Assembly (NCBI GenBank): GCA_030670905.1
Contig: DAOVAR010000001.1
Coordinates: 285-64,284 of the forward strand
DNA length: 64,000 nucleotides
Direction: 5' to 3'
Origin: Candidatus Bipolaricaulota bacterium
Lineage (GTDB): Bacteria > Bipolaricaulota > Bipolaricaulia > UBA7950 > UBA9294
Shown here piece by piece: positions 1 to 64,000 of this stretch. A program made the position numbers and the translations under genes. The stretch's first letter is position 1, and each line of letters opens with the position of its first letter. The notes below the pieces were generated by a model. The model worked only from the letters and a program-made list of their open reading frames with translations, had not been told where the DNA came from and did no database searches.

Positions 1-991
1 ACTTCTCCATGCCGATGTCCGCGCCAAAGCCGCTTTCTGTAACTACGTAGTCACCGAGCCTGATCGCTATCTTGTCGGCGATGATGGAGCTGTTGCCGTG
101 GGCAATGTTGGCAAACGGCCCTGCATGCACGAACGCGGGCTGCCCTTCCAGGGTCTGCATGAGGTTGGGCATTAGCGCTTCTTTCATCAGGACCGTCACT
201 GCACCGGCCACGCCCAGCTGCTCGACGCTGACCGGCTCGCCATTCTTGTTGAGGCCTACCATCATCTTGCCAAATCGTTTGCGCATGTCCTTAAACGACG
301 TGGTCAATGCAAGAATAGCCATGATTTCTGAAGCCACAGTGATATCAAAGCCAGTCGCCCGGGGGAATACCGGGCTTGGTGAGCCATCCTTTAGCTTGTC
401 GTCATTGAAGCCGACTTGGATCTCGCGCAGGGTGCGGTCACACACGTCGACCACGCGTCGCCAAGTGATGGTGTTCGGATCGATGTCCAGACGTTTCAGG
501 CCTCGTTTGGCAAGTTGTTCGTCGGTCTGGCGGCTCTCATGGTACAGACGCGTGTCGAGCGCGGCAGCGACCAGGTTGTGCGACACAGTGATCGCGTGGA
601 TGTCGCCGGTGAGATGCAGGTTGAAATCCTCCATCGGGACGACCTGCGAGTAGCCTCCGCCGGCTGCACCTCCCTTAATGTTGAAAGTGGGGCCCATGCT
701 GGGTTGCCGAATGCAGCATATCACGTTCTTGCGCAGCTGTGAGCCCATAGCCTGGACTAGGCCGACCATGGTCGTGGACTTACCTTCTCCAAGGGGGGTC
801 GGTGTGATGGCGGTGACGTCGATATACTTTCCGTCGGGCCGATCTTTGAGCCGCTCCAGGATATCTAGCTTGACCTTGGCCTTCCACATCCCGAACGGTT
901 CCAATTCCTCTTCGTTGATGCCCACTTCCCGGGCAATTTGGGTGATCGGCTTGAGTTTCGCCTCTTGCGCGATTTGAAGATCTGATTTCAT
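1..991 (-). CDS. fhs: Formate--tetrahydrofolate ligase (formyltetrahydrofolate synthetase), partial. The gene starts at 991 and its C-terminal part runs past the window edge at position 1.
   Basis: Minus-strand translation from the ATG at 989-991 gives [25 protein letters not shown]...[10 protein letters not shown]...[29 protein letters not shown], a typical FTHFS N-terminus with P-loop. GGAGG sits 7 nt upstream. It is absent from the ORF track because it runs off the edge. Confidence 0.9.
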
Positions 992-1027
992 TCACTAACC
1001 TCCTTGTAATTTGGGGGATGAACCTCT

Positions 1028-1903
1028 CTAGATATTTATTCCAGCTTCCTGCAAAATTGCCGGCACATGGCATTCCCAGCCCATGGTCATCAGATGTATC
1101 CCTTGACACATCTCCCGCGTCTGCCGAATTATACGGGCAGCGATCTTGATGCTTGTAGCAACCTTATCGTCGGTCTTCTTCATCTCGTCGATGATCGAGT
1201 CAGGAACGTTTACTCCGGCTACGTTCTTGTTCATGTAACGGGCCATGCCGACCGACTTCAAGAGCACAAACCCGAGCATCACTGGAACGCCAAGGGCCTT
1301 CGCTGCTTCCATGAACCGTCCGAACAGTTCCGGGTCATAAACAGCCTGCGTCTGGAAGAACTGCGCCCCGGCTTCTATCTTGCGTTCCATCTTTAAGAGC
1401 TGAAGCTCCATCGGCTCATACCCCGGTGTCACCACCGCTCCTAGATGAAAGGTTGGAACCCCCTCCAGACTCTCTCCTGCCATATCTGTCCCAGCCGTCA
1501 AACCCTTGGCAGCCATAAGGAGAGAGACGGAATCGAGGTCAAACACCGATTTTGCCTGCGGGTGATCCCCCAAAGTAACGTGATCCCCGGTAAGGCAGAG
1601 GACGTTCTCAATGCCCAATGCATAAGAGCTCAGAAGATCGGATTGGAGGGCAATGCGGTTGCGGTCACGCGTTGCAAGCTGGAATACCGGTTCGAACCCT
1701 GATTCTTTGAGAAGACGGCAGGAGGCGAGCGACCCCAGTCGCATCACCGAGCTCTGCTGGTCAGTAACGTTGACGGCGTGCACCTTGCCGCGTAAGAACT
1801 CAGCGTTCTCCATCATCTCCGCAGTATCGGTTCCCTTTGGAGGGGCGACCTCAGCAGTGACTGCGAATTCTCCTCTTGTGAGAGCCTGTTGTAACGATGT
1901 CAT
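1028..1903 (-). CDS. metF: 5,10-methylenetetrahydrofolate reductase
   Basis: 291 aa MTHFR-family protein (FFQTQAVYD, TIM-barrel MetF-like). It overlaps the metV stop by 4 nt. Confidence 0.85.
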   Translation of the reverse strand: MTSLQQALTRGEFAVTAEVAPPKGTDTAEMMENAEFLRGKVHAVNVTDQQSSVMRLGSLASCRLLKESGFEPVFQLATRDRNRIALQSDLLSSYALGIENVLCLTGDHVTLGDHPQAKSVFDLDSVSLLMAAKGLTAGTDMAGESLEGVPTFHLGAVVTPGYEPMELQLLKMERKIEAGAQFFQTQAVYDPELFGRFMEAAKALGVPVMLGFVLLKSVGMARYMNKNVAGVNVPDSIIDEMKKTDDKVATSIKIAARIIRQTREMCQGIHLMTMGWECHVPAILQEAGINI

Positions 1904-2574
1904 CTGTTATCACTCCTAGCTTCATCCCGTTCCAGAACTAGTGTCGATGGATTCGTATTTACCGAGTAGTCATGCACCTGCACCGAGGAAGCAACAAACT
2001 CCTTAAGCCTTCCGATTTCCTTTAGACGATCGTAAATCTCTATCCATACACAGTCGTTATCCGGGTTCACCTCACACTTTTCGTCCTTTGCCCCGCCGCA
2101 GGGTCCATTCAGCAGGCCCTTGGGGCAGCGTGTTACCGGGCATAGTCCGCCTGTCAGGTCCAGGATGCACTCCCCGCACATAGAGCAGTACTCCTGAAAC
2201 TGACCGAATCGCTTTACTGTTCCCAAGAAGAGCGTGTTGTTTGTCGGGTGAACAACCTTGCCGCTCACCTCCTGCGCGATCTGTGCGCCGCCACCGCAGG
2301 ACATGACAACTAGAGAATCTGCCTGGGCGATCTCTTCCTTGGTCTTGCGAAACTCCTTTCTTGCTTCCAGGAGATTACATCCAGGATCAAGGATTACCCA
2401 GCCGGAGACAACTTTTCCTTCGTCCTCTAGGTGATCCCTCATTGCCTTTACCTCTTCTTCCCCACCTGTCTTACAGACCGTTGCGCACTCAGAACAGCCA
2501 ACAAGAAAGATGACCTTGTCCCTCTCTAGGGACTGCAGGATCTCAGGGAATGGCTTTGCTTTCGTGATTATCAA
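1900..2574 (-). CDS. metV: MetV-type small Fe-S/zinc-ribbon subunit associated with MetF (MTHFR C-terminal-like domain)
   Basis: 224 aa with Cys clusters (CSECATVC, CSMCGECILDLTGGLCPVTRCPKGLLNGPCGG), as in acetogen MetV. Translationally coupled to metF and folD. Confidence 0.7.
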   Translation of the reverse strand: MIITKAKPFPEILQSLERDKVIFLVGCSECATVCKTGGEEEVKAMRDHLEDEGKVVSGWVILDPGCNLLEARKEFRKTKEEIAQADSLVVMSCGGGAQIAQEVSGKVVHPTNNTLFLGTVKRFGQFQEYCSMCGECILDLTGGLCPVTRCPKGLLNGPCGGAKDEKCEVNPDNDCVWIEIYDRLKEIGRLKEFVASSVQVHDYSVNTNPSTLVLERDEARSDNR

Positions 2575-3533
2575 CCTCTACCTCCTCTTACTGAAGCCTC
2601 AGCCGATTTGACCGTGTTGGCAAGTAGCATCGCGGTCGTCATTGGACCTACCCCACCAGGTACAGGGGTGATAAACCCGGCCACATTCCTGACGGTGTCG
2701 AAATCCACGTCTCCAGTTACCCTTGTCTTGGTTTTTCCTTCTTTGTCTTGCACTTTTATCCGGTTGATCCCGGCGTCGATCACGATCGCCCCAGGCTTTA
2801 CCATGTTTGCAGTGATTAATCCCGGCTTACCGACGCCGACCACTAGAATATCGGCCCTTTTGGTGTGCGAAGCGAGGTCTTGTGTCGCGATATGGCAGAC
2901 CGTAGTTGTGCAAAAGTGAGCCATCAGTAAGAGCGCCATGGGCTTACCCACAATCTCGGAATGCCCTACGACCACTGCTTCCATTCCATAGAGATCTTTG
3001 CCCAACGATCGAATCAAGCGCATCATTCCAATCGCTGTACACGGCGCGGGCATAGGGAGCGGCCATGTTAAAGAACGCTCTAGCCACTCCTCGCAGCTTT
3101 GCTCGTCTACTGCCGGTTTCTTGAAGAATGGCTGGGCCGCGTACACGATTCCGCCTTGATTTGCTGCCGATACCCCTTCTACGTCCTTGGATGAAGCGAT
3201 TTGTTCCTGCAAAACCCGGGTCCGCACGTCTTTTGGTAAGGGCAACTGTACGATAATCCCATGTACTGTAGGATCCTGGTTCAGCCGCTCCACTGTATCG
3301 GTTAAGAATGTCTGGTCACTCGTTGGGGAAACCTCGACCAACTGGTACTCAATACCCACCTCAGCGCAGCTGCGCGCTTGACTCTTGGCATAGATATGTG
3401 CTCCCTTGTTCTCCGTTGCCAGTATGGCAGCCAATTTTGGTGAGATTCCTGCGGAGGAAAGCTCTCGAACCTCCGATTGAAGTGTTGCTCTAACTTGTCT
3501 TGCTGCTGCTTCTCCATCGATTATCTTACCCAT
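2571..3533 (-). CDS. folD: Bifunctional methylene-THF dehydrogenase / methenyl-THF cyclohydrolase
   Basis: MGKIIDGEAAARQVR... with GHSEIVGKPMALLL, TVCH and GINR..GDVDF..ITPVPGGVGPMT motifs. It is 320 aa because of a roughly 25-30 aa insertion between the dehydrogenase core and PCT. Confidence 0.88.
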   Translation of the reverse strand: MGKIIDGEAAARQVRATLQSEVRELSSAGISPKLAAILATENKGAHIYAKSQARSCAEVGIEYQLVEVSPTSDQTFLTDTVERLNQDPTVHGIIVQLPLPKDVRTRVLQEQIASSKDVEGVSAANQGGIVYAAQPFFKKPAVDEQSCEEWLERSLTWPLPMPAPCTAIGMMRLIRSLGKDLYGMEAVVVGHSEIVGKPMALLLMAHFCTTTVCHIATQDLASHTKRADILVVGVGKPGLITANMVKPGAIVIDAGINRIKVQDKEGKTKTRVTGDVDFDTVRNVAGFITPVPGGVGPMTTAMLLANTVKSAEASVRGGRG

Positions 3534-5382
3534 TGGTTCTCCTTTTTCGTATATCCTTGAAATACAGGCTTTCTATGAAGGTATCACTAAACCCTTTGTA
3601 ATAAGAAAGCTCACAGTATTGTATCTGCTCTGCTAATTGTTGAGCCTTAATCCACTCTCCCTGGTTAAGCAGGCACAGCTTAGCTCCCTGACCAGCAGCA
3701 TTCCCCACCGGCGTGAGCTTTTCTAAAGGGAATGGAGGTAGCATCCCAATGCGCAAGACACTCCCCCTTCGCACATAATTGCCAAAAGCACCGGCAAGGT
3801 AAACTGCATCTATATCCTCTGGGGCGGCACCCCACTCGCGCAGGACGATATCCACGCCAGAGCGGATTGCTCCTTTGGCGAGCTGCAGTTCGCGAATATC
3901 TTGTTGGGTGATGTAAATCGGCTTATCGCCACCGCTTACAAGGAATTGGGGTTGATTTCGCTCATCTGGTGTAACTCGCTTAGCGTAGTGGAGGTCGTCT
4001 TGGGTTAACAGCCTTCCCTGTTCGTCGATTAGTTCAACCTTCCGCAGTTCTGCGATGAGGTCAATGAGCCCTGAGCCGCAGATACCTTTGGGAATACTGT
4101 TACCAATGACCTCAAGTTCTACTTCACTATCGCCGCTGAGCAAGACATGAGCAATGGCTCCTGGGGTAGCGCTCATCCCATGTTTGATCAGCGCTCCCTC
4201 GAACGCCGGGCCCGCCGGAGTGGAACAAGCCAGCATTCTCTCTTTGTTCCCCAGAACAATCTCCGCATTGGTCCCAATGTCTACGAAGAGGCTCAACTTA
4301 CTGCTTTGATGAAGACGGGTGAATAGCACACCTGCTGTGATATCTGCTCCTACATAACCGGAAATCGCCGGAATGATGTAGACCTGCCCTTCGGGATTGA
4401 TCTCTAACCCTAGCTCCTCTGCCGAAATGATGGTTCCATCGCGCAGTACAGGAATGTAGGGGCTATGATCAATCTGGGAGGGGTCAACGGCGGTGAACAG
4501 ATGAAGCATTGTGGGATTGCCAGCCACAGTAACTTTGTAGATGTGGGCGGGCTCAATAGCAGCTGTCTGACAGAGTTGGTGGATCATTCTGTCGATCCCT
4601 GAGACTACCGCTTGTTGCAGTTCTTTCAATCCGGTCTGGTCGTGTTCATGGACGTGTCTGATGCGCGCAATCACGTCTGCGCCAAAGCTCGTCTGGGGAT
4701 TCATCTGTGAGCGGACACCTATCTCTTGGCCACTACCAAGGTCCAGCAGATACCCGGCAACCGTTGTCGTACCGATATCGATAGCTAGGCCGTAGAGTGC
4801 TCCAGTAGTATCTCCTGGCTCAACGTCTAGGGCTCTATTCTCTTCTTTGGTGATGGTCGCCCTGAAATTCTTGACCCGTAGGACATGAGGAACCCTACGC
4901 AGCACAGAGATAGGAAGAACCATTCGCTCCACACCAAGTCCTTCCTGTATGCGGAGCGTATCGGGTCGTTGGTCTTCTTCACCCGGTGAAGGTAACTCCA
5001 GATAGACCTTCTCCATTCCGGGGTCAAGCGCGATATATAGCTCCTGCTTGAGTAGTTCCTTGGCTTGAACGGTCTCATCAATCTGGGGAACTTCAAGGAC
5101 GATATCACAATTTACCCTTTGTTGACAGGAGAGTCGCCAGCGTTGATCCAACTCTACTCGAGAGAGGTGAACCTCTTCTGACTCCGTTGGAGGCTTCAGT
5201 CCTTTGTGGATCAAAACACGGCATTTGCCACAGGTTCCCATCCCCCCGCAGGAGCTGGGGATGGAGTAGCCATGGCGCACCAGGAAGCGAAAAAGAGTCT
5301 CCCCTTCTTCTACCTCTAGCTTATCCTCTTGAGGAAGAATAATAAGTGTATGGCTATTTGCCCGGGCCGTATCTCTTATCAC
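3526..5382 (-). CDS. Reductive activator of corrinoid proteins (RACo-like). N-terminal 2Fe-2S ferredoxin domain plus an ASKHA ATPase domain (DUF4445).
   Basis: 618 aa. The N-terminus has CGGMGTCGKC plant-type ferredoxin cysteines. The rest is an acetate/sugar-kinase-like fold (DIGTTT, GNPTM, DIGTNAE). GTG start with an AGGAGA RBS. Confidence 0.75.
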   Translation of the reverse strand: MIRDTARANSHTLIILPQEDKLEVEEGETLFRFLVRHGYSIPSSCGGMGTCGKCRVLIHKGLKPPTESEEVHLSRVELDQRWRLSCQQRVNCDIVLEVPQIDETVQAKELLKQELYIALDPGMEKVYLELPSPGEEDQRPDTLRIQEGLGVERMVLPISVLRRVPHVLRVKNFRATITKEENRALDVEPGDTTGALYGLAIDIGTTTVAGYLLDLGSGQEIGVRSQMNPQTSFGADVIARIRHVHEHDQTGLKELQQAVVSGIDRMIHQLCQTAAIEPAHIYKVTVAGNPTMLHLFTAVDPSQIDHSPYIPVLRDGTIISAEELGLEINPEGQVYIIPAISGYVGADITAGVLFTRLHQSSKLSLFVDIGTNAEIVLGNKERMLACSTPAGPAFEGALIKHGMSATPGAIAHVLLSGDSEVELEVIGNSIPKGICGSGLIDLIAELRKVELIDEQGRLLTQDDLHYAKRVTPDERNQPQFLVSGGDKPIYITQQDIRELQLAKGAIRSGVDIVLREWGAAPEDIDAVYLAGAFGNYVRRGSVLRIGMLPPFPLEKLTPVGNAAGQGAKLCLLNQGEWIKAQQLAEQIQYCELSYYKGFSDTFIESLYFKDIRKRRTNG

Positions 5383-5583
5383 GAGTTTCTCCTAAATCAA
5401 GCCTTAGTGGCAGGAAACCCTGCTGGAGCGGCCTGAACCATACTCCATCTGCCCTCTGTTAACCAAGGTAAACACTAGTCACTTGTTGCATATCTGCTGA
5501 TGTGAAGTTCTCTAACCAGGCTACTACTAGAAATTCTACTGCAGAGCCTTCATCTGGGCAAGGAACCATACTTCAGGCTTGGT

Positions 5584-6207
5584 TCAGGTAAGGCTTTTCG
5601 CCAGCTTGGTTGCACTGGCGGCATCCGGAGCGTAACCATCGGCGCCGATCTTATCAGCGTAGCCTTGGGTGACTGGTGCACCACCAATGATGACTTTGAC
5701 CTGATCTCGAAGAGAAGCCTGTTTGAGTGCATCGATAACCTCTGGCATGCGAATCATCGTTGTTGTTAACAGCGCAGACATACCAACGATATTGGGCTTG
5801 TGTTCCTTCACTGCTTTGACGAACTCCTCAGCCGTTATTTCCGCCCCGAGGTTTATGACCTCAAAACCTGCTCCTTCGATCATCATTGCTACAAGATCCT
5901 TACCAATATCGTGCAGGTCACCCTCAACAGTACCGATCACGAACTTGCCGCGCGCCTCCACGCCGGCCTCAACCAACAGTGGCTTGAGCAATGTAACAGC
6001 GCCTTTCATTGTCGCGGCTGAGATGAGCATCTCGGGGACGTAGCGTTCCCCATCTTCGTATTCTTTGCCTACGATATCCATCGCTGGGGTCAATGCCTGA
6101 TCGAGTATCTCGCGCGCTTCAATACCCTTTGCCAATGCTTGGTTAGTAAGTTCAGCGATACCTTCCATCTCTCCGGCCAGCACTGCTTGTTTGATCTTAT
6201 CAAGCAT
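5584..6207 (-). CDS. Cobalamin-binding corrinoid protein (MtaC/MtgC-like)
   Basis: 207 aa with an N-terminal helical B12-cap and a Rossmann B12-binding domain carrying GDLHDIGK (DxHxxG). Confidence 0.85.
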   Translation of the reverse strand: MLDKIKQAVLAGEMEGIAELTNQALAKGIEAREILDQALTPAMDIVGKEYEDGERYVPEMLISAATMKGAVTLLKPLLVEAGVEARGKFVIGTVEGDLHDIGKDLVAMMIEGAGFEVINLGAEITAEEFVKAVKEHKPNIVGMSALLTTTMIRMPEVIDALKQASLRDQVKVIIGGAPVTQGYADKIGADGYAPDAASATKLAKSLT

Positions 6208-7005
6208 CTACTTCCTCCTTCTACATTTTTGTTGTTTGATGTATTGCATACAGTAGTTATCGCGTCCGAGTAACGTGCGTGATGCGTATACGGTATTCAT
6301 CATACCTGAATCAGTTGGGTCCATGATCGCCCCGTCCAGTCCGGCCTCGATAAGCATCGCCAGGAAGGTCCGGTTAAGAAGGTGGCGATTGGGCAACCCA
6401 AAGGAGACGTTACTCACCGCCGCAAAAGTCTTTACCCCAAGCTCTTCCTTTACTCGACGGACTCCTTGAAGTGCCTGCGTGCCTTGCTCAATGCCGCTTC
6501 CGACAGACATGCAGATCATATCCACATAGAGGCGATCATGGCTGATGCCCGCTCGATCGCACTTCTCTAGGAGTGCGCGCGTCTCCTCCACGCGATCCTC
6601 CGCGGTCTTAGGCATACCGTGTTCTCCCATGGCAAGGCCGATCACTTCGGCGCCGCTCTCCACGGCAAGTTCCACAAATCTTACGCTTTTCTTCTCGTTG
6701 CTCATAGAGTTTATCACCGGCGCGGTTGAACAGGCTTTCAGTCCAGCCTCCATTGCATCGGGATTGGAAGTGTCAATGGACAAGCGCACATCCCTGCCTA
6801 GCTCGTCTTCCACAACCCCGATCAGCCACTTGAGATCACTTACCTCGTTCTCCATGGATTGTCCGGCATTTATGTCAATGATCTGCGCGCCCGCTTCTGC
6901 CTGACCGCGAGCGAGTCGACGAATTGAGAGATCATCTTTGTTGTCTATTGCTTTGCCAACCTCCCTACGTGAAGAATTGATGAGTTCTCCGATGATCAAA
7001 AACAT
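6208..7005 (-). CDS. Methyltetrahydrofolate:corrinoid methyltransferase (AcsE/MtrH-like pterin-binding protein)
   Basis: MFLIIGELIN... (compare AcsE MLIIGERIN) and LLNRTFLAMLIEAGLDGAIMD (compare AcsE LINRTFLAMAMACGL). 265 aa. GGAGG lies just upstream of the ATG. Confidence 0.85.
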   Translation of the reverse strand: MFLIIGELINSSRREVGKAIDNKDDLSIRRLARGQAEAGAQIIDINAGQSMENEVSDLKWLIGVVEDELGRDVRLSIDTSNPDAMEAGLKACSTAPVINSMSNEKKSVRFVELAVESGAEVIGLAMGEHGMPKTAEDRVEETRALLEKCDRAGISHDRLYVDMICMSVGSGIEQGTQALQGVRRVKEELGVKTFAAVSNVSFGLPNRHLLNRTFLAMLIEAGLDGAIMDPTDSGMMNTVYASRTLLGRDNYCMQYIKQQKCRRRK

Positions 7006-7015
7006 ATGTCCTCCG

Positions 7016-7153
7016 TTAATTAGTATGTGCTGGTCGCGGAATCCCGAATTGAGTCCTGATTCTTTCTAGAATAGTTGTCGGCGTGCTGTAAATACGTGCA
7101 ACTTCTTGATCTGACAGGACTTCGTATTTCCCACCTATTCCAGCAACCTCCAT
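7016..7153 (-). pseudogene. 45-codon remnant resembling the N-terminus of an MttB-superfamily (trimethylamine/glycine-betaine type) corrinoid methyltransferase
   Basis: My own translation gives MEVAGIGGKYEVLSDQEVARIYSTPTTILERIRTQFGIPRPAHTN, then stop. It is preceded by AAGGAGG. The pattern E-L-x-x-E-x-x-I-x-x-T-x-x-L-x(5)-G-I matches MttB-family N-termini. Only about 300 nt separate it from the upstream gene, so the roughly 1.4-kb body is missing. It is below the ORF-track size cutoff. Confidence 0.4.
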
Positions 7154-7266
7154 AAAGAGAGAACCTCCTTGCTTTGTTACGATGATCCACTTGACTCAGA
7201 AACGGCCAATGAACAACAGAAGGAAATATTTCTTGTTCTCCGTTGCGTAATATTTAAGTTTGAGCG

Positions 7267-7296
7267 AATGTTACAAAGGGGCTCATGGTTTTGTCA
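7267..7296 (-). promoter_or_regulatory. Candidate sigma-70 promoter for the methyltransferase/C1 operon (-35 TTGACA, 18-nt spacer, -10 TAACAT)
   Basis: Minus-strand sequence reads CCCTTGACAAAACCATGAGCCCCTTTGTAACAT. A second TTGACA lies 23 nt upstream. Confidence 0.3.
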
Positions 7297-7463
7297 AGGG
7301 CTCCAATTGCCCCTGTCAACACGTCTCCCAAAGTTCCCCCGAGGGTGCTGTCGTAAAAACGCAGATCTACTGGCACTAGCTATCTCAATCTCATGAGACA
7401 CGGCACCGTAGCGTGCGTTGGTGGTCTAGCAATAGGCACCTTTACGCAACCGTGGCCCGCAGT

Positions 7464-8582
7464 TCAATCAGAGTGGAGTCGCTCTAGGTCTTGGAGGGTG
7501 GACTCAAGGGCCTCAATGAACCAGACATTTTGGGCCTTGCTGCCAACTGTAACGCGAAGAAACAAAGGAAGATCATAGTCCGCGCAGGGCCGTACGATAA
7601 CACCCTTGTCCAACAACATTTCCTGGACTGCTGTGGCTTGGGGCCCAATCTTGACGAGAACGAAGTTAGTGTGGCTCGTGACATATGACAGGCCCAGGCG
7701 TTCAAATTCGTTATATAGGTAGATGCGTCCCGCGTGATTTGTTGCCACTGTTTTCTCGAGAAATGCTTGGTCTTCTAGAGCCGCAACACCCGCGGCTTGG
7801 GCGAGCAAGTTGACTGAAAAGGGCTCCTTCACCCTATTGAGAGGCGCTAGAATTTCAGGCTCCGCGATGGCATACCCCAAGCGGATACCGGCCAGACCAT
7901 AAATCTTGGAGAACGTACGCATGATCATTGTGTTAGTTTGGCCGTCTCGAATATAGCGCAGGCTATTCGGATAGTCAGGAGAATCAACCAGCTCGTAATA
8001 GGCTTCATCGAAGATGACAAGCACGTGCTTTGGCGTCTTGTCCATAAAAGCCTCTACTTCAGCTGCGGTGACAATCGTTCCGGTAGGATTGTTTGGGTTG
8101 CAGACAAAGATGAGCTTTGTCTTATCGCTAATCGCTTGAAGCATGGCTTCGAGGTCCAGTCCAAAGTTTCTCAGCGGTATCTTAACCAGCGCTGCTCTCA
8201 TCACGTGGGTGTAGATATCATAGACCGGAAATGAAGATTGACTTACGATTACTTCACTCTGTTCATCCAAGTACGCCAGGCAAGTCTGCATGATGAGCCC
8301 ATCGGCCCCATTGCCCACGGTTAGCTGTTCAGGTTCAATCCCAAGGTGCTCTGCAAGGGCCTTGAGCAGATTGTGGCTCTGTACGTCTGGATAAAGGTTC
8401 AAATCAGAAAGCCTTTCCTTTATTGCAGCTAATGCCCTAGGCGAAGGGCCAAGTGGGTTTTCGTTGGATGCCAGCTTAGTTACATCCTTGAGGCCGTATT
8501 CCCTTTGCACTTCATCAATGGGCTTACCCGGCACATATGCTTTGATGGCATTCAGGCCACGCTGTTGTCTGACATGGGTCAT
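7464..8582 (-). CDS. hisC: Class-II PLP aminotransferase of the histidinol-phosphate/aromatic aminotransferase family
   Basis: 372 aa with LASNENPLGPSP, NPNNPTG and SKIYGLAGIRLGY motifs. It is the last gene of the ior/acd operon, which suggests an aromatic or 2-oxoacid-forming role rather than histidine biosynthesis. Confidence 0.8.
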   Translation of the reverse strand: MTHVRQQRGLNAIKAYVPGKPIDEVQREYGLKDVTKLASNENPLGPSPRALAAIKERLSDLNLYPDVQSHNLLKALAEHLGIEPEQLTVGNGADGLIMQTCLAYLDEQSEVIVSQSSFPVYDIYTHVMRAALVKIPLRNFGLDLEAMLQAISDKTKLIFVCNPNNPTGTIVTAAEVEAFMDKTPKHVLVIFDEAYYELVDSPDYPNSLRYIRDGQTNTMIMRTFSKIYGLAGIRLGYAIAEPEILAPLNRVKEPFSVNLLAQAAGVAALEDQAFLEKTVATNHAGRIYLYNEFERLGLSYVTSHTNFVLVKIGPQATAVQEMLLDKGVIVRPCADYDLPLFLRVTVGSKAQNVWFIEALESTLQDLERLHSD

Positions 8583-8585
8583 CTA

Positions 8586-10625
8586 TTAGTTCCTCCTCTT
8601 TTGTATCACTCGCACGTCTCCAACTAGGACTCCCGTTGAGAACACGAATACAGGGTTCAGGTCGGCCTCTACAATCTCAGGGTAGTGGAAGGGAAGGCGC
8701 GAAAAATTGACTAAGATCTTTGCTACGGCACTTAGGTCTCGTGTTGGCTGTCCTCGTGTCCCTTCAAGGATAGGGAAGGCCTTAATCTCTCGCATCATTG
8801 CATTGGCCTCATCGTAGTCAAGTGGGGCAATGCGGAGTGAAATATCTCGAAGGATCTCGGTATAGATTCCCCCCACCCCAAAGGCAATCACCGGGCCGAA
8901 CTGCGCATCCCGTGAGAACCCGATCAGGATCTCCATGGCATCGGTGATCATTGGATAGATAATCACCCCCTGGAAATCATGCTCACCCGTTCGCTGTTCG
9001 ATCGAGTGAAATGCGGCGACTACTTCATCATCTGTGCGAATGCCAGTGATGACACCGCCAATCTCCGATTTGTGTATGATATCGTGGGACACGACCTTTA
9101 TCACCACCGGATAGCCGATCGAGCGGCTTCCACTCACGGCATCATCCATAGATGTAGCAAGCCGATATTCCGGAACCGGGATCCCGTTTTCACGCAACCA
9201 GGTCATTCCTTCCGGCTCGAGCAGAGGGCCGTCACTATCACTGAGGAGAGACCCTATCCTTGCCGGAATCTTTGGTAGCAGACGATTCTTCCTTTTGTAC
9301 TCCTCATAGGTTGCCATCTGTGAAAGTACCGTCACCGCCCGTTCCCCAGTAACGAAGTTGGGGACGCCATGCTCTTTCAGATAAGGCAGACTGAGAGCCA
9401 CCGTTCTGCCGGCCATAAAGTTTGCGGCAATGGGCTCTGTGACCGCGGTAGCAGCGCCGCAGATTCCCCGCGCAAGAGGAAGAGCATCTAGATAAGGCGT
9501 GCAGACGTTGATGGCTAGTGCGGCGTCATATTCTCCCAATGCTTCATGCAATGTTTTCTGATAGTCACTCTCAGTTCCCTCAACAGTGAGATCGATTGGG
9601 TTCTCCAATGAACAAACCGAGGGAAGAAAGGTGGAGAGCTTTGCTTGTAGGCTTGGGGTAGGTTCATCGAGGCGTAGCCCCACTGCTTCAGCTCGGTCCG
9701 CTGCGAGGACCCCGGGACCACCGGAATTAGTAACGATGACAAGACGTCGTCCCTTTACGGGGGGAAGCGTAACGAACCCTCGACACAGGTCGAACATCTC
9801 CTCTATTGTGTCCACACGAATTGCGCCACAGTGGCGGAAGGCGGCATCGTACACAGAGTCCGATCCAGCCATCGATCCCGTATGAGACAAGGTTGCCCGG
9901 TGGCCGGACACGCTACATCCCGCTTTGATCACTACAAGTGGCTTTTCTCGAGCTAGACGTTGCGCGGCCACCACGAACGCGCGGCCGTCAGAAACGCTTT
10001 CAATATATAGGGCAACAACCTTAGTATCGGAATCGTCGACAAGATAGTCAAGGAAATCGATCTCGTTGAGATCAACACCATTCCCATAGCTTGCGAACTT
10101 CGAGAACCCTAGCCCCTGCTCTTCAGCCCACGAAAGGACGGCACCCCCGAGAGCCCCGCTTTGAGTTACAAACGCTACATTGCCCTGTGGAGGATGGGTT
10201 TCCAGTGTTGGGTACAGGCGATATCTCGTGTTGATGATTCCAGCACAGTTTGGTCCGCACAAGCGGATTCCATATCGCTTTGCCACAGCCGCAATCCGTG
10301 CTTCTTCCTTGGTGTTCCCTACCTCTGAGAAGCCTGCGGTAATGATCACAGCAGCCTTCACGCCAGCTTTTCCACAATCCTGAAGAACGTCTGCCACTGT
10401 CGGAGCAGGCGAGGCGATTACAGCAAGATCAATGGACCGATCGATGTGAGAGACTGCGTCGTACCCAGGAACTCCGTGCGCGCCTTGGCCCTTAGGGTTA
10501 ACCGCACAAACATTATTGTAGCCCCCGTTAACAATCTTGCGGATCAACTCGTAGCCGAGTTTCCCTTTGGAGGTGGAACCGATTACCGCGACTCCACGAG
10601 GATAGAAGAGCTCTCTTAGGCTCAA
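8586..10625 (-). CDS. ADP-forming acyl-CoA synthetase (acetate/aryl-acetate--CoA ligase, NDP-forming), alpha and beta domains fused
   Basis: 679 aa. The N-terminal CoA-binding and succinyl-CoA-synthetase-like domains are followed by a C-terminal ATP-grasp domain. This is typical ACD architecture. Confidence 0.85.
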   Translation of the reverse strand: MSLRELFYPRGVAVIGSTSKGKLGYELIRKIVNGGYNNVCAVNPKGQGAHGVPGYDAVSHIDRSIDLAVIASPAPTVADVLQDCGKAGVKAAVIITAGFSEVGNTKEEARIAAVAKRYGIRLCGPNCAGIINTRYRLYPTLETHPPQGNVAFVTQSGALGGAVLSWAEEQGLGFSKFASYGNGVDLNEIDFLDYLVDDSDTKVVALYIESVSDGRAFVVAAQRLAREKPLVVIKAGCSVSGHRATLSHTGSMAGSDSVYDAAFRHCGAIRVDTIEEMFDLCRGFVTLPPVKGRRLVIVTNSGGPGVLAADRAEAVGLRLDEPTPSLQAKLSTFLPSVCSLENPIDLTVEGTESDYQKTLHEALGEYDAALAINVCTPYLDALPLARGICGAATAVTEPIAANFMAGRTVALSLPYLKEHGVPNFVTGERAVTVLSQMATYEEYKRKNRLLPKIPARIGSLLSDSDGPLLEPEGMTWLRENGIPVPEYRLATSMDDAVSGSRSIGYPVVIKVVSHDIIHKSEIGGVITGIRTDDEVVAAFHSIEQRTGEHDFQGVIIYPMITDAMEILIGFSRDAQFGPVIAFGVGGIYTEILRDISLRIAPLDYDEANAMMREIKAFPILEGTRGQPTRDLSAVAKILVNFSRLPFHYPEIVEADLNPVFVFSTGVLVGDVRVIQKRRN

Positions 10626-11218
10626 GACGTCCCTCTAACACGCAAGCCGGCATCAAATGCAGCCACATTGTGCTTTGCTCTACGCGGCCACCGTGCTCGA
10701 ACAACCTCCGTCATCTCGTCGGCATTGAGCACTTCGTCCAATCTTGTGTTTCCAAATGCCGCTCCAAGCACGAAGATGTTCGCGGCTACGTATCCCCCGT
10801 CGATTTTGGGAAGCTCTTTTGGATCGAGATAGATCAGTCGAGCGTTACTAACTCGGATGGCCTCCAGCACCGATTCGAGCGATGGGTAGGCAGCTTCTCC
10901 AAGCATCACCGCGGTTGGCTCCCACGCGTGACCATATAGCAGGAAGTCGCCTTCAGGCCGCGCGTACCGTACTCCCTTCAGCGCTTCAGAGCGTTCCATG
11001 GCAATCACAAGATGAGCCCCATCTTCTCGGATGTGTGGTCCTACTCCCCTTCGCCCCAATCGTAACTCGGCCTTTACGAACCCTCCACGCTGTGCCATTC
11101 CCTTCGTGGGAAGGAAACTGACTGGATGCCCCTTGTGAACAGCTGCCCGCATAATCAGGTCAGCAAGCGTCAGAATACCCTGACCACCAACGCCAACAAG
11201 GTAGATGTCGTAGCTCAT
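10622..11218 (-). CDS. iorB: Indolepyruvate:ferredoxin oxidoreductase, beta subunit
   Basis: MSYDIYLVGVGGQGILT... is a pyruvate/ketoisovalerate oxidoreductase gamma-like domain. The likely start is the internal ATG at 11218, overlapping the iorA stop (ATGA). The ORF-track start at 11266 would overlap iorA by 52 nt. Confidence 0.85.
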   Translation of the reverse strand: MSYDIYLVGVGGQGILTLADLIMRAAVHKGHPVSFLPTKGMAQRGGFVKAELRLGRRGVGPHIREDGAHLVIAMERSEALKGVRYARPEGDFLLYGHAWEPTAVMLGEAAYPSLESVLEAIRVSNARLIYLDPKELPKIDGGYVAANIFVLGAAFGNTRLDEVLNADEMTEVVRARWPRRAKHNVAAFDAGLRVRGTS

Positions 11219-13086
11219 GTTCCGTCCTCCTTCTCGAGGGCTCCTGTCGGGCAAACCGCGGCACACAGTCCGCAGCCGTTACATAGAGCGGCGTCGATAA
11301 CGATGGATTCGTGCTTAATTGACAGGGCGGGACATCCAGTGGCGGTGACACACTGTTTGCACAGTACGCACTTCTTGGAGATCAAGCGCACATTTCCCGT
11401 GCGTTTGCCCTGCCGCCTTACTTGGATGGCACATTCGCGACGGGAGAGGACAACCTTTACCCCCGGAAGGGTGAGACATCCTTCGATGGTGGAGGTTGCT
11501 CCCTTTAGATCGTATGGATCGATGACAAAGAATTGGTCTACCCCGAGTCCTGGAATCACCCGCGCAAGGTCGATTCGGCGTCCCCCCGTCCGTTGGAATG
11601 TCTGATCCGTGCCTGGATTCACCTGCATCCCCGTCATGCTTGTCCATCCGTTGTCCATGATGATAAGAGTCAATGGAGTCTGGTGCTGAATCGCGTTGAG
11701 CAATCCCGGAATCCCGGCGTGGAAAAACGTTGAATCTCCAATAGTAGCGATTACCGGTGTCTTAACCCCTCCATGAACGTAGCCTTGTGCCAGACTGACA
11801 CTTGCTCCCATGGAGACCTCCGTCCACACCGTGTTAAACGGTGGGTTCATTCCGAGGATTGTACACCCGATGTCGCCAGTGATGATCACCTCGTCTTTGT
11901 CAAGATCTAGATTCTGGATCGCTTGATTGATGGCCATATAGGTTCCGCGGTGGGGACATCCGGCGCAGACGGTAATTGGACGTCGAGCCGCAAGTGTCTC
12001 TGTTGCTCTATTCCCTTTGAAGCGATCCCCAGGGATGCCTAATCTGAGCGCTATATTGAGCCCTTGTAGCACATGATCAACATCGTACTCCCCCACGCGG
12101 CTTAAGGGCCCATCATCAAGTTTGCCGATGATCAGGCCGGCGAATCCGGTCCTATGTGCTTCGATGTGAAGACCGCGTTCAAGGTGCGGTTCTAACTCTT
12201 CCAAGGTAAGGATCGACTTGCAGCGAGCAAACAGCTTTTGTACATCTGCTGCTGGAAATGGAGTTGTTGTCACTGTACGCAAAATCGAGACCTTTGTCTT
12301 GTCGAATCCATACTCGACAGCAAGGTCAAACGCCTCTTCCAGATACGCCACCGCTGCCCCAACAGCCACAATTCCAAGGCCGCCGGGGTTTTCAGCTAAT
12401 TGCAAAGAGTTTAGCTCCATTTCCTGTATGACCTCGCTTGCCTTTTCGAGGCGGGCAATCACATCCCGGTGTTGCGTGATACAGATAGCGGCGCCGGCTT
12501 TGGTGTACTTGGCGATGTTCCGCTCGAGGATTGGTATGCGGTCGGCAGGCGGTAGCGGATCAGCTATCTGTAGGGCTGTCTTGGCATTGGCAATCGAGGT
12601 AACCAACCTAATTAGGACTGGTGTCTTTACGCGTTCCGAGAGCTCAAAAGCTACCTGCGTCAACCGATAGGTGTCCCTTATCGAGCTTGGTTCGAGCATT
12701 GGCAGGTCCGACATCAAGGCAAATCCACGCGTGTCCTGCTCAGCCATCCCCGCGCTAGCGCCCGGATCGTCGGCAACGTAGATCACTAGTCCACCATTAC
12801 ATCCGGAATAAGCGATAGAGATTAGCGAGTCGTAGGCTACATTCAGCCCCGACATCTTCATCGTACACAGAGCTCGTTGGCCGGTCCATGCCGCTCCGGC
12901 GGCTATTTCAAAGGCAACCTTCTCGTTTACACTCCACTCCACATATCTACCGGGAAGATCCATCGCCAACAGGCTCGTCAGCGCGCCGGTGGAGGGGGTA
13001 CCTGGATAACCGGTGACTACCTTTACACCGGCCTGTAGCGCCCCATAGGCAAGGGCTTCATTGCCACTCAGTACCTTAATTTGCAA
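11215..13086 (-). CDS. iorA: Indolepyruvate:ferredoxin oxidoreductase, alpha subunit (TPP-binding, with C-terminal 2x[4Fe-4S] ferredoxin domain)
   Basis: 623 aa with TPP-binding GDIGC and GDSTFFHAG motifs. The C-terminus has CVLCKQC...CPALS and CNGCGLCAAVCP cysteine motifs. Confidence 0.9.
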   Translation of the reverse strand: MQIKVLSGNEALAYGALQAGVKVVTGYPGTPSTGALTSLLAMDLPGRYVEWSVNEKVAFEIAAGAAWTGQRALCTMKMSGLNVAYDSLISIAYSGCNGGLVIYVADDPGASAGMAEQDTRGFALMSDLPMLEPSSIRDTYRLTQVAFELSERVKTPVLIRLVTSIANAKTALQIADPLPPADRIPILERNIAKYTKAGAAICITQHRDVIARLEKASEVIQEMELNSLQLAENPGGLGIVAVGAAVAYLEEAFDLAVEYGFDKTKVSILRTVTTTPFPAADVQKLFARCKSILTLEELEPHLERGLHIEAHRTGFAGLIIGKLDDGPLSRVGEYDVDHVLQGLNIALRLGIPGDRFKGNRATETLAARRPITVCAGCPHRGTYMAINQAIQNLDLDKDEVIITGDIGCTILGMNPPFNTVWTEVSMGASVSLAQGYVHGGVKTPVIATIGDSTFFHAGIPGLLNAIQHQTPLTLIIMDNGWTSMTGMQVNPGTDQTFQRTGGRRIDLARVIPGLGVDQFFVIDPYDLKGATSTIEGCLTLPGVKVVLSRRECAIQVRRQGKRTGNVRLISKKCVLCKQCVTATGCPALSIKHESIVIDAALCNGCGLCAAVCPTGALEKEDGT

Positions 13087-13149
13087 TTGACTCCTCCATC
13101 TGCCTGCAGTGTTGTTCCTCGCCTAATACTCTTCACTACATCGATTTGC

Positions 13150-15477
13150 TCATCCTTTCTTGGTGTGATCAAGGGCGGCAAGGACCCTCTCCGGTGTCAA
13201 TGGTAGGTTGTGGATGCGGACGCCTATGGCGTTTGCCACAGCGTTCGCCACCGCTGGAGCAACCGGTGTTAGCGCAGGCTCGCCAATCCCTTTGGCGCCG
13301 AACGGACCGACGCCTGTTCCCGACTCTAGGATGATCGCCTTCGTGGTAGGAAGATCCTTTGCTGTGGGGATCAGATACTCGGACAATGAAGGCGTCCGGA
13401 TTACGCCATCCTTGACTTGTACCTCTTCCATGAGAGCGTAGCCGATTCCCTGGGCGCTTCCGCCTTGGATCTGTCCCTCAACGGCGATTGGATTGAATGC
13501 CCGACCCACATCATGGCATCCGACGGACTTGAGCACTGTAATCTCACCGGTCTTGGTATCCACCGCCACCTCAATGGCGTGCGCACTGAAGGTAAAGTCT
13601 GGAAAGATGTCTCCTTGGAGGTTCTCGGGGTTGAGCTTATCAGCGAATGGAGCCGCAAACAGAGCTAGGTGTTGCAGCTTCAGCCCATCAGCGGCGCACA
13701 TCTTGCTCAGATCCGCTAGCGAAAGCCATTGCTGCGGATCGCTCTTGATGAACACCTTGTTCTCAGCTAGATCCAGGTTGTTGGGCTTTTCCCTAAAATG
13801 CTCTGCCGCGCGATCGAGCAACACTTCCCGCACCATCTTGGCCGCCTTGAGCGTGGCATTGCCGGACATGTAGAGCTGCCTGGTAGCAGTTGTTGTGCCT
13901 GCCAGTGGTGTGACCGCCGAATCTGAGTTGTAGAAGGTCACGTCTGTGAGTGACACCCCCAGCACTTCGGCAGCGATCAGACACAGACTGTTTGCCTGAC
14001 CTGCGCCCAGGTCGGGTGCGCCACACCGCACCACGATTGTGCCATCTTGCTCGATACCAACCCAGGAACGTGAGGTATCATGGAACCACATGATCCGACC
14101 ATAGCTCTGCATCGTGGTGGCAAAACCCTGGCCCATCTTGATTGCATCGTCAGAAATGTTCTCTTTCTTTCCCAGAGCTGCCAGCGCTTGTGTGGCTTCT
14201 TCCTCTAGCCAAACCGCGCTCTTGATCTGCTGGCCGATAGCGTTGGAGTCACCGGTCTTCAGATAGTTGATCTTGCGGAACTCAAGCGGGTCCATCGCTA
14301 AGGCTTTTGCCATCTCATCCATCTGTTGCTCGTACGCTACGGCAGCCTGCGCACCTCCGAAGCCTCGAAATGCACTGGCAAAAGGATTATTAGTGGCAAC
14401 CGAGACACTATCAACGGTAAGGTTTTCGATTCGATAAGGGCCGCATGAGGTGACAGTAGCGTAGAGAAGGACGTAGGGACTGAGATAGGGGTAAGCCCCT
14501 GAATCAGAGATCATGTTGATCTTGGCGCCGGTGATGCGGCCATTGTTCTTCACGCCGGTGCGGTGAGTGATGATGAACGGATGGCGCTTGGAATGTGCGA
14601 GGATAGATTCCTCTCGCGTGTACGCCAACCGCACAGGGCGCCCTGTTTCTTTTGTTAGGAGCGCCAGGAAGATCTCCACGGTAATGTCCTCCTTACCACC
14701 AAATCCGCCTCCAATCATAGTACCTCGAACGCGTACCTTGTTGTGTGGTACCCCTACGGCTTGAGCAATCGATCGGAAGTGTTCTACCACCTGTGTGCAG
14801 ACGCGGATGTTGATCACGTCTTGATCATCCATCCAGGCTACACCGGCTTCTGGTTCAATATAGGAGTGATCAAGGAATGGCATGCGAAAGGTGTTCTCCA
14901 CGATCAGATCAGCCGAGGCCAACCCCGCTTCCGCGTTCCCCTTGCGGATCTTCCAGCTGGAGACGATATTGTCTGGCTCGTGGATTATTGGCGCGCCTGG
15001 CTTCATCGCTTCGAGTGGGTCGAAGACGCCTGGCAGCGCATCGTATTCAATCTCGATCAGTTCAATGGCTCGCTCTGCGATGGCAAGGGTCTCCGCCGCG
15101 ACAAGTGCGATAGGCTCACCAACGAATCGTACTCCGCGTGTGGCTAGCACCGGCGCATCTGACTCCTTGCGCCGTTCCTGTCCCGTCTGGCCAGGCATGT
15201 CGGTGATTAGTTTCCCGTCTGGCAAGTCATCTGCTGTCAACACACAGGCCACGCCCGCAAGCGCCCGTGCCTTGTTCACATTCAACTGCTTGATATGTGC
15301 TGAGGGTTCACTGCTGCGAAAGACCTTGGCGTGAAGCATGTTTGGCATTGTGAAATCACCGGCGTAGACGGTTGCGCCTACTGCCTTGCCGAGCGCGTCG
15401 ACGCGCCGCAATGGTCTCCCGACTTGGCGAAGGAGAGGAAGAGCTGGCTGGGGTAGCGCTTTGCCCTTCGCCGTCAT
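13150..15477 (-). CDS. Molybdopterin-binding large subunit of a xanthine-dehydrogenase-family hydroxylase (enzyme A)
   Basis: 775 aa with the GGGFGGK signature and a C-terminal FGAKGIGEPAL active-site Glu motif. Confidence 0.85.
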   Translation of the reverse strand: MTAKGKALPQPALPLLRQVGRPLRRVDALGKAVGATVYAGDFTMPNMLHAKVFRSSEPSAHIKQLNVNKARALAGVACVLTADDLPDGKLITDMPGQTGQERRKESDAPVLATRGVRFVGEPIALVAAETLAIAERAIELIEIEYDALPGVFDPLEAMKPGAPIIHEPDNIVSSWKIRKGNAEAGLASADLIVENTFRMPFLDHSYIEPEAGVAWMDDQDVINIRVCTQVVEHFRSIAQAVGVPHNKVRVRGTMIGGGFGGKEDITVEIFLALLTKETGRPVRLAYTREESILAHSKRHPFIITHRTGVKNNGRITGAKINMISDSGAYPYLSPYVLLYATVTSCGPYRIENLTVDSVSVATNNPFASAFRGFGGAQAAVAYEQQMDEMAKALAMDPLEFRKINYLKTGDSNAIGQQIKSAVWLEEEATQALAALGKKENISDDAIKMGQGFATTMQSYGRIMWFHDTSRSWVGIEQDGTIVVRCGAPDLGAGQANSLCLIAAEVLGVSLTDVTFYNSDSAVTPLAGTTTATRQLYMSGNATLKAAKMVREVLLDRAAEHFREKPNNLDLAENKVFIKSDPQQWLSLADLSKMCAADGLKLQHLALFAAPFADKLNPENLQGDIFPDFTFSAHAIEVAVDTKTGEITVLKSVGCHDVGRAFNPIAVEGQIQGGSAQGIGYALMEEVQVKDGVIRTPSLSEYLIPTAKDLPTTKAIILESGTGVGPFGAKGIGEPALTPVAPAVANAVANAIGVRIHNLPLTPERVLAALDHTKKG

Positions 15478-15959
15478 TCTTGAGCCTTCTGTTGCATCAT
15501 CTTCTTCGCTGCCATCTTGATCGCACTGATGATCTGAGCGTAGCCGGTGCAGCGGCAGAGGTTTCCCGAGATCGCTTCGCGGATCTCAGTCTCGGAAGGG
15601 TTCGGGTTCTCATCAAGCAGCGCCTTCGCTGCGATGATCATCCCTGAGGTGCAGTACCCGCACTGGACAGCGCCTGCATCTGCAAAGGCTTCCTGTAGCG
15701 AGTGAGGGCTCTCCATTGTTCCTAATCCAGCATTTGTGAGGATCCGCGCACCATCTGCTTGCCAGGCGAGGACGAGGCAACTATTGATGACTTTCCCATT
15801 CAGCTCTACAGCACAGGCTCCGCAATCTCCCTTTTCACATCCGTTCTTAACATCTGTATAGTTCAGGCTTCGCAGCGCTTCAAGCAAGGTTACATTAGGA
15901 AACAGTGTCACCTGATGCCGACGACCATTGATATTAAGAGTGATAACCTTTGCCTTCAT
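15474..15959 (-). CDS. [2Fe-2S]-binding small subunit of the Mo-hydroxylase (enzyme A)
   Basis: 161 aa with CEKGDCGACAV and QCGYCTSGM...CRCTGY motifs (CoxS/XdhC-like). Confidence 0.9.
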   Translation of the reverse strand: MKAKVITLNINGRRHQVTLFPNVTLLEALRSLNYTDVKNGCEKGDCGACAVELNGKVINSCLVLAWQADGARILTNAGLGTMESPHSLQEAFADAGAVQCGYCTSGMIIAAKALLDENPNPSETEIREAISGNLCRCTGYAQIISAIKMAAKKMMQQKAQE

Positions 15960-16834
15960 TAGTGTTTCTTCTCCTTCGTGCCTTTGGCTAGGTTTGTTAG
16001 CAGACGTCTTACTAGCGCTGTTATCACCCGCTTCCTATAGGCTGCTGATCCACGGATATCACCAATAGCCTGCGTTGCCTCCGAAGCCAGCTGCGCGGCC
16101 TGGGCGATGACCTCTGGAGTCAATGGTCCCCCATCCAGGAAGTCTTCGGCAGCGGCGACGCGGATCGGCGTGGGGGCAACCGCTCCAAGCGCGATACGTA
16201 CTTGGTCGCAATCCCCCGTGTCCTTGCGGTGTAGCATTACGGCAATGCTTAGCACGGAGATCGCGTCCGCCTTACGTAAGCCGAGCTTGCGAAACACGCT
16301 GACACTCCCTTCGGGTGGAATAGGCCAGCGAATAGCAGTTATCAATTCTTTGGGGTGACGAACCGTCTTGCGCACGCCGGTGATGAATTCCTTCAGTGGA
16401 ACGGTGCGTTTTGTATCCTTACTTAACAATTCTACCTTGGCACCAAGGACAAGGAGAGGTGGCGCGGCATCCGCGGCTGGGGAACCATAGGCAAGGTTAC
16501 CTCCAATTGTTGCACGGTTGCGAATCAGTGGGTTGGCAAAGACTGTCGCAGCCTGTTGCAGTGCTTGGCCGTGCTTAGCGATGAGCACATTGCGCTTTAG
16601 GTCTGCGATTGTTACTGCACTGCCCACATCTGCATAACCATCTTCCACATGAACGCCACGCAACTCAACCAATCCACCAATGTTCATCAACGTCTGAGGA
16701 CGAGAGAGTCTTCCACGCAGGTCGACAAGAAGGTTTGTCCCACCGGCAAGTGGCATGACTGTAGAACTCTCATCCATCATCTCAAGGGCCTCCGGTAGAG
16801 TTCTTGGCATCAAGAGCTCAAACTCTGGCAGCAT
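15959..16834 (-). CDS. FAD-binding medium subunit of the Mo-hydroxylase (enzyme A)
   Basis: 291 aa CoxM-like protein with AGGTNLLVDL and a CO-dehydrogenase flavoprotein C-terminal domain. Confidence 0.85.
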   Translation of the reverse strand: MLPEFELLMPRTLPEALEMMDESSTVMPLAGGTNLLVDLRGRLSRPQTLMNIGGLVELRGVHVEDGYADVGSAVTIADLKRNVLIAKHGQALQQAATVFANPLIRNRATIGGNLAYGSPAADAAPPLLVLGAKVELLSKDTKRTVPLKEFITGVRKTVRHPKELITAIRWPIPPEGSVSVFRKLGLRKADAISVLSIAVMLHRKDTGDCDQVRIALGAVAPTPIRVAAAEDFLDGGPLTPEVIAQAAQLASEATQAIGDIRGSAAYRKRVITALVRRLLTNLAKGTKEKKH

Positions 16835-18290
16835 CCGACCCTCCTTCTCTTGTCCCCTCGGCGCAAGATTCTACGGCACGGACGATACTTGCATACCCCG
16901 TACAACGACAACGATTTCCCTTTAAGTAGTCTCGGATCTCATCTTCTGTAGGTGATGGTATCTCTGCGAGGAGTTTCTTGCTCATCATCAGCATCCCCGG
17001 CGTACAGTACCCACACTGGAACGCGTTGTGATCGATGAACGTCTGCTGTAAGGGATCAAGTTCACCGTCTGGCCTGGCAAGACCTTCAACGGTGACGATT
17101 TCACTCTCATCGGCGGTAACAGCGAGCACTAAACAGGCAAGGACCGGCTCTCCGTTGAGCCACACCGTGCACGCTCCGCACTCGCCGATGCCGCAACCGT
17201 ACTTGGGCCCGGTCAGTTCCAACCGTTCTCGTAACACATTGAGCAGCAACTCGTTTGGAGCCACATCGAGCTGGTGATTTACTCCATTGACGAGAATAGT
17301 AATTGAGTAGTTCTCATTAGCATTCACTCGGAATGACACGGGTACCTTGTGAGATAGTGAGGATGTCTCAACAGGCTTCGCTTCCCGCAACTCGCCCGCC
17401 CGCTCCCATGCTTTACATAAGGCGTCCTGAGTCAAAGGCGTGGCAACCTCGCGACGGTACCACGCGCTTGAACGTGCATCATCAACTGGCAGGATCGCCT
17501 TGGACGCGACCCGTCCCGCCCTAAGAGCGAGCTTGGCATCGAACGTCTTACCAATTAGCATTTTTTCTGCCTCTGGAGCACGTAGAACTGTTGGCCCTAC
17601 TGAACCATACGCTAGTCGGCAATCGACAACGCGTTGTTCGTCACGAACAATCACCGCGGCAACGCTGATCTTGGCAAGATCGGCGCGCACTCGTGACAAT
17701 TTTAGAAACGCACTTCCCGTATTTGGTTTCGCAATAGGGAGCCGCACAGCGGTGAGGATTTCCCCTTCCCTTAGCTTGACTTCCCCCGGCCCGAGCAGGA
17801 GTTCAGCAATGGGTAAGACCCGTTCTCCGTGTGGGCCAGCCAGCACCACTTTCGAATCGAACGCTACAAGCGCTGGAACCGTATCCGAGGCAGGGGACCC
17901 ATTACAGAGGTTCCCACCGATCGTTCCCATTATCTGGATTTGCGTGGAGCCAAAGGAAGCACAAGCTTCAGCAAGAGCGGTGTAAGTCTCTTGTATCTGT
18001 GGTGCGGTGCTGAGCTGACGAACAGTGGTGAGAGCGCCGATCAAAAATACCTCGTCCTTATTATTCATCCCTTTGAGTTCAGGCAGGTTGGCGATATTGA
18101 TAACGCATCGTGGCGCCCTCTGCTCCATCTTCATCCATACGAGGAGATTGGTACCTCCGGCAAGCACCTCGGCGTCTTTACCAAACTCTTGTAAGCTCCC
18201 AATCGCTTCTTTGAGCGTTGCTGGCTGCACGTAGTCGAACCTGTGCATGAGGAGGTGTGTATTGGTCATATTGTATCTATTCTTGCTCAT
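16818..18290 (-). CDS. Fused FAD-binding and [2Fe-2S] subunit of a second Mo-hydroxylase (enzyme B)
   Basis: 490 aa. Residues 1-290 are CoxM-like (AGGTNLLVWM). Residues about 330-490 are CoxS-like (CGIGECGACTV, QCGYCTPGM...CRCTGY). Confidence 0.8.
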   Translation of the reverse strand: MSKNRYNMTNTHLLMHRFDYVQPATLKEAIGSLQEFGKDAEVLAGGTNLLVWMKMEQRAPRCVINIANLPELKGMNNKDEVFLIGALTTVRQLSTAPQIQETYTALAEACASFGSTQIQIMGTIGGNLCNGSPASDTVPALVAFDSKVVLAGPHGERVLPIAELLLGPGEVKLREGEILTAVRLPIAKPNTGSAFLKLSRVRADLAKISVAAVIVRDEQRVVDCRLAYGSVGPTVLRAPEAEKMLIGKTFDAKLALRAGRVASKAILPVDDARSSAWYRREVATPLTQDALCKAWERAGELREAKPVETSSLSHKVPVSFRVNANENYSITILVNGVNHQLDVAPNELLLNVLRERLELTGPKYGCGIGECGACTVWLNGEPVLACLVLAVTADESEIVTVEGLARPDGELDPLQQTFIDHNAFQCGYCTPGMLMMSKKLLAEIPSPTEDEIRDYLKGNRCRCTGYASIVRAVESCAEGTREGGSDAARV

Positions 18291-20526
18291 GCATACGTTC
18301 CTTCTTTTTCAAGGCGATGAGAACCTTCTCCGGCGTGATTGGCAGCTCATAGAACCTAATGCCAATAGCGTTGCGGATTGCATTGGCATAAGCTGCAGCA
18401 ACTGGATTCATCGCCGCTTCACCAATCCCCTTCGCCCCAAATGGGCCACTTGGCTCGTAGCTATGCGCAAAGCTAGCAGCAAGAGCATCGATACGCGGAC
18501 TCTCACTGATTCCGGAGGTCTTGCTATCGATCCAGTAGCCGCCTGAGACGAGCTGTCCATCCGTGTTCCAAGCATTGCTCTCGTATAGGGCGTAGCCCAT
18601 ACCCTTAGAGAGACCACCCTCTAGCTGACCTATTGCCAGCTTTGGACAGATCACAGTGCCACAGTCACTTCCCATAACTGCCTTTACTGTGTGCACTAGG
18701 CCGGTCCATGTGTCGACCTTGACTTCCACAAAGACGGTTACATAAGCAGGAGGACAGTTGAGTGGTCTGTAGCTCTCCACTGCGGCAATCGTCTTCCAGC
18801 TTTCACTCCAGCAGCGAGTCGCAAGTTCTGACAGTGTCATCGTTCGATCCGGTATCGAAGAAGTATAGACAACACCCTGCCCAAGCTCCTCATCGAGTCT
18901 TAAGGTAAGTGTGTGTGCTTGCATATTGAGGTAGTGTGCCGCCGTTGTGAGGATTTCTTTACGCAGCGCTGTTGCAGCCTTGAGAGCCGCTCCACCTCCG
19001 GCATATACCCCGCGGGTGGCGTGAGTGACACAATCGTAGACAGTGGAGCAAGTCTCGGCCGGGGCCATGTTCACCTTGTCTAGTGGCACGCAAAGCGCCT
19101 CGCTCACGATTCTGTTGAGGGCCTCTAACGTTCCTCCGCCGTGGTCCATCAGGGCAGTGATAACATCTACCGAACCGTCGACGTTCAGCTTGACCATCGC
19201 TCCGGAGAAGTCAATAACGTCTCCGGGTTGTGGCGCGCCGGCGCCAGAAGTATGGAATCCTCGCCCCAATCCGATACCAGACCGGAAGCGACCTGTCCCT
19301 GAGCCAGATTTTGGGCGGTCATTCCATCCAATGGCTTCTGCTCCTCTATGGAGGAGTTCGGGTACTCCATCGCTGTTAACGATTGAGCGGACGAGTGGAC
19401 CCTGTCCCCAGAAGGTGTCTCCCATTCCTACGTAGTTCTTCAGTCGTAGCTCAAGCGAATCGATGTCGAGCTTTTCGGCAAGTTCCTCGATCAGCGATTC
19501 GGTAGCGAATGTCACTTGTGGATTGCCGAATCCCTGCATTGCGCAAGAAGGGGCTTTGTTTGTATACACAGCGATTCCATGGTAGCGGATGTTGGGGATT
19601 CTGTAGAGGGAGACGAGCCAACCGACAGTGACCCCTAGAAACGAGTAGGCTTGAATGTTATGCGCTCCAATATCGACGATCGCCTCCATCTTCGCGGCGG
19701 TTAGTGTACCATCCTTCTTTGCCGCCAATTGTAGGTGGATTTGCTCGCCGTAACGGGTATGATCGTGTGCATCTTCCTCTCGCGTCAATGTTAGCTTGAC
19801 CGGCCGATGTGCTTTTAGGGCCAGCGCAGCACAGATCGGAATCGGCGGGTTCATCTGGATGCTTGATCCGAAGGTTCCGCCGATTGGCACACGCTTGACG
19901 TTTACCTTAGAGAGTGGTATGTCGAAGATTTGCCCAAGTAGGATTCGCACATTGTGAATCGACTGAGTTGTTGGCCATACAGTAAGTCCACCATTTGGCT
20001 CGGGGCGGCAGATGGCTGATTTCGTCTCCATCTGTGCGTGATAGACCTTGCTTAGATTGAACGTTCCCTCAACAACAAGGTCTGCTTCCGCAAACGCCCG
20101 GTCAACATCTCCTTGTTCAATGCTCCGATCACAGGCGATGTTGCGCTCAATTTCGATCTCGTTTTCGCCCCACAGGACTGTGTCGTAGATTGGGGCAGCG
20201 CCTGGTTTCATTGCTTCGATCGGGTCGGTGAGCACAGGTAAGACGTCGTACTCAACCTTGATTGCACGCGCCGCTTTTTCGGCAAGCTCTTCTGTGTCCG
20301 CGGCAACGGCGGCAACTGCCTCTCCCATCCTCCGTACCTTATCGGCAAGTACGTAGTGATCCTTGTGCAGAGCCGAAGGAATGGTGATGATACGCTCGTT
20401 GTAGCGCACGCTGGGGATGTCATTAAATGTAATCACAACTGCGCCCATCGCCTTAGCCGCGGTTGCATCGACGCGTTTGACGCGAGCATGAGCATAGGGG
20501 CTGGCAAGGACGCGTCCATGAAGCAT
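18277..20526 (-). CDS. Molybdopterin-binding large subunit of the second xanthine-dehydrogenase-family hydroxylase (enzyme B)
   Basis: 749 aa from the first ATG, with a C-terminal FGAKGIGEAAM motif. The conserved N-terminal homology (VGKANLRKDGIARVTGQERYTVDISLPH) continues upstream to 20640 in frame but without a start codon. An ATG at 20636-20638 is reachable by a 1-nt shift. Confidence 0.85.
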   Translation of the reverse strand: MLHGRVLASPYAHARVKRVDATAAKAMGAVVITFNDIPSVRYNERIITIPSALHKDHYVLADKVRRMGEAVAAVAADTEELAEKAARAIKVEYDVLPVLTDPIEAMKPGAAPIYDTVLWGENEIEIERNIACDRSIEQGDVDRAFAEADLVVEGTFNLSKVYHAQMETKSAICRPEPNGGLTVWPTTQSIHNVRILLGQIFDIPLSKVNVKRVPIGGTFGSSIQMNPPIPICAALALKAHRPVKLTLTREEDAHDHTRYGEQIHLQLAAKKDGTLTAAKMEAIVDIGAHNIQAYSFLGVTVGWLVSLYRIPNIRYHGIAVYTNKAPSCAMQGFGNPQVTFATESLIEELAEKLDIDSLELRLKNYVGMGDTFWGQGPLVRSIVNSDGVPELLHRGAEAIGWNDRPKSGSGTGRFRSGIGLGRGFHTSGAGAPQPGDVIDFSGAMVKLNVDGSVDVITALMDHGGGTLEALNRIVSEALCVPLDKVNMAPAETCSTVYDCVTHATRGVYAGGGAALKAATALRKEILTTAAHYLNMQAHTLTLRLDEELGQGVVYTSSIPDRTMTLSELATRCWSESWKTIAAVESYRPLNCPPAYVTVFVEVKVDTWTGLVHTVKAVMGSDCGTVICPKLAIGQLEGGLSKGMGYALYESNAWNTDGQLVSGGYWIDSKTSGISESPRIDALAASFAHSYEPSGPFGAKGIGEAAMNPVAAAYANAIRNAIGIRFYELPITPEKVLIALKKKERMHEQE

Positions 20527-20882
20527 GTGGGGCAGGCTGATGTCAACTGTGTAACGTTCTTGTCCAGTGACGCGTGCAATCCCATCCTTGCGGAGGTTTG
20601 CTTTTCCTACAGTATCAAAGTTTCTTATCTTCCACCATCCTTATTCGGTGGACGATCTTCTACCTTTTGCCGGACTAAGCAGTTCTATTCTACTTAGCTT
20701 AGCTGCTTGGTAATCGCGCTATTCTTTCATTCCGATTTTTCTATTCTACGCTTTCTTATATTCCCGAGCAACAATGTACACGCCCTATTGCCGAGAGGAG
20801 GGTTGTGAAGGGGCATTTGGAACAGATGCTATCGCGGTCGGGTAAATTGACGAGTGAGTCATTGTTACAGGAGATTCTCTGG

Positions 20883-22250
20883 CTAGAGATTGTAGTAAAG
20901 TGAGAATTCGTATGGATGTGGACGCCTGCGAACCTGGCTCAGTTCGTCCCTCTTTGCGTTGACCCAGTGAGCAATCTGTTCGGCGCTGAATACTCCGCCC
21001 ACCGTAAGATAATCATGATCCTCTTCTAGGGCGGACAGGGTGTCAGCAAGATTGGCAGGAACTTGCTCTATCTTGCTTGTCTCTTCGATTGAGAGATCAT
21101 AAAGATCTTGGTTATAGGGTCCAAATCCAAGCTTCTCCGCATTTAAGTTATTCTTGATCCCATCGATGCCGGCCATCAGCATGCCGGCATATGCAAGGTA
21201 AGGATTACATGTAGCGTCCACTGTTCTTAGCTCGATTCTTCGCTGCTGTGGTGTTGCATAACTAGGAATACGAATTGCAGCGGAACGATTTCCCTCGCCG
21301 AAGGCCAATGAAATCGGTGCTTCATATCCAGGGACAAGGCGACAGTAGGAGTTTGTTGAGGGATTAGTTAGTCCCAACAAGCCACGCCCATGTGAAAGGA
21401 TTCCCCCTATGTAGAGTAGGCCTAATTCGGAGAGCCCTCCATCCTTGTCGAAAATGCTTCTTCCTTTGTTTGCGAGATACTGATGAACATGCATACCGTT
21501 ACCATTTTCACCAAGAATTGGTTTGGGCATGAATGTAGCGGTCAATCCAAATTCCACTGCTACATTTCGAGTGGTGTTCTTAACAATAAGCGTGGTATCG
21601 GCCATTCTTAGCAGGCCGTCAAACCCCAACTCCATTTCCAGTTGCCCCAGAGGGCCTACCTCGTGATGATGGTACTTAACAGATACTCCTGTTCTTTCCA
21701 GTCGCCTACAGATCTCATTGCGTAGGGCAAATAGTTGATCTTCGGGGGGACAGATATGATAGAAAGAGCGCTCAGTGTGCTTGTTCATTGGACTGAGCGT
21801 ATAGAATGCCTCGCTAGCCTTGCTACTGTAGTCGGCTTCAGAGAAGACATAGAACTCGAATTCCGCGCTCATCATTACAGCTTCGGCGATACCTTCAGAG
21901 ATGAGAAACTGCTCGGCCCGTCTGGCGACTGCACGAGGATCGCCAATAAATGGGCCTTTTCCCTCCGCAAGGTGGATGTCACATATCAGAGAGAGGACCT
22001 TTTCCCCACGATAGCAAACGACAGTAGCTGTGTTGAGATCTGGGCGCAGGACCATGTCGCTTCCTTCTACATTCGTGTAGCCGAAGTTTGAGCCGTCGAA
22101 CGGAATACCGTTGTCGATTACGTGTTGAGTGAATCTACTGATTGGAATCGTGATATGTCGCCAGCAACCGACTAAGTCTGTAGCCTTGAAGTCGATGAAG
22201 TCGATGTCCTCTTGTGTAACCAGTTCTTCTAGAGAAGAGAAGCTAAACAC
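20883..22250 (-). CDS. glnA: Glutamine synthetase, type I
   Basis: 455 aa with NGNGMHVHQ and an ATP-binding region. GTG start with AAGGAGGT 5 nt upstream. Confidence 0.9.
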   Translation of the reverse strand: MFSFSSLEELVTQEDIDFIDFKATDLVGCWRHITIPISRFTQHVIDNGIPFDGSNFGYTNVEGSDMVLRPDLNTATVVCYRGEKVLSLICDIHLAEGKGPFIGDPRAVARRAEQFLISEGIAEAVMMSAEFEFYVFSEADYSSKASEAFYTLSPMNKHTERSFYHICPPEDQLFALRNEICRRLERTGVSVKYHHHEVGPLGQLEMELGFDGLLRMADTTLIVKNTTRNVAVEFGLTATFMPKPILGENGNGMHVHQYLANKGRSIFDKDGGLSELGLLYIGGILSHGRGLLGLTNPSTNSYCRLVPGYEAPISLAFGEGNRSAAIRIPSYATPQQRRIELRTVDATCNPYLAYAGMLMAGIDGIKNNLNAEKLGFGPYNQDLYDLSIEETSKIEQVPANLADTLSALEEDHDYLTVGGVFSAEQIAHWVNAKRDELSQVRRRPHPYEFSLYYNL

Positions 22251-22900
22251 CTGTTACCTCCTTGCATTCTCACTTGTCCGACTGCCAGCCCTCTCAATCA
22301 GCAATGCCTATAGGTTGTGAAATAGAAGTTTCAATACTCTCATATCATGAATCTTTTGCTGCAAAGTTACTTGACAAGCGATCGGATATCAAGCCCTAAC
22401 ATGCGGGGTAGGCGCATACCTAACGTTTTCGCAAGCTTCTCTTTGCAACACATTGCGAGGGAGTGTCCTCTAATGCGGGTGGATGCTTGGCAGGACACAC
22501 ATCTCTGAAGTAGAGTGAAGAACCCCACAGCAAGCTACGGGGTTCTTCACTTGCTGCTGCAATGTCTTTGTCATGCGCTATTTCTGCCGGGGTAAGTATC
22601 AAAGGAGAGAGCACCAAGCGCCCCCGTCTGGAAGAGCTGGAAGCATTGTGGGAGGAAAGCGGGGTTTTCTTCTAAAAGTTTCCCTTGATCGGTTCTTCTT
22701 CATGCATTGGGCGGTGGTTCGAGCTCTGATGGATCTCTAGTAGAAGAGGTGGCTCTCTACTTATCATTCTCTATCCTATATTTCCGCCGTAGAAGGATTC
22801 GGAGTGAGGCTGTCCGTGTAATAGATTTGCATTTGGATTTTGCAGGCAAGAGATCCTTCAGGTAAGATTTCGATTAAGACCTACCAATTACGGAGGGTAT

Positions 22901-23611
22901 ATGTCGGTGCTTGATGGCAGAAAGATCCCAAGCGCAAGCATGTCAGAAACACTATCACCCTTCCGCGCCACGCTAACCCTCGATCAAGAGCAGGTGTTTC
23001 GTTACCTAGAGTATGGCGGTGCTTCTCCGTCTAAGTCCGTCCTGAAGAAGCTTAGCCAGCTGACCCCTAAGGCACGCGAGATGGCCCAACCACAGGCTCT
23101 TAGTAGGATTTGCAGCGTGGGAGAAGCAGCGGACCTGCATAAGAATGATCTCCCCAGGCCTATTCAGCGCGCAGAGTTGCTGGCCTTCGGCCTGTGTACA
23201 ATAGGTTCTATCATTGAACAGGAAGCAAAGCGGCTGCGCGATAACGGGGAATGGTTAGATTGGATGATTCTCAACGCGCTTGGATCAGCAGCCGTATCCG
23301 AACTATGTGGACGATTGGGAAAACGGATCTTTGATTGGGCTGCTGCGCAAGGATTGAACGCAAGCCGTGGGTTTGAGCCAGGTTCTGGAGCCGGGCATTG
23401 GCCGCTTGAGAGGCAGCGGATAGTATTCGCCAACTTGCCAGCAGAGGAAATAGGAGTTGTCCTTGGTCCTCAATTATCAATGTGGCCAGAGAAGACATTG
23501 TCGTTCTTAATGGGAGTTGGCGCGAGAATCCCACAAGCGGATCACCCCTTCTCCTGCCAAGGATGTAAGCGCATAGACTGTGTTTACCGCTATGAACCAG
23601 CAAAACATTAA
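22901..23611 (+). CDS. Standalone protein resembling the AdoMet-binding reactivation (activation) domain of cobalamin-dependent methionine synthase
   Basis: 236 aa. GFEPGSGAGHWPLERQ...QLSMWPEKTLSF aligns with MetH PGYPACPEHTEK...ESFAMWPGASVSG. GGAGGG RBS. Confidence 0.5.
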   Translation: MSVLDGRKIPSASMSETLSPFRATLTLDQEQVFRYLEYGGASPSKSVLKKLSQLTPKAREMAQPQALSRICSVGEAADLHKNDLPRPIQRAELLAFGLCTIGSIIEQEAKRLRDNGEWLDWMILNALGSAAVSELCGRLGKRIFDWAAAQGLNASRGFEPGSGAGHWPLERQRIVFANLPAEEIGVVLGPQLSMWPEKTLSFLMGVGARIPQADHPFSCQGCKRIDCVYRYEPAKH

Positions 23612-24121
23612 GATACTATGGAATCATCAATCACCAAAGAGAAGATGCTAAAGAACTTGAAGCGAGCCGGTAAGGAAAGAGGGACAGGCTATTTTTTTAC
23701 TAGGCTATTCTCGAGAGAAGAAGTTGCCCGTCCCTCTTTTTCCCAGTCATGTAGTAGCAGGATTTGTGTGAGAGCATTGTTGGACTGGATCCCGGCCTGC
23801 GCCGGAATGACGATGGACGGAAGCCCTGGTCCATAGAAGATGGGCTCGACTCACCCTCACCCCGGATCGGGGTCCGGGACAGGCTCTAGTCTCTCCTCTC
23901 ATCTCACCCCGTGTAGTACAGGATGGGAGTTACTACATGGGGCAAGGGAGAAGTATCATCAAATGATCTTCCCTCCCCCGATCGAGGGAGGGAATTAAAG
24001 AGAGAGGGAGAAGCCTAGAAAGGTCTAGTGCCTGGAATCGCAAGTCACAAGTGAAAGGAGAGAAACTCAAAACGAGACCACGAATAGGATCTAACTACGT
24101 GGGCTCTAAAAGGAGAGAAGA

Positions 24122-24760
24122 ATGCCGAGCAAGTATGAAGACATGAGCATAAGTACGTTCCTGAACCAGCTGTCTTCGGCTGCGCCTGCGCCGGGAGGTG
24201 GAAGCGTTGCCGCCCTTTCTGGAGCGATGGCTGCAGCATTGATATTGATGGTTTGTAACTTGACCATAGGTAAGGAGAAGTTCGCTCGAAGTGAACAAGA
24301 AATAAAGGAAATCAAGCAACAGGCCAGGGACTTGCGCCATACCTTGGTGGACGCGGTCGATGCCGATATCAACGCTTACAACAGAGTAATTGCTTGCTAC
24401 CGTTTACCGAAAGCAAGCAAACAGGAACAGGTTGATCGCAGAGAGAGCCTTCAACAAGCACTCAAAAAGGCCGCCGAGGTTCCTTATCATACCGCGGAAG
24501 CCTGCTATCGCGTTCTTGAACTGAATCGCAAGCTGCCGGGAATCGGTAACCCTAGTGCGGTGAGCGATGTCGCCGTTTCAGTGCGGCTAGCTGAAGCCGG
24601 ACTACAGTCTGCCCTATATAATGTAGATATCAACTGTAACTACATCAAGGATGAGGATTATACGAAGAAATACCGAGCACAGCGCGTGAAATTAGCTGAG
24701 AAGGCAAGGCTTATGCAAGAAGAGATCATCTGCGCAGTGAGAACAATGCTGCAAGGTTGA
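24122..24760 (+). CDS. fchA: Methenyl-THF cyclohydrolase / formimino-THF cyclodeaminase family protein (FchA / FTCD C-domain-like)
   Basis: 212 aa with STFLNQLSSAAPAPGGGSVAALSGAMAAALILMVCNLTIGK, typical of the cyclodeaminase/cyclohydrolase family. Confidence 0.75.
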   Translation: MPSKYEDMSISTFLNQLSSAAPAPGGGSVAALSGAMAAALILMVCNLTIGKEKFARSEQEIKEIKQQARDLRHTLVDAVDADINAYNRVIACYRLPKASKQEQVDRRESLQQALKKAAEVPYHTAEACYRVLELNRKLPGIGNPSAVSDVAVSVRLAEAGLQSALYNVDINCNYIKDEDYTKKYRAQRVKLAEKARLMQEEIICAVRTMLQG

Positions 24761-24774
24761 GCCTATTTGCTGGC

Positions 24775-25191
24775 CTAAACAGGGGCGTCCAGTGATTTGT
24801 TAGTGTTCTGATTCTCTTTCCATAGATGATTGAGTATCCCGTTCACGAACAGCTGCGCGTTATCCGTTCCATACTTCTTGCATAGCTCAATTGCTTCATT
24901 GATCGCCACTTCGGGAGGGATCTCGGGAATGTAGAGAAGCTCGAATACTCCTAGACGAAGAATATTGCGGTCGACCACTGCCAGGCGTTCAAATCTCCAT
25001 CCCAGCGTATGGCCAGCAATCAATTTATCAATTTCCTCTTGGCGAGCGATAATCCCGGAAAAGACGCGCTCTATGTACTGATATTGCCCTGCGGGGTTTG
25101 CCTCAGCGAGCAGTTCACCTAGCGGAGTATCAACAAACTCATGCTGATAGAGAACCCTGAGCAAGAGCTCGCGCGCTTCCCTGCGACGCAT
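24775..25191 (-). CDS. nusB: Transcription antitermination factor NusB
   Basis: 138 aa with RRREARELLLRVLYQ...FVNGILN NusB motifs. Confidence 0.85.
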   Translation of the reverse strand: MRRREARELLLRVLYQHEFVDTPLGELLAEANPAGQYQYIERVFSGIIARQEEIDKLIAGHTLGWRFERLAVVDRNILRLGVFELLYIPEIPPEVAINEAIELCKKYGTDNAQLFVNGILNHLWKENQNTNKSLDAPV

Positions 25192-25394
25192 TAAGAGCGG
25201 AAAAACCGTGCTATAAGATCCCTTACTTGGGTTGTGATATTAGTCCCTGATTCGAAGTAGACTCCGATTGCATAGCCCGCTAGGGCAAAGCCCAATAGAA
25301 TGAGTAGTATCTTCCAGCCCACAAGAACTAGAAGAAGTCCCGCAAGAAGTCCGCCGAGCAATCCGAGGAGCCTAGAGTTCGTTCTCACTTTCAT
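25191..25394 (-). CDS. Small integral membrane protein (DUF2273-like) of the Asp23 cluster
   Basis: About 68 aa with a hydrophobic LLGLLGGLLAGLLLVLVGWKILLILLGFALAGYAIG segment. The start is uncertain: an internal ATG at 25394 or 25406 overlaps the amaP 3' end. Confidence 0.45.
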   Translation of the reverse strand: MKVRTNSRLLGLLGGLLAGLLLVLVGWKILLILLGFALAGYAIGVYFESGTNITTQVRDLIARFFRS

Positions 25395-25941
25395 CACCTT
25401 CTTCATCTTTCTCCTGAGGCTTCTGCTCATGTGGACGGATCTTTCCCACAAGGACTGAAACTTCTCTTACTTCAATACCTGTGCGCTCCATGACGCGGCA
25501 GGTGAGCGTCTCTTGGATCCTAGATCCTATTTCAGCTACTCTCTCCTGGGGCGTCAGCGCAATATGCACGTAGATGGCAACTCCGTCTTCTTTGTGTCGC
25601 AGTCGAACACGGAAACGTGTGATTCCAAGCTCCTCCTGTAGAATGCCACTGATGAATTCCTGAACCGCGTAGGGAGAGATTTCTATCTTTCCCCGCTCTC
25701 CTTCTTGGGAAAAACGAGCCGTGGCCAATCTATTGCGGTAGATAAGGAGAAGGAAATAACCTAGAAGGATAATAAGACAAGCACCAGACAAGAACAGTAC
25801 AGCGATTCCGCCCGCAGAGGAAAGAAACACCTTTGCCTCGTCAAAGGAGAGGGTTCCAGCTCCGAACAAGATGAACAGAACTCCCAATCCCCCAGTGAAT
25901 AGACAGGACACTGTATAGAAAAGAAAAGTTGCAGCGCTCAT
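25372..25941 (-). CDS. amaP: Alkaline-shock-response membrane anchor protein (AmaP-like)
   Basis: 189 aa with two N-terminal transmembrane segments followed by an Asp23-like soluble domain. It sits directly downstream of the asp23 genes. Confidence 0.6.
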   Translation of the reverse strand: MSAATFLFYTVSCLFTGGLGVLFILFGAGTLSFDEAKVFLSSAGGIAVLFLSGACLIILLGYFLLLIYRNRLATARFSQEGERGKIEISPYAVQEFISGILQEELGITRFRVRLRHKEDGVAIYVHIALTPQERVAEIGSRIQETLTCRVMERTGIEVREVSVLVGKIRPHEQKPQEKDEEGDESENEL

Positions 25942-26282
25942 TCTTCCTCCTTCTTGCTCAATTGTTGCTCTTCGGGAGTCACTAGTCGTTGTATGTCTAC
26001 ATTGACCCCGCTTACTTGCAGTCCAGTCATCTGCTCAACCTCGGCTCTTACACGTGTTTGAATCTCTTTGGCCACCTTGTAGAGGGAATTTCCATGTATG
26101 AGAGTGGCACGTACGGTGACCTTGACGTTCTCTCCTTCAACTTCAGTATCGACGTAACGTTTCATCCCCTCTTCGCGATTAAAGATTCCCTTGACCTGAG
26201 ACGCGGCGATTGCCGCGATTGCAGTGACGACTTCCTGAGAGATGCTTACATGCCCTTTTTCTCTGGCTTCCTCTTTTGTCAT
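25938..26282 (-). CDS. Asp23/Gls24-family envelope stress protein
   Basis: 114 aa, VSISQEVVTAIAAIAASQVKGI... Confidence 0.8.
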   Translation of the reverse strand: MTKEEAREKGHVSISQEVVTAIAAIAASQVKGIFNREEGMKRYVDTEVEGENVKVTVRATLIHGNSLYKVAKEIQTRVRAEVEQMTGLQVSGVNVDIQRLVTPEEQQLSKKEEE

Positions 26283-26297
26283 GAACGGCCTCCATCC

Positions 26298-26690
26298 CTA
26301 GTCTTCCGGCGGGATATCCTGCTTCTTTTCGGTCGCAATTGGAATAACCTTTCTTACGTAAACATCTACTCCAATCACATCTATTCCGGCCATCTCTTCG
26401 ACGTCTTTCTGTACATTGTTTTGTACGCCTTGAGCTACTTCGTGTACTGGATACCCATATTCAACAGCGATGGTTAGTTCTATATGTACGCCGTCGTCGG
26501 AGAACTCAGATTTGATAATTGAAGCTGTGTCCTCTCCGCCAAAGAAACTCTTGAGACCGCTCACTGCCTTGCCGGAACGAGCAATTCCGTCCACCTTCTC
26601 CGCGGCAATGCGCGCGATGGAAGTGACCACTTCTTCTGATATCGCAATCTGGCCATCTTCATCGATAATCTTAACGCTCTTCTCTGCCAT
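26298..26690 (-). CDS. Asp23/Gls24-family alkaline shock protein
   Basis: 130 aa, IAISEEVVTSIARIAAEKVDGIA... Confidence 0.8.
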   Translation of the reverse strand: MAEKSVKIIDEDGQIAISEEVVTSIARIAAEKVDGIARSGKAVSGLKSFFGGEDTASIIKSEFSDDGVHIELTIAVEYGYPVHEVAQGVQNNVQKDVEEMAGIDVIGVDVYVRKVIPIATEKKQDIPPED

Positions 26691-26699
26691 AACTCCTCC

Positions 26700-27260
26700 T
26701 TACAGCCGCTCCACGTATTCTCCGCTTCGCGTGTCCACCTTGACTTTGTCTCCAGTTGTAACGAATAGAGGAACCTGAATAACTGCGCCACTCTCTAACG
26801 TTGCCCCCTTCTCCACATTGGAAACGGTATCTCCCTTGACGCCTGGTTCAGTTCTAGCTACTTCCAATTCTATGAAGTTGGGGATGTCTACCTTTACTAA
26901 TCTGTCGTCATGGAAATACCCAGTTACAGTTATACCTTCCACGATGAACGTCCCCCGTGGGCCAAGAAACTCGGCCGATATCGGAAATTGATTGAACCGT
27001 TCGCTATCCATAAATATATAATCATCACCATTCTTATACAAGTACTGAAGTGAGCGAGATTCCATGAACACGGAATCTGTATTTTCCGATCCTCTAAAAG
27101 TGGCTGTAGTTACTCTTCCTGTTTTCAGATTGCGGAGTCGCGTGCGAGCTATTGCTCCACCTCTTCCTCTCTTGGAATGTTCATATCTGGTGATTTCATA
27201 CAGCTCTCCATTATGAAGGATGAACATTCCTTGTCTCATTTCGCTCACAGCTAACCCCAT
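26700..27260 (-). CDS. efp: Elongation factor P
   Basis: 186 aa from the internal ATG (MGLAVSEMRQGMFILHNGELYEI...KGDTVSNVEKGATLESGAVIQVPLFV). The ORF-track entry 26700..27713 is this gene plus a spurious 151-codon upstream extension. Confidence 0.85.
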   Translation of the reverse strand: MGLAVSEMRQGMFILHNGELYEITRYEHSKRGRGGAIARTRLRNLKTGRVTTATFRGSENTDSVFMESRSLQYLYKNGDDYIFMDSERFNQFPISAEFLGPRGTFIVEGITVTGYFHDDRLVKVDIPNFIELEVARTEPGVKGDTVSNVEKGATLESGAVIQVPLFVTTGDKVKVDTRSGEYVERL

Positions 27261-27435
27261 CACTGAATCACTTCCTTCGAGCTCTGATTCCATTCTCCAG
27301 AGTATATTCTCTTTCTTTTGTTCTCTTGTTGCAATAGCCGTTTCGAAGTGACGGGAACAAGAGGCATTGGCTCGGCGTAGCCTAATGTGGGGGAAACTCT
27401 GCGATAACGATTGCTGGGATTCATCGCAGGGCTGA

Positions 27436-27819
27436 CTAATCCTGAGGAGGCCATTCCAGGATTCGTAGCCCCACTTGGGTGATTCCCTTGTTGACGATAC
27501 CGAGTTTCTCGGCTGCTCCTTTGGAAAGATCGATGATCCTTCCCTCAATGAAGGGGCCGCGGTCATTAATTGCAACAATGACGCTCTTGTTTGTTTCCAG
27601 ATCGACGACTTTGACGATTGTGCCAAAGGGGAGGGTCTTATGTGCAGCGCTGATCCCATACATGTCGTAGATTTCTCCGCTCGACGTCTGTCTTCCATGA
27701 AATCCTGGTCCATACCAAGAAGCTATCCCTTCCTCATAGTAACGGTTGCCCATTTGAAAGAAGATAACCAGGATGACCAAGCCGATACTGGTAAGGGCAT
27801 AGAAAAACCATTCTTTCAT
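27436..27819 (-). CDS. rlpA: RlpA-like double-psi beta-barrel (septal ring lytic transglycosylase family) protein
   Basis: 127 aa with a signal/TM segment, then GIASWYGPGFHGRQTSSGEIYD...AAHKTLPFGTIVKV...INDRGP. Confidence 0.75.
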   Translation of the reverse strand: MKEWFFYALTSIGLVILVIFFQMGNRYYEEGIASWYGPGFHGRQTSSGEIYDMYGISAAHKTLPFGTIVKVVDLETNKSVIVAINDRGPFIEGRIIDLSKGAAEKLGIVNKGITQVGLRILEWPPQD

Positions 27820-27980
27820 AGCTTTAATTATAAGGGTAGGAAGATGTTTTTCGCAACTGGAGCAAATGGTCTATACATCATGCAGATATGTAAGCGGCGG
27901 GAGCCTATCTGGGCCATTTCCTGAGGGCATGCGCCGGAATTACTGATGTGATAAGGCTCTTAAGAGACTCTGTCTCTACC

Positions 27981-28009
27981 TTGACGTTCGATAGACCACC
28001 GGTTAAAAT
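27981..28009 (+). promoter_or_regulatory. Sigma-A type promoter of groESL (-35 TTGACG, 17-nt spacer, -10 TAAAAT)
   Basis: cTTGACGttcgatagaccaccggtTAAAATaca lies immediately upstream of the CIRCE element. Confidence 0.5.
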
Positions 28010-28012
28010 ACA

Positions 28013-28039
28013 TTAGCAGGCTAGACCTGTAAGTGCTAA
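28013..28039 (+). promoter_or_regulatory. CIRCE operator (HrcA binding site), slightly degenerate
   Basis: TTAGCAGGC-N9-AAGTGCTAA matches the consensus TTAGCACTC-N9-GAGTGCTAA at 15 of 18 positions. It lies between the -10 element and the groES RBS (GAGGAGGA). Confidence 0.55.
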
Positions 28040-28066
28040 TATCAATGTAGAGGAGGAGATACCAGC

Positions 28067-28336
28067 ATGAAAATCAGGCCGTTAGGGAACAGAGTCCTGG
28101 CAAAGAGCATCAAGGAAGAGGAGCGTAAGACAGCAGGGGGGATTGTTCTCCCCGAGAGCGCGAAAAGCGACAAAGTCGTACGCGCGAAAGTTATTGCTGT
28201 GGGATCAGACGAGAAGATCGAGGTAAAGAAGGGAGACGAGATCATCGTTTCCAGCTTCGCGGGAACAGAATTCAAACTCGACGAAGAAGATCTTCTGCTA
28301 GTCAAGGCTACTGATATACTCGCAGTCATCAAGTAA
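28067..28336 (+). CDS. groES: Co-chaperonin GroES
   Basis: 89 aa, MKIRPLGNRVLAK...GGIVLPESAK... Confidence 0.95.
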   Translation: MKIRPLGNRVLAKSIKEEERKTAGGIVLPESAKSDKVVRAKVIAVGSDEKIEVKKGDEIIVSSFAGTEFKLDEEDLLLVKATDILAVIK

Positions 28337-28361
28337 GAGGAAAACAGAAGGGGGTTAGTCA

Positions 28362-29993
28362 ATGTCAAAAGAAGTCATATTTGAAGAGGAAGCCCGCGGA
28401 AAGATGAAGGCGGGAATCGATAAGCTGACCAAAGCGGTGAGGATTACACTTGGGCCGCGTGGTCGTAATGTGATTATTGATAAGAAGTTTGGGTCTCCTG
28501 ATATCACTAACGATGGAGTGACCATTGCCCAGGAACAAGAGTACAAAGACGAGTTTGAGAATATGGGAGCCCAACTCGTAAAAGAGGTTGCTTCCAAAAC
28601 GAACGATATTGCGGGGGACGGTACCACTACTGCGACCATCCTTGCACACGCGATGATTGAAGAAGGGTTTAAGAATGTCGCTGCTGGTGCCAATCCTATG
28701 GAACTCAAACGAGGATTGGAGAAAGCGTCAGAGAGAGTTGTTGTATCACTGAAAGAGCAGAGTCGTGCTCTTACAACTAAGGAAGAGACAGCACAGGTAG
28801 CAACAATTTCGGCTAATGACGAGGCAATTGGGAAGATCATTGCCGATGCCATGGAAGCGGTGGGAGAAGACGGCGTGATCACGGTAGAGGACTCAGATAC
28901 GATTGAGACCTTTTATGAGGTCGTTGAAGGAATGCAGTTTGATCGTGAGTACATCTCTCCTTATTTCGTAACGGATCCCAAGAAGATGGAAGCGTCTTTG
29001 GAGAAGCCCTATGTCCTGATAACCGATCAGGAATTGAAGAACGCGGCTGACCTTGTCTCTGTGCTTGAGAAAGTAGCTCAGACAGGGAAGCCACTTCTGG
29101 TTATTGCCAAGGATGTTACCGGAGAGGCATTGACAACCCTTGTACTGAACAAGCTAAAGGGAACACTAACGAGTTGCGCGGTAAAGGCTCCCGGGTTTGG
29201 AGATCGACGCAAAGCAATGCTCGAGGATCTTGCAATTCTAACTGGTGCCACTGTGATTGCAGAGGACGCTGGGATGCAAATCAAGGATGCAACAGTTGAC
29301 ATGCTTGGTCAGGCTGGACACATAAGGATTGACAGCGATAACACTACCATTATTGATGGCAAAGGATCATCGGATGCTCTCAAGGGGCGGATTGAACAGA
29401 TAGAGGCTCAAATGGCGACGACTGATTCTGACTACGACCGGGAGAAGTTGGAAGAGCGGAAAGCAAAACTTGCCGGCGGAGTAGCAGTGATCAAGGTTGG
29501 GGCTCCTACTGAGACAGAGCTTTCTGAGAAGAAACATCGAATGGAGGATGCTCTCGAGGCTACCAAGGCAGCCGTTGACGAGGGGATTCTTCCTGGAGGT
29601 GGCGTGGCGTTGGTAAATGCAAATACCTTACTTGATTCGCTCAAGCTGGATGGTGATGAAGCAGTTGGAGTGAACATTCTCCGCCGCGCTCTGGAAGCGC
29701 CATTGCGGCAGCTAGTTGGCAATGCCGGGTTAGAGGGAGCGATTGTCGTAGAACGGGTTAAACATGAGAAGCCGGGAGTTGGCCTCGATGTTCTCACCGA
29801 GAGCTACCGCGACATGTTTGACGCAGGGATTGTTGATCCGACTAAGGTTACCCGCTCAGCGCTGCAAAATGCTGTATCTATTGCGGGAATGCTTCTTACC
29901 ACCGGTGCTTTAGTTGCAGAAATCAAAGAAAAGGAACAATTTCCGGCCATGCCGCCACCAGGGGCTGGGGGAATGGGAGGTATGCCCTACTAG
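28362..29993 (+). CDS. groEL: Chaperonin GroEL
   Basis: 543 aa with [11 protein letters not shown] and a C-terminal GGMGGM tail. Confidence 0.97.
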
Positions 29994-30020
29994 AACAACC
30001 TGACCCTAAGACTTGTCCTT

Positions 30021-30062
30021 CCCCCTTTGTGTGAGTATGATCGCACGAAGGGGGATTTCTTG
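30021..30062 (+). terminator. Intrinsic terminator of groESL
   Basis: A 14-bp stem (CCCCCTTTGTGTGA / TCGCACGAAGGGGG, with two G-U pairs) and a 6-nt loop, followed by ATTTCTTG. Confidence 0.5.
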
Positions 30063-30950
30063 AAGCACACATTGAGACTGGGCCTAGCACTAGGTGGAGG
30101 TGGCGCGCGCGGCTTCGCTCACTTGGGGGTTCTTATTGCCCTAGAGGAAAACCAGATCCCTGTGAGTGTAATTACTGGGACAAGTATAGGGGCAGTGATC
30201 GGAGCGGCGAAAGCCCTTGAGATGGACCTAAAGAAGCTAGAGCGGCTTCTTTCTTGTCTTGACCTAAATGAGCTGCTACAGGTCTCCAGTAGTACCACGC
30301 GAGAGATACAGCGAGTGATAGGCCGTGGAATGGTAGAATACGTACGAGGGACAAGCTTACGAGAGGAAAAGACTACTCCAGAGAGGCTTGCTCGCATACG
30401 GGAACTTTTCTCCCTTTTAACTGCTAACAAGAGTTTTTCTGATATCACTATTCCCTTTGCCGCTGTTGCGGCGGATTTGGAGACTGGACAGAGGGTGGTA
30501 CTAAACCAGGGGAAGCTTAGTCAAGCGGCTGCTGCGAGTGCAGCCATTCCGGGAGTGTTCCACCCGGTTCGTTACAGGAAACGCTTTCTGATCGATGGAG
30601 GCGTAATTGACAAGATCCCAGCTAGCCTGGCGATTGAAATGGGTGCCGAGAGTGTACTTGCGATTGATACTGGAGCTCCATTGGCGTCCTCGATTAACAC
30701 TAGTTTTGACATCTTCTTGCAGACATATGGGATTACTTCTCGCGAGTTGACCAGCTTACAACTCAATGCAGTGCGAAAACAGGTTAGCGGCCGCTTTCTT
30801 CTTCTCAGGCCGGATGTCAGCTGGATCAAGCTTCTTGATTTCGAGCAGTCCTCTGCGGCAATTCAGGCTGGAAAGGAGGAGGCAATCGCTCATATCTCTG
30901 AGATTAAGGAATTGTGCGGAGCGCGTGGTCGTTTCCGTGGTGTTAATTGA
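30060..30950 (+). CDS. Patatin-like phospholipase
   Basis: GLALGGGGARGFAHLGVL, GTSIGAVIG and DGGV motifs. The ORF-track start at 30027 (TTG) lies inside the groEL terminator stem. The in-frame TTG codons at 30060 or 30072 are more plausible, but the true start is uncertain. Confidence 0.75.
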   Translation: MKHTLRLGLALGGGGARGFAHLGVLIALEENQIPVSVITGTSIGAVIGAAKALEMDLKKLERLLSCLDLNELLQVSSSTTREIQRVIGRGMVEYVRGTSLREEKTTPERLARIRELFSLLTANKSFSDITIPFAAVAADLETGQRVVLNQGKLSQAAAASAAIPGVFHPVRYRKRFLIDGGVIDKIPASLAIEMGAESVLAIDTGAPLASSINTSFDIFLQTYGITSRELTSLQLNAVRKQVSGRFLLLRPDVSWIKLLDFEQSSAAIQAGKEEAIAHISEIKELCGARGRFRGVN

Positions 30951-31276
30951 TGTAGTAGAAGCGCAAATCTACTATCTCTTAATCCGTAGATATTGCGCGC
31001 GCTAAGGCTGTTTATGCCTACAGGGAAAGTAACGAAACCTGTCGAGACCAAATCTTGAGACTGCCGTGGCTGAGTCCCCGGGCGCAATAGTTACAGAAGA
31101 AGAGGCGCTAGTAAGCAGATCCGACAATTTGTGCTTTGGAAGTTGAGTATGTTGAGCCAGGACGGCCGGCCCGCGGGTCTCAGATCTTGGAATCCTCATA
31201 ACGAGGAAGCACTTTGGTAGACGGCCGCCCTTGCGTTGTAAGACAAGCAAGCTCCAGCGGAGATAGTTACCGGTAG

Positions 31277-31915
31277 CTAGCCAGGTGGGTTTGCCTCAGC
31301 ATCAAGAGCTGCCGCGTTCTTTGCCCCAGGGGTTCCGTTTATCTTGTTGCCCAAAGCATCACTCCCGCAGGCAGTGATTCCGTCGTTACTTTGCCAATTT
31401 GACAAACTATCCGCTTTGGTTGGGTCAACCCGCTCCATAGAAGCGTAAATGGGCTCGTCTTGTGAAGCGTTGCCAGCAATCCATTCTTCCTGGAAGGCAT
31501 TTGCCGTATCTACTTCCTCACCATCCTGATCGAGCAAGCAGAGAGTGGCGCCACTATTGGGTAAGCTTCCCTTGTATATCAGATCTGCTGGAATGTCCAA
31601 TATTGTCTCATCGTCAGTCCGTTCAAGTAGAAAGAAACCGTGAGCAGCTATTGTAGTACGGCGAGTCTCTACCGTTGCTTCTCCCACAGTATCGAAGTGG
31701 ATCACCCACTTGTCAGAGGTAAGTGTCCACCCGCTAAGGTCTACCGGTTCCTCTGATGGGTTGTACAGTTCTATCCATTCATCAGAAGAACTTGCTTCTG
31801 TTCCTGCCCATGCTATTTCATTTATGACAACCGTTTGTGACAGCGCAACTGACGTTGTCACAAAAACAAGGCTAGCCACTGTAAGCAGTATGGCTACTAG
31901 ATTCTTCGTACACAT
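31277..31915 (-). CDS. Secreted lamin-tail-domain (LTD) protein
   Basis: 212 aa with a signal peptide, then VVINEIAWAGTEASSSDEWIELYNPSEEPVDLSGWTL, an LTD signature. Confidence 0.55.
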   Translation of the reverse strand: MCTKNLVAILLTVASLVFVTTSVALSQTVVINEIAWAGTEASSSDEWIELYNPSEEPVDLSGWTLTSDKWVIHFDTVGEATVETRRTTIAAHGFFLLERTDDETILDIPADLIYKGSLPNSGATLCLLDQDGEEVDTANAFQEEWIAGNASQDEPIYASMERVDPTKADSLSNWQSNDGITACGSDALGNKINGTPGAKNAAALDAEANPPG

Positions 31916-32228
31916 CCTATCCTCCTTTGTACACTGTTATCGGTGGTTCGCTGTGCTTGTCTTATCGTATAAGTAATGATACTCTAACAGGTGTGTAATG
32001 TCAACTATTCTAAGAGCAAGTAAGCGTTGGATTAGTAGGAGATGGAAAGGCCTTTTATGGGAATTATCTGAATCGATCTAGGCTCTAGCGCATCGCACGC
32101 GATTTGGCGGAGTAGTTATACTCTGTGACGACGCATTGCCATACTCGCTGCAACACCTTACACTATTGCGTAAACAGGAACAGAGAAGGATACTCAAACA
32201 AGATATCTTACCGGGCTACCGAGGAGAC

Positions 32229-33470
32229 ATGAACACGTTATTAGTCTTTGGGATCTTGATCGTTGTTGGCTTTGTCTTTGGCGAACTAGCCAACAAGCTT
32301 CGACTCCCTCGGGTGACGGGGTACATCATTGCTGGGATTGTCTTGAACCCCGAGGTGTCACATCTTATCCCAGTGGAGTTTGTGCAGTCGACGAGCACGG
32401 TAACGAATTTCGCCCTTGCCATCATGACATTTGAAGTAGGAGGTACCTTAGCCTTAGAGCCCTTACGAGAGCTCGGAAAAGGAATTGCGTTTATGGCATT
32501 GGGCGAGGCTGAACTGGCCACGCTATTCGTTGTAATCGGTACGCTAGTCACCCTGCCATTCTTGATTCACATTGAGGGAGGGAGCTTCATTGCCACATAC
32601 CTTCCATTAGCGCTTCTATTGGGAGCACTCGCCTCACCAACTGATCCATCGGCTACCCTTGCGGTTATTCACCAGTACAAGGCAAAGGGCCCCGTATCGT
32701 TCAGTATTATGGGAGTTGCCGCGGTGGATGACGCGCTTGGTGTGATCAACTTCAGTCTTGCCGCGGCGCTAGCAGCAATCTTTGCCGGTAATGCGGCTCT
32801 TCGCGCATCAGCATTTATTGCACCGTTAATAGGCATCGTTGGGGCAGTTGTACTTGGAGTGTTCTGCGGTATGATTTACTATGCGACTTCTCGCTTCTTA
32901 CGGGAAGAATCAGAAGGACTCTCTATTGTTGCAGTAATCGCCGTTCTCTCTTCATGCTACGGGGCTGCTACTCTGCTTGGATTAGACCAGCTCCTGGCGA
33001 CGATGACAGTAGGAGTTACTGTTGTCAACCTGGGGCGCTCGCGAGATCGAATCTTCAAGGCTACAGAGAACTACATTGAACCTCTTATATTTGTTCTCTT
33101 CTTTGCCATTAGTGGAATGCTACTTGATTTCCAGATGTTGCTTAAGTTTCTCCCTTTGGTTCTGTTATTCATCCTCTTCCGCTCATTGGGGAAGTTTACT
33201 GGCGCCTATGCCGGCGCTACGCTTGCGCGCTCTCCCCAGAAAGTGCGTCGCTATACTTGTCTGGGGTTAATCCCGCAAGGAGGGATTGTCATCGGGCTTG
33301 CCCTTATTGCACGACAGATTCCAGGGCTGGCTTCGGTAAGTAACATCCTGCTGAGTGTGATTATCGGTGCAACGGTTATTCACGAACTGATTGGCCCACT
33401 CACGTCGAGAATCGCTTTGCAGAAGGCGGGTGAGATCCCGGGAGAAGCCAGGAGAAAGGAGACACGATGA
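32229..33470 (+). CDS. Cation:proton antiporter (CPA/Na+-H+ exchanger family)
   Basis: About 413 aa and polytopic, MNTLLVFGILIVVGFVFGELANKLRLPRVTGYIIAGIVL. The ORF-track start at 32136 adds 31 non-hydrophobic residues. The ATG at 32229 is preferred. Confidence 0.75.
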   Translation: MNTLLVFGILIVVGFVFGELANKLRLPRVTGYIIAGIVLNPEVSHLIPVEFVQSTSTVTNFALAIMTFEVGGTLALEPLRELGKGIAFMALGEAELATLFVVIGTLVTLPFLIHIEGGSFIATYLPLALLLGALASPTDPSATLAVIHQYKAKGPVSFSIMGVAAVDDALGVINFSLAAALAAIFAGNAALRASAFIAPLIGIVGAVVLGVFCGMIYYATSRFLREESEGLSIVAVIAVLSSCYGAATLLGLDQLLATMTVGVTVVNLGRSRDRIFKATENYIEPLIFVLFFAISGMLLDFQMLLKFLPLVLLFILFRSLGKFTGAYAGATLARSPQKVRRYTCLGLIPQGGIVIGLALIARQIPGLASVSNILLSVIIGATVIHELIGPLTSRIALQKAGEIPGEARRKETR

Positions 33471-35356
33471 AGCGTGTTGCTAAGCAGTATGGGCTGTGGA
33501 AGAGCTCGATTACTCCATATGTCCTTTCCCAGGGGATTCGAATAGCTAATCTTGGTTGGGACTCAGATGGGGAGACGCTTGTCTGGCTTGAGGAGCGGGC
33601 TGGGCATGGAGTGCTTGTGGCGAAGCATCGAAAGAAGGCGGCGCATGATCTGACCTGTGAGTTGTCGGTACGCGCGCGAGTGGGTTATGGTGGTGGTGAT
33701 TTTACTGTCTCGCACGGGATGACCTACTTCGTTGCTGACGGACGTATCTATCGCCAGTCCCTTTCAGCGGGAGCGGCACAATCTGTTACTCCGGCATATG
33801 GTCAAGCTGCCTCACCATGTATCTCGCCAGATGGACGGTGGATGTTGTATGTGCACAGTGATGGACTAGAGGATGTACTTGCCATTATTGATGTTGAAGG
33901 GAAGCTCTGGCCGCAGAAACTCGTTGCCGGAGATGACTTCTACATGCAGCCATGCTGGCATCCTTCTGGTGAGAAGATTGCATGGATTTCATGGAGGCAT
34001 CCACAAATGCCCTGGGAAGGAACAACCGCCCATCTTGCCAAACTGGATATGGGGAAAGAGGGACTTCCTAGCGTGAAGGAAACAAGGATAATTGCGGGAG
34101 GAGAGAGTACTTGTATCTTTCAACCGGAGTTTTCTCCTGATGGTCGCTACCTTGCATACATCTCTGATGAAAGTGGTTTTGGCAGTCTGTATTTGTATGA
34201 CTTGTCCATGAAAACACCCCGCCAACTAACTAGTGGTAACGAAGAGCTTGCAATGCCTGCTTGGATACAAGGGATGCGAACCTATGGATTTAGCTATACA
34301 TCTCGTGAGATTATCTGCCGGGTCAGTTCGGGGGGGATCAATCGATTGGAGCGAGTCGATATTGAAACAGGGACAGCAGAACAACTTGAGCAGTTCTCTG
34401 ATTACACTCTGCTGAGCCAGCTTGTTCCTTCCCCGACGGAAAACGCTGTCGCCCTAATCGCGCAATCTGCCGTGACTCCGGCCCGTGTAGCTACGTGTAC
34501 ATTTACCGTCCGGGAACAGCCACGTATTCATCGGTATTCCACGGCAGCCGCTATCCCAGATGGTGAGTTATCCACACCAGAAGTTGTTAGCTGGCCTGCC
34601 CAGGATGGAGGAGAAGTCCACGGTTTCTACTATCAACCGCGCAATGAAGCTTTCGTGGGAATTGGTCTTCCCCCAGTGGTTATCATGGTGCATGGCGGGC
34701 CAAGCTCACAGTATACAGCGGGATATCATGGCGGCACACAGTTTTTTTCATCTCGTGGGTACGGCGTTCTTGAAGTGAACTATCGCGGGAGTACTGGCTA
34801 TGGAAGAAGCTATCGGGAAGAACTGAATGGGAAGTGGGGAATCATTGATGTAGAAGATGTAGTCTCTGGGGCAGCATTTCTGGCTGAGACCGGTCGTGCC
34901 GATAGTGGCAGATTAGCGATCATGGGCGGAAGTGCTGGAGGGTATACGGTCCTTCGTGTTCTTACTGAGCACCCAGGAAGGTTTAAGGCAGCTGTTTGCT
35001 TGTACGGGGTTTCTGATCTGTTTACCCTTGCCCAGGATAACCATAAATTCGAGGCTCATTACCTCGATTCGTTGCTTGGTCCTCTCCCCGAGGCGAGTGA
35101 GGTTTATCGTGTTCGTTCTCCAATATTCTCCGCGCAGAAGATTATCGATCCAATTGCTATTTTCCAGGGAGAGGAAGACAAGGTTGTCCCCAAAGACCAG
35201 TCAGAAAGGCTGGTTGCCTCTCTTAAGAATCGTGGCGTTCCCTATGAGTACTACCTCTATGCTGGGGAGGGGCACGGATTCCGGAAATCGGAGACGACCG
35301 AAAGTCTGTATAAAAGAATAGAGCAGTTTTTGATCAAACATCTGCTTTTTGCTTAG
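33467..35356 (+). CDS. S9-family serine peptidase (acylaminoacyl-peptidase / prolyl oligopeptidase-like) with an N-terminal beta-propeller
   Basis: 629 aa with VVIMVHGGP...GIIDVEDV...GGSAGGY (GxSxGG nucleophile elbow), and D and H in the C-terminal region. Confidence 0.8.
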   Translation: MKRVAKQYGLWKSSITPYVLSQGIRIANLGWDSDGETLVWLEERAGHGVLVAKHRKKAAHDLTCELSVRARVGYGGGDFTVSHGMTYFVADGRIYRQSLSAGAAQSVTPAYGQAASPCISPDGRWMLYVHSDGLEDVLAIIDVEGKLWPQKLVAGDDFYMQPCWHPSGEKIAWISWRHPQMPWEGTTAHLAKLDMGKEGLPSVKETRIIAGGESTCIFQPEFSPDGRYLAYISDESGFGSLYLYDLSMKTPRQLTSGNEELAMPAWIQGMRTYGFSYTSREIICRVSSGGINRLERVDIETGTAEQLEQFSDYTLLSQLVPSPTENAVALIAQSAVTPARVATCTFTVREQPRIHRYSTAAAIPDGELSTPEVVSWPAQDGGEVHGFYYQPRNEAFVGIGLPPVVIMVHGGPSSQYTAGYHGGTQFFSSRGYGVLEVNYRGSTGYGRSYREELNGKWGIIDVEDVVSGAAFLAETGRADSGRLAIMGGSAGGYTVLRVLTEHPGRFKAAVCLYGVSDLFTLAQDNHKFEAHYLDSLLGPLPEASEVYRVRSPIFSAQKIIDPIAIFQGEEDKVVPKDQSERLVASLKNRGVPYEYYLYAGEGHGFRKSETTESLYKRIEQFLIKHLLFA

Positions 35357-35378
35357 ATATACGCCTACTGATATCATT

Positions 35379-35398
35379 GATAACAGGTGATTGTTATC
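35379..35398 (+). promoter_or_regulatory. Perfect 7-bp inverted repeat (GATAACA-N6-TGTTATC) in the radC upstream region, a candidate operator
   Basis: Read directly from the sequence at 35379-35398, 64 bp upstream of the radC ATG. Confidence 0.3.
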
Positions 35399-35461
35399 TA
35401 ACATGGTCAAGCTTTTTTTCCAATGAGTGGTCATGTGTTGATCGCGCAAGGTGAATGAATT

Positions 35462-36151
35462 ATGGCTTCTCAGCATCCTCACTATCTCGGCCATCGAGAA
35501 AGGCTTCGTGAAAGGTTCCTTAGAGTAGGTTTTGCCGGATTTGCCGATCATGAAGTTGTTGAGCTGCTTCTCATCCTGGCGATTCCAAGAAGGGATGTCA
35601 AGGGACCGGCAAAAGAACTTCTTCGAAGGTTTGGGAATCTCCGAGGAGTGCTTGATGCTCCTGTTGATGAACTTCGTGAGACGCGGGGGATTGGTGAAGT
35701 TGCCCCTGTCGCGCTACGAATCATCCGTGAGGTGGCGAGCCTCTATCTCCAACAGAAAGGAGAGGGCAGCCAGCCGATGTCCAGCCCAGGGGTGTTACAT
35801 GATTTCTGGCGAGTGCGTCTTGGTGGTTTACGAAACGAGGTCTTTGAGGTGGCCTATCTGGGTACAGGCGCCTGCCTGTTACGAGATGGGATTGAAAGGC
35901 TGGCACAAGGAACGATTGATCGAGCGGCTGTCTATCCGCGCAGGGTAATGGAGGCGGCTCTTTATCGGGGCGCAGCAGCTCTCGTCTTCGCGCATAACCA
36001 TCCAAATGGCGATGTGAGACCATCTGTACAGGACAAAGTGATTACGAAGGCGTTGATTCTTGCCGCGATGACTCTTAACATCGAAGTCATTGACCACCTC
36101 ATAGTTTGTTCGAATGAAGTGTTTAGCTTTCGCAGCGAAGGCCTGCTATGA
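35462..36151 (+). CDS. radC: RadC-like JAB-domain protein (UPF0758)
   Basis: 229 aa with an HhH-like N-terminus and FAHNHPNGDVRPSVQD (JAMM motif HxHPxG...S..D). Confidence 0.8.
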   Translation: MASQHPHYLGHRERLRERFLRVGFAGFADHEVVELLLILAIPRRDVKGPAKELLRRFGNLRGVLDAPVDELRETRGIGEVAPVALRIIREVASLYLQQKGEGSQPMSSPGVLHDFWRVRLGGLRNEVFEVAYLGTGACLLRDGIERLAQGTIDRAAVYPRRVMEAALYRGAAALVFAHNHPNGDVRPSVQDKVITKALILAAMTLNIEVIDHLIVCSNEVFSFRSEGLL

Positions 36152-36344
36152 CAAGCATTGCATACCCTATCCTGTAAAGCTTCTTATTGCTCGACGATTC
36201 AGAGAAACAGATCACTCCCAGGCGACTCTCGCTCGGGCTATGACCATCTTCTTCTTGGCTTCGCAGTGCTTAGGATTGTAAGTGAGTGTGAGCTTGGGCT
36301 ACGCGCTTGAAACAGTAAGGACGCTGGTTGCCCGGTTAGTAGAG

Positions 36345-37835
36345 TTACAGTTTGTAAATCTGGCTGTACTTGTCTGTGATATACCGCATAAAGTAGGAGG
36401 GGTTCAGCCTTTCTCCTGTGACGCGTTGGAGGAGGTCTTGTGGTTCGTACATTTTACCGAAGCGGTGTACTTGCTTTCGCAGCCAGGAGAGAAGAACGAT
36501 GGACTTGCCATTGGCGATTTGCTCGTCGAGATCAGGAATCTCTTCTTTTACCTTGGCAAATATCTGCGCGGAGCACAAGTTTCCTAGCATGTATGAGGAG
36601 AAATAGCCAAACATTCCAGCTGACCAGTGTACATCTTGTAGGACTCCGTGTGCGTCGTCCTTAGGTACAACGCCCAGGTAACGTTTCATTGCATCTTGCC
36701 ACAGCTCGGGCAAATCACCAACGTTGATGCGCCCGTTTATCAGCTGTTCTTCAAGTTCAAAGCGAAGCATGATGTGTAGGTTGTAGGTTACTTCATCTGC
36801 TTCTACGCGGATGAGGGAAGGGGTAACTGTGTTCACCGCGTCATACAGAATCTCAGGTCGAGCGCGAGCAAATTCAGGGAAGACACTGGCCAGGATCGGT
36901 TGGAAGAATCTTAGGAACGGGAGTTGCTTGCCGACCATGTTTTCCCACATTCGTGACTGAGATTCGTGGATTCCAAAGGAGGCGCCTCCATCAAGACCGC
37001 TCCAATGCAATTTTGCGGGAATCCCTTGCTGGTACAACGCGTGGCCTCCTTCGTGCATGGTGCTGAATATGCCGGAGAATAAGTTGTTGTTGATAAAGCG
37101 GGTCGTGACACGGGTATCTCGCGGTCCCGTAGAGATGGTGAATGGGTGTATGGTTGTGTCGAGCCGGCCAGCAGAAAAGTCATAACCCATCGCTTTAAGC
37201 ACATACGAAGAAAGCTTCTGTTGTTGATCAATGGGGAATGTTCCCTCTAGAACTTCCGTGTGCGGCTGAGTGCCTTCTTCCCTTAATCGCTTGAGAAACG
37301 GCACGAGTTTCTTGCGCAATGGCTCAATCACCAAGCGGAGTTGGCTGGTGGTCATTCCTGGTTCATACTCTTCGAGCAAGGCATCGTAAAGATTGTCTTC
37401 ATAGCCATAGAGCTCCGCAAACTGTCGTGAAAAGTCAACCATCTTTTGCAAATGGGGCTGGAACAGCTCAAAGTCTGAAGTCTTCTTTGCCTGTTCCCAG
37501 ACCGACTCACTTCTCGATTGTGCAATGGTAAATCGCTCATAGATGTCGGGTGAGATTGACTTCTGACGACGATAGGCTTTTCCTACTACGCGTATACTTG
37601 CTTGCTCCTCTAATGAGAGATCATTCTGTGTTTCTAGCTCTTCCAGATAATGACCAAGCTGGTCCGATACCAGAAGCTCAAATGCCATCTTGGCGAGTTT
37701 TCCAAGTACGAGAGCTCGCGCCGCGTGCCCTTTTTGGGGAAGGTACGTACGTTGATCCCAGTGAAGCAAGGAAATGGCGGATTCTAGCTTACCAATCTCT
37801 TGAAGGTGCTTCTTGTAAGCAGCGAGGGTATTCAT
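36345..37835 (-). CDS. M32 carboxypeptidase (Taq-type metallocarboxypeptidase)
   Basis: 496 aa with an HEGGHALYQQG zinc motif, plus HESQS and DAVNTVTPSLIRVEADEVTYNLHIMLRFE. Confidence 0.85.
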   Translation of the reverse strand: MNTLAAYKKHLQEIGKLESAISLLHWDQRTYLPQKGHAARALVLGKLAKMAFELLVSDQLGHYLEELETQNDLSLEEQASIRVVGKAYRRQKSISPDIYERFTIAQSRSESVWEQAKKTSDFELFQPHLQKMVDFSRQFAELYGYEDNLYDALLEEYEPGMTTSQLRLVIEPLRKKLVPFLKRLREEGTQPHTEVLEGTFPIDQQQKLSSYVLKAMGYDFSAGRLDTTIHPFTISTGPRDTRVTTRFINNNLFSGIFSTMHEGGHALYQQGIPAKLHWSGLDGGASFGIHESQSRMWENMVGKQLPFLRFFQPILASVFPEFARARPEILYDAVNTVTPSLIRVEADEVTYNLHIMLRFELEEQLINGRINVGDLPELWQDAMKRYLGVVPKDDAHGVLQDVHWSAGMFGYFSSYMLGNLCSAQIFAKVKEEIPDLDEQIANGKSIVLLSWLRKQVHRFGKMYEPQDLLQRVTGERLNPSYFMRYITDKYSQIYKL

Positions 37836-38593
37836 AGTATTGGCTCATCAATGATCTCTTTCGCGGGAGAGCAGACACGGTTTCTCAGAGTCCCAATACC
37901 TTCGATTTCAACTTCCACTAAGTCGCCAGAAGAGAGCGGGCCTACACCTGATGGGGTACCGGTAGCGATTACATCACCTTCTTCTAAAGTCATGAATGAG
38001 GTAATCTCCTCAATGATCTCCGGAATGGAGAAGATGAGCTGACTTGTTGTAGCATCCTGTCTTGTCTCTCCATTTAGTCGCAACTGGATGTGGAATGGCT
38101 CCTGAATCTCATCCTTGGTGATGATTACTGGACCAAGAGGAGCGGAGGTATCGAACCCCTTTGCGCGGACCCAATTCTTATCCCATCCTTGCGCCTCGCG
38201 ATCGGAAACATCATTCATACACGTGTATCCTGAGATAACATTCATCGCCTTGTTAGCCGGCACGTTTCTGCAACGACATCCAATGACTATGGCAAGCTCA
38301 GCTTCGTAATCCACGTGAGGGCTGGGTGGAAGAATGATATCATCTTCCGGGCCGATGATAGCGGAGGGAGGCTTGAAAAATAACAACGGCCTAACAGGTA
38401 CCTCATTCCCCAATTCTTGCGCGTGCGCGGCATAGTTTCGCCCCAAGCAGATGATCTTTGTAGGAGTGCATGGAGCAAGTAACCGTACTTGAGACAGGGC
38501 ATAGTTTTGCCGAGAGGCGATGATCTGTTGGCCACAAAGCTTTCCAGCTAGTGGTTCTTTGCCTTCACTGGGTAAGAATCGCACGTATCGCAT
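37832..38593 (-). CDS. Fumarylacetoacetate hydrolase (FAH) family protein
   Basis: 253 aa with ICLGRNYAAHAQE, YEAELAIVIG and GDVIATGTPSGVG motifs. Confidence 0.8.
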   Translation of the reverse strand: MRYVRFLPSEGKEPLAGKLCGQQIIASRQNYALSQVRLLAPCTPTKIICLGRNYAAHAQELGNEVPVRPLLFFKPPSAIIGPEDDIILPPSPHVDYEAELAIVIGCRCRNVPANKAMNVISGYTCMNDVSDREAQGWDKNWVRAKGFDTSAPLGPVIITKDEIQEPFHIQLRLNGETRQDATTSQLIFSIPEIIEEITSFMTLEEGDVIATGTPSGVGPLSSGDLVEVEIEGIGTLRNRVCSPAKEIIDEPIL

Positions 38594-38679
38594 TCTTCTC
38601 CTTTAGAAGAGATAGATCAGCTGGTAACCAACAATAGTAAACACTGCTCTATTGCTGTGTATCGACCAAGTAGTGCAGC

Positions 38680-38708
38680 TTGCACTAGAATAGACTCTAA
38701 CATAGAAT
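38680..38708 (+). promoter_or_regulatory. Candidate promoter for tRNA-Leu (-35 TTGCAC, 17 nt, -10 TAGAAT)
   Basis: The -10 element is 13 nt upstream of the mature tRNA 5' end. Confidence 0.35.
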
Positions 38709-38721
38709 AGGTTGTGTTTGA

Positions 38722-38806
38722 GCCAGAGTGGCGGAATTGGCAGACGCGCGGGACTCAAAATCCCGTGGCCTTTTGGGTCATGTGGGTTCGACCCCCACCT
38801 CTGGCA
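38722..38806 (+). tRNA. tRNA-Leu (anticodon CAA), type II with a long variable arm, no encoded CCA
   Basis: Hand fold: acceptor GCCAGAG/CTCTGGC and D-arm GCG..CGC. Anticodon stem CGGGA/TCCCG with loop CTCAAAA. A 17-nt variable arm. T-arm GTGGG-TTCGACC-CCCAC. Discriminator A. Confidence 0.85.
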
Positions 38807-38808
38807 TT

Positions 38809-38834
38809 GAACTCTTGTCAAGGGTTCTTCTTGG
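38809..38834. terminator. Hairpin after tRNA-Leu that overlaps the ftsZ stop, a possible bidirectional terminator
   Basis: GAACTCTTG-T-CAAGGGTTC near-palindrome, followed by TTCTTGG. Confidence 0.35.
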
Positions 38835-39933
38835 CTGTCGTTAGACTATGCTGTTGAGATTTACGATTTCGCCGCAAGTATGCGGGAATGTCAAGATCAC
38901 TTATTCCACCGCGCTTTTCCTGCTGCAAATTCGCAAGCATTGATTCATTATCCAGAGCTGCGCTCTCTTCTATGCCATAACTGACTGAAAAGCCTGTAGC
39001 GATTACTGTTAGGCGAACTCCTTTCATCCCATCATGGATTGCAGTGCCGAAAATGATGTCCGCTCGATCAGATACTGCCTCGCGGATCAAAGAGGCTGCT
39101 TCAGTAACTGCTTCCAGGGTAAGATCGGGGCCTCCCGTGATGTTCATAATCACCTTGCGCGCGCCCTTGATTGAGCCATCGAGCAGGGGAGACGAAATCG
39201 CAATGCGTGCCGCATCCTTTGTCTTGCTCTCTCCTTCTCCTTCTCCAATGCCCATCATTGCGGTTCCGGCATCCCGTAGCACGCTCTCTATGTCCGCAAA
39301 GTCGAGGTTGATCATTCCTGGAACAGTTATTAGATCAGAGATTCCTTCCACGCCTTGTCTGAGGACATCATCAGCTAGGACAAAAGCCTGCGTGATTGGG
39401 ATATCTGAGGGAGCAACTTTGAGGAGCCTATCATTGGCGATTGTGATAATGGCATCAACGGTCTCCGATAGATTCGCTATTCCCGCTTCAGCTCTCTCGG
39501 CCCTTGTTAGTCCCTCAAAGGAAAACGGGCGCGTAACGATTGCTGTTGTCAGAATTCCGGCTTCCCTAGCCAAGGAGGCAATCACGGGAGCAGCACCAGT
39601 TCCGGTTCCCCCACCCATTCCAGCAGTGATGAATGCCATGTCAACGCCACTAAGTAGATCCATGATCTCTTCCTGGCTCTCCTCAGCGGCCAGTCTTCCG
39701 GTTTCGGGGTCTCCTCCAGCCCCCAATCCACCGGTCAATCTACGTCCAATTTGAAGACTGCGATGAGCTTGTACGACTTCAAGCACCTGGACATCTGTGT
39801 TTACGGCAACTAATTCCACTCCACTGATGTTGGTGGAGAACATGCGATCAACAGCGTTTCCTCCTCCGCCTCCTACGCCGATTACCATCAGCCGAGCAGG
39901 GGGTGCCATGCTGATTTCGTTGGACATTCTCAC
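38818..39933 (-). CDS. ftsZ: Cell division GTPase FtsZ
   Basis: 371 aa with VIGVGGGGGNAV (tubulin signature) and GGTGTGAAPVIA. Confidence 0.95.
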   Translation of the reverse strand: MRMSNEISMAPPARLMVIGVGGGGGNAVDRMFSTNISGVELVAVNTDVQVLEVVQAHRSLQIGRRLTGGLGAGGDPETGRLAAEESQEEIMDLLSGVDMAFITAGMGGGTGTGAAPVIASLAREAGILTTAIVTRPFSFEGLTRAERAEAGIANLSETVDAIITIANDRLLKVAPSDIPITQAFVLADDVLRQGVEGISDLITVPGMINLDFADIESVLRDAGTAMMGIGEGEGESKTKDAARIAISSPLLDGSIKGARKVIMNITGGPDLTLEAVTEAASLIREAVSDRADIIFGTAIHDGMKGVRLTVIATGFSVSYGIEESAALDNESMLANLQQEKRGGISDLDIPAYLRRNRKSQQHSLTTAKKNP

Positions 39934-41162
39934 CCCCGGAAAAAGCGATTAAACCAAGAGAAGAGCTTGCTCATTAGGGAACTTCTCTTCTTTGCGAATC
40001 GTCTCGCGCTGAAATCTCTTGTTTCCACGGTATATCGCAGCAATCCGATCGATGTAGCATAGATTGGCGACTCGACGATGTCTCTTAGGCCATGTATGCC
40101 TCGAGGAATCTTCCCTTGTCGTACCGGTATCTCGTAGCGCTGAGCCGCAAATTCTGCGATTCCATTGAGTAATGAGGTTCCTCCTGTAAGAACCAATCCT
40201 GCGGGGACAAGATCACGGTACCCCGCATCTTCAACTTCCTGCAATCCGAGGTCAAGGAGTTCCTCTACGCGCGGCTCTATGATCTTTGCGAGTTTCTTTC
40301 TAGAAACGGTCTTCTTCTTGTCTCCTCCGATTGTGGCGACCTCGATTTTCTCGTCTTCGCTAACGCTATCTACCAATGCTGTTCCTGCTTGTTTCTTGAT
40401 TAGCTCCGCTTCTTCAATTGGTGTCTGCAATCCAACCGTGATGTCGTTGGTGATGTGCTCTCCCGCGATTGGGAGTACCTTTGAGAACCAAATATCTCCA
40501 CCGCGGAATACACTTATATCTGTAGTTCCGCCTCCAATGTCCATCAGGATGACTCCCAGTTCCTTCTCTGCCGAAGAGAGAACTGCCATCGAAGAGGCGA
40601 GTGGCTCAAGGACTATTTGATTAATCCCAATGTTTAGCATCTCCACGCACCGGACCAAGTTATGTACGGCTGTGATTGCCCCAGTGACGAGGTGTACATC
40701 AACCTCTAGCCGAGTACCCGTCATACCAACTGGATCAGTAATGCCGTCTTGGCCATCCACTATATACTGTCGCGGAATTATGTGTATCAGCTCGCTTTCC
40801 GGGGGAAGCTGAATTGCTTGGGCAGTTTCTACAACACGACGCACATCATCCTGCGTAATAATTCTATCGGGACGGTTGATGGAGACGGTGCCACTGTTGT
40901 TGATGGAGGTGATATGTTTCCCAGCGATTCCTACATATACCGAATCAATGGCAACATCGGCCATATTTTCTGCTTCTTCGACTGCTTTGCGTATAGAGGC
41001 GATTGTACGACCGATATCTACCACTACACCTTTTTCTAATCCGTTTGATGCAGCTTTTCCCATACCGATGACTTCTATTAATCCATCGGACACATTACCT
41101 ACGAGCGCAACAACCTTGGTGGTGCCTATGTCAAGACCCACCACCACTCTTTCCTTGCTCAT
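39930..41162 (-). CDS. ftsA: Cell division protein FtsA
   Basis: 410 aa actin-like ATPase, VVGLDIGTTKVVALVG... Confidence 0.9.
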   Translation of the reverse strand: MSKERVVVGLDIGTTKVVALVGNVSDGLIEVIGMGKAASNGLEKGVVVDIGRTIASIRKAVEEAENMADVAIDSVYVGIAGKHITSINNSGTVSINRPDRIITQDDVRRVVETAQAIQLPPESELIHIIPRQYIVDGQDGITDPVGMTGTRLEVDVHLVTGAITAVHNLVRCVEMLNIGINQIVLEPLASSMAVLSSAEKELGVILMDIGGGTTDISVFRGGDIWFSKVLPIAGEHITNDITVGLQTPIEEAELIKKQAGTALVDSVSEDEKIEVATIGGDKKKTVSRKKLAKIIEPRVEELLDLGLQEVEDAGYRDLVPAGLVLTGGTSLLNGIAEFAAQRYEIPVRQGKIPRGIHGLRDIVESPIYATSIGLLRYTVETRDFSARRFAKKRSSLMSKLFSWFNRFFRG

Positions 41163-41752
41163 CTTTTCACCGCCTTGCGGAGTACAAGTATTGCCTCACC
41201 TTCAAATCTGAGATCTATCGATTGATAGTCATCCAGATCAATGCTAGCAAGCAACGCTACTAGAGCATCAATTCTGGGCCTGATCTTTTCTATAGAACCT
41301 AGTATTATTTTTAGTTCACCCGGTGTAAATAGGGTAACCTCTCTAGGATTTCCGAAATCCATTAGAGAAAACGGCCCCTCGCTCATTCCCAGACTGTATA
41401 GGTATTCAACGACTCTGATTGCTTCCTTGTTAGTCTGCACAGTCGAAGGGTCATTGCTGGTAAACTCTATCCCCTTTACGGAAAGAAAAGGGCGCTCGTC
41501 CTCAGCTACTTGGTAGAGCAATTGCCCGCCTTCTGCAATTGCTACAGGCTTCTCCTGCTCGCCAGCACCGTATAACGCTGCAATTGGCACATACTCATGA
41601 ATCGTAATCTGTATTGTGTGCGGATAGGCTCGCTTGACATAGGCTTCCTTCACCCACGGCATTGACAAGAGAGCTTTTTGGGTACGGGATGCAGAGATTC
41701 GTAGAAGATTCTCTCCTATTCGAAGTCCACTTTTCTCCTTGATTTCCTCCAA
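41159..41752 (-). CDS. ftsQ: Cell division protein FtsQ/DivIB, periplasmic POTRA and beta domains. The N-terminal TM anchor is encoded upstream (41753-41900) out of frame.
   Basis: 197 aa from a TTG start. Upstream codons read KFSCRLAILGGVLIAAAVVVLYAPWFSPFNLQEITVTGNHH, a classic FtsQ TM segment plus POTRA start. There is no start codon unless a C7 run at 41886-41892 is read as C6. Confidence 0.75.
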   Translation of the reverse strand: MEEIKEKSGLRIGENLLRISASRTQKALLSMPWVKEAYVKRAYPHTIQITIHEYVPIAALYGAGEQEKPVAIAEGGQLLYQVAEDERPFLSVKGIEFTSNDPSTVQTNKEAIRVVEYLYSLGMSEGPFSLMDFGNPREVTLFTPGELKIILGSIEKIRPRIDALVALLASIDLDDYQSIDLRFEGEAILVLRKAVKR

Positions 41753-41908
41753 TAAGGTATGATGGTTCCCTGTTACTGTAATCTCTTGCAGATTGAAAGG
41801 AGAAAACCAAGGTGCGTACAGAACAACGACGGCAGCAGCGATAAGAACCCCTCCTAAAATAGCTAGCCTACAAGAAAACTTTTGTCCCCCCCTTGTTCAC
41901 GGTCACTG

Positions 41909-42823
41909 TCAAATGACCTCAAGCTCCATTTCAAGCTGAATATGAGAACTCTTATACACCTTTCTACGTATAATGTCAATTAATTCAAGAACTTGAGCAC
42001 TCGTTGCCCCTCCAGAGTTGATGATGAAATTGGCATGTTTTTCAGATACCTTGGCCATTCCCACCCTATGTCCTTTTAGGCCAGCCTGTTCAATCAACCT
42101 ACCCGCAGATAGGCCTGGAGGGTTCTTGAATACGCAACCAGCGCTATGAGCAGAGGAAGGTTGGGTTGATCTTCGTCGATTGAGAATCTCGATGCGGTCG
42201 TATACTCTGCCGTTCAGGTTCATCTTTGCCCACAGGATTGGTAGCCTGTTCTTGATAAAGAGGCTTGTTCGATAGGAAAATCCGCAACACTTGGCTGGGA
42301 TCACCTCGATTCTGGTACTTGAATTGAGGATGGCTACTTCTTCCACTTCTTGCCCTATCGCTCGTTCAGGAATCCCGGCGTTCATTGCTATTGCGCCTCC
42401 AAGCGAACCCGGGATTCCAGCAAGAAAATTGAGCGATTGCTGATTCGCTTGATCTAGGCGTGTGATAAGCTCGGGAAGAGGCTCTCCCGCGAGTGCATGT
42501 ACCCAACCATCTCCGATGCTTGCCCCTCGCAGTTGTGACGTTCCAATTACCATACCCAAGTAGCCTTTGTCACGGAAGAGGATATTCGAACCGGCGCCTA
42601 GGATCATGTATGGGAGCTCGTATTCGCTACAGAGACTGATCGCTTCCTGCAATATTCCGATAGTTTTTGGTAAGAAGAAGCAAGTTGCTCTTCCACCAAT
42701 TGCAAGCGTAGTATGCAGGAAGAGCGGTTCGTCAAGAATTAGCTCACACCGTAGAGAGGCGAGCTTGGCATATAGTTCAGCTTGGTTCACACTGTGCAGA
42801 ACTGCCCCTTCTCCAAGAAGCAT
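41909..42823 (-). CDS. murB: UDP-N-acetylenolpyruvoylglucosamine reductase
   Basis: 304 aa with an FAD-binding PCMH domain (GGAGSN) and a MurB C-terminus. Confidence 0.9.
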   Translation of the reverse strand: MLLGEGAVLHSVNQAELYAKLASLRCELILDEPLFLHTTLAIGGRATCFFLPKTIGILQEAISLCSEYELPYMILGAGSNILFRDKGYLGMVIGTSQLRGASIGDGWVHALAGEPLPELITRLDQANQQSLNFLAGIPGSLGGAIAMNAGIPERAIGQEVEEVAILNSSTRIEVIPAKCCGFSYRTSLFIKNRLPILWAKMNLNGRVYDRIEILNRRRSTQPSSAHSAGCVFKNPPGLSAGRLIEQAGLKGHRVGMAKVSEKHANFIINSGGATSAQVLELIDIIRRKVYKSSHIQLEMELEVI

Positions 42824-44166
42824 GATAACTCCTCAGTGACTGTCCAAATGTCGCCGGCACCGAAGCTGATAATGAAATCCCCTGGCTCGATATATCCCTT
42901 GAGAAAAGAAACAACCTTTTCCTTGTCCTCAACGAAATGGAGGTCAAGATTGGATGAGTTGCTAATTGCTGCCGCAATTAGCCTTGAAGTGATTCCTGGG
43001 ATTGGCTGCTCCTGAGCAGGATAAATCGGAGTTAGTAGTACTGTGTCCGCCTCGCGAAATGCATTGCCAAACTCACCACTGATTGCTTTGGTTCGACTGT
43101 AGCGGTGAGGCTGGAAAATGGCCACAATCCTTCTGTGATTCCAACCGTCGCGAATCGCCTGCAGAGTTGCTTCAATCTCTTCAGGCAAGTGCGCGTAATC
43201 GTCCACTACCGTTACTCCATTTTCCTCTAAGAGCTGGAAGCGCCGTTTCGGTAGGCAGAACTCCTCCAGAGCCCTGGCAGCTTCGGTGAGGCTAATCCCG
43301 GCAAGGAAGCAGGCGCCAATAGCGCAGAGGGCATTACGCACATTGTGACTGCCGGGCGCGGGAAGTTGAACAGAGCAGACTCGCTTTCCTTGATAGACAA
43401 GATCGAAATTGGTACGAAAGCCATGGTGCGCAATGTTTGTAGCGCTTAGTTTTGCGTCTTCACATATTCCTACAGTGAAAGCATTAGGAACTTCACGCGC
43501 CAGCTCGCGAACGTTCGGGTTATCGATTGCGAGAACCGAAAGTTCTGATTGACGAATGTATTGAGTGAAACCTCTCTTAATCCCAGCCAAAGTGGAATAG
43601 GTATTCAAGTGATCACGGCCGATATTGTTAAGAACTGCGATCGTTGGACACAATGTCAGGAATAAGCCATCGCTTTCATCCACTTCGGTAACGAAGAAAC
43701 TGCCCTGCCCAAGATGAGAGTTCCCTCCTAGGCCTGGACACTGTGCCCCTATGAGATAGCTTGGATCCTGTCCTGTTGCGGTTAGAATAGTGGCAGCCAT
43801 GGCAGTAGTAGTTGTTTTTCCGTGTGTTCCCGCTATTCCGATGCTCTTGTAGCCGTACAGCAGTGAGGCCAGGGCGTGCAATCGCTTTACAACGGGAAGG
43901 TTGCGTCTTCTTGCTGCTTTGAGTTCTGCGTTTTCCTCCCCAATTGCTGATGAGACAATGACCCCATCTAGATTATCATGAAGGAGACGAGCATCGTGCC
44001 CGAGATAGACAGACGCACCTGCTTCTTTCAGTTGGGCAACCTCCTTATTGTCATGTAGGTCGGAGCCAGAAATTGTCATTCCGCTGTCTAACATCACTCT
44101 GGCAAGACCACTCATGCCTGCTCCGCCAATGCCTATAAAGTGGTAACATTTCCCCGTTTTGATCAC
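42787..44166 (-). CDS. murC: UDP-N-acetylmuramate--L-alanine ligase
   Basis: About 460 aa from the GTG at 44164-44166 (VIKTGKCYHFIGIGGAGMSGLA), which overlaps the murG stop (GTGA), with GGGAG upstream. The ORF-track entry to 44382 is an upstream read-through extension. Confidence 0.88.
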   Translation of the reverse strand: MIKTGKCYHFIGIGGAGMSGLARVMLDSGMTISGSDLHDNKEVAQLKEAGASVYLGHDARLLHDNLDGVIVSSAIGEENAELKAARRRNLPVVKRLHALASLLYGYKSIGIAGTHGKTTTTAMAATILTATGQDPSYLIGAQCPGLGGNSHLGQGSFFVTEVDESDGLFLTLCPTIAVLNNIGRDHLNTYSTLAGIKRGFTQYIRQSELSVLAIDNPNVRELAREVPNAFTVGICEDAKLSATNIAHHGFRTNFDLVYQGKRVCSVQLPAPGSHNVRNALCAIGACFLAGISLTEAARALEEFCLPKRRFQLLEENGVTVVDDYAHLPEEIEATLQAIRDGWNHRRIVAIFQPHRYSRTKAISGEFGNAFREADTVLLTPIYPAQEQPIPGITSRLIAAAISNSSNLDLHFVEDKEKVVSFLKGYIEPGDFIISFGAGDIWTVTEELSCFLEKGQFCTV

Positions 44167-45290
44167 GTTTGTGCTCCCTCTAGTAAAATACGGATTTCTC
44201 CTAGAATTGCGGTCGATGCTTGGCGCCGGCCAAGCTGCCAAGAGTTTTGTGCCATTTGGACAAGTTTCTCCTTGTTCATTACTGTCTCTTTGATATAGGT
44301 CAGAAATGCGAGACTCGTCATGTCTTTTTCTGCTACTACTGCGCAAGCATTCCGCGATTCCAGGTAGCGGGCATTTTTCCATTGATGTCTATTAGCTGCT
44401 TTCCCCCATGGGACTAACAAAGCCGGTTTTCCGCAGGAAGTGATTTCGGCAAGAGTCGTGGCTCCGGCACGGGAGACGATCAGATCTGCTATCGCGAACG
44501 CATCACTCATCCGGTCAATGTAGCGGAATACCACGAGATTACTCACTCCGGGGCTACCAAACTCTTCATTGATTGAGCGTTCTTTTGCTTTGTTTCCAGT
44601 GATTAGAAGTATCTGTATTTGCCCGCTCTTGGAGAGTTTCTCTCTGGCACGCATGACAGCCTGGGTTAGGATTGCCGCTCCGTGAGATCCTCCAAACACG
44701 AGTACCGTTTTCTTCCCGGGGTCAAGGCCAAAACGATGGTAAATGCTCGTTTCCCGTCTAGTGAGGAGAAACTCCTTTCGGATTGGATTTCCAGTAATTA
44801 CTATTCTCTTCGCGCGTGGAAAGTATCTTTTTGAGTGCTGGTAAGAAACAAGTACTTCATCCACAAACGGGTAGAGGAAGCGGTTGGCTAAGCCAGCCTC
44901 TATGTTCTGTTCATGGATCACTGTACTTATCCCCAGGGGTTTCTTGAGGAGGTTTCCCAGGAAAACAGCGGGGAAGGAAGCATATCCTCCCATTCCGATG
45001 ATGAGCTGAGGTCGAAAACGCAGAATAATTCTTAGTGTTTCCGCGACGGCAAATGCGAGAAGGAGGATGGCTCCTAGGTTCTGAAACAGTCGCCTACGGG
45101 CAAAGCCACGAATATGTATTTTGTAGAAATGAATCTTAGGGTAGGAAGGAAGGATATGTGCTTCAATCCCTCGCTTTGTGCCGATATAGGCGATTTGTGT
45201 CTCATCTTGTTGCTGAGATAGCTCTTCCATGATTGCTATCGCGGGATAAACGTGACCTCCCGTTCCCCCGCCGGCAACTAGGATCTTCAA
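44163..45290 (-). CDS. murG: Undecaprenyldiphospho-muramoylpentapeptide beta-N-acetylglucosaminyltransferase
   Basis: 375 aa, MKILVAGGGTGGHVYPAIAI... Confidence 0.9.
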   Translation of the reverse strand: MKILVAGGGTGGHVYPAIAIMEELSQQQDETQIAYIGTKRGIEAHILPSYPKIHFYKIHIRGFARRRLFQNLGAILLLAFAVAETLRIILRFRPQLIIGMGGYASFPAVFLGNLLKKPLGISTVIHEQNIEAGLANRFLYPFVDEVLVSYQHSKRYFPRAKRIVITGNPIRKEFLLTRRETSIYHRFGLDPGKKTVLVFGGSHGAAILTQAVMRAREKLSKSGQIQILLITGNKAKERSINEEFGSPGVSNLVVFRYIDRMSDAFAIADLIVSRAGATTLAEITSCGKPALLVPWGKAANRHQWKNARYLESRNACAVVAEKDMTSLAFLTYIKETVMNKEKLVQMAQNSWQLGRRQASTAILGEIRILLEGAQT

Positions 45291-46372
45291 GGGCGCCCTC
45301 CTTGCTTTGAGATGTTCAATAGAGTTCCGACCATGGCCAGTGTGACAACCAGAGAGGAGCCTCCATTACTGATGAATGGCAAGGTAAGGCCGGTGACTGG
45401 CAGTATTCCAAGAGCAACCCCAAGATTGATTAGAGTTTGCACGCTGATCGTGAAGCCGATGCCGAATGCCAGAAGGTATCCAAAACGATCGGATGCGTGT
45501 GAGGCGATTTGGAAGGCGCGCCAGGCAAAGAAGGCGAACAAGGCAAGTAGAGCTAGCGCTCCCATCAATCCTAATTCCTCGGAAGCTATTGAAAAGATGA
45601 AATCGTTGTGCGCTTGCGGGAGATAGAACAGTTTTGCCCGTGATGCCCCGAGCCCGCGGCCGATCACTCCTCCAGATCCAATAGCAACCAGGGATTGAAC
45701 AATTTGATAACCAGAGGACGTATCGTACGCGTATGGGTCAAGAAAGGAGACGATTCGTGCTAGACGATAAGGCGCAATGCGCAGGGCGACGTAAATAAGG
45801 GGGATGCTTCCCATTCCAAGCCAGGCCAGATGTGAAATCCTAGCCCCGCTGAGGAACAGCATGGCCATGCTCACTGCCCCAAAGAGTAGCAGCATCCCGA
45901 AGTCAGGCTGACTCATCATTACGATTCCCAGTATGGATAGCACAACCACAAATGGAAGTACACCTTCCGTAAATGAGGATATCTTCTCACCTTTTCGAGA
46001 AATGGTTGCCGCCAGGTAGATGATCAGCGAAAACTTCACCAGTTCAGTTGGTTGTAATGTGAATGAACCCAGCTGTAACCAGCGACCATCGCCGCCCCCT
46101 AATAGCGGAATCACGGTTAGTAGGCTGAGGAGAAACGAGCCAACTAGAAGGAGGTCATCTAAATGAAAAAAACGATGATAATCATAGAAGGAAAGCACTG
46201 CGAGTAGGCCGATTCCCGTTATGGCAGCTATTAGCTGCCTTAGAAACAGGTGGAAACTGTTGTCGTAATATCTCAGAGAAAAAGCCGCGCTTGAACTATA
46301 GACCATTACCAATCCATAGAGGAGAAGGAGGGAAGTCACTGCAATCACGCCTCTGTCAACTCGTCCTTCCAC
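45287..46372 (-). CDS. ftsW: SEDS-family peptidoglycan glycosyltransferase FtsW
   Basis: 361 aa with about 10 TM segments of the FtsW/RodA family. It sits in dcw context upstream of murG. Confidence 0.8.
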   Translation of the reverse strand: MEGRVDRGVIAVTSLLLLYGLVMVYSSSAAFSLRYYDNSFHLFLRQLIAAITGIGLLAVLSFYDYHRFFHLDDLLLVGSFLLSLLTVIPLLGGGDGRWLQLGSFTLQPTELVKFSLIIYLAATISRKGEKISSFTEGVLPFVVVLSILGIVMMSQPDFGMLLLFGAVSMAMLFLSGARISHLAWLGMGSIPLIYVALRIAPYRLARIVSFLDPYAYDTSSGYQIVQSLVAIGSGGVIGRGLGASRAKLFYLPQAHNDFIFSIASEELGLMGALALLALFAFFAWRAFQIASHASDRFGYLLAFGIGFTISVQTLINLGVALGILPVTGLTLPFISNGGSSLVVTLAMVGTLLNISKQGGRP

Positions 46373-46643
46373 CCCGCCTCCTCGCTTGAGAATAGGCTAT
46401 TCCTGTCTGTTCCTGCTTTCCCGCGACTACAAGAATTACCGCAGTTGTCCTATGACCGAAAGGAAACCTGTCGGAAACGTAGAGAGGATTAGCGACGTTG
46501 AGCGTGGACGTGCGTCCCATGAAAAAGGATCTGCTGTCTGTTGATATCGAGTAGTAAGAAAGCGGCAGAACTGTTACGAGACTAGTCTAACCAAACAGGC
46601 AATAAGGCTAACCACGGCGAGACACATTCATGGAAAGCCTGAG

Positions 46644-47558
46644 TCAATGCTTGTTACGTAATACGTCCTCAATTCGTTCTTCGAGGACTGACATGCGAGA
46701 GAATTTCTCCATGCGAAGCACAGTGGAGGCAACAGCATAAACTGCTTCTCTTGGAACGACGCCCACAATTTCGCTATCTAACACGCTTATGCCATGATGC
46801 TCGGCTTCATTCTTAACCATCTCGAAGACACGAAGTATTGGTGTCTTCTTGAAGTTGGTAAGGTTCATTGATATCTGCACTATATTCCGTTCCTTAAGCG
46901 CAAAGGCAAGCGCCTTTACATCGTGTAATCCGCCACTTGAACCGCGAACGGCAGCAGCGATTTTCTTTGCTGTGATTAAGTCCGTGGTTTCTAGGTTGAT
47001 ATTGTAGGCAACTAAGAATTGTCGTGCTCCTATTGCTGTGACGCCTGCAGTTGGGTGAACCTTTGCAGTACCGAAATCAGGTTTCCATTCAGGTTTCTTG
47101 ACCTTTTCGAAGAAACCCTCGAATTCACCCTTTCTGATCGTTGCCAGGTTTTGTCGCGTCTCATTTGTTGCTGATTCTTCGTACAAATACACGGGGATCT
47201 CATACTTTTCTGCTATTGTCTTTCCGACTTGGCGAGAAAGGGCAATACAGTCTTTCATGGATACGTTATGTATGGGAATGAATGGAATTACATCGACTGC
47301 CCCCATGCGGGGGTGCTCCCCATGGTGTTTCGTCAAATCTATTCTTGTCACCGCTTCTTCAACTAAATGGTCGATCCCGACAGCAACCATAGCTGGCTCA
47401 CCAACAATGGTTATTACCGAGCGATTGTGATCCACATCCGAATCGACATCAAGCACATGCCGCCCTTCTCCCCGAGTAGCATGAGCTATCGCGTTTATCA
47501 CGCTGCTTCTGCGACCCTCGCTGATGTTTGGAACCGATTCAACAAGCCTTGGCTTCAT
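46644..47558 (-). CDS. ftcD: Glutamate formimidoyltransferase (formiminotransferase domain of FTCD)
   Basis: 304 aa, MKPRLVESVPNISEGRR (compare FTCD MxLVECVPNFSEGR). Confidence 0.8.
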   Translation of the reverse strand: MKPRLVESVPNISEGRRSSVINAIAHATRGEGRHVLDVDSDVDHNRSVITIVGEPAMVAVGIDHLVEEAVTRIDLTKHHGEHPRMGAVDVIPFIPIHNVSMKDCIALSRQVGKTIAEKYEIPVYLYEESATNETRQNLATIRKGEFEGFFEKVKKPEWKPDFGTAKVHPTAGVTAIGARQFLVAYNINLETTDLITAKKIAAAVRGSSGGLHDVKALAFALKERNIVQISMNLTNFKKTPILRVFEMVKNEAEHHGISVLDSEIVGVVPREAVYAVASTVLRMEKFSRMSVLEERIEDVLRNKH

Positions 47559-47988
47559 TCCCTTTGTCTTCTACGATTATGGAGATGGTTGCAGTTGCCG
47601 CTATCTCGTTGTTCACTGACGCTTCTGCTTCGATTTGCAGTAATCTGTCTCTTTGGCGTAGCCTGCTTGCCGATAGAATTAGCTGATCTCCAGGGATGAC
47701 TTTACGTCGGAAGCGAGCCTTATCTACTCTAGCCAGGAAACCAAGCTCGCTCTTTCCTCCAAGGAGAAAAGCGGCTGTCTGTGCCATTGCTTCCAGGATT
47801 AGTGTTCCCGGCATAATTGCCTGAAAAGGCTCCGGGAAATGCCCCTGGAAGAATGGTTCGTTTATGGTTACGTTCTTGACCGCGATAACGTGTTCCTTGT
47901 CTTGCTCCAGGACCCGGTCAATCATCAAGTAAGGATAGCGGTGTGGAAGAACCTGCCTAATGTCTTCAGCGTTACAGGACATCTGCAA
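47539..47988 (-). CDS. fabZ: 3-hydroxyacyl-ACP dehydratase FabZ
   Basis: 149 aa with LPHRYPYLMIDRV and a hot-dog fold. Confidence 0.9.
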   Translation of the reverse strand: MQMSCNAEDIRQVLPHRYPYLMIDRVLEQDKEHVIAVKNVTINEPFFQGHFPEPFQAIMPGTLILEAMAQTAAFLLGGKSELGFLARVDKARFRRKVIPGDQLILSASRLRQRDRLLQIEAEASVNNEIAATATISIIVEDKGNEAKAC

Positions 47989-48735
47989 TTATCTCAACGA
48001 TTCTGTAAGCTCGCGTTTCACCATATCGGTGATGTCCGTTAGCTTTGCCGTATTGCGGTAGATGATGACGTTCTTGGCTCGCAATACCAGATCGTAGCCG
48101 TTTGCCAGAGCAACCTTGTTTGCTCCATCGACGATTCTTGAAGTCGCCAGATTGGTAAGCAGCTCGTCAAGCTGGGTGAATGCGTTTCGTGCCTGCGTGA
48201 AACGGCTGTCAAACTCCTCTGACTCAATTACACCGACTCTCACTGATGATGCTAAGCTCTTTATTTCATCAACAATCGGTTGTGCTTGTTCTCGTAGTTG
48301 TTCCAGGTAACCGCGAACGTCGGAAAAACCGGAAGCGGCAGTCAATATGTCGATCGTTCTCATGCTGATATTGATCTGCGCTTGCAGGAGCTCAACTTGC
48401 TTCAGGTCATACGTGTTCTCGTATTCTTCCTTAGAGATGGCGCCCTCCATATATTGCCTCTGCAGAGCGATGATTTCTTCTTGCTTATCGAATGCCCTTT
48501 GGCGCTCCTCTTGCACCTTGTTGGTGAACACGGTGAATGCATCCTCAGCGTTGACATAGGCAATACTTATGCCTGGCGTAACCGGGTTTGTCTCGAGGCC
48601 TAGTACGCGGTTCTCGAGCGTATCAAAAGTTGCTTGATCAACTTCACCATTCGATTGAGGGACAAACTGTAAGGCTATCGCTCCAGCGCCAACAAGCAGG
48701 GCAATTATTGCTATGACTAGGGATGTCTTGGACAT
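47989..48735 (-). CDS. skp: OmpH/Skp-family periplasmic chaperone
   Basis: 248 aa with a signal peptide and a coiled-coil-rich K/E/Q-rich body. It lies between bamA and fabZ as in Gram-negative clusters. Confidence 0.7.
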   Translation of the reverse strand: MSKTSLVIAIIALLVGAGAIALQFVPQSNGEVDQATFDTLENRVLGLETNPVTPGISIAYVNAEDAFTVFTNKVQEERQRAFDKQEEIIALQRQYMEGAISKEEYENTYDLKQVELLQAQINISMRTIDILTAASGFSDVRGYLEQLREQAQPIVDEIKSLASSVRVGVIESEEFDSRFTQARNAFTQLDELLTNLATSRIVDGANKVALANGYDLVLRAKNVIIYRNTAKLTDITDMVKRELTESLR

Positions 48736-48796
48736 TCTTCCTCCTTTTTCTTTCTAGAAGCAGCTAATTATAGACAGAGAGTAACCTCTTGTCATC

Positions 48797-50947
48797 CTAA
48801 AACAGGGGACTGAAGCCAAAGCCAAATCTTGGCACGATATCCATCTCTGGGCCGAGAACCCATGCCATGTTCAAACGCACGTACATCCCGACTGCCGCAA
48901 TTCCTAGCTCTACCCCAAAAGATGCCTTTGTACCTTTGAGATTTACTTGGCTCAGATTGACTCCACTATCAAAGAACAGGCTTGTTGTTAACCCTTCTAC
49001 TATGGCCAGACGATACTCGATGTTTGAGTAAAACAACCGATCTACATAGGAGGTTTCTGCTCCACGGATTGTCGAAGTTCCACCGAACTCATAAGCCTGC
49101 GAGATGGGAATGTCTTTTCCACCCCCCGCGACCAAGCGGATCGCGAGGACTTGATCACGCGAAGCGAGAAAAGGAAGATCAATGTGTAAAGAGGTGAAGT
49201 ATACCCAGCTTAGATCAACCTTGGAGAACTCTACTCCGGGGGCGAACACACCAGCCTGCTCTAGCGCCACACGACGACGACTACCTGTAGTGGGAAAACT
49301 TGGGTTGGAAATGTCATCATAACGTAGAGCAACTGTGGCTGAATTGATGATTTGTTTAATTGGGTCGACCTGTTCATGTTTGTATGCAAGATCAAGGTTT
49401 GTGTAGTTGGCCCAGGGGTAACTAACGGAAGCATTTCCTCCTAGGGTAACAAAGTTTGTTATCTCTTCGCCCGCTGTTCTTTCCTGGCTCTTGCGGTAGA
49501 TATTGAGCCCGACGCGGCTGAAATTGCCAAAGAAGGAGACTGTGCTATAACCCAAGTTCCACTCTGTACTCTCGTCTCCGATAAGCCCTCGGCTGTAAGA
49601 AAGAGACAGATCCTGCCCGGTACCAAAAAGGTTCTTCTGGGTATACGTAAGTGTTCCCAGTAATCCCTGGCTTGCTGGTGAGTAAGTTAGGGAACCATTG
49701 ATCCCGCCTAGTTTCTCGTTTTCGCCGATGGAAACTGTGAGGTGTACGGTTTCCTCAGCCCATTCGGGGAAGATGTCGACTATACCGAAATAACCAAGCG
49801 CCATGAGGACTTGATAGCTTACGGCCAGCTCCTGGCGGTTCAATACTTCTCCAATGCGTATCCCCAGGTTCTTCAAAATAACGTAGTCTTCGGTATAGCT
49901 GTTCCCCTCCAGACTGATCTCTCCGATTTTCCCTTCCTGCACTTCCAAAAAAAGCCTATCTCCCTTGATACTCTCTACGGAAAAGCGAACCATGACGTAA
50001 CCATTGCGATAGTAGAGCTCGTAGAGGCCTTCTACTATTTGTAGGAGAGCGTAGTTGTCGATCGGAGTCTGTGGAATTCTACCCAATGCAGCTTGCGCAA
50101 CGTCCTCTGGGAACATGCTGATCCCCACAAGCGCAATATCTTTGATATCAATGGTGGCATCTATAAGAACGCGTTCTTTGAGATTCCATACAAGCTGTAT
50201 TGAATCCTGCGTTATTCCTTGTTCCGGGGTTACGTCGACTTCAGAGAAATAGAACGAGGAGTTAAGGTTCGTTATCGTTTGCTGAATTTGTGTCTTTTTC
50301 AGACATTTATCTGTGGGAATGTCAATCATTTTCAAGGCAAGTTCTTCTGGAATGTCTACTAGCCCAGAGATGACGTTCCCCGTTACTTTCCCCTCGATGA
50401 TTTGTACTTGCAGAGTCTCTCCTGGGGTCACCTTTCCCATCATGATAAGGGTATATCCCTTTTCGTCGTATGCGTCGATTACGGCGTTCAACGCTTCTAT
50501 TAGGGAGTTGGTGTTAAGCACCATTCCCTTCCTTACTCCATGATCTCGCAAGACGCGAAGGATGTTATCTGTGGGCATAATTAATGGGCGGAAGAGCGTG
50601 ATTCCAAAGAGCTCAAAGGGTTCTGTGTTGATGTTCCCTGTAATCTCAATCGTGTTCAGAACAGGGTTTTCCTTTACATGAAAAATGAGCGTTCCTTGTT
50701 CACCGGCTTCAGGGATCACTTCGCTGAACCAGCCTAGTTCGTAGATTGCCTGTGATGCTGCTTTTAGCTCATCAGCAGTAATCTGGCTCCCTGGTTCGAA
50801 GTTAACTACATCTAGGATTTCTCTTGCTTGGATTTCCTCATTGCCATCGATCTCTATCTTTGAGATAGTGAGCGGAAAAACGGCCGCTAACGCAGCTATT
50901 GACCAAGCAAGAAACACGGCTAAGCTTAGCGCGAAGAATCTTTTCAC
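48797..50947 (-). CDS. bamA: Outer membrane protein assembly factor BamA
   Basis: 716 aa with a signal peptide, POTRA repeats and a C-terminal beta-barrel ending in ...RFGFGFSPLF. Confidence 0.85.
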   Translation of the reverse strand: MKRFFALSLAVFLAWSIAALAAVFPLTISKIEIDGNEEIQAREILDVVNFEPGSQITADELKAASQAIYELGWFSEVIPEAGEQGTLIFHVKENPVLNTIEITGNINTEPFELFGITLFRPLIMPTDNILRVLRDHGVRKGMVLNTNSLIEALNAVIDAYDEKGYTLIMMGKVTPGETLQVQIIEGKVTGNVISGLVDIPEELALKMIDIPTDKCLKKTQIQQTITNLNSSFYFSEVDVTPEQGITQDSIQLVWNLKERVLIDATIDIKDIALVGISMFPEDVAQAALGRIPQTPIDNYALLQIVEGLYELYYRNGYVMVRFSVESIKGDRLFLEVQEGKIGEISLEGNSYTEDYVILKNLGIRIGEVLNRQELAVSYQVLMALGYFGIVDIFPEWAEETVHLTVSIGENEKLGGINGSLTYSPASQGLLGTLTYTQKNLFGTGQDLSLSYSRGLIGDESTEWNLGYSTVSFFGNFSRVGLNIYRKSQERTAGEEITNFVTLGGNASVSYPWANYTNLDLAYKHEQVDPIKQIINSATVALRYDDISNPSFPTTGSRRRVALEQAGVFAPGVEFSKVDLSWVYFTSLHIDLPFLASRDQVLAIRLVAGGGKDIPISQAYEFGGTSTIRGAETSYVDRLFYSNIEYRLAIVEGLTTSLFFDSGVNLSQVNLKGTKASFGVELGIAAVGMYVRLNMAWVLGPEMDIVPRFGFGFSPLF

Positions 50948-50959
50948 TTGCTTCCTCCT

Positions 50960-52495
50960 TTAGGTAAAGCTGCCATCGATTGAGCGATACTGGAGGGCCT
51001 CAGCAATGTGCTCCGCGGAGATCTGTGGAGCGCCTTCAAGATCGGCAACGGTTCGTGCTACTTTGAGGACACGTGTGTAGCCCCGGGCACTTAGCGAAAA
51101 CCGATCGATAGCCTTTTCTAAAAGCCCCTTCGCCTCTTTCCTAAGTATGCAGTATTGTCCTAACTCTTTCGAATTCAGTTGCGCATTCGAAAATCGACCT
51201 GGCTTTGTCTTCATTCGCTCCCATTGTATCCGTCTTGCTTCCCTTACTCTAGCCTGGATGGAGCGCGAGTCTTCCCCTGTGGGGCGGGCGACTAGTTCCT
51301 CTCGGCTAAGCCGTGGAACTTCAACGAAGAGATCGATTCTGTCCATGAATGGGCCAGAGATGCGTTTTCGATAGCGTTTGATTTCGTGTAGACTACAAGT
51401 GCATGGATGAAGGTGGTCCCCCCGGTGTCCGCATGGGCAGGGATTCATTGCACAGACCAACATGAAATTGGCGGGATAGCGGACTGATACACCTGCGCGA
51501 GACAACAAGATTGTTCGGTCTTCAAGTGGTTGTCGCAGAGTTTCCAGAACGCGCCGATCGAATTCAGGGAGTTCATCAAGAAACAGTACGCCGCGGTGAA
51601 CAAGGGTAACTTCCCCTGGACTTGGGAGGCCATGTCCTCCACCCACCATTCCCGCATAGGAGATGGTGTGGTGCGGAGACCGAAACGGTCGTTGAGTCAC
51701 TAGGGGTGCATTGTGTTCTACCATGCCCGCGCTGCTATGAATTCGTGTAACTTCAATCGATTCCTCAAATGAAAGAGGTGGAAGAATTCCGGGGAGGCAA
51801 TTTGCTAACATGCTTTTTCCCGCTCCGGGAGGACCGATCATCAGTAGATTGTGTTCGCCTGCCGCAGCCACCTCAAGTGCACGCTTAGCCTGCTCTTGTC
51901 CCTTTATTTCAGACATATCAACTAAGGGTTGCTTGAAGGCTCTTGCCATAACCTCAGCGCGATCCATTTTGAATCTGCCCAGGGCGAGCTTGCCAGAAAG
52001 TCCTTCAGTCACTTCAGCGAGCGTGCGCACAGGGTACACGGCAATATCTTCGATGAGTGCTCCCTCACGAGCATTGTCCTCCGGCAGAACTATCCCATCC
52101 ATTCTTGCTTGAGCTGCCAGCAGGGTGATTGGCAGAACCCCGCGCACACTTCGTACTTCACCATTCAGGGAGAGTTCTCCAAGGAGCAAGTAACGCCCCG
52201 GACAAGGAGAGAGTTGACCGGATGCCACAAGGATCCCTAGAGCGATCGGAAGGTCGAATCCAACGCCTTCCTTGCGTAGATCAGCTGGAGCGAGATTGGC
52301 GGTGATTCGACTTGGTGGGAACGAATAGCCCGAATTCTTTATTGCGCTGCGGATCCGTTCACGGCTTTCAGTTATTTCCTTTTCTGGTAGCCCCACGATT
52401 TGAAATCTGGGAAGACCGCCCGCTACATCGCACTGTACTTCCACTATTCTCGCGTCGATCCCGATTACTACACCGCTCAAAAACTGTGCGAACAT
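50960..52495 (-). CDS. yifB: YifB/ComM-family Mg-chelatase-like AAA+ ATPase
   Basis: 511 aa with an N-terminal Lon-like domain and Walker A GPPGAGKSM. Confidence 0.85.
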   Translation of the reverse strand: MFAQFLSGVVIGIDARIVEVQCDVAGGLPRFQIVGLPEKEITESRERIRSAIKNSGYSFPPSRITANLAPADLRKEGVGFDLPIALGILVASGQLSPCPGRYLLLGELSLNGEVRSVRGVLPITLLAAQARMDGIVLPEDNAREGALIEDIAVYPVRTLAEVTEGLSGKLALGRFKMDRAEVMARAFKQPLVDMSEIKGQEQAKRALEVAAAGEHNLLMIGPPGAGKSMLANCLPGILPPLSFEESIEVTRIHSSAGMVEHNAPLVTQRPFRSPHHTISYAGMVGGGHGLPSPGEVTLVHRGVLFLDELPEFDRRVLETLRQPLEDRTILLSRAGVSVRYPANFMLVCAMNPCPCGHRGDHLHPCTCSLHEIKRYRKRISGPFMDRIDLFVEVPRLSREELVARPTGEDSRSIQARVREARRIQWERMKTKPGRFSNAQLNSKELGQYCILRKEAKGLLEKAIDRFSLSARGYTRVLKVARTVADLEGAPQISAEHIAEALQYRSIDGSFT

Positions 52496-52854
52496 GTCTC
52501 CTCAACTTGGAACGCATCCCTGTAAAGCGAGATCCCCTTGCTCTCCACTATTAGTACATCGAATCGGGCTGGTAGCTCAGATCTAGTGATCATCAAGTAA
52601 GCCCTTGCTGCGGTAATGATCCGCTTGCATTTCCAAAAAGGTACCGCTTCTCTTGCGTCACCGTACCCCGAACTTGTGCGCATCTTAACTTCGACAAATA
52701 TAAGGGTTCCTTTGTCGCGGGCAATAATATCTATTTCTCCAAAGCGAGACTGCCAATTACGTTCGATGATTCCATATCCGTGTTTGCGAAGAAACTCGCA
52801 CGCAATATCTTCCGCCCATTTTCCAAGCTGTTGTCTTGTCTTCTTATGTGTCAT
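52477..52854 (-). CDS. yraN: YraN-family (UPF0102) endonuclease
   Basis: GKWAEDIACEFLRKHGYGIIERNWQSRFGEIDIIARDKGTLIFVEVKMR. The start is probably the internal ATG at 52854. Confidence 0.75.
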   Translation of the reverse strand: MTHKKTRQQLGKWAEDIACEFLRKHGYGIIERNWQSRFGEIDIIARDKGTLIFVEVKMRTSSGYGDAREAVPFWKCKRIITAARAYLMITRSELPARFDVLIVESKGISLYRDAFQVEETCSHSF

Positions 52855-53011
52855 ATGTTGTTGTCCCATATTTGATGATATGTAATATGATAACCGCATT
52901 GTGCTGTGTTAGGCAAGGAAGGATAAGTCGCGAAAATGACTTTGCGAACTCTAGTGAGTATGGGTATACTTTATATGTTGTGAACAGGACAAAAATGAGC
53001 AAGAAGGTTAG

Positions 53012-53688
53012 ATGTGCATAGTCCTTATGAATGTTGCAGTAGTTACTGAGGGAACCTCTATAGCTGAAAACGTGAACCTCAAGATTACTGATACTGGAAT
53101 CTCTTCCATTACCAAAGAAGATTTGTCAACAACCGAAGGGGATGTGTCAATAAACGGGACAGGTAGATTGCCGATCCCGGGGTTGATTAACGCGCATACT
53201 TACCTGGCAGAGACATTGAGCGAGGCAAAGCGGTGCCGGGAACAGAAGGGAGTTACCTCGGTCGAGCACCTAGATCGGATTGGTGCTTTTTCTGTTCCTG
53301 CTCTAGCTGCTCATTGTGTCTATGTGAATAGCGATGACATGTGCTTGCTTGCTGACAAAAAAGTGAGAGTGGTTCACTGTCCGCGAAGTAACGCGAAGCT
53401 CGCGTCGGAAAACTCCCTAGTTTCGATGATGCTGGAAAATACAGTAACAATCGCGCTGGGAAAGATGGAGCAGCCTCAGACAACGGCTCGAACATGATGG
53501 AACAGATAGTGACAGTGAATGGCGCTTCTACTTTGAATAAAGAAATAGAGACTCTTAGCGTGAGAAAGGAAGCTGACCTCTTGTCAGCCTTGGTCTATTC
53601 TGTGCAGACAGAAGATGCAACCGAGGTCATTGTTGCCGCTCGGGTCTTGCTACGGGACAGAGAACTCTCGACAATCGATGAAGAATAG
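53012..53688 (+). pseudogene. Decayed remnant of an MtaD/SsnA-like amidohydrolase (5-methylthioadenosine / S-adenosylhomocysteine deaminase family)
   Basis: Two adjacent ORFs of 161 and 64 aa. The first joins the N-terminal metal-binding region (IPGLINAHTY, with HxH degraded to HxY) directly to the late-barrel region (AAHCVY...VVHCPRSNAKLAS...IALGKME, with the TDG Asp lost). About 170 aa are missing between them. The second ORF matches the amidohydrolase C-terminal tail (...STIDEE). Confidence 0.5.
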
Positions 53689-53798
53689 GCAAGAGAAGAA
53701 GCAAGATGCCTGACAGACAGGTATAAGAACTGAATAGTTGTCCAGTCCTGGGAGAAGGGGTATCCCTCGCTCGGGATTAGGAAACAAAGGGAGGGCAG

Positions 53799-54071
53799 AT
53801 GAGCCTTACATGTGAGAGGACAGAGGAGATAATCCGTAAGTACGGGAAAGATGAGAAAGATACCGGATCAGTGAGCGTACAAATTGCACTTCTAACGGAA
53901 CGTGTTACCCAGTTAACAGGACATTTGAATGTGCATAAGAAGGATTTTGGCTCGCAGCGAGGTCTGCGAAAGATGGTCGGCCAACGCCGTCGCTTGCTGA
54001 AGTATCTAAAGAATCAAGACCTAGCAGCATATAAGGATCTGATTCAACAACTGGGAATAAGAGGAGTATAG
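53799..54071 (+). CDS. rpsO: 30S ribosomal protein S15
   Basis: 90 aa. Confidence 0.95.
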
Positions 54072-54076
54072 AACAA

Positions 54077-56530
54077 ATGTTAGTAAGAGAAAGCGTACAG
54101 TTTCATGGAAAAGAACTTGCCCTAGAAACAGGGCAACTAGCAAGACAGGCAAATGCAGCGGTGCTGGCCATATATGGCGACACGCGTGTGTTGGTGAGTG
54201 TAACCCACCAGGAAAACAAGAGGAATCTTGACTACTTCCCGCTGCGTGTTGATTATGAGGAGCGGTTTTACGCCGCGGGGAAGATCCCCGGCGGTTTCTT
54301 TAAGCGAGAGGGAAGGCCAAGTGATGTAGCAACGCTAAGTGCTCGCATGATCGACCGGCCAATCCGCCCGCTCTTCCCCGACGGATACAACGATGAGGTA
54401 CAGATTGTAGCCACCATCTTATCTGTGGAGCCCGATTGTAATCCAGGTATTCTGGGGATTCTTGGTGCTTCTGCGGCTCTGATGATTTCAGAAGTGCCAT
54501 TTGGAGGACCCGTAGCCGGGGTAAGGATTGGATTAGAGGATGGAAGGTTGGCTGTAAATCCTGAAGCAACATCGCAGGAAGAGAATGGAGTGGAAATCAC
54601 CGTTGTTGGAACCAAGAAGACAGTGACAATGGTGGAAGGACAAATGAAGGAACTTCCCGAAGAAGAGCTTGTTGAGGCAGCTGATCTTGCGCATCGCGCA
54701 ATTCAAGAGATGCTTGCCTTGCAGGAGAAGTTCGTTGATCGGATTCAGCCGAGAAAGGTGGAGTTTGCTCCTGTAATTGAAGATTCTGTCCTGCGGGAAC
54801 GAGTTCAGTCCGTTGTTTGTCCTCAATTTCCATCTATGCATGGGTTTTCGACCAAGCGAGAATTGAATGATTTTGTAGCCTCGCTCCGAGAGCAGGCGAT
54901 CGAGACGGCCATCACCGAAGAGCTTTCGGTAGAGGAGAGGACAAAGCTAGAACGGCGCGTATCTTCCCTAGTAGACGGGTTCTACGGAGAATATATGAGG
55001 CAAGGGATTCTGGAACGAGGTGAACGAATCGATGGCCGTCGACCAGATGATGTGCGCCAGATTAGTTGTGAAGTTGGGAGTCTTCCACGAGCGCACGGTT
55101 CCGCAGTGTTTACTCGAGGCGAGACACAAAGCCTTGGGGTCGTTACCCTTGGTGCTTCCCGTAGTGATGAACAGATCATTGACCAGATGATGAAAGAGGG
55201 GCGCAAGCGATTCATGGTCCATTACAATTTTCCTCCTTTCTCGGTGGGCGAAGTGTCCCCATTGCGTGGGCCTAGCCGACGATCCATTGGGCATGGATAC
55301 CTGGCAGAAGGTGCTTTGCGTAGCGTTGTGCCTAATGAAGAAGACTTTCCATACACTATTCGCATCGTATCAGAGATCTTGGAGTCAAACGGTTCTTCAT
55401 CCATGGCCAGTGTGTGTAGTGGATCTCTTGCCATGATGGATGCGGGAGTGCCGACCAAGAAGGCAATCGCAGGGATTGCTATGGGGATGGTTGAAGATCC
55501 TATCTCCAAGAAACGTGTGATTCTTACGGACATCACGGGTGATGAAGACCACTATGGCGATATGGACTTCAAGGTCGCGGGAACATATGATGGGGTTACC
55601 GCGTTTCAGCTCGATGTCAAAGTTGGTGGCATTAGCATGGAAACCATTCGCGAAGTGTTGTCCAAGGCTAAGCGTGCCCGGTTGATTATTCTTGATGAAA
55701 TGACGAGAGCCATTCCCGCTCCGAGAGAACACCTTTCCTCATTTGCTCCAAGTCTGGTGACGATCAACATTCCAGTGGAGAAGATTGGGGCAGTAATCGG
55801 ACCTGGTGGAAAAATGATCCGCAAGATTATTGAGGAGACCGGCGCCACCATCGATATTGATGATGATGGAAGGGTCACACTAGCGGGTGTCGACTCCGAA
55901 GCAGTTGCTGCTGCGCAGGAACGAATCGAGGATCTTACCTCCGAGCTGGAGGTTGGGACAGTAATAGCAACCAAGGTTACACGTGTTGTTGATTTCGGGG
56001 CATTTGTTGAATTGAAGAATGGCTCCGAAGGGTTAGTCCACGTTTCTCATCTTGCTTCTGGTTACGTTGACAATGTTCGCGATATCGTGAAGCCGGGTGA
56101 TGAAATTACGGTTGAGGTAATTGGAGAAGACAAGATGGGGCGTCCCGATCTCAAACGCGTGGAAGGTGAAGGTGAGTCTTCCGGAAAAGAAAGAGCCAAG
56201 ACCTCAAGCAAGGGAAGGCAAAGAGGAAGGCCCGCAACGCCTGAAAACAAGATCAAGGTCGGAGCAGTTATTGAAGGAACGGTTGCCAATACTACCGACT
56301 ACGGGGCATTTGTTGAATTGGGGTCCGATATTACTGGGCTGATACACATCTCCGAACTCTCAGACAATTACGTCAAACACGTAGAGGATGTAGTAAAAAT
56401 GGGAGATCGAGTGACTGTTGAAGTGTTGAAGATCGACGAGCGTGGCCGCTACAAACTGCGCCGGATCATTCCCGCAGAGGAAAAAGAGAAGAACGACACG
56501 AAGGAGCTTGATTTTGAGGACCGTTGGTGA
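54077..56530 (+). CDS. pnp: Polynucleotide phosphorylase with a C-terminal KH domain and two tandem S1 domains
   Basis: 817 aa with two RNase PH-like domains, a KH domain, a first S1 (GTVIATKVTRVVDFGAFVEL), a Lys/Arg-rich linker and a second S1 (GAVIEGTVANTTDYGAFVEL). Confidence 0.95.
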   Translation: MLVRESVQFHGKELALETGQLARQANAAVLAIYGDTRVLVSVTHQENKRNLDYFPLRVDYEERFYAAGKIPGGFFKREGRPSDVATLSARMIDRPIRPLFPDGYNDEVQIVATILSVEPDCNPGILGILGASAALMISEVPFGGPVAGVRIGLEDGRLAVNPEATSQEENGVEITVVGTKKTVTMVEGQMKELPEEELVEAADLAHRAIQEMLALQEKFVDRIQPRKVEFAPVIEDSVLRERVQSVVCPQFPSMHGFSTKRELNDFVASLREQAIETAITEELSVEERTKLERRVSSLVDGFYGEYMRQGILERGERIDGRRPDDVRQISCEVGSLPRAHGSAVFTRGETQSLGVVTLGASRSDEQIIDQMMKEGRKRFMVHYNFPPFSVGEVSPLRGPSRRSIGHGYLAEGALRSVVPNEEDFPYTIRIVSEILESNGSSSMASVCSGSLAMMDAGVPTKKAIAGIAMGMVEDPISKKRVILTDITGDEDHYGDMDFKVAGTYDGVTAFQLDVKVGGISMETIREVLSKAKRARLIILDEMTRAIPAPREHLSSFAPSLVTINIPVEKIGAVIGPGGKMIRKIIEETGATIDIDDDGRVTLAGVDSEAVAAAQERIEDLTSELEVGTVIATKVTRVVDFGAFVELKNGSEGLVHVSHLASGYVDNVRDIVKPGDEITVEVIGEDKMGRPDLKRVEGEGESSGKERAKTSSKGRQRGRPATPENKIKVGAVIEGTVANTTDYGAFVELGSDITGLIHISELSDNYVKHVEDVVKMGDRVTVEVLKIDERGRYKLRRIIPAEEKEKNDTKELDFEDRW

Positions 56531-57804
56531 AAAGATCTCTCTACGATGGCGCTTTTTCTTGTAGACTTGAGAATGGGCTACAGGTTTTGGTGGAAGAGAG
56601 GTTGCCTTCCCGAACGGTAACTATGGGTGTCTGGGTCAGAATAGGAAGCCGCGATGATCCAGACGCTCTTCCTGGTTTGGCGCATTTTGTTGAGCACTTG
56701 TTGTTTCGCGGAACAGCAACCCGTAACGCAGAACAGATAGCTCGAGAGATTGATGCGATTGGCGGGTATCTCAATGGAGCCACAGGAAAAGAACATAGTC
56801 TTTACTACACCAGTGTTCCAAGCGATGGTTTTTCCCTTGCGCTACAACTTCTTATTGATTTAGTACAGAATCCTAGATTCGATGAACAGGAAATTGAGCG
56901 TGAGAGGAAGGTAGTTCTTGAGGAGATTCGTGGGCACGATGATGATCCAGAGCAGCTAGCCTACGATCTGTTTGCAGCTGGCTTGTGGAAAGACAAACAT
57001 CATCTCTGTTCTTCAGTCTTAGGAAGTCGTGAGGTGATCAGGTGTGTAGCTCGCCGAGAGATCGATCGACAGTATCGTCTTTTCTATCAGCCCAAGAACA
57101 TGATTCTCGTTGTGTGTGGGGCGGTTGAGCACGAAAAAGTATTTGCAATGGCGAAGCAGTTGGCTGATGGCTCGCCCACTGATGTTCCTGTTACTGAGCG
57201 CGTAACTCCGCGGATGATGAGCGGACGTGCATTTCACGAGCGAAGTACTGGGCAGTCTCATATCTACTTAGGTTTTCCTGGAGTAGCCGCGGCGGACGAT
57301 AGCCGTTTTCCTATGGAGGTTGCAAATACAGTTCTTGGAGGTGGAATGAGCTCGCGTCTGTTCCGCATTATTCGCGAGGAACTTGGGCTGGCCTATTCCA
57401 TCTTCAGTGATGTTTCTTGCTACTCTGACGCCGGCACCTGGATCATCTATGCTGCCACTGCTCCAGAGACAGTGGCCGAAGTTGTGGGAGTGATAAGAAG
57501 GGAAATCGATTGCTTGAATTCTGCAGGGATAGGAAGCGATGATATTATGTTGGCCAAGAGAAAATTGTGTGGAGGTTTAGTCCTAGGCTCAGAAACAAAC
57601 TACAATTCTATGCTCAGATTGGGATACGCCGCAGTGAGTGGCAAGAAGATACTTTCCCTAGATGAAGTGATTGCTCTTCTGGAAGCTGTCTCAGAAAAGG
57701 ATGCCTGGCGAGTTCTGAAGCAGCATATGCAAGAGGATTCTATGAACTTAGCAGTGATTGGCCCACGCACATCTGATGTTGTGGCAATCAAAGATTTGGA
57801 GTAG
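56524..57804 (+). CDS. M16-family zinc peptidase (insulinase-like)
   Basis: 426 aa with an HFVEHLLFRGT (HxxEH) motif. Confidence 0.8.
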   Translation: MVKRSLYDGAFSCRLENGLQVLVEERLPSRTVTMGVWVRIGSRDDPDALPGLAHFVEHLLFRGTATRNAEQIAREIDAIGGYLNGATGKEHSLYYTSVPSDGFSLALQLLIDLVQNPRFDEQEIERERKVVLEEIRGHDDDPEQLAYDLFAAGLWKDKHHLCSSVLGSREVIRCVARREIDRQYRLFYQPKNMILVVCGAVEHEKVFAMAKQLADGSPTDVPVTERVTPRMMSGRAFHERSTGQSHIYLGFPGVAAADDSRFPMEVANTVLGGGMSSRLFRIIREELGLAYSIFSDVSCYSDAGTWIIYAATAPETVAEVVGVIRREIDCLNSAGIGSDDIMLAKRKLCGGLVLGSETNYNSMLRLGYAAVSGKKILSLDEVIALLEAVSEKDAWRVLKQHMQEDSMNLAVIGPRTSDVVAIKDLE

Positions 57805-57816
57805 AATTGTGTTCAC

Positions 57817-58305
57817 ATGCGGCTATCTAATGCTATCTACCCAGGGAGTTTCGACCCGATTACCTATGGACATATTGATATTGTCCGGCGGGCAACAAGG
57901 TTATTCGACGATTTGGTAATTGCTGTAGTAGCGAACCCACGCAAGAAACCACTTTTCTCTGTGACCGAGCGGGTAAGGATTACCGAGAAGGCGCTTGCTG
58001 AGTGCGACATCTGTGGAGTGAAGGTGATCGCGTACGATGGCCTATTGATCGACTGCGCCAAGTCTCACAATGTACAAGCGATTGTGCGTGGCCTGCGCGC
58101 GAATTCGGATTTTGACTATGAGTTTCAGATGGCTCTTACAAACCGCGACCTGGATTCCGATATTGAAACAGTCTTCTTCATGACAGCTGGCTGCTACAGT
58201 TTTCTTTCTTCTTCCATCGTTAAGGAAGTGAAGCGATTTGGCGGAGAGATCAAGTCTTTTGCTCCTAAGTCAGTGGAACAAGCCCTCGCTCACAAATTCG
58301 AGTAG
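57817..58305 (+). CDS. coaD: Phosphopantetheine adenylyltransferase
   Basis: 162 aa, AIYPGSFDPITYGHIDIV. Confidence 0.9.
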   Translation: MRLSNAIYPGSFDPITYGHIDIVRRATRLFDDLVIAVVANPRKKPLFSVTERVRITEKALAECDICGVKVIAYDGLLIDCAKSHNVQAIVRGLRANSDFDYEFQMALTNRDLDSDIETVFFMTAGCYSFLSSSIVKEVKRFGGEIKSFAPKSVEQALAHKFE

Positions 58306-58566
58306 GTAACAGTTAATCCCATCCTTAGAGGCTCAGGGGATAGCCATGTTTGGTAAGGTCGTGTCTCTGATATTGGTCTCGAGGGGAATGTTACGCTGCC
58401 ACAACCTGAAGAAGGCATTCTTGTCCCCAGTTCCTCAAGAAGGATATTCTATTGCCGGCCACCAGGACAGCATAAAGCCAACAATAGACCACTGCTGCTT
58501 GAAATGTGACTATCTGTAGCTATAGACTATGGGCTCAGATAAATAAGGGTTGGGTAGAGTCATAGT

Positions 58567-59502
58567 ATGTGGACATTGCTTGCAGGCGGAGTTATGGGTT
58601 GGGGGCTGGGCGCAAACGATGCGGCCAATTTGTTTGGTCCAGCGGTTGAAAGCAGGGCGCTAAGATTCTGGACAGCAGCAGGCCTAGCTTCGTTTTTTGT
58701 CATCCTTGGTGCCATCTTTAGCGGCACCCGCGGCTTTGACACTTATGGAGCAATCAGTACACAAACCTTGATGTCGAGTTTCATCATTATGCTTGCTGCT
58801 GGGGGCACAGTTGTCGTGATGACTCTCCTGGGACTTCCTATCTCATCCACACAGGCAACAGTAGGAGCTATCATTGGGGGAAGCCTGCTCAGAGAAGGGG
58901 TTGATTTTCAACCACTCATAAAGATATTTATCTCATGGATTCTTACTCCGGTTGGAGGTCTAATCGCCGCCTATATTCCTTACAAACTTGCCTCTCTCTA
59001 TCCAACAACTGCGCTTGGCCGCTTTTCTACACATGATCGCTTGATTCGTTGGGGGCTTGCTGTTGCTACCTGCTACGGCGCGTATTCTCTGGGGGCAAAC
59101 AATATAGCTAATGTAACGGGTGTCTACGTGACTGCTGGCGTTACTACAGAGTTTACCGCCGCGCTGATTGGATCCATGGCAATTGCAGTAGGGATTCTTA
59201 CATTTAGCAGGAGCGTGATGCACACTGTGGGAAGCTGTATCGTGCCGCTGGACCCATTTGCTTCGCTAATTGTAGTCTTGGCACAGGCAATTACTCTAAA
59301 TGTGTATGCGATGATAGGGGTTCCTGTTTCTGCTTCCCAGGCTGTAGTGGGCGCGGTGGTGGGCATCGGTCTTGTGAAAGGAACGCGGACAATCAATGCC
59401 CGTGTTCTTATGCGGGTTTTGTTCGGATGGGTTGGCACCCCGGCAATTGCCTGTGCCCTGTGTATTGTGCTTGGGTTGCTCGTAGCAGCTATTGCGAAAT
59501 GA
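58567..59502 (+). CDS. Inorganic phosphate transporter, PiT family
   Basis: 311 aa with a GANDAAN motif and multiple TM segments. No PhoU-like partner is adjacent. Confidence 0.75.
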   Translation: MWTLLAGGVMGWGLGANDAANLFGPAVESRALRFWTAAGLASFFVILGAIFSGTRGFDTYGAISTQTLMSSFIIMLAAGGTVVVMTLLGLPISSTQATVGAIIGGSLLREGVDFQPLIKIFISWILTPVGGLIAAYIPYKLASLYPTTALGRFSTHDRLIRWGLAVATCYGAYSLGANNIANVTGVYVTAGVTTEFTAALIGSMAIAVGILTFSRSVMHTVGSCIVPLDPFASLIVVLAQAITLNVYAMIGVPVSASQAVVGAVVGIGLVKGTRTINARVLMRVLFGWVGTPAIACALCIVLGLLVAAIAK

Positions 59503-59560
59503 ACAGGACCGGGAGGAGCCCCGGCCCGGATCATTTCAAGCTGGTGTTGTTCTCCATGTG

Positions 59561-62212
59561 TTATTCCTTAAGCACCGCGTGTGCCGCCGCAAGGCGAGCA
59601 ATCGGAACGCGGTAAGGGCTGCAGCTTACGTAATCTAGTCCAATCCCGTGGAAAAACTTGATGGAAGACGGTTCTCCTCCATGCTCTCCACATATTCCGA
59701 GCTCGATGTCAGGACGTGTCTTTCTGCCGAGCTTACACGCCATTTCTACCAGCTTGCCTACTCCATTCTGGTCGAGGACTTGGAACGGATCGTGCGCGTA
59801 GATCCCCTTTACAACGTAGTCTTTCAAGAAATTGCCGGCATCGTCACGGGAGAATCCACATCCCATCTGAGTGAGATCATTTGTGCCAAAGCTGAAGAAC
59901 TCCGCCTCTTGTGCGATTTCGTCAGCGGTGATCGCCGCTCGTGGAACCTCAATCATTGTTCCAATCATGTAAGGGATGTCTTTCTTAGTTAATCCTCTTC
60001 CAGCTAGCACATCCGTTGCTATGTGTTCGATTAACTCACGTTGCAGGATGAGCTCTTTTACGCTTCCGACGAGTGGTACCATGATCTCAGGAAGGACAGC
60101 AATACCTTCCGTATGAACATTGCACGCTGCCTCAATAATCGCTCGTACTTGCATCTCTGAGATTTCAGGGTAAGTGATTCCGAGTCGGCAGCCGCGATGG
60201 CCGAGCATCGGATTGAATTCATGGAGAGCATCGACCTTTTCCCGCACTTGTTCGGCCGATACCCCTATTACTTGCGCAACCTCGCGTTGCCCTTCCTCGT
60301 TGTGAGGGAGAAACTCGTGTAACGGAGGGTCGAGGAAACGAATTGTCACGGGGCGTCCTTCCATTGCGCGGAACAGTCCTTCAAAGTCACTTCTCTGCAT
60401 AGGGAGAAGTTTGTTTAGCGCTTCTCTACGGCCAGTTTCATCATCGGCAAGGATCATCTCACGCACGGCGACGATTCTTCCTTCTTCAAAGAACATGTGC
60501 TCTGTGCGACAGAGGCCGATTCCCTCTGCTCCAAACTTGACCGCTGTCGCGGCATCCTGTGGGGTATCAGCATTGGCACGCACACCCAAACGGCGGATCT
60601 CATCAGCCCATGCAAGGAGGGTTCCAACGTTCCCAGATAGCTCCGCAGCAATTGTCGGAATCTCTCCAAGGTAGACATCGCCAGTTGATCCATTCAGACT
60701 GATCGAGTCTCCTCTGTTTATAGTATGTCCGCCAACAGAGACGGTTGCCGCGTTGTAGTCAATTGCAATCTCACCAGCACCAGCGACACAACACTTGCCC
60801 ATTCCACGTGCTACTACCGCTGCATGGCTGGTCATACCTCCGCGGGCGGTAAGGACCCCTTCGGCTACGTGCATTCCACCGATATCTTCCGGCGATGTTT
60901 CAACTCGTACGAGAATAACTTTCTCCCCTTCTTGTACGGCTTTTTCCGCTTCTTCTGCGGAAAGGACAACCGCTCCAGTTGCCGCGCCAGGGCTTGCCGG
61001 AAGGCCTTTGGTTAGTTGTATGGCTTTCTGTTCCTCTTGTGGATCAAAGGTAGGGTGAAGGAGTTGCTCGATATGCTCAGGCGTAACTCTAAGCAGTGCC
61101 TCTTGTTTGTCTATCGTTCCGTCACGCGCCATCTCTACTGCCATACGGACGGCGGCTGCGGCAGTTCGCTTTCCGGCGCGGGTCTGCAATATATATAGAT
61201 TACCGTCCTCAATAGTAAACTCAACATCCTGCATGTCGTGATAGTGATCTTCTAGTTTCTCGCGAATATCTGTAAGTTCGCTGTATACCTTGGGAAAAAC
61301 GTTTCTTAGAGTCTCTATTGGCTGAGGGGTACGAATTCCGGCGACAACGTCTTCTCCTTGAGCGTTCATTAGGTATTCGCCGTAGAATAGGTTCTCCCCG
61401 GTTGCCGGATTGCGTGTAAATGCTACACCGGTTCCGCATCTTTCTCCCATGTTTCCGAACACCATTGCTTGCACGTTTACAGCGGTTCCGATCAGTCCAT
61501 GGATCTCGTTGATCTCTCGATACTTGATTGCACGAGGATTGTTCCATGATTTGAACACCGCGGTGATTGCTCCCCATAGCTGTTTGGCTGGATCTTGGGG
61601 GAACTCTACCCGGAGCTGTTCTCTAATCGCAGCCTTGAAGAGTGCAACGAGCTCTCTTAGGTCAGATACATCGAGCTCGGTGTCAAGCTTGACGCCTTTC
61701 CTTGCCTTCAGGGTGCCAAGGAGTTTCTCGAATGGATCAATATCTGTTTCACTCTGTGGTCTTAAACCTAATACTACATCTCCATACATCTGCACAAGCC
61801 GACGGTAGGAATCGTATGCGAATCTCTCGTTTCCGGCCGTGGCGATGAGCCCTTTCGCTGTCTCATCAGTCAAGCCAAGGTTAAGGACAGTATCCATCAT
61901 CCCAGGCATGGAGACCGCGGCTCCGGAGCGAACCGACACAAGCAAAGGATTGGACGGATCCCCAAACCTTTTTCCAGTTGCCTTCTCAAGCTTACACAGG
62001 TTCTCCTTGAGCTCCTCGCCCAGGCTATCGGGATAGGAGCCATCATGCTCATCGTAATAACGACAGACTTCGGTAGACAGAGTGAAGCCCGGCGGGACAG
62101 GGATCCCTAGCCCTGCCATCTCGGCAAGGTTCGCGCCCTTACCTCCGAGAAGTTCCTTCATCGAGGAATTCCCTTCGCTCTCTCCTTTGCTGAAAAAATA
62201 GATGTGTTTCAT
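59561..62212 (-). CDS. ppdK: Pyruvate, phosphate dikinase
   Basis: About 883 aa from the internal ATG ([32 protein letters not shown]), with catalytic [15 protein letters not shown]. The ORF-track start at 62242 adds 10 residues. Confidence 0.9.
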
Positions 62213-62263
62213 TGAGTTATGCCTCCATGGTCTGTAACGCATCGCTGTCGGGGGTCGGGTTGT

Positions 62264-63184
62264 TTACGCGGAGAAGAGAGCATCCACGAACTGATCGGCT
62301 ACAAACTCGTGTAAATCATCCTTACTTTCCCCCACTCCAATGTACATGATTGGAACAGCCAGTTGTTTCTGAATAGTGAGTATTGCTCCTCCTTTGGATG
62401 TTCCATCTAGTTTTGTGAGAACTACTCCGGTAAGGTCAATTGCTGTGTGGAAAGAAACTGCTTGGCAGATTCCATTTTGACCGGTAGTAGCATCGAGAAT
62501 TAGAAGTCGTTCATCGGGCTTGCGGCCAAGCCTTTTCACGACGGTTCGATTGATCTTTTGCAGCTCTTCCATCAAGTTGTGCTTGGTGTGTAGGCGGCCA
62601 GCCGTATCGATGAATAACACTCCTCCGCGGCGGCGAGCATGTTCAATTGCGTCGAACACAACGGCTGATGGATCAGCTCCGATACGGTGTCTTATCATGT
62701 CTGCATCTACTCGGTCCGCCCAAATATTGAGCTGGTCGATCGCGCCTGCACGGAATGTATCAGCAGCCGCGAACGTGATTGACATGGCGGGATCATGTTC
62801 TCGCAGATGTGCAGCAAGCTTGGCTATTGTGGTCGTTTTTCCTGAACCGTTTACTCCAGCGACAAGAATCACCGTTAGCTGCGAGTCATTGCGCAATGAA
62901 AGTGATCGTTCATGACCAGATAGCCGCTTCTTGATCCCCTGTTTGAGTATGGCAAGCACCTCTTCCCTGTCTATGCGCCCAGTTCTTCTGCAGCTGGAGA
63001 GCTCATCGACCAGCTCTGTGGCGACAGCGGCGCTGACGTCAGCGGAGATAAGAATCTCCTCAATTCTTTCTAGTTCCTCATGATCCAGCTTCCCCCCTTG
63101 CCCGAGTACCTGAGTGATGGAAGCAGTAAGTTGAGTTCGAGTCCGCTCTAGTCCATTCCTCAACCGATCTGCCCAGGCCATCAC
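62264..63184 (-). CDS. ftsY: Signal recognition particle receptor FtsY
   Basis: 306 aa NG domain with GVNGSGKTTT, DTAGR and TKLDG motifs. Confidence 0.9.
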   Translation of the reverse strand: MMAWADRLRNGLERTRTQLTASITQVLGQGGKLDHEELERIEEILISADVSAAVATELVDELSSCRRTGRIDREEVLAILKQGIKKRLSGHERSLSLRNDSQLTVILVAGVNGSGKTTTIAKLAAHLREHDPAMSITFAAADTFRAGAIDQLNIWADRVDADMIRHRIGADPSAVVFDAIEHARRRGGVLFIDTAGRLHTKHNLMEELQKINRTVVKRLGRKPDERLLILDATTGQNGICQAVSFHTAIDLTGVVLTKLDGTSKGGAILTIQKQLAVPIMYIGVGESKDDLHEFVADQFVDALFSA

Positions 63185-64000
63185 ATCTCCTCAGGGATGG
63201 ACAGTCCAAGAAGTTGTAGGCTACGGTGAAGCACAATCTGCACCCCACGCAGGAGAGCTAGGCGGGCAGTGGTTAGACGTTCCTGGTCGCCAAGAACACG
63301 GTAGGAGTCATAGTAGGCATGAAAAGCGCGGGCGAGCGTCAATGCGTAGTCTGTGACTAGATGTGGCGAGAACTCGAATGCTGCTTGTTGTAGCATTTCC
63401 GGGAAGCGGTCTAGCTGCTTGATAAGATCGAGCTCCTCTCTCTTCTCTAGTGGTCTGAGATCTACTTGTGGCGACAAGTCGGGTGAGTCGATCCTGCGAA
63501 AGATGGAAGCAATACGCGTATGAGCGTATTGAATGTAGTAGAGTGGATTGTCGAGGGATTGCACGCGTGCTAGATCCATATCGAATTCTAGATGGCTTGT
63601 TGGTTTGCGTGCAACCATGAAGTAGCGGACCACGTTGCGCCCTAACTCGTCCAACAGATCGTTCAGCAGAATGAACTTTCCGGCACGCGTTGACATCCTG
63701 GTGATCTTCTCATGTTCCCTGATACTCACGAATTGATGTACGGCATAATCTAGGAAGTCCTCCGGATAACCAAGTATGCGCATTGCCGCTCGCATGCAGG
63801 ATTGTTCCACTTGATGATCCGCTCCCTGTACGTTGATCACATGGACAAACCCTCGTCGATGTTTGTTGATATGATAAGCAATATCAACCATGAGATAGGT
63901 TGGACGACCGTCGCTGCGCACGAGAACAGAATCCTTAACTCCATGGTTTTCTTCAGTCTTGAGCCAGATTGCGCCCTCACGTTCGTAGACGCCACCGCGC
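63181..64000 (-). CDS. argS: Arginine--tRNA ligase, C-terminal portion only. The gene continues beyond the window end.
   Basis: The open frame runs to the edge. The C-terminal DALR anticodon-binding domain ends ...LGLSIPEEM. Confidence 0.8.
   Translation of the reverse strand, partial: RGGVYEREGAIWLKTEENHGVKDSVLVRSDGRPTYLMVDIAYHINKHRRGFVHVINVQGADHQVEQSCMRAAMRILGYPEDFLDYAVHQFVSIREHEKITRMSTRAGKFILLNDLLDELGRNVVRYFMVARKPTSHLEFDMDLARVQSLDNPLYYIQYAHTRIASIFRRIDSPDLSPQVDLRPLEKREELDLIKQLDRFPEMLQQAAFEFSPHLVTDYALTLARAFHAYYDSYRVLGDQERLTTARLALLRGVQIVLHRSLQLLGLSIPEEM

Follow-up and report, generated by a model that had tools for sequence, protein, structure and literature searches.

A Wood-Ljungdahl methyl-branch operon of Candidatus Bipolaricaulota with the probable remnant of a deleted MttB-family methyltransferase

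The 64-kb stretch of DNA analysed here (the window) contains an operon of seven co-directional ORFs on the minus strand (Table 1). Pfam and NCBIfam searches assign all seven, in the order of transcription, to a corrinoid:tetrahydrofolate methyltransferase (MT2), a corrinoid protein (CoP), RACo, FolD, MetV, MetF and Fhs, and the best homologues of the encoded proteins are found on Bipolaricaulota MAG contigs (88–96% identity). The seven enzyme assignments of the original prediction are directly supported by the Pterin_bind, B12-binding, RACo, THF_DHG_CYH, MetV, MTHFR and FTHFS domain matches. The proposed enzyme chemistry also holds, in that these proteins link a methyl-corrinoid to formate plus ATP. 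The path is complete from the methyl-corrinoid onward except that Fhs (585 aa in the relatives) is represented only by its N-terminal 330 residues because the window edge cuts the gene. The MT2 and CoP ORFs abut, RACo and FolD overlap by 8 nt, and the FolD/MetV and MetV/MetF pairs overlap by 4 nt each, with a 36-nt gap upstream of Fhs. The description of the operon as mostly overlapping fits these three overlaps and one abutment but not the 201-nt spacer between CoP and RACo, which carries a second promoter-like site.

Table 1. Features of the operon and its 5′ region, in the order of transcription (window positions).
Feature	Position	Strand	Basis
Promoter-like site TTGACA-18-TAACAT	7268..7297	-	Consensus scan, 10/12 matches
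Conserved 5′ leader with near-palindrome AAGAAATATTTCCTT and AAGGAGG ribosome-binding site	7154..7267	-	Window/L162/L082 alignment
45-codon stub, putative N-terminal remnant (~36 residues) of an MttB-family MT-I	7016..7153	-	tblastn + profile
MT2, methylcorrinoid:tetrahydrofolate methyltransferase (Pterin_bind; MtgA/MtqA-like)	6208..7005	-	PF00809, 98 bits
CoP, corrinoid protein (B12-binding_2 + B12-binding)	5584..6207	-	PF02607, 77.5 bits; PF02310, 104 bits
CoP-RACo spacer with ~126-nt variable segment and second promoter-like site (5561-5533)	5383..5583	-	
RACo, ATP-dependent reductive activator of corrinoid proteins (2Fe-2S + ASKHA)	3526..5382	-	Pfam
FolD, methylene-THF dehydrogenase/methenyl-THF cyclohydrolase	2571..3533	-	THF_DHG_CYH + THF_DHG_CYH_C
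MetV, Cys-rich small subunit of clostridial-type MTHFR	1900..2574	-	PF12225 (DUF5981), 120 bits
MetF, methylene-THF reductase	1028..1903	-	PF02219, 131 bits
Fhs, formate-THF ligase, N-terminal 330 residues (ORF 2-991)	1..991	-	PF01268, 497 bits, profile positions 1-309 of 556

The four downstream genes provide the methyl-branch set of the Wood-Ljungdahl (WL) pathway, with Fhs partial. FolD bears a clade-specific insertion of ~25–30 aa, MetV contains 13 Cys residues, and MetF is 95–96% identical to the MetF proteins of Bipolaricaulota contigs. Neither RnfC2 nor Hdr/Mvh partner genes of MetFV are found in the window, and no formate dehydrogenase is encoded in its 64 kb.

RACo combines a Fer2 domain (Cys45/51/54/86) with the RACo linker, middle and C-terminal domains and matches PDB 3zyy with 390 bits. 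Its assignment as a CoFeSP-specific AcsV was rejected (NF040756, 476.6 bits vs a cut-off of 800), and its orthologues (64–71% identity) are found inside stand-alone MttB-MT2-CoP-RACo cassettes. The ~126-nt variable segment of the spacer upstream of RACo is bordered by the direct repeat AGTATGGTTC. Four relatives (L164, L165, L169 and L170) have this segment and four others (L162, L163, L161 and L082) lack it, and the promoter-like site ahead of RACo also occurs in L164.

MT2 scores above the cut-off of NF005719 (272.9 vs 259 bits) and matches PDB 2yci with 164 bits and 4o0q (MtgA) with 145 bits. AcsE was rejected as its identity since MT2 reaches only 141.3 bits against NF040758 (CODH_ACS_meth; cut-off 370) and neighbours a single-subunit MtgC/MttC-like CoP rather than AcsC/AcsD. 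The CoP displays a DLHDIG motif of the DxHxxG type at residues 97–102, and its best models are MtgC, MtbC and MttC. The top NCBIfam model, MtgC_2, gives 217 bits, under the cut-off of 370, and TIGR02370 gives 195.9 bits, slightly under 215.3; among PDB entries, 1y80 scores 212 bits and MttC 7xcn 164 bits. These genes agree with the anticipated demethylation type, being of the methylamine/quaternary-amine type and not AcsE/CoFeSP.

The promoter-like site at the 5′ end of the operon fits the predicted transcription start near 7260, and both of its hexamers are unchanged in L162 and L082. The leader that follows gave no Rfam match at E≤1. The stub between the leader and MT2 was directly detected by two approaches. 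A tblastn search of the window with the MttB protein of L003 matched the stub alone (48% over 31 aa, E=5.5e-4). An N-terminal profile from 118 MttB homologues recovered the stub with E=8.2e-6, compared with E=2.1 for the runner-up among 1,879 six-frame segments, and a full-length MttB profile gave E=0.0058. The stub occupies the position of the intact MttB genes of L003, L004 and L166, directly upstream of MT2. It is common to the window, L162, L169 and L170 and evolves rapidly. As judged from position and profile matches, the stub is the remnant of a deleted cis-encoded, non-pyrrolysine MttB-family MT-I that still lies behind its original promoter, leader and ribosome-binding site. By the same comparison, the intact form of the cassette is MttB(MT-I)-MT2-CoP-RACo, of the methylamine/quaternary-amine type. 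The six-frame translation of the 64-kb window contains no substrate-specific MT-I of the MttB superfamily (~480 aa, PF06253) other than the stub. Because MT-I is reduced to this stub, nothing in the operon or window is able to load the corrinoid.

A selection signal is directly observed in the genes downstream of the stub. When the window is compared with L162, L169 and L170, which have the same MT-I deletion, dN/dS values are 0.14–0.155 for MT2, 0.09–0.10 for CoP and 0.19–0.21 for RACo, alongside 0.11 for FolD, 0.08 for MetF and 0.09–0.10 for Fhs (dS ~0.2–0.3); such pairwise values average over the whole divergence and are still compatible with a very recent loss of function. MT2 and CoP have been under purifying selection since the loss of MT-I, which suggests that both probably still function, and their partners are most likely MT-I enzymes encoded elsewhere. 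In sister lineages, MT2 is cut down to a 42-aa remnant (L082 and L083), or both MT2 and CoP are missing and RACo-FolD-MetV-MetF-Fhs is retained (L164 and L165). Because these lineages lost MT2 or MT2 and CoP, the module is dispensable and could be disappearing here too.

No CODH/ACS genes are encoded in the 64-kb window. Two relatives, L169 and L170, are collinear with window positions 7347 to 1 in a single 7,351-nt HSP (91.6% nucleotide identity). Beyond the operon, both directly exhibit Fhs-FolE followed by a convergent CooS-AcsE-AcsD-CooC-RACo2-AcsC cluster; the relatives' loci end before AcsB in every case. CooS also follows Fhs in L163, L164, L171, L172, L002 and the type-A loci L173 and L004, and it is present in all relatives with the window-type MetF-Fhs adjacency that reach past Fhs (L169, L170, L163, L164, L171 and L172). 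The orthologous CooS of L163 passes TIGR01702 (693 bits vs a cut-off of 478), and a partial AcsD in the same locus matches NF003376 with 268 bits. FdhA/NuoG-like and NuoF-like genes adjoin CooS in L002 and L171. The relatives' acs cluster encodes its own AcsE paralogue (~26% identical to MT2) and a second RACo (649 aa, between cooC and acsC, 36% identical). In L161 and L082, where FolE lies between MetF and Fhs, the 4.6 kb and 2.3 kb past Fhs, respectively, are free of CODH genes. Because the window ends inside fhs, we infer the acs cluster of the source genome rather than see it; by synteny, it very probably lies just past the window edge and starts ~1.4 kb beyond position 1.

These results revise the original prediction. 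The reported lack of a CODH/ACS partner is very probably an artefact of the window edge. The dedicated oxidative route apart from acs/CODH is contradicted, since CooS lies next to Fhs in the collinear relatives; an acs cluster directly beyond the operon, the finding that the prediction itself had named as decisive against it, is present there. Nor is the branch hard-wired to a three-component methyltransferase system, given that MT-I is deleted and sister lineages are losing the module step by step.

We therefore read the locus, with a probability of roughly 70%, as the ordinary THF (methyl) branch of a WL neighbourhood in Candidatus Bipolaricaulota (Acetothermia/OP1), joined to an accessory MttB-type cassette whose MT-I was deleted. 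The predicted operon core is RACo-FolD-MetV-MetF-Fhs, with the accessory cobalamin-dependent methyltransferase cassette at its 5′ end. In the scheme that we infer, including its trans-acting MT-I, substrate and direction of flux, an MT-I encoded elsewhere would methylate Co(I)-CoP, RACo would use ATP to re-reduce oxidised Co(II)-CoP, and MT2 would hand the methyl group from CoP to THF. Part of the methyl-THF would be turned into acetyl-CoA by the AcsE/CoFeSP/ACS proteins of the neighbouring convergent acs cluster, and part would be oxidised to formate plus ATP via MetFV, FolD and Fhs, giving reductant. Methylotrophic acetogens split methyl-THF between acetyl-CoA and oxidation to formate. Partial methyl-group oxidation via the methyl branch would plausibly be normal behaviour of a methylotrophic acetogen and require no special architecture. 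Entry of methylated amines into the WL pathway is no new idea for this lineage: in KB1/OP1 bacteria, MttB homologues have been proposed to demethylate glycine betaine and thereby feed that pathway (PMC4993014).

A self-contained oxidative route, in which a non-acetogenic demethylating anaerobe without CODH/ACS uses a three-component methyltransferase system to convert methyl-THF to formate plus ATP, would accord with the window free of CODH/ACS genes, the downstream regions of L161 and L082 and the abundance of amino-acid fermentation genes in the window. Both WL-positive and WL-negative clades of Bipolaricaulota have also been described (PMC9992828). This route is nevertheless quite improbable: demethylation needs the MT-I that was deleted from the operon, and the collinear relatives with MetF-Fhs adjacency that extend past Fhs all encode CooS, followed by AcsE-AcsD-CooC-RACo2-AcsC where they are long enough.

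The stub in place of MT-I and the losses in L082/L083 and L164/L165 could alternatively mark MT2-CoP as a functionless, merely co-transcribed relic. The operon would then serve the WL methyl branch and the C1-THF pool, interconverting formate and methyl-THF and receiving formimino-THF from histidine or purine breakdown, with RACo perhaps taken over for CoFeSP. The FTCD_N and FTCD_C genes in the window and the promoter-like site before RACo shared with L164 fit such decay. We regard this as unlikely because MT2 and CoP are full length and their dN/dS (0.09–0.155) is on the same low level as in FolD, MetF and Fhs across three genomes sharing the deletion; the relatives' acs clusters, moreover, already possess their own RACo. 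A reversed role, in which MT2-CoP-RACo take methyl groups off THF and deliver them to an acceptor instead of taking part in catabolic demethylation, resembling a split methionine synthase or another methyl-THF-dependent corrinoid methyl donor, draws on the homology of MT2 and CoP to two modules of MetH, the pterin-binding and the B12-binding one, and on a Met_synt_B12-like ORF beside the cassette in L166. It is very hard to sustain, as the operon and window lack a homocysteine-binding (S-methyl_trans) gene, the ancestral partner is an MttB-family MT-I, and the top models of CoP are MtgC, MtbC and MttC.

A bolder form of the preferred reading, that of a WL methyl branch with an accessory cassette, would make MT2-CoP-RACo a generic methyl-corrinoid-to-THF hub that is wired transcriptionally into this branch, fed by several dispersed, possibly non-MttB, MT-I enzymes and kept long under selection. 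We hold this tentatively, at somewhat less than even odds. If it is true, the clade series, from the intact cassette through the stub to the loss of MT2 alone or together with CoP, is a natural record of how a methylotrophy module is attached to and stripped from a WL core in an uncultured phylum.

In acetogen WL clusters, fhs, folD, metV and metF lie beside acsA-E, cooC and acsV. The window resembles these clusters in uniting Fhs, FolD and MetV-MetF in one operon, next to which the collinear relatives carry the convergent cooS-acsE-acsD-cooC-RACo-acsC genes. It differs in the methylamine-type MT2-CoP-RACo module that is added at the 5′ end of the methyl-branch operon, the lack of RnfC2 or Hdr/Mvh beside MetFV and the insertion in FolD. 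Youssef et al. reportedly described WL clusters in Bipolaricaulota/Acetothermia in 2019. PDB entries 2E7F, 2YCI and 3ZYY, which represent AcsE (MeTr) and AcsV/RACo of CODH/ACS (Moorella, Carboxydothermus), share folds and families with MT2 and RACo and include their best PDB matches (164 and 390 bits). In contrast, the window proteins fall far under the corresponding NCBIfam cut-offs (141 vs 370; 477 vs 800), and the relatives encode separate AcsE and RACo proteins inside the acs cluster. WL gene clusters are also on record for Bipolaricaulota/Acetothermia and KB1 (PMC4993014, PMC9992828).

The cassette itself resembles the MtgB/MtgC/MtgA system in its CoP with B12-binding_2 and B12-binding domains and a DxHxxG motif, its Pterin_bind methyltransferase and its RACo-type activator, and relatives of the window encode a non-pyrrolysine MttB-family MT-I directly upstream. 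In Desulfitobacterium hafniense, MtgB/MtgC/MtgA forms the glycine-betaine:THF methyltransferase system, as reported by Ticak et al. in 2014, and PDB 4O0Q is the MtgA structure. Unlike that system, the window retains only a stub of MT-I, its CoP scores under the MtgC cut-off (217 vs 370), its MT2 matches AcsE structures slightly better than MtgA, and the cassette is joined in one operon with FolD-MetVF-Fhs. In Eubacterium limosum, MtqC/MtqA is a shared CoP and MT2 pair for several separately encoded MttB-family MT-I enzymes, MtpB/MtcB/MtyB (PMC8604678). A pair of this kind can be the hub of distant MT-I enzymes even when none adjoins it. The orphan pair in the window differs in having arisen through deletion of a cis MT-I, and its trans MT-I is putative. 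An MtqC/MtqA-like hub would most economically explain why MT2 and CoP in the window stay under purifying selection.

The seven minus-strand ORFs within positions 1–7300 of the window encode MT2 (a methylcorrinoid:THF methyltransferase), CoP (a corrinoid protein), RACo (an ATP-dependent activase) and the methyl-branch enzymes of the Wood–Ljungdahl pathway (WLP), FolD, MetV, MetF and Fhs. All seven gene assignments of the original prediction are upheld by Pfam and NCBIfam profile searches. The operon that it described is therefore real in its genes, but a substrate-specific methyltransferase (MT-I) is missing, and fhs is truncated by the window edge. Three gene junctions are overlaps (8, 4 and 4 nt), the MT2 and CoP genes abut, a 36-nt gap precedes fhs and 201 nt lie between the CoP and RACo genes. 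Relative to all solved FolD structures, FolD contains an insertion of ∼25–30 residues (VYAAQPFFKKPAVDEQSCEEWLERSLTWPLPMPA, residues ∼130–163) between its catalytic and NAD(P)-binding domains, which is kept across the clade (L081–L092 and L161–L172; L-numbers denote homologous loci on contigs of relatives).

Features of the operon and of the rest of the window, with profile matches and pairwise dN/dS
Feature	Position	Strand	Size	Domains, motifs or matches	dN/dS
Fhs	2–991	-	first 330 of ∼585 residues	FTHFS	0.09–0.10
MetF	1028–1903	-		MTHFR	0.08
MetV	1900–2574	-		DUF5981/MTHFR_C	
FolD	2571–3533	-	320 aa	THF_DHG_CYH, THF_DHG_CYH_C	0.11
RACo	3526–5382	-	618 aa	Fer2, RACo linker/middle/C-terminal domains; PDB 3ZYY 390 bits	0.19–0.21
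CoP–RACo spacer	5383–5583	-			
Weaker promoter-like site	5561–5533			TTGCCC-17-TAGAAT	
CoP	5584–6207	-	207 aa	B12-binding_2, B12-binding; DLHDIG motif	0.09–0.10
MT2	6208–7005	-	265 aa	Pterin_bind; NF005719 272.9 bits (cut-off 259)	0.14–0.155
MttB stub	7153–7016	-	45 codons	AAGGAGG ribosome-binding site	
5' leader	7154–7267	-		near-palindrome AAGAAATATTTCCTT	
Promoter-like site	7297–7268	-		TTGACA-18-TAACAT	
Upstream block	7464–20526	-			
Cyclodeaminase	24122–24760	+		FTCD_C	
Formiminotransferase	46644–47558	-		FTCD_N	

No CODH/ACS genes are found within the 64-kb window, and in this respect the original prediction was correct. Its further claim, that the operon is independent of CODH/ACS, is not supported by the gene order beyond the window edge in relatives. 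Loci L169 and L170 are collinear with the window from the IorA/IorB genes down to position 1. Past position 1, the remainder of fhs is followed by folE and then, on the opposite strand, by genes for CooS (632 aa, Prismane), AcsE (Pterin_bind/CdhD), AcsD (325 aa), CooC (256 aa), a second RACo and AcsC (FeS and CdhD). The orthologous CooS of L163 scores 693 bits on TIGR01702, above the cut-off of 478, and the partial AcsD of the same locus scores 268 bits on NF003376. CooS also comes after Fhs(-FolE) in L164, L171, L172, L173, L004 and L002. By synteny, a cooS/acs cluster is very probably (about 0.9) to be expected from ∼1.4 kb left of window position 1; the stretches read in the relatives include no AcsB. 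CODH does not follow Fhs in only two loci, within the 4.6 kb available of L161 and the 2.3 kb of L082, and both have a different gene order, with FolE between MetF and Fhs. In L161 (4807–4905) and L089 (2226–2306), where folE precedes fhs, a 27- to 33-codon duplicate of the fhs 5' end directly follows metF and appears to be the footprint of a folE insertion or rearrangement. An oxidative C1 route standing alone in an organism without CODH/ACS would have been of interest, but this main claim is removed because the evidence indicates a conventional Wood–Ljungdahl neighbourhood split by the window edge.

The original prediction also tied the operon to a three-component methyltransferase system, of which only the MT-II, CoP and activase components are present. 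Directly upstream of the MT2 gene, L003, L004 and L166 (the last more distant) have a complete MttB-family MT-I gene, giving the order MttB-MT2-CoP-RACo. These MttB proteins (484–548 aa; Pfam MTTB 363–367 bits) score 412–428 bits on TIGR02369, under the cut-off of 525, and their genes lack an in-frame stop and are therefore non-pyrrolysine members. The matching 458-nt gap in the window holds only the 45-codon stub, residues 7–37 of which align with residues 6–36 of the L003 MttB at 48% identity. The stub is the only match to MttB anywhere in the window by tblastn (E = 5.5e-4). In a search of all 1,879 six-frame window segments with an N-terminal profile (70 residues, 118 MttB homologues), the stub is matched at E = 8.2e-6 and the next best segment at E = 2.1; a full-length MttB profile matches the same stub (E = 0.0058) and nothing else in the six-frame translation. 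A Pfam scan at E ≤ 10 gives no match for the 45-aa and 52-aa stubs, which are too short, and blastn of the gap (7006–7463) against the type-A group of loci (L001–L080) detects no DNA-level similarity, so that the sole link is the protein-level match. Because the stub alone remains at the MttB position, the MT-I gene of the window is concluded to have been deleted with its first ∼36 codons left behind. Other MT-I families were also considered, and neither MtaB nor URO-D-like O-demethylases, nor MttB, MtbB or MtmB, occur among the Pfam-scanned window ORFs of at least 150 aa, a scan that covers all but a few minor or overlapping ORFs. Judged from these searches, nothing in the operon or the window appears capable of loading the corrinoid with a methyl group.

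Among PDB entries, MT2 is roughly as close to MtgA of D. hafniense (145 bits) as to MeTr/AcsE (164 bits). On the NCBIfam AcsE model, it scores 141 bits against a cut-off of 370, and it is only ∼26% identical to the Pterin_bind protein of the relatives' acs cluster; its identification as AcsE is rejected. A primary role of RACo as the CoFeSP activator AcsV is likewise rejected: its 477 bits on the AcsV model fall short of the cut-off of 800, and the relatives' acs cluster has a separate RACo (649 aa) with 36% identity to that of the window. Since, moreover, orthologues of the window RACo (64–71% identity) are located in stand-alone MttB-MT2-CoP-RACo cassettes, the operon RACo is assigned to the methyltransferase cassette. 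One such orthologue, at 64% identity, is in the cassette of L167, where MTTB is split by gene calling into two neighbouring ORFs (328 and 130 aa; 4978–6450 (-) and 6987–7832 (+)) beside a PylD homologue, likely a trimethylamine methyltransferase with pyrrolysine (TAG) read-through. The window RACo is 42–46% identical to the type-A RACo at the same operon position (L001–L004 and L173), and the flanking CoP, MetV, MetF and Fhs are 81–97% identical. The RACo(+FolD) block appears to have been exchanged between operon variants, giving the operon a mosaic history.

L162 is collinear with the window at 90–94% nucleotide identity, and L169 and L170 align with window positions 7347 to 1 in one 7,351-nt alignment at 91.6% identity. 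Because all three share the same stub with the window, the MT-I deletion predates their divergence (dS ∼0.2–0.3). The stub is fast-evolving, with 69–71% protein identity between the window and L169/L170 compared with 94% for the adjacent MT2, and in both loci the conserved GGxYxVLS motif of the stub is degraded. With dN/dS values that match those for the folate core, MT2 and CoP have stayed under purifying selection in the absence of a cis MT-I. Most simply, the pair would work with MT-I enzymes encoded elsewhere. Extra MttB paralogues are found nearby in the type-A relatives L004, L173 and L174. In Eubacterium limosum, a shared MtqC/MtqA pair works with MT-I enzymes encoded elsewhere (see also PMC8604678).

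Loss has gone further in other relatives. In L082 and L083, the promoter and leader are kept, MttB and most of MT2 are lost with a 42-aa MT2 remnant, and CoP-RACo-FolD-MetV-MetF-FolE-Fhs is intact. In L164 and L165, MT2 and CoP are both absent, and RACo-FolD-MetV-MetF-Fhs is preceded only by a ∼185-nt segment that corresponds to the window's CoP–RACo spacer, including its promoter-like site. The clade thus presents a series from intact cassette to stub, to loss of MT2 and to loss of both MT2 and CoP, with the folate genes always retained, and the methyltransferase module is dispensable. The piecewise loss is at odds with the proposal that the methyl branch is hard-wired to the methyltransferase system.

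The promoter-like site upstream of the operon is kept in relatives together with the ∼115-nt leader, which is strongly conserved among the window, L162 and L082 and whose near-palindrome looks like an operator. The weaker promoter-like site lies in a ∼126-nt segment of the CoP–RACo spacer bounded by the direct repeat AGTATGGTTC. The window, L164, L165, L087, L169 and L170 have this segment, and L162, L163, L161 and L082 lack it. As it is the sole upstream region of RACo-FolD-MetV-MetF-Fhs in L164, it suggests that the operon has an internal promoter and that its variants have recombined in the past. Neither the leader nor the spacer matches a riboswitch or any other RNA family in Rfam (gathering threshold, whole window; E ≤ 1, 5350–7480), and positions 5300–7600 contain no intrinsic-terminator-like sites.

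Past the 458-nt gap, the upstream block on the same strand encodes an aminotransferase, an ADP-forming acyl-CoA synthetase, IorB/IorA-like 2-oxoacid:ferredoxin oxidoreductase subunits (Pfam POR; POR_N/TPP_enzyme_C/Fer4), two tandem xanthine-dehydrogenase-family molybdoenzymes and GlnA. Because GlnA directly abuts MttB in L004, the 13-kb block represents an insertion/deletion difference between relatives. The remaining window is housekeeping (fts/mur cluster, BamA, PNPase, PPDK and FtsY), apart from separate cyclodeaminase and formiminotransferase genes. The C1-THF pool of FolD and Fhs would also receive input from the fermentation of amino acids, purines or histidine. The nearest homologues are on Candidatus Bipolaricaulota (Acetothermia/OP1) MAG contigs and metagenome contigs (MetF 88–96%, RACo 87–91% and FolD 90–97% identity). 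L003 (QMYR01000133.1) is labelled Candidatus Thorarchaeota archaeon, and its MttB-MT2-CoP-RACo-MetV-MetF operon is 80–88% identical in amino acids to Bipolaricaulota contigs; the contig is probably mis-binned. In L004 (6058–12600), NiFe-hydrogenase small and large subunit genes lie between RACo and a MetV'-MetV-MetF-MetV2-MetF2 run, which hints at a hydrogenase-linked methylene-THF reductase. A second MetV-MetF pair is also present in L005, L006 and L092. In the window, no RnfC2 or Hdr/Mvh partner genes of MetFV are found in cis.

The operon is probably the methyl-branch portion of an ordinary Bipolaricaulota Wood–Ljungdahl neighbourhood, to whose 5' end a methylamine-type methyltransferase cassette has been joined and then partly eroded. 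If a trans MT-I feeds MT2 and CoP, methyl-THF would be partitioned between AcsE/CoFeSP/ACS, yielding acetyl-CoA, and oxidation via MetFV, FolD and Fhs, yielding formate and ATP. The enzyme chemistry of the proposed oxidative route is right, but oxidative flux would be only part of this partitioned use. For metabolic prediction from MAGs, methylotrophy would be over-called if it were scored on matches to MT2, CoP and RACo alone, and the WLP would be under-called if it were scored as absent on the basis of a contig edge.

A split of methyl-THF between acetyl-CoA and formate is a known pattern in methylotrophic acetogens. Both WLP-positive and WLP-negative clades of Bipolaricaulota have been described (PMC9992828). 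Just two points are new, and modestly so: in one Bipolaricaulota clade the cassette is physically fused to the methyl-branch operon, and it is lost stepwise, with an orphan CoP/MT2 pair that persists and is still constrained. Non-pyrrolysine MttB homologues of D. hafniense have been shown to feed glycine-betaine methyl groups into the WLP (Ticak et al. 2014), and an explicit proposal for the OP1-related KB1 bacteria assigns them the same use of MttB, including possible oxidative operation (PMC4993014). In contrast to D. hafniense, the MttB of the cassette is lost here.

Follow-up and report, generated by a model that had tools for sequence, protein, structure and literature searches.

A 45-codon reading frame upstream of a corrinoid-linked MT2 gene in Bipolaricaulota as a probable relic of an MttB-family methyltransferase gene

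A short open reading frame (ORF) of 45 codons, which precedes the gene of a methyltetrahydrofolate:corrinoid methyltransferase (MT2), was analysed in a window of 64,000 nucleotides of Candidatus Bipolaricaulota DNA; positions given with no locus label refer to this window. The ORF is very probably a non-functional, in-frame internal-deletion relic of an MttB-family gene of the non-pyrrolysine, MtgB-like type, which is still decaying with the downstream genes intact. The peptide showed homology to both ends of MttB, an intact mttB occupies the same position in relatives, the frame is broken or lost in sister alleles, and the relic differs from the neighbouring genes in the selection acting on it. 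The ancestral operon would have had the order mttB-MT2-corrinoid protein-RACo-FolD-MetVF. Of a gene of roughly 484 codons, about 440 (~1.3 kb) would have been lost from the interior in a single in-frame deletion. This would have fused a 5' segment of ~24-31 codons to a 3' segment of ~14-21 and left in place the promoter, the leader, the ribosome-binding site, the start, the stop and the ribosome-binding site of MT2, so that the promoter would still drive MT2 and the genes behind it. After the deletion, the relic, presumably with no function as a peptide, would have drifted near-neutrally and, in sister lineages, picked up frameshifts or been removed; MT2 and the corrinoid protein stayed under constraint.

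Operon layout and homology of the peptide to both ends of MttB

The features of the locus and of related loci are summarized in Table 1. The preliminary description had placed the ORF behind a TTGACA/TAACAT promoter and an AAGGAGG site, about 300 nt from an upstream hisC-like gene; all three elements were found on the minus strand as tabulated, and the gap was measured as 310 nt. Between the stop of the ORF and the MT2 ATG there are 10 nt, which include the MT2 Shine-Dalgarno (SD) sequence. MT2 scored 272.9 bits on NF005719 against a cut-off of 259, and the top NCBIfam match of the corrinoid protein was the glycine betaine-specific corrinoid protein MtgC with 217 bits, which is under the cut-off. 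MT1 candidates of the MttB, URO-D and MtaB types were searched elsewhere in the 64-kb window and none was found, in accordance with the earlier statement that MT2, the corrinoid protein and the activator are left with no MT1.

Table 1. Positions of the features at the window locus and at related loci
Feature	Position	Strand	Basis or remark
Sigma-70-like promoter of the operon, TTGACA-18 nt-TAACAT	7268-7297	minus	consensus scan, 10/12 positions
Conserved 5' leader block AAATATTACGCAACGGAGAACAAGAAATATTTCCTTCTG	7217-7255	minus	common to intact mttB operon leaders
Shine-Dalgarno AAGGAGG of the relic (presumably once that of mttB)	7164-7170	minus	10 nt before ATG; sequence reading
45-codon ORF and TAA	7016-7153	minus	encodes MEVAGIGGKYEVLSDQEVARIYSTPTTILERIRTQFGIPRPAHTN
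Relic codons 1-24, MEVAGIGGKYEVLSDQEVARIYST, assigned to the mttB 5' end	7082-7153	minus	BLASTP and N-terminal profile
Relic codons 25-31, PTTILER, probable deletion-junction zone	7061-7081	minus	N- and C-terminal registers score about equally
Relic codons 32-45 and TAA, IRTQFGIPRPAHTN, assigned to the mttB 3' end	7016-7060	minus	C-terminal profile and 53%-identity paralogue match
Spacer with MT2 ribosome-binding site (C GGAGG ACAT)	7006-7015	minus	ORF TAA before, MT2 ATG after
hisC-like aminotransferase	7464-8582	minus	upstream of the 45-codon ORF
MT2 (pterin-binding)	6208-7005	minus	PF00809, E 8e-28
Corrinoid protein (MtgC-like)	5584-6207	minus	PF02607 and PF02310
RACo-type reductive activase of corrinoid proteins	3526-5382	minus	Fer2, RACo_linker, Raco_middle, RACo_C_ter
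FolD, MetV, MetF (methyl branch of folate C1 metabolism)	1028-3533	minus	Pfam THF_DHG_CYH, DUF5981, MTHFR
Amino-acid fermentation, molybdoenzyme and formiminotransferase-cyclodeaminase genes	8586-20526 (-), 24122-24760 (+), 46644-47558 (-)		
Intact mttB leaders	L014 951-1050; L004 29-125; L007 6457-6545; L020 2863-2960		window counterpart 7217-7255
Leader-(relic)-MT2-corrinoid protein module	L065 6884-8427; L012 2792-4335; L013 3320-5114		
MttB relics of other lineages	L031 5652-5990; L032 613-951; L018 308-673; L016 18-133; L045 5268-5564		

The ORF had been described as matching the N-terminal helix of MttB-superfamily proteins. Compared by BLASTP with the syntenic MttB of locus L007, the peptide gave 33.1 bits (E 8e-8 for a single comparison), with residues 7-37 aligned to MttB 17-47 at 45% identity. 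A profile of 16 MttB N-termini from the fetched loci scored the peptide at 22.4 bits against a best score of 10.5 among 20,000 shuffles, and the alignment of residues 5-32 to profile positions 5-31 sets start to start. The N-terminal match thus stood, but it is not the only one, as there is a second match, not described earlier, of the last ~16 residues to the MttB C-terminus. A profile of 11 syntenic MttB C-termini gave 9.5 bits for the peptide, a short match reached by 1 of 20,000 shuffles, in which residues 25-43 fall on positions 14-32 of 35 and the stop lies at most one codon from the MttB stop. Sensitive tblastn aligned residues 25-41 (PTTILERIRTQFGIPRP) to extreme MttB C-termini, and the end of one MttB paralogue, PATIDSRIRRRFDIRLP followed by the stop, is 53% identical to this segment over 17 residues.

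The position of the junction was analysed by a register-fixed splice scan, column by column. A junction after residue 24, 29, 30 or 31 scored 67-70.5, with lower scores outside this range, and the spliced model exceeded the model with the N-terminus only by about 14 BLOSUM units. The window junction reads TAAC-GGAGGACAT-ATG and that of the intact mttB-MT2 operons (L004, L007, L019, L023, L024) reads TAAC-AGA-GGAGGACAC-ATG, the layout TAAC..GGAGGACA.ATG being common to both. The C-terminal match together with this intact-type arrangement of stop and spacer argues for an in-frame internal deletion and against a premature stop. The preliminary description had the ORF simply stopping early after loss of a ~1.4-kb MT1 body; the loss of the body, here estimated as ~1.3 kb, is supported by synteny and by the homology of both ends, and the early stop is replaced by an in-frame fusion. 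The DNA-level alignment placed the breakpoint no finer than codons 24-31, because none of the loci examined has an intact allele dating from near the time of the deletion; the nearest intact MttB is only ~45% identical to the relic, while MT2 is 77-80% identical.

The similarity to MttB came out in targeted tests alone. With E values of up to 10 allowed, the Pfam models, including PF06253, gave no peptide match; there was none in NCBIfam or among the PDB sequences either, and the search of 1.84 billion representative proteins returned no MttB at E <= 0.001; of the checks suggested earlier for the peptide, the family model therefore failed and the targeted BLASTP succeeded. Similarly, when MttB proteins were run by tblastn against the window, the relic was missed at default settings and recovered with sensitive seeding. 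The matches of a word-indexed search of 5.8 billion proteins were confined to two more short ORFs, identical at 96% and 82%, which come from other assemblies with the genomic context of the window. The 45-aa ORF falls short of a functional PF06253 member, a TIM barrel of ~450-500 aa scoring over the threshold; its descent from MttB is indicated by an N-terminus in register with the start, a C-terminus in register with the stop and spacer, and the syntenic position. A further MttB-like tblastn match at 24918-25040 (+) was weak and antisense to a 138-aa ORF (24775-25191, minus strand), NusB-like as judged from its sequence, and it was taken as a chance match.

Intact mttB genes in relatives, their leaders and independent relics

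The loci of relatives were gathered with MT2 as the anchor. At least 12 loci in which MT2 is 77-80% identical (L004, L007, L014, L017, L019-L024, L067, L075) have an intact PF06253 gene encoding 484 aa directly before MT2, exactly at the position of the relic, and the proposed synteny check therefore came out in favour of a lost gene. The 3' end of the intact mttB lies 14-18 nt before the MT2 start. These genes carry no in-frame stop and thus no pyrrolysine. In the PDB the intact syntenic MttB matched the glycine betaine:corrinoid methyltransferase MtgB of Desulfitobacterium hafniense (2QNE) and the glycine betaine methyltransferase 9YCE with 272 bits each, which are its closest solved relatives, and the trimethylamine methyltransferase 7XCL with 224 bits; on TIGR02369, whose cut-off is 525, it reached 410 bits. 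The mttB position is taken by a URO-D family gene in some relatives, and MT1 is absent altogether from the locus in L025, L026 and L028. L065, with MT2 95% identical, is a contig of a Candidatus Bipolaricaulota MAG. The intact MttB upstream of MT2 in L029 (MT2 92% identical) belongs to another subfamily, is followed by a spacer of 220 nt and shows no resemblance to either end of the relic, and was set aside as of no help in dating the deletion.

In relatives it is common for two or three MttB paralogues to lie within a stretch of 15 kb (L007, L072, L075). Metagenome surveys have reported mttB homologues in non-methanogens, among them Bipolaricaulota, and describe the substrates of the non-pyrrolysine homologues as unknown (PMC12343361, PMC9324843). 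One locus with a bacterial-type mttB-MT2 operon and MT2 80% identical to that of the window, L066 (QMYR01000133.1), comes from a MAG labelled 'Candidatus Thorarchaeota archaeon B65_G9'. It appears to be the same as L014 (Ga0164318_10015918), with equal length, the same MT2 coordinates, 100% identical MttB and a matching scaffold number, and was probably mis-binned.

Separate MttB relics were found directly upstream of MT2 in other lineages. In the group of L031, L032, L018 and L016 (MT2 76-81% identical) the first ~96-125 codons remain, with frameshifts, and in L045 (MT2 52% identical) only the last 82 codons are left. In L031 the 5 kb upstream also contain two more MttB-like ORFs, one of them without its C-terminal end, as well as a second corrinoid protein. 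These independent relics indicate that loss of the MT2-adjacent mttB is recurrent: the substrate-specific MttB was lost repeatedly and independently in uncultured Bipolaricaulota-like lineages, and the shared MT2/corrinoid module was kept. Such a pattern agrees with a modular arrangement, several MttB paralogues serving a single MT2/corrinoid pair.

The consensus scan of the region gave 2 promoter sites against 0.6 expected. Both hexamers are kept in all close relatives, and the promoter aligns with TTGACA/TTGCAG...TAGAAT/TACAAT upstream of the intact mttB genes. A leader DNA profile built with the window excluded had its top match in the 64 kb at 7255-7217, a weak but position-specific match (E 0.028, 10.4 bits). 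Rfam covariance models on the 310-nt leader/intergenic region gave only chance-level matches (E >= 0.7), and the RNA folding energies of the leader and the upstream conserved block (z +0.3 and +0.6) were nothing above chance.

The leaders of intact mttB operons have the common motif TATTACG..ATGG...TTAGAAAGTTTTCCTTCGAGAAAGGAG, a possible anti-SD hairpin TTCCTT-CGAGA-AAGGAG, and a 19-codon uORF (M..LE.F.SRK.....CC[MK]*) that overlaps the mttB start; in the window leader the uORF ATG is replaced by ACG. About 110 nt upstream of the promoter (7298-7410, minus strand; GTGCCGTGTCTCATGAGATTGAGATAGCTAGTGCCAGTAGATCTGCG...) are kept even in L013, where the sequence beyond this block is unrelated to the window. 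The block contains a 10-bp palindrome, TCTCATGAGA, which could be an operator.

Decay of the relic and competing readings

The relic region was aligned across loci with MT2 95-100% identical. The 45-codon frame is intact in the window, L001, L003, L038 and L011. One nucleotide is inserted after codon 10 in L013 and near the 3' end in L002, each giving a +1 frameshift, and both shifted frames stay open to just past the MT2 start. In L012 and L065, 172 nt including the SD and the entire ORF are missing, and the leader runs straight into the ribosome-binding site of MT2. The dN/dS ratio (omega) of the relic was 0.81 (L011), 0.57 (L013) and 0.61 (L002), values from 135 coding sites that are statistically indistinguishable from moderate constraint, and L001 and L038 each showed 2 non-synonymous and 0 synonymous changes. 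For the same genome pairs omega was 0.10-0.38 for MT2 and 0.09-0.27 for the corrinoid protein. The relic thus drifts almost neutrally, in contrast to the purifying selection on MT2 and the corrinoid protein. The earlier suggestion of a decaying system therefore holds for the relic alone, with its frameshifts, its losses and its omega of 0.6-0.8, and does not extend to MT2 and the corrinoid protein (0.09-0.38). Since these two are under purifying selection, a partner methyltransferase encoded elsewhere is the better guess, and the retained MT2, corrinoid protein and RACo likely work with it, as the nearby MttB paralogues and the recurrent loss of mttB in relatives also suggest.

Among the loci of this alignment the leader-(relic)-MT2-corrinoid protein module was observed in three genomic contexts. 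In L065 and L012 it is followed not by RACo/FolD/MetVF but by a convergent ParA/Mrp-like gene and an Ala_racemase_N-domain gene; only the last 34 codons of hisC are left in L012, and the genes upstream in L013 are carbamoyltransferase- and D-glutamate cyclase-like.

The promoter-leader block common to these Bipolaricaulota methyl-transfer operons may be an undescribed cis-regulatory element, with the relic ORF surviving because its translation still sets MT2 expression; the candidate parts are the motif TATTACG..A..GAAA..TTCCTTC, the possible anti-SD hairpin and the uORF overlapping the mttB start in intact operons. This was considered improbable. A related and slightly less probable proposal is that the relic persists as an upstream ORF whose translation matters and whose sequence does not, ribosomes being delivered to the MT2 start by coupling or unmasking. 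The strong SD, the ATG and the closeness of the stop to MT2 with its own SD agree with this proposal, as do the two frameshifted alleles open past the MT2 start, and selection independent of sequence would give a near-neutral omega. However, this layout is simply inherited from the mttB-MT2 junction, and the open frames are not significant, given that 42 random codons stay open with a chance of about 0.13. Moreover, L012 and L065 have neither the ORF nor its SD, and yet their MT2 and corrinoid protein are intact at 94-96% protein identity, with omega of 0.14-0.19 against the window.

It was also asked of the peptide whether it could be a small stand-alone helix-turn-helix (HTH) DNA-binding regulator of the operon, a reading held to be very unlikely. 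By eye, LSDQEVARIYSTPTTILERIRTQFGIP resembles the HTH pattern, and among the top non-self matches in the search of 1.84 billion representatives were proteins with tandem HTH-like repeats, P0123 (E 5.6e-7) and P0126 (E 7.2e-4). These E-values are sums over 4-11 weak repeats, with at most 11.5 bits for the best single stretch, and in the same phmmer run single MttB N-termini reached 12-16 bits, above any single HTH-repeat stretch. Two of the four repeat-protein matches (P0124, P0125) are not HTH proteins, and all four (P0123-P0126) were rejected as repeat-summed matches with weak per-stretch scores. Pfam HTH models gave no match to the peptide, and the HTH-like stretch straddles the inferred deletion junction. 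In-silico fusions of intact MttB ends scored 1-12 bits against the HTH-repeat proteins, by which the resemblance is neither explained nor supported. The disrupted alleles at MT2 identities of 95-96% (frameshifts in L013 and L002, absence in L012 and L065), along with the omega of 0.57-0.81, largely refute the regulator. The case carries a caution for short-peptide searches, as a 45-aa query reached E 5.6e-7 purely by summing tandem-repeat matches.

That the ORF does not descend from MttB and arose by chance in an ordinary leader, or is an assembly artefact, has next to no probability left. Short ORFs are common and the curated models gave no match, but the targeted BLASTP (E 8e-8), the shuffle tests of both ends and the exact positional match to mttB in relatives speak against chance. 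The identical allele occurs in at least five independent assemblies (JGI, Logan, ENA) and is therefore not an assembly artefact; this reading is already refuted. The deletion relic of mttB accordingly remains the preferred reading, and it is ordinary gene decay.

Relation to known systems and neighbouring genes

Compared with the enzymes of the non-pyrrolysine MttB superfamily (PF06253), the relic keeps ~24-31 codons at the 5' end and ~14-21 at the 3' end and lacks the whole TIM-barrel body (~440 codons), and so it cannot be an enzyme. Of the three-component systems of the MtgB/MtgC/MtgA type, the window locus has conserved versions of MT2, of the MtgC-like corrinoid protein and of the RACo activase and lacks MT1, whereas relatives have the full set with MttB first. 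In metabolic reconstruction of these MAGs, the presence of MT2, corrinoid protein and RACo should not be taken as a sign that the organism uses a given quaternary amine. Like other bacterial internal-deletion pseudogene relics, the window relic shows near-neutral substitution, frameshifts, further deletion and retained flanking signals. Unlike the usual ones, its deletion is in frame and both translation signals are kept, and therefore the relic still resembles a well-expressed small gene. Gene callers do call it, and annotation needs caution with such a pseudogene fragment that has a promoter, a strong SD and an ATG.

Upstream of the operon an amino-acid fermentation set was observed, comprising IorAB (indolepyruvate:ferredoxin oxidoreductase-like), an ADP-forming acyl-CoA synthetase and the hisC-like aminotransferase. 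The window also has two sets of xanthine-dehydrogenase-family molybdoenzymes and the two halves of formiminotransferase-cyclodeaminase, encoded 22 kb apart. These genes fit a lifestyle of folate-linked C1 metabolism and amino-acid catabolism. An EF-P ORF at 26700-27713 (minus strand) was mechanically called as 337 aa; its EF-P domains begin at residue 156, and translation probably starts a long way downstream of the listed ATG.

Follow-up and report, generated by a model that had tools for sequence, protein, structure and literature searches.

In the peptide fermentation of Thermococcales, an aminotransferase, a 2-oxoacid:ferredoxin oxidoreductase and an ADP-forming acyl-CoA synthetase generate one substrate-level ATP per amino acid, and arylacetate is excreted as the end product. 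Histidine is a documented substrate at two of these steps, through an aminotransferase active on His and an ADP-forming synthetase with high specificity for 2-(imidazol-4-yl)acetate, whereas the 2-oxoacid oxidoreductase matching the histidine route is 'still not known' (PMC9986279, PMC3942289). The operon described here has the same three enzyme families, but joined to two Mo hydroxylases of the xanthine dehydrogenase (XDH) family and, in relatives, to ring-opening enzymes. From gene context, we propose, with a probability of about 45%, that it encodes two sequential modules of anaerobic histidine (imidazole) degradation.

Other described systems share parts of this logic. In gut anaerobes, the 2,8-dioxopurine pathway (XDH, DOPDH, YgfK, SsnA, HyuA, YgeW, YgeY, YgeX and YqeA) also uses two selenium-dependent XDH-family enzymes, followed by cyclic amidohydrolases and a carbamoyltransferase that yields carbamoyl phosphate for ATP, along with a YqeB-type maturation (bioRxiv 10.1101/2025.04.24.650524). 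In the anaerobic indoleacetate (iaa) pathway of Aromatoleum, a heteroarylacetyl-CoA is converted into a 2-oxo derivative, and the lactam is then opened (PMC5214803, PMC8360864). Similarly to what we propose for the relatives, the ErtD step of ergothioneine degradation turns hydantoin-5-propionate into N-carbamoyl-glutamate. Carboxymethylhydantoinase (EC 3.5.2.4) of Clostridium oroticum converts 5-carboxymethylhydantoin into N-carbamoyl-L-aspartate, and the aerobic pathway of Pseudomonas leads from imidazoleacetate to aspartate, but through an O2-dependent monooxygenase and formiminoaspartate. To our knowledge, no route combines Mo hydroxylases with steps of the carboxymethylhydantoinase, imidazoleacetate or ErtD type.

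A nine-gene operon conserved across three phyla

In the window, i.e., the whole stretch of 64,000 nucleotides that was analysed, which belongs to a Chloroflexota MAG of Anaerolineae type, nine co-directional ORFs occupy positions 7464-20526 of the minus strand (ORF calls; domains assigned with Pfam and NCBIfam), with the domains claimed in the first-pass annotation. Hydroxylase B is encoded by MoB, its Mo subunit (18277-20526, 749 aa; Ald_Xan_dh_C, MoCoBD_1 and MoCoBD_2), and by a FAD and 2x[2Fe-2S] fusion serving as its electron-transfer subunit (16818-18290, 490 aa; FAD_binding_5, CO_deh_flav_C, Fer2 and Fer2_2), which in a 1272-aa relative (P0154) is fused to MoB. Hydroxylase A comprises FAD-A, its FAD subunit (15959-16834, 291 aa; FAD_binding_5 and CO_deh_flav_C); FeS-A, its 2x[2Fe-2S] subunit (15474-15959, 161 aa; Fer2 and Fer2_2), with eight cysteines in the canonical pattern; and MoA, its molybdopterin subunit (13150-15477, 775 aa; Ald_Xan_dh_C, MoCoBD_1 and MoCoBD_2). 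The alpha subunit of indolepyruvate:ferredoxin oxidoreductase (IOR) follows (iorA, with TPP and 2x[4Fe-4S]; 11215-13086, 623 aa; POR_N, TPP_enzyme_C and Fer4), with a TIGR03336 match below the cutoff (563.5 versus 650.9 bits), and then its beta subunit (iorB, 10622-11218, 198 aa; POR). The last two genes encode a fused alpha-beta ADP-forming acyl-CoA synthetase (ACD) for substrate-level ATP (8586-10625, 679 aa; CoA_binding, Succ_CoA_lig and ATP-grasp_5) and a HisC-family class I/II aminotransferase (7464-8582, 372 aa; Aminotran_1_2), which passes TIGR01141 (344.9 bits; cutoff, 276.55) and has a HisC-family counterpart at the matching position in five relatives (L002, L005, L086, L087 and L166). 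Identity is 32% between MoA and MoB and 33% between the two FAD modules, hence two different enzymes, as had been claimed.

The tight packing described earlier holds, the junctions from MoB to the aminotransferase being -14, -17, -1, -4, +63, -4, -4 and +3 nt, so that the overlaps span 1-17 nt instead of 4-17 and gaps of 63 and 3 nt also occur. Two gene boundaries had to be revised. First, iorB starts not at 11266 but at the ATG at 11218, which overlaps the iorA stop (ATGA), has GAAGGAGG upstream and gives the same 198-aa length as in L086 and L087. Second, the operon does not begin at 20643, the position of an in-frame TAA (20643-20641); the first in-frame ATG is at 20526. The intervening stretch (20527-20643, minus strand) holds an in-frame coding extension of MoB, RNFDTVGKANLRKDGIARVTGQERYTVDISLPH, running from this TAA, and its three-frame translation, viewed together with the N-termini of relatives, revealed no in-frame ATG, GTG or TTG between the TAA and the ATG at 20526. 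A candidate start is the ATA at 20628-20626, with an AAGGA lying 9 nt upstream. The ATG at 20638 is not in the frame of MoB and is followed by CTT TGA at 20620-20615. This lack of a canonical start codon is identical in three assemblies (the window, L086 and L087); a 94% identical MoB relative (P0122) has a normal start (MDQSTFRVLGK).

The nine-gene operon is genuine, and a comparison of 87 related loci showed its conservation in three phyla, the same gene order in dozens of independent contigs being beyond chance. In 37 of the 39 loci with room, MoA comes after the MoB ortholog. Of 25 loci, 19 have IOR at a distance of no more than 3.5 kb from MoA, and L137 and L146 have it slightly further away (about 21 of 25 for IOR/ACD). 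The association of the Mo pair with IOR, ACD and aminotransferase, for which the first-pass annotation had suggested a genome-context check, is thus conserved among the Chloroflexota loci; the pair recurs with IOR/ACD in a Thermococci MAG (L011) and with aminotransferases in a Coprothermobacterota MAG (L018). Inspection of the 63-nt MoA-iorA gap gave no sequence sign of a transcript boundary separating the hydroxylases from iorAB. MttB and corrinoid genes repeatedly adjoin the operon, an observation that the histidine model leaves unexplained.

Fuller operons in relatives

The gene directly before MoB encodes a carbamoyltransferase in 24 of the 59 loci with upstream sequence. This protein scores above the cutoff of the equivalog for aspartate carbamoyltransferase (350 and 368 versus 237 bits) and carries the motifs STRTR, HPTQ, RxQxER and HPLP; two of three further members of its clade lie in a Mo operon, the third in another carbamoyl context, and none in a pyr operon. 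Between MoA and iorA, relatives have an amidohydrolase that resembles D-hydantoinase/dihydropyrimidinase (386 bits; cutoff, 393). A second aminotransferase (AT2) that matches Pfam Asp_aminotransf adjoins the carbamoyltransferase, and L152 has PEPCK between ACD and AT2. LarA-like and Ldh_2 or GlcD-like 2-hydroxyacid enzymes at L011, L137, L152 and L016 fit an entry via an (imidazolyl) 2-oxoacid. Two observations count against the histidine model. None of the Chloroflexota loci has a carbamate kinase within 10 kb, and a GntR-type variant (about 16 loci, including the window) has neither the carbamoyltransferase nor the amidohydrolase, both of which are absent from the entire 64 kb; the operon of the window is a reduced version of the fuller ones.

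Together with the conserved linkage, these ring-opening and ureide-cleaving genes support the earlier suggestion that the aminotransferase-IOR-ACD fermentation is extended by ring hydroxylation, for example of indole, imidazole or purine-derived compounds. Among these candidates, they point to histidine's imidazole ring and not to indole or purine as the target of the Mo enzymes, whose substrates had been regarded as not deducible and, as judged from gene context, are not wholly so.

The amidohydrolases match ErtD (hydantoin-5-propionate amidohydrolase) models as well (237 and 344 bits), and Mo oxidases convert imidazolone-propionate into hydantoin-propionate. Ring oxidation of imidazole-propionate or urocanate could thus give hydantoin-5-propionate and N-carbamoyl-glutamate, and the aminotransferase, 2-oxoacid oxidoreductase and ACD, able in principle to process glutamate, could carry it through 2-oxoglutarate and succinyl-CoA to succinate. 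We regard this as very improbable, because the ErtD scores are far under the cutoffs of 600-650 bits, the carbamoyltransferase shows a complete signature for aspartate binding and passes the ATCase equivalog, the oxidoreductase has the architecture of IOR and not of the 2-oxoglutarate type, and hutH, hutU and urocanate reductase are absent from the loci.

Active sites and affiliation of the two Mo hydroxylases

Neither Mo subunit reaches an NCBIfam equivalog cutoff, the top matches, to XdhA and PucD models, being far under it (e.g., 515 versus 784 bits). MoA has the equivalents of Glu802, Arg912, Phe914 and Glu1261, and Tyr at the position of Arg880, which we take to be the residue required for xanthine binding. 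MoB bears the signatures GG[TS]FGSSIQ and CAMQGFGNPQ, with Gln at the family-wide Arg912 position, the catalytic Glu retained, and Val, Cys or Ser at the Arg880 position, a pattern that holds across phyla. As judged from these scores and residues, neither subunit is a bona fide xanthine dehydrogenase, and the clustering with such enzymes that the first-pass annotation had set against its own reading was not found. The nearest solved relative of MoA is the selenium-dependent nicotinate dehydrogenase of Eubacterium barkeri (PDB 3hrd; NdhL, 288 bits; NdhM, 226 bits). Both share the GGGFGGK and FRGFG motifs, but MoA is a single polypeptide with no L/M split, has Glu instead of Leu after GGGFGGK and Tyr instead of Arg at the Arg880 position, and stands in an operon without nicotinate fermentation genes. 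Both hydroxylases are probably selenium-dependent; for MoA this is plausible because yqeB lies inside some operons, between MoA and iorA (L090 and L103).

The XdhA and PucD matches and the Glu802 equivalent of MoA would also suit enzymes acting on purines or pyrimidines (e.g., a purine hydroxylase and a xanthine-type dehydrogenase), tied indirectly to IOR/ACD by a shared regulon, a shared ferredoxin or end-product use. The 2,8-dioxopurine pathway likewise combines a pair of selenium-dependent Mo hydroxylases with amidohydrolases, a carbamoyltransferase and the formation of ATP, and the window holds FTCD-type genes, one glutamate-formiminotransferase-like (46644-47558) and one for a cyclodeaminase (24122-24760). 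Yet all NCBIfam scores fall far short, Arg880 is replaced across phyla, and the tight, ancient linkage to IOR, ACD and aminotransferase would be left unexplained. Furthermore, the carbamoyltransferase is ATCase-type and not the knotted YgeW (42 bits versus a cutoff of 453-500), the Chloroflexota loci lack YgeW, YgfK, YgeX, SsnA, guanine deaminase and a purine permease, and the loci lack YgeY and a nearby carbamate kinase, whereas IOR, ACD and the aminotransferase are added. We therefore consider purines or pyrimidines quite unlikely, and regard the 2,8-dioxopurine pathway as concerned with a different substrate class.

The best full-length PDB match of both MoA and MoB is the alpha subunit of 4-hydroxybenzoyl-CoA reductase (4-HBCR) from Thauera aromatica (PDB 1rm6), which has Tyr at the Arg880 position like MoA. 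One or both Mo enzymes might accordingly run in reverse, like 4-HBCR or urolithin dehydroxylase, with IOR-reduced ferredoxin as the donor, e.g., on a tyrosine-derived acyl-CoA for redox balance; XDH-family dehydroxylases are reported from gut anaerobes (PMC11760930). Such a reductive dehydroxylation appears highly doubtful. First, FAD-A has a single cysteine and therefore lacks the [4Fe-4S] insert of 4-HBCR, the cysteines of which are missing from the FAD subunits here. Second, the scores are about half (40-50%) of the equivalog cutoffs. Third, the Glu802 equivalent kept in MoA is missing in 4-HBCR. Fourth, by established chemistry, the CH2 between thioester and ring would rule out a 4-HBCR-type mechanism. 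Fifth, the carbamoyltransferase and the hydantoinase would have no explanation.

A putative pathway of anaerobic histidine degradation

In the first module, the HisC-like aminotransferase would convert L-histidine into imidazolepyruvate, the IOR-type oxidoreductase would decarboxylate it to imidazol-4-ylacetyl-CoA while reducing ferredoxin, and ACD would release imidazole-4-acetate and ATP. This chemistry is known at the family level, and the HisC-family membership of the aminotransferase speaks for histidine. On the other side, IOR enzymes are characterised for arylpyruvates, we know of no substrate-specific signature for any enzyme of the operon, and the FTCD-type genes of the window may mean that histidine degradation by the Hut route already exists.

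Because IOR belongs to the canonical indolepyruvate family, the trio could instead form indoleacetyl-CoA or indoleacetate from tryptophan, a Mo hydroxylase would produce a 2-oxoindole derivative, and a lactam hydrolase would open it, as in the iaa pathway. The hydroxylase of the iaa pathway belongs to the XDH family, and 4-HBCR, the best structural match of both Mo subunits, acts on a CoA ester. Alphaproteobacteria and an unclassified MAG have MoA orthologs (51-58% identity) that adjoin hydantoinase A/B; beside the MoA-only orthologs of Alphaproteobacteria it is the ATP-dependent type, which resembles the anaerobic indoleacetate logic and counts against the histidine model. Hydantoinase A/B-family '2-Oxoindoleacetyl-CoA gamma-lactamases' are moreover predicted in indoleacetate metabolism (PMC5214803). 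We nevertheless hold this route to be unlikely. Oxindole lacks the ureido group in its ring, leaving the aspartate carbamoyltransferase (which iaa lacks), AT2 and PEPCK without a role, and one hydroxylation would suffice, yet two enzymes are conserved. The ring-opener of the operons is a metal-dependent hydantoinase-type amidohydrolase and not the ATP-dependent HyuAB-type lactamase, and the CoA ligase, B12 mutase, special acyl-CoA dehydrogenase and CoA-transferase of iaa type are absent from the Chloroflexota loci.

For histidine, in contrast, imidazole-4-acetate needs exactly two hydroxylations to become a hydantoin whose hydrolysis gives N-carbamoyl-aspartate, and exactly two hydroxylases are present, which makes this reading parsimonious. 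In the second module, each Mo hydroxylase would add one water-derived oxygen, the two ring positions being C2 and C5, on what may be the free acid or the CoA ester, giving hydantoin-5-acetate. The sequences show gene content, conserved linkage, active-site signatures and family membership, and we infer the substrate, the sequence of the reactions and the carbon that each hydroxylase attacks. No description of such a pathway from histidine through imidazole-acetate to aspartate and carbamoyl phosphate was found in the literature, in keeping with the first-pass annotation, which did not recognise a described pathway. In the relatives with fuller operons, the hydantoinase-like amidohydrolase would convert hydantoin-5-acetate into N-carbamoyl-L-aspartate, which a catabolic aspartate carbamoyltransferase would cleave by phosphorolysis into aspartate and carbamoyl phosphate, a second site of ATP formation, and the Asp-aminotransferase-like enzyme, with PEPCK in one locus, would take aspartate through oxaloacetate to PEP.

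Organization of the operon and of its neighborhood

Nine co-directional genes occupy the minus strand of the window at 7464-20643, and their Pfam and NCBIfam domains agree with the content proposed by the first-pass annotation, i.e. two molybdenum hydroxylases, an indolepyruvate:ferredoxin oxidoreductase (IOR), an ADP-forming acyl-CoA synthetase (ACD) and an aminotransferase. These minus-strand genes are MoB, the molybdopterin subunit of hydroxylase B (18277-20526; 749 aa); its FAD + 2x[2Fe-2S] fusion subunit (16818-18290; 490 aa); FAD-A (15959-16834; 291 aa), FeS-A (15474-15959; 161 aa) and MoA (13150-15477; 775 aa), the subunits of hydroxylase A; iorA (11215-13086; 623 aa) and iorB (10622-11218; 198 aa); a fused alpha-beta ACD (8586-10625; 679 aa); and a HisC-family aminotransferase (7464-8582; 372 aa). 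From MoB to the aminotransferase, the successive junctions measure -14, -17, -1, -4, +63, -4, -4 and +3 nt. The TTG start of iorA is preceded by a GGAGGAG ribosome-binding site lying inside the 63-nt MoA-iorA gap, where a scan found no terminator-like hairpin or promoter, the counts being at or below the shuffled expectation, which makes this a weak negative.

Hydroxylases A and B are two complete enzymes that diverged anciently, MoA and MoB being 32% identical and the two FAD modules 33%. That MoB and its FAD/FeS partner form a self-contained enzyme is supported by a related locus (L166:501-10104) in which iorAB, ACD and the aminotransferase come straight after these two genes and the A enzyme is missing, and by a related 1272-aa protein (P0154) in which MoB is fused to its FAD/FeS subunit.

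The aminotransferase gene is followed by 458 nt of intergenic DNA with a promoter-like site (7297-7268), and then by a corrinoid methyltransferase set (1028-7005, minus strand) comprising a pterin-binding methyltransferase, a corrinoid protein, a RACo activator, FolD and a split MTHFR. Similarly, MttB-family methyltransferases and a 45-53% identical corrinoid protein adjoin the operons of relatives (L002, L003, L088, L089, L100, L105, L117, L163 and L173). These neighbors may hint at a methylated substrate (histidine betaine, N-methylhistidine), or may reflect plain synteny.

The start of MoB

Upstream of its first ATG, MoB has 34 conserved N-terminal codons in frame (20527-20643, minus strand). 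This extension is protein-like, as RKDGIARVTGQERYTVDISLPH matches the relatives except for one residue, and it contains no ATG, GTG or TTG start after the TAA at 20643-20641. Only two options are left: translation may start at an ATA (20628-20626) preceded by AAGGA at a distance of 9 nt, or it may begin at the out-of-frame ATG at 20638 and shift by +1 at the CTT TGA that follows, an RF2-like motif. A MoB relative of 94% identity has a normal ATG start. A sequencing error is ruled out, as the 5' sequence is identical in three independent assemblies, this one and two others, and MoB is the best conserved operon protein among them (99%), from which we conclude that the gene is functional. The MoB leader is 99% identical in the three assemblies, only a little more than the genome-wide 96-98%; we do not claim it as a regulatory RNA, and Rfam detected no riboswitch in it (20400-20950) or in the whole window, where a tRNA was the sole match. 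Elsewhere in the window, a 337-aa ORF (26700-27713, minus strand) has EF-P domains only at residues 156-336, its 150-residue N-terminal extension being probably an artefact of choosing the most upstream start.

Conservation of the gene order across phyla

The close homologs come from MAGs annotated as Chloroflexota, Anaerolineae or Thermoflexia, and the operon layout is identical in two same-species assemblies (L086 and L087; 96% and 98% DNA identity). Conservation was scored with a protein panel on 87 loci harboring MoB orthologs. MoA comes after MoB in 37 of the 39 loci with room for it, and IOR is no farther than 3.5 kb from MoA in 19 of 25 loci, and slightly farther in two more. A contig search with MoA, dominated by the generic motif GGGFGGKE, yielded L006, L011, L016, L018 and L046. 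Among these, a Thermococci MAG (L011) has the MoB-FAD-FeS-FAD-FeS-MoA block together with IOR and ACD (51% identity for MoA, 53% for MoB), and a Coprothermobacterota MAG (L018) has both Mo enzymes with aminotransferases. The recurrence of the linkage among the scored loci, L011 and L018 shows that it is ancient and no chance juxtaposition, and the gene order conserved across phyla thereby bears out the association of the Mo enzymes with IOR and ACD that had been drawn from the window alone.

The operons occur in two types. Type II, that of the window (about 16 loci, judged by the gene just upstream of MoB), reads GntR, MoB...MoA, iorAB, ACD and aminotransferase. Type I (24 loci with a carbamoyltransferase) reads IclR, an optional Asp-aminotransferase-like second aminotransferase (AT2), carbamoyltransferase, MoB...MoA, amidohydrolase, optional GntR and aminotransferase, iorAB and ACD. 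The vicinity repeatedly contains LarA-like racemases, Ldh_2 or GlcD-type 2-hydroxyacid dehydrogenases and Liv-type ABC transporters (L011, L137, L146, L138 and L152); these families also surround an operon of a Clostridia MAG (L016) in which ACD accompanies MoA only. In a Chloroflexota MAG (L002:8815-9406), FeS-A and MoA are separated by an inserted FeS-subunit fragment and a 23S_rRNA_IVP-family gene. In L173 (3976-9120), a third enzyme of the xanthine dehydrogenase (XDH) family (a 934-aa FeS + Mo fusion and a FAD subunit) and an MttB gene lie immediately upstream of the operon starting with IclR, aspartate carbamoyltransferase (ATCase) and MoB.

Nature of the two Mo enzymes

Both enzymes belong to the XDH/Mo-hydroxylase superfamily, as had been proposed at first reading, with hammerhead and MoCoBD_1/2 domains, 2x[2Fe-2S], a CO-DH-type FAD subunit and the catalytic Glu. 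Neither is a xanthine dehydrogenase proper, for the following two reasons. First, both MoA and MoB missed the cutoffs of the xanthine dehydrogenase equivalogs (XdhA/PucD/XdhB), as they did those of all other equivalogs, the scores being 515 bits against 784 (PucD) and 510 against 780 (XdhA) for MoA, and at best 442 against 780 (XdhA) for MoB. Second, the purine-binding pair Glu802 + Arg880 (bovine numbering) is incomplete. In the alignment with the bovine XDH fragment 795-1285, checked against PDB 1fo4, the Glu802, Arg880 and Glu1261 positions are occupied by E263, Y339 and E733 in MoA, and by I, V and E in MoB, and these residues are repeated in the orthologs from Chloroflexota, Thermococci, Coprothermobacterota and Alphaproteobacteria. 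MoA retains the equivalents of Glu802, Arg912, Phe914 and Glu1261, Arg880 being replaced by Tyr in all the phyla, whereas MoB, which retains the catalytic Glu, has a GG[TS]FGSSIQ motif without Glu802 and a Gln (CAMQGFGNPQ) in place of the otherwise family-wide Arg912. The aligned XdhA of E. coli K-12 (L171) has Gln and Ala at the Glu802 and Arg880 positions, i.e. the canonical xanthine-binding pair is absent there too.

The missed cutoffs and the incomplete pair also weigh against the hydroxylation of a purine or pyrimidine, which fits the data less well than that of an imidazole. The 2,8-dioxopurine pathway is a precedent for the logic that we propose below, its Mo/Se hydroxylases being followed by amidohydrolases and these by an ATP-yielding carbamoyltransferase. 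Neither the window nor the Chloroflexota loci contain the gene cluster of that pathway (YgeW, YgfK, YgeX, SsnA/HyuA and carbamate kinase), and none of them has carbamate kinase or 2,8-dioxopurine genes nearby, and tblastn with the E. coli proteins of this cluster gave matches only in unrelated Firmicutes or Spirochaete loci.

A reductive dehydroxylation, as catalyzed by 4-hydroxybenzoyl-CoA reductase (4-HBCR), fits less well too. Among solved structures, MoA is closest to the selenium-dependent nicotinate dehydrogenase of E. barkeri (NdhL, 288 bits; NdhM, 226 bits), the full-length 4-HBCR scoring 325 bits. Membership of the 4-HBCR family is ruled out by the absence of the Cys insert that carries a [4Fe-4S] cluster in the FAD subunit, since FAD-A has a single Cys and the FAD domain of hydroxylase B lacks any cluster of Cys residues; the equivalog scores are also below the cutoffs (alpha, 488 and 393 against 995; beta, 129 and 119 against 405). 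As regards selenium, yqeB (selenium-dependent Moco maturation; TIGR03309, 350 bits against a cutoff of 220) lies between MoA and iorA in the related loci L090 and L103, the latter also having a YqeC-like gene; neither gene was found in the 64-kb window.

A proposed module from histidine to imidazoleacetate

The aminotransferase falls in the HisC family (TIGR01141, 344.9 bits against a cutoff of 276.55), its candidate substrates being histidinol phosphate, histidine and aromatic amino acids. The iorAB products have the architecture of an IOR, with TPP and 2x[4Fe-4S] in alpha and a POR gamma-like beta, and score below the IOR equivalog cutoffs (alpha, 563.5 against 650.9; beta, 120.7 against 205.8); the characterized IORs act on arylpyruvates, and imidazolepyruvate is a predicted substrate here. 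ACD has the CoA-binding, succinyl-CoA-ligase-like and ATP-grasp_5 domains of NDP-forming acyl-CoA synthetases, and reached no substrate-specific equivalog. The predicted histidine to imidazole-4-acetate module has direct precedent in Thermococcus, where an aminotransferase is active on histidine and an ADP-forming synthetase shows high specificity for 2-(imidazol-4-yl)acetate, the oxidoreductase matching the histidine-derived 2-oxoacid being described as 'still not known' (PMC9986279, PMC3942289).

Amidohydrolase and carbamoyltransferase genes in the relatives

The type I carbamoyltransferase passes the ATCase equivalog (350.5 and 367.9 bits against a cutoff of 236.95) and has all four STRTR, HPTQ, RxQxER and HPLP motifs, which argues against a variant of the route proceeding through imidazole-propionate and carbamoyl-glutamate. 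The operon ATCase clade has numerous members at 72% identity or more, many of them on contigs whose lengths coincide with those of contigs with MoB hits. Of three further members inspected, two lie in a Mo operon, one is accompanied by a CN-hydrolase in a different carbamoyl context, and none is in a pyr operon. In L174 (2821-19583), an AT2 + ATCase pair stands without Mo enzymes, beside 2-hydroxyacyl-CoA dehydratase components (HGD-D, BcrAD activator), an Opp-type ABC transporter and a CN-hydrolase, which suggests a separate catabolic context producing carbamoyl-aspartate.

The type I amidohydrolase is D-hydantoinase/dihydropyrimidinase-like (386 bits against a cutoff of 393), with likeness also to allantoinase, dihydroorotase and hydantoin-5-propionate amidohydrolase. 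AT2 matches Pfam Asp_aminotransf, and PEP carboxykinase (PEPCK) lies between ACD and AT2 in L152. Carbamoyltransferase and amidohydrolase genes are absent from the window and from the type II relatives. Two short adjacent ORFs of the window (53012-53688, plus strand), the first of which is an Amidohydro_1 fragment only, with chlorohydrolase/deaminase-like motifs, look like a decayed amidohydrolase gene.

A proposed pathway for histidine

From the gene context, the parts fit one pathway giving each conserved gene a job. The HisC-like aminotransferase would convert histidine into imidazolepyruvate, which the IOR-type enzyme would turn by oxidative decarboxylation into imidazol-4-ylacetyl-CoA, and ACD would then yield imidazole-4-acetate and ATP. 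Two hydroxylations, at ring C2 and C5, would generate hydantoin-5-acetate, to be opened by the hydantoinase-like enzyme into N-carbamoyl-L-aspartate. The carbamoyltransferase would cleave the latter by phosphorolysis into aspartate and carbamoyl phosphate, and AT2 and PEPCK would channel aspartate to central metabolism. The hydroxylation of imidazole C2 is analogous to that of xanthine C8, and the hydrolysis of 5-carboxymethylhydantoin to N-carbamoyl-aspartate is an established reaction (EC 3.5.2.4). We regard it as probable that an N-heterocycle hydroxylation is coupled to the aminotransferase-IOR-ACD module and, in the relatives, to the cleavage of carbamoyl-aspartate; to the specific histidine model, as drawn from gene context, we assign a probability of about 0.45.

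The main rival is a tryptophan/indoleacetyl-CoA route, because the MoA-only orthologs of Alphaproteobacteria adjoin the ATP-dependent hydantoinase A/B, and the hydroxylase of the iaa cluster is itself an XDH-family enzyme. Such a route leaves ATCase, AT2, PEPCK and the second hydroxylase unexplained. Furthermore, none of the other iaa components (HyuAB-type lactamase, B12 mutase, the acyl-CoA dehydrogenase IaaF, CoA ligase and CoA transferase) is among the recurrent families of the 87 loci, HyuAB occurring only beside MoA-only orthologs, in other phyla.

The histidine model is limited by the lack of a carbamate kinase near any of the Chloroflexota loci, and by that of the carbamoyltransferase and amidohydrolase in the window and its type II relatives. 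It also meets a limit in the window itself, which encodes a formimino-THF cyclodeaminase (FTCD_C; 24122-24760, plus strand), 3.6 kb upstream of the operon, and a formiminotransferase-like protein (FTCD_N + FTCD; 46644-47558, minus strand) at the end of the dcw cluster. Components of formimino-group transfer are used in Hut-type histidine degradation or in clostridial purine degradation, and these two genes could serve a Hut-type histidine route.

Significance

Neither the enzyme families nor the logic of the pathway is new; the novelty resides in how they are combined, in the substrate that we infer, in the putatively catabolic clade of ATCase and in the active-site variant of MoB. We found no literature description of this gene combination, of a carboxymethylhydantoin/imidazoleacetate/imidazolepyruvate pathway of this kind, or of a Mo-dependent degradation of imidazole-acetate. 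To our knowledge, the only well-known histidine routes are Hut and, aerobically, imidazoleacetate monooxygenase. We tentatively propose that the operon family represents an undescribed and widespread anaerobic mineralization of the imidazole ring, with new Mo hydroxylases (MoB standing for a new XDH-family subgroup), two ATP and a reversed, catabolic ATCase. The proposed steps all use small molecules that are on sale or easy to synthesize.

In sediments and digesters, Anaerolineae count as some of the most abundant fermenters that are still uncultured, and the operon family is found in hundreds of their contigs. If the proposal is true, a Mo/Se-based, water-dependent ring oxidation would explain how imidazole is mineralized without O2, and the reversed ATCase, thereby given a catabolic role, would add a second substrate-level ATP. 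Two large clades of 'xanthine dehydrogenase family proteins', so far unannotated, would also gain functions, and the histidine 2-oxoacid oxidoreductase that is missing in the peptide-fermenting archaea would be accounted for.
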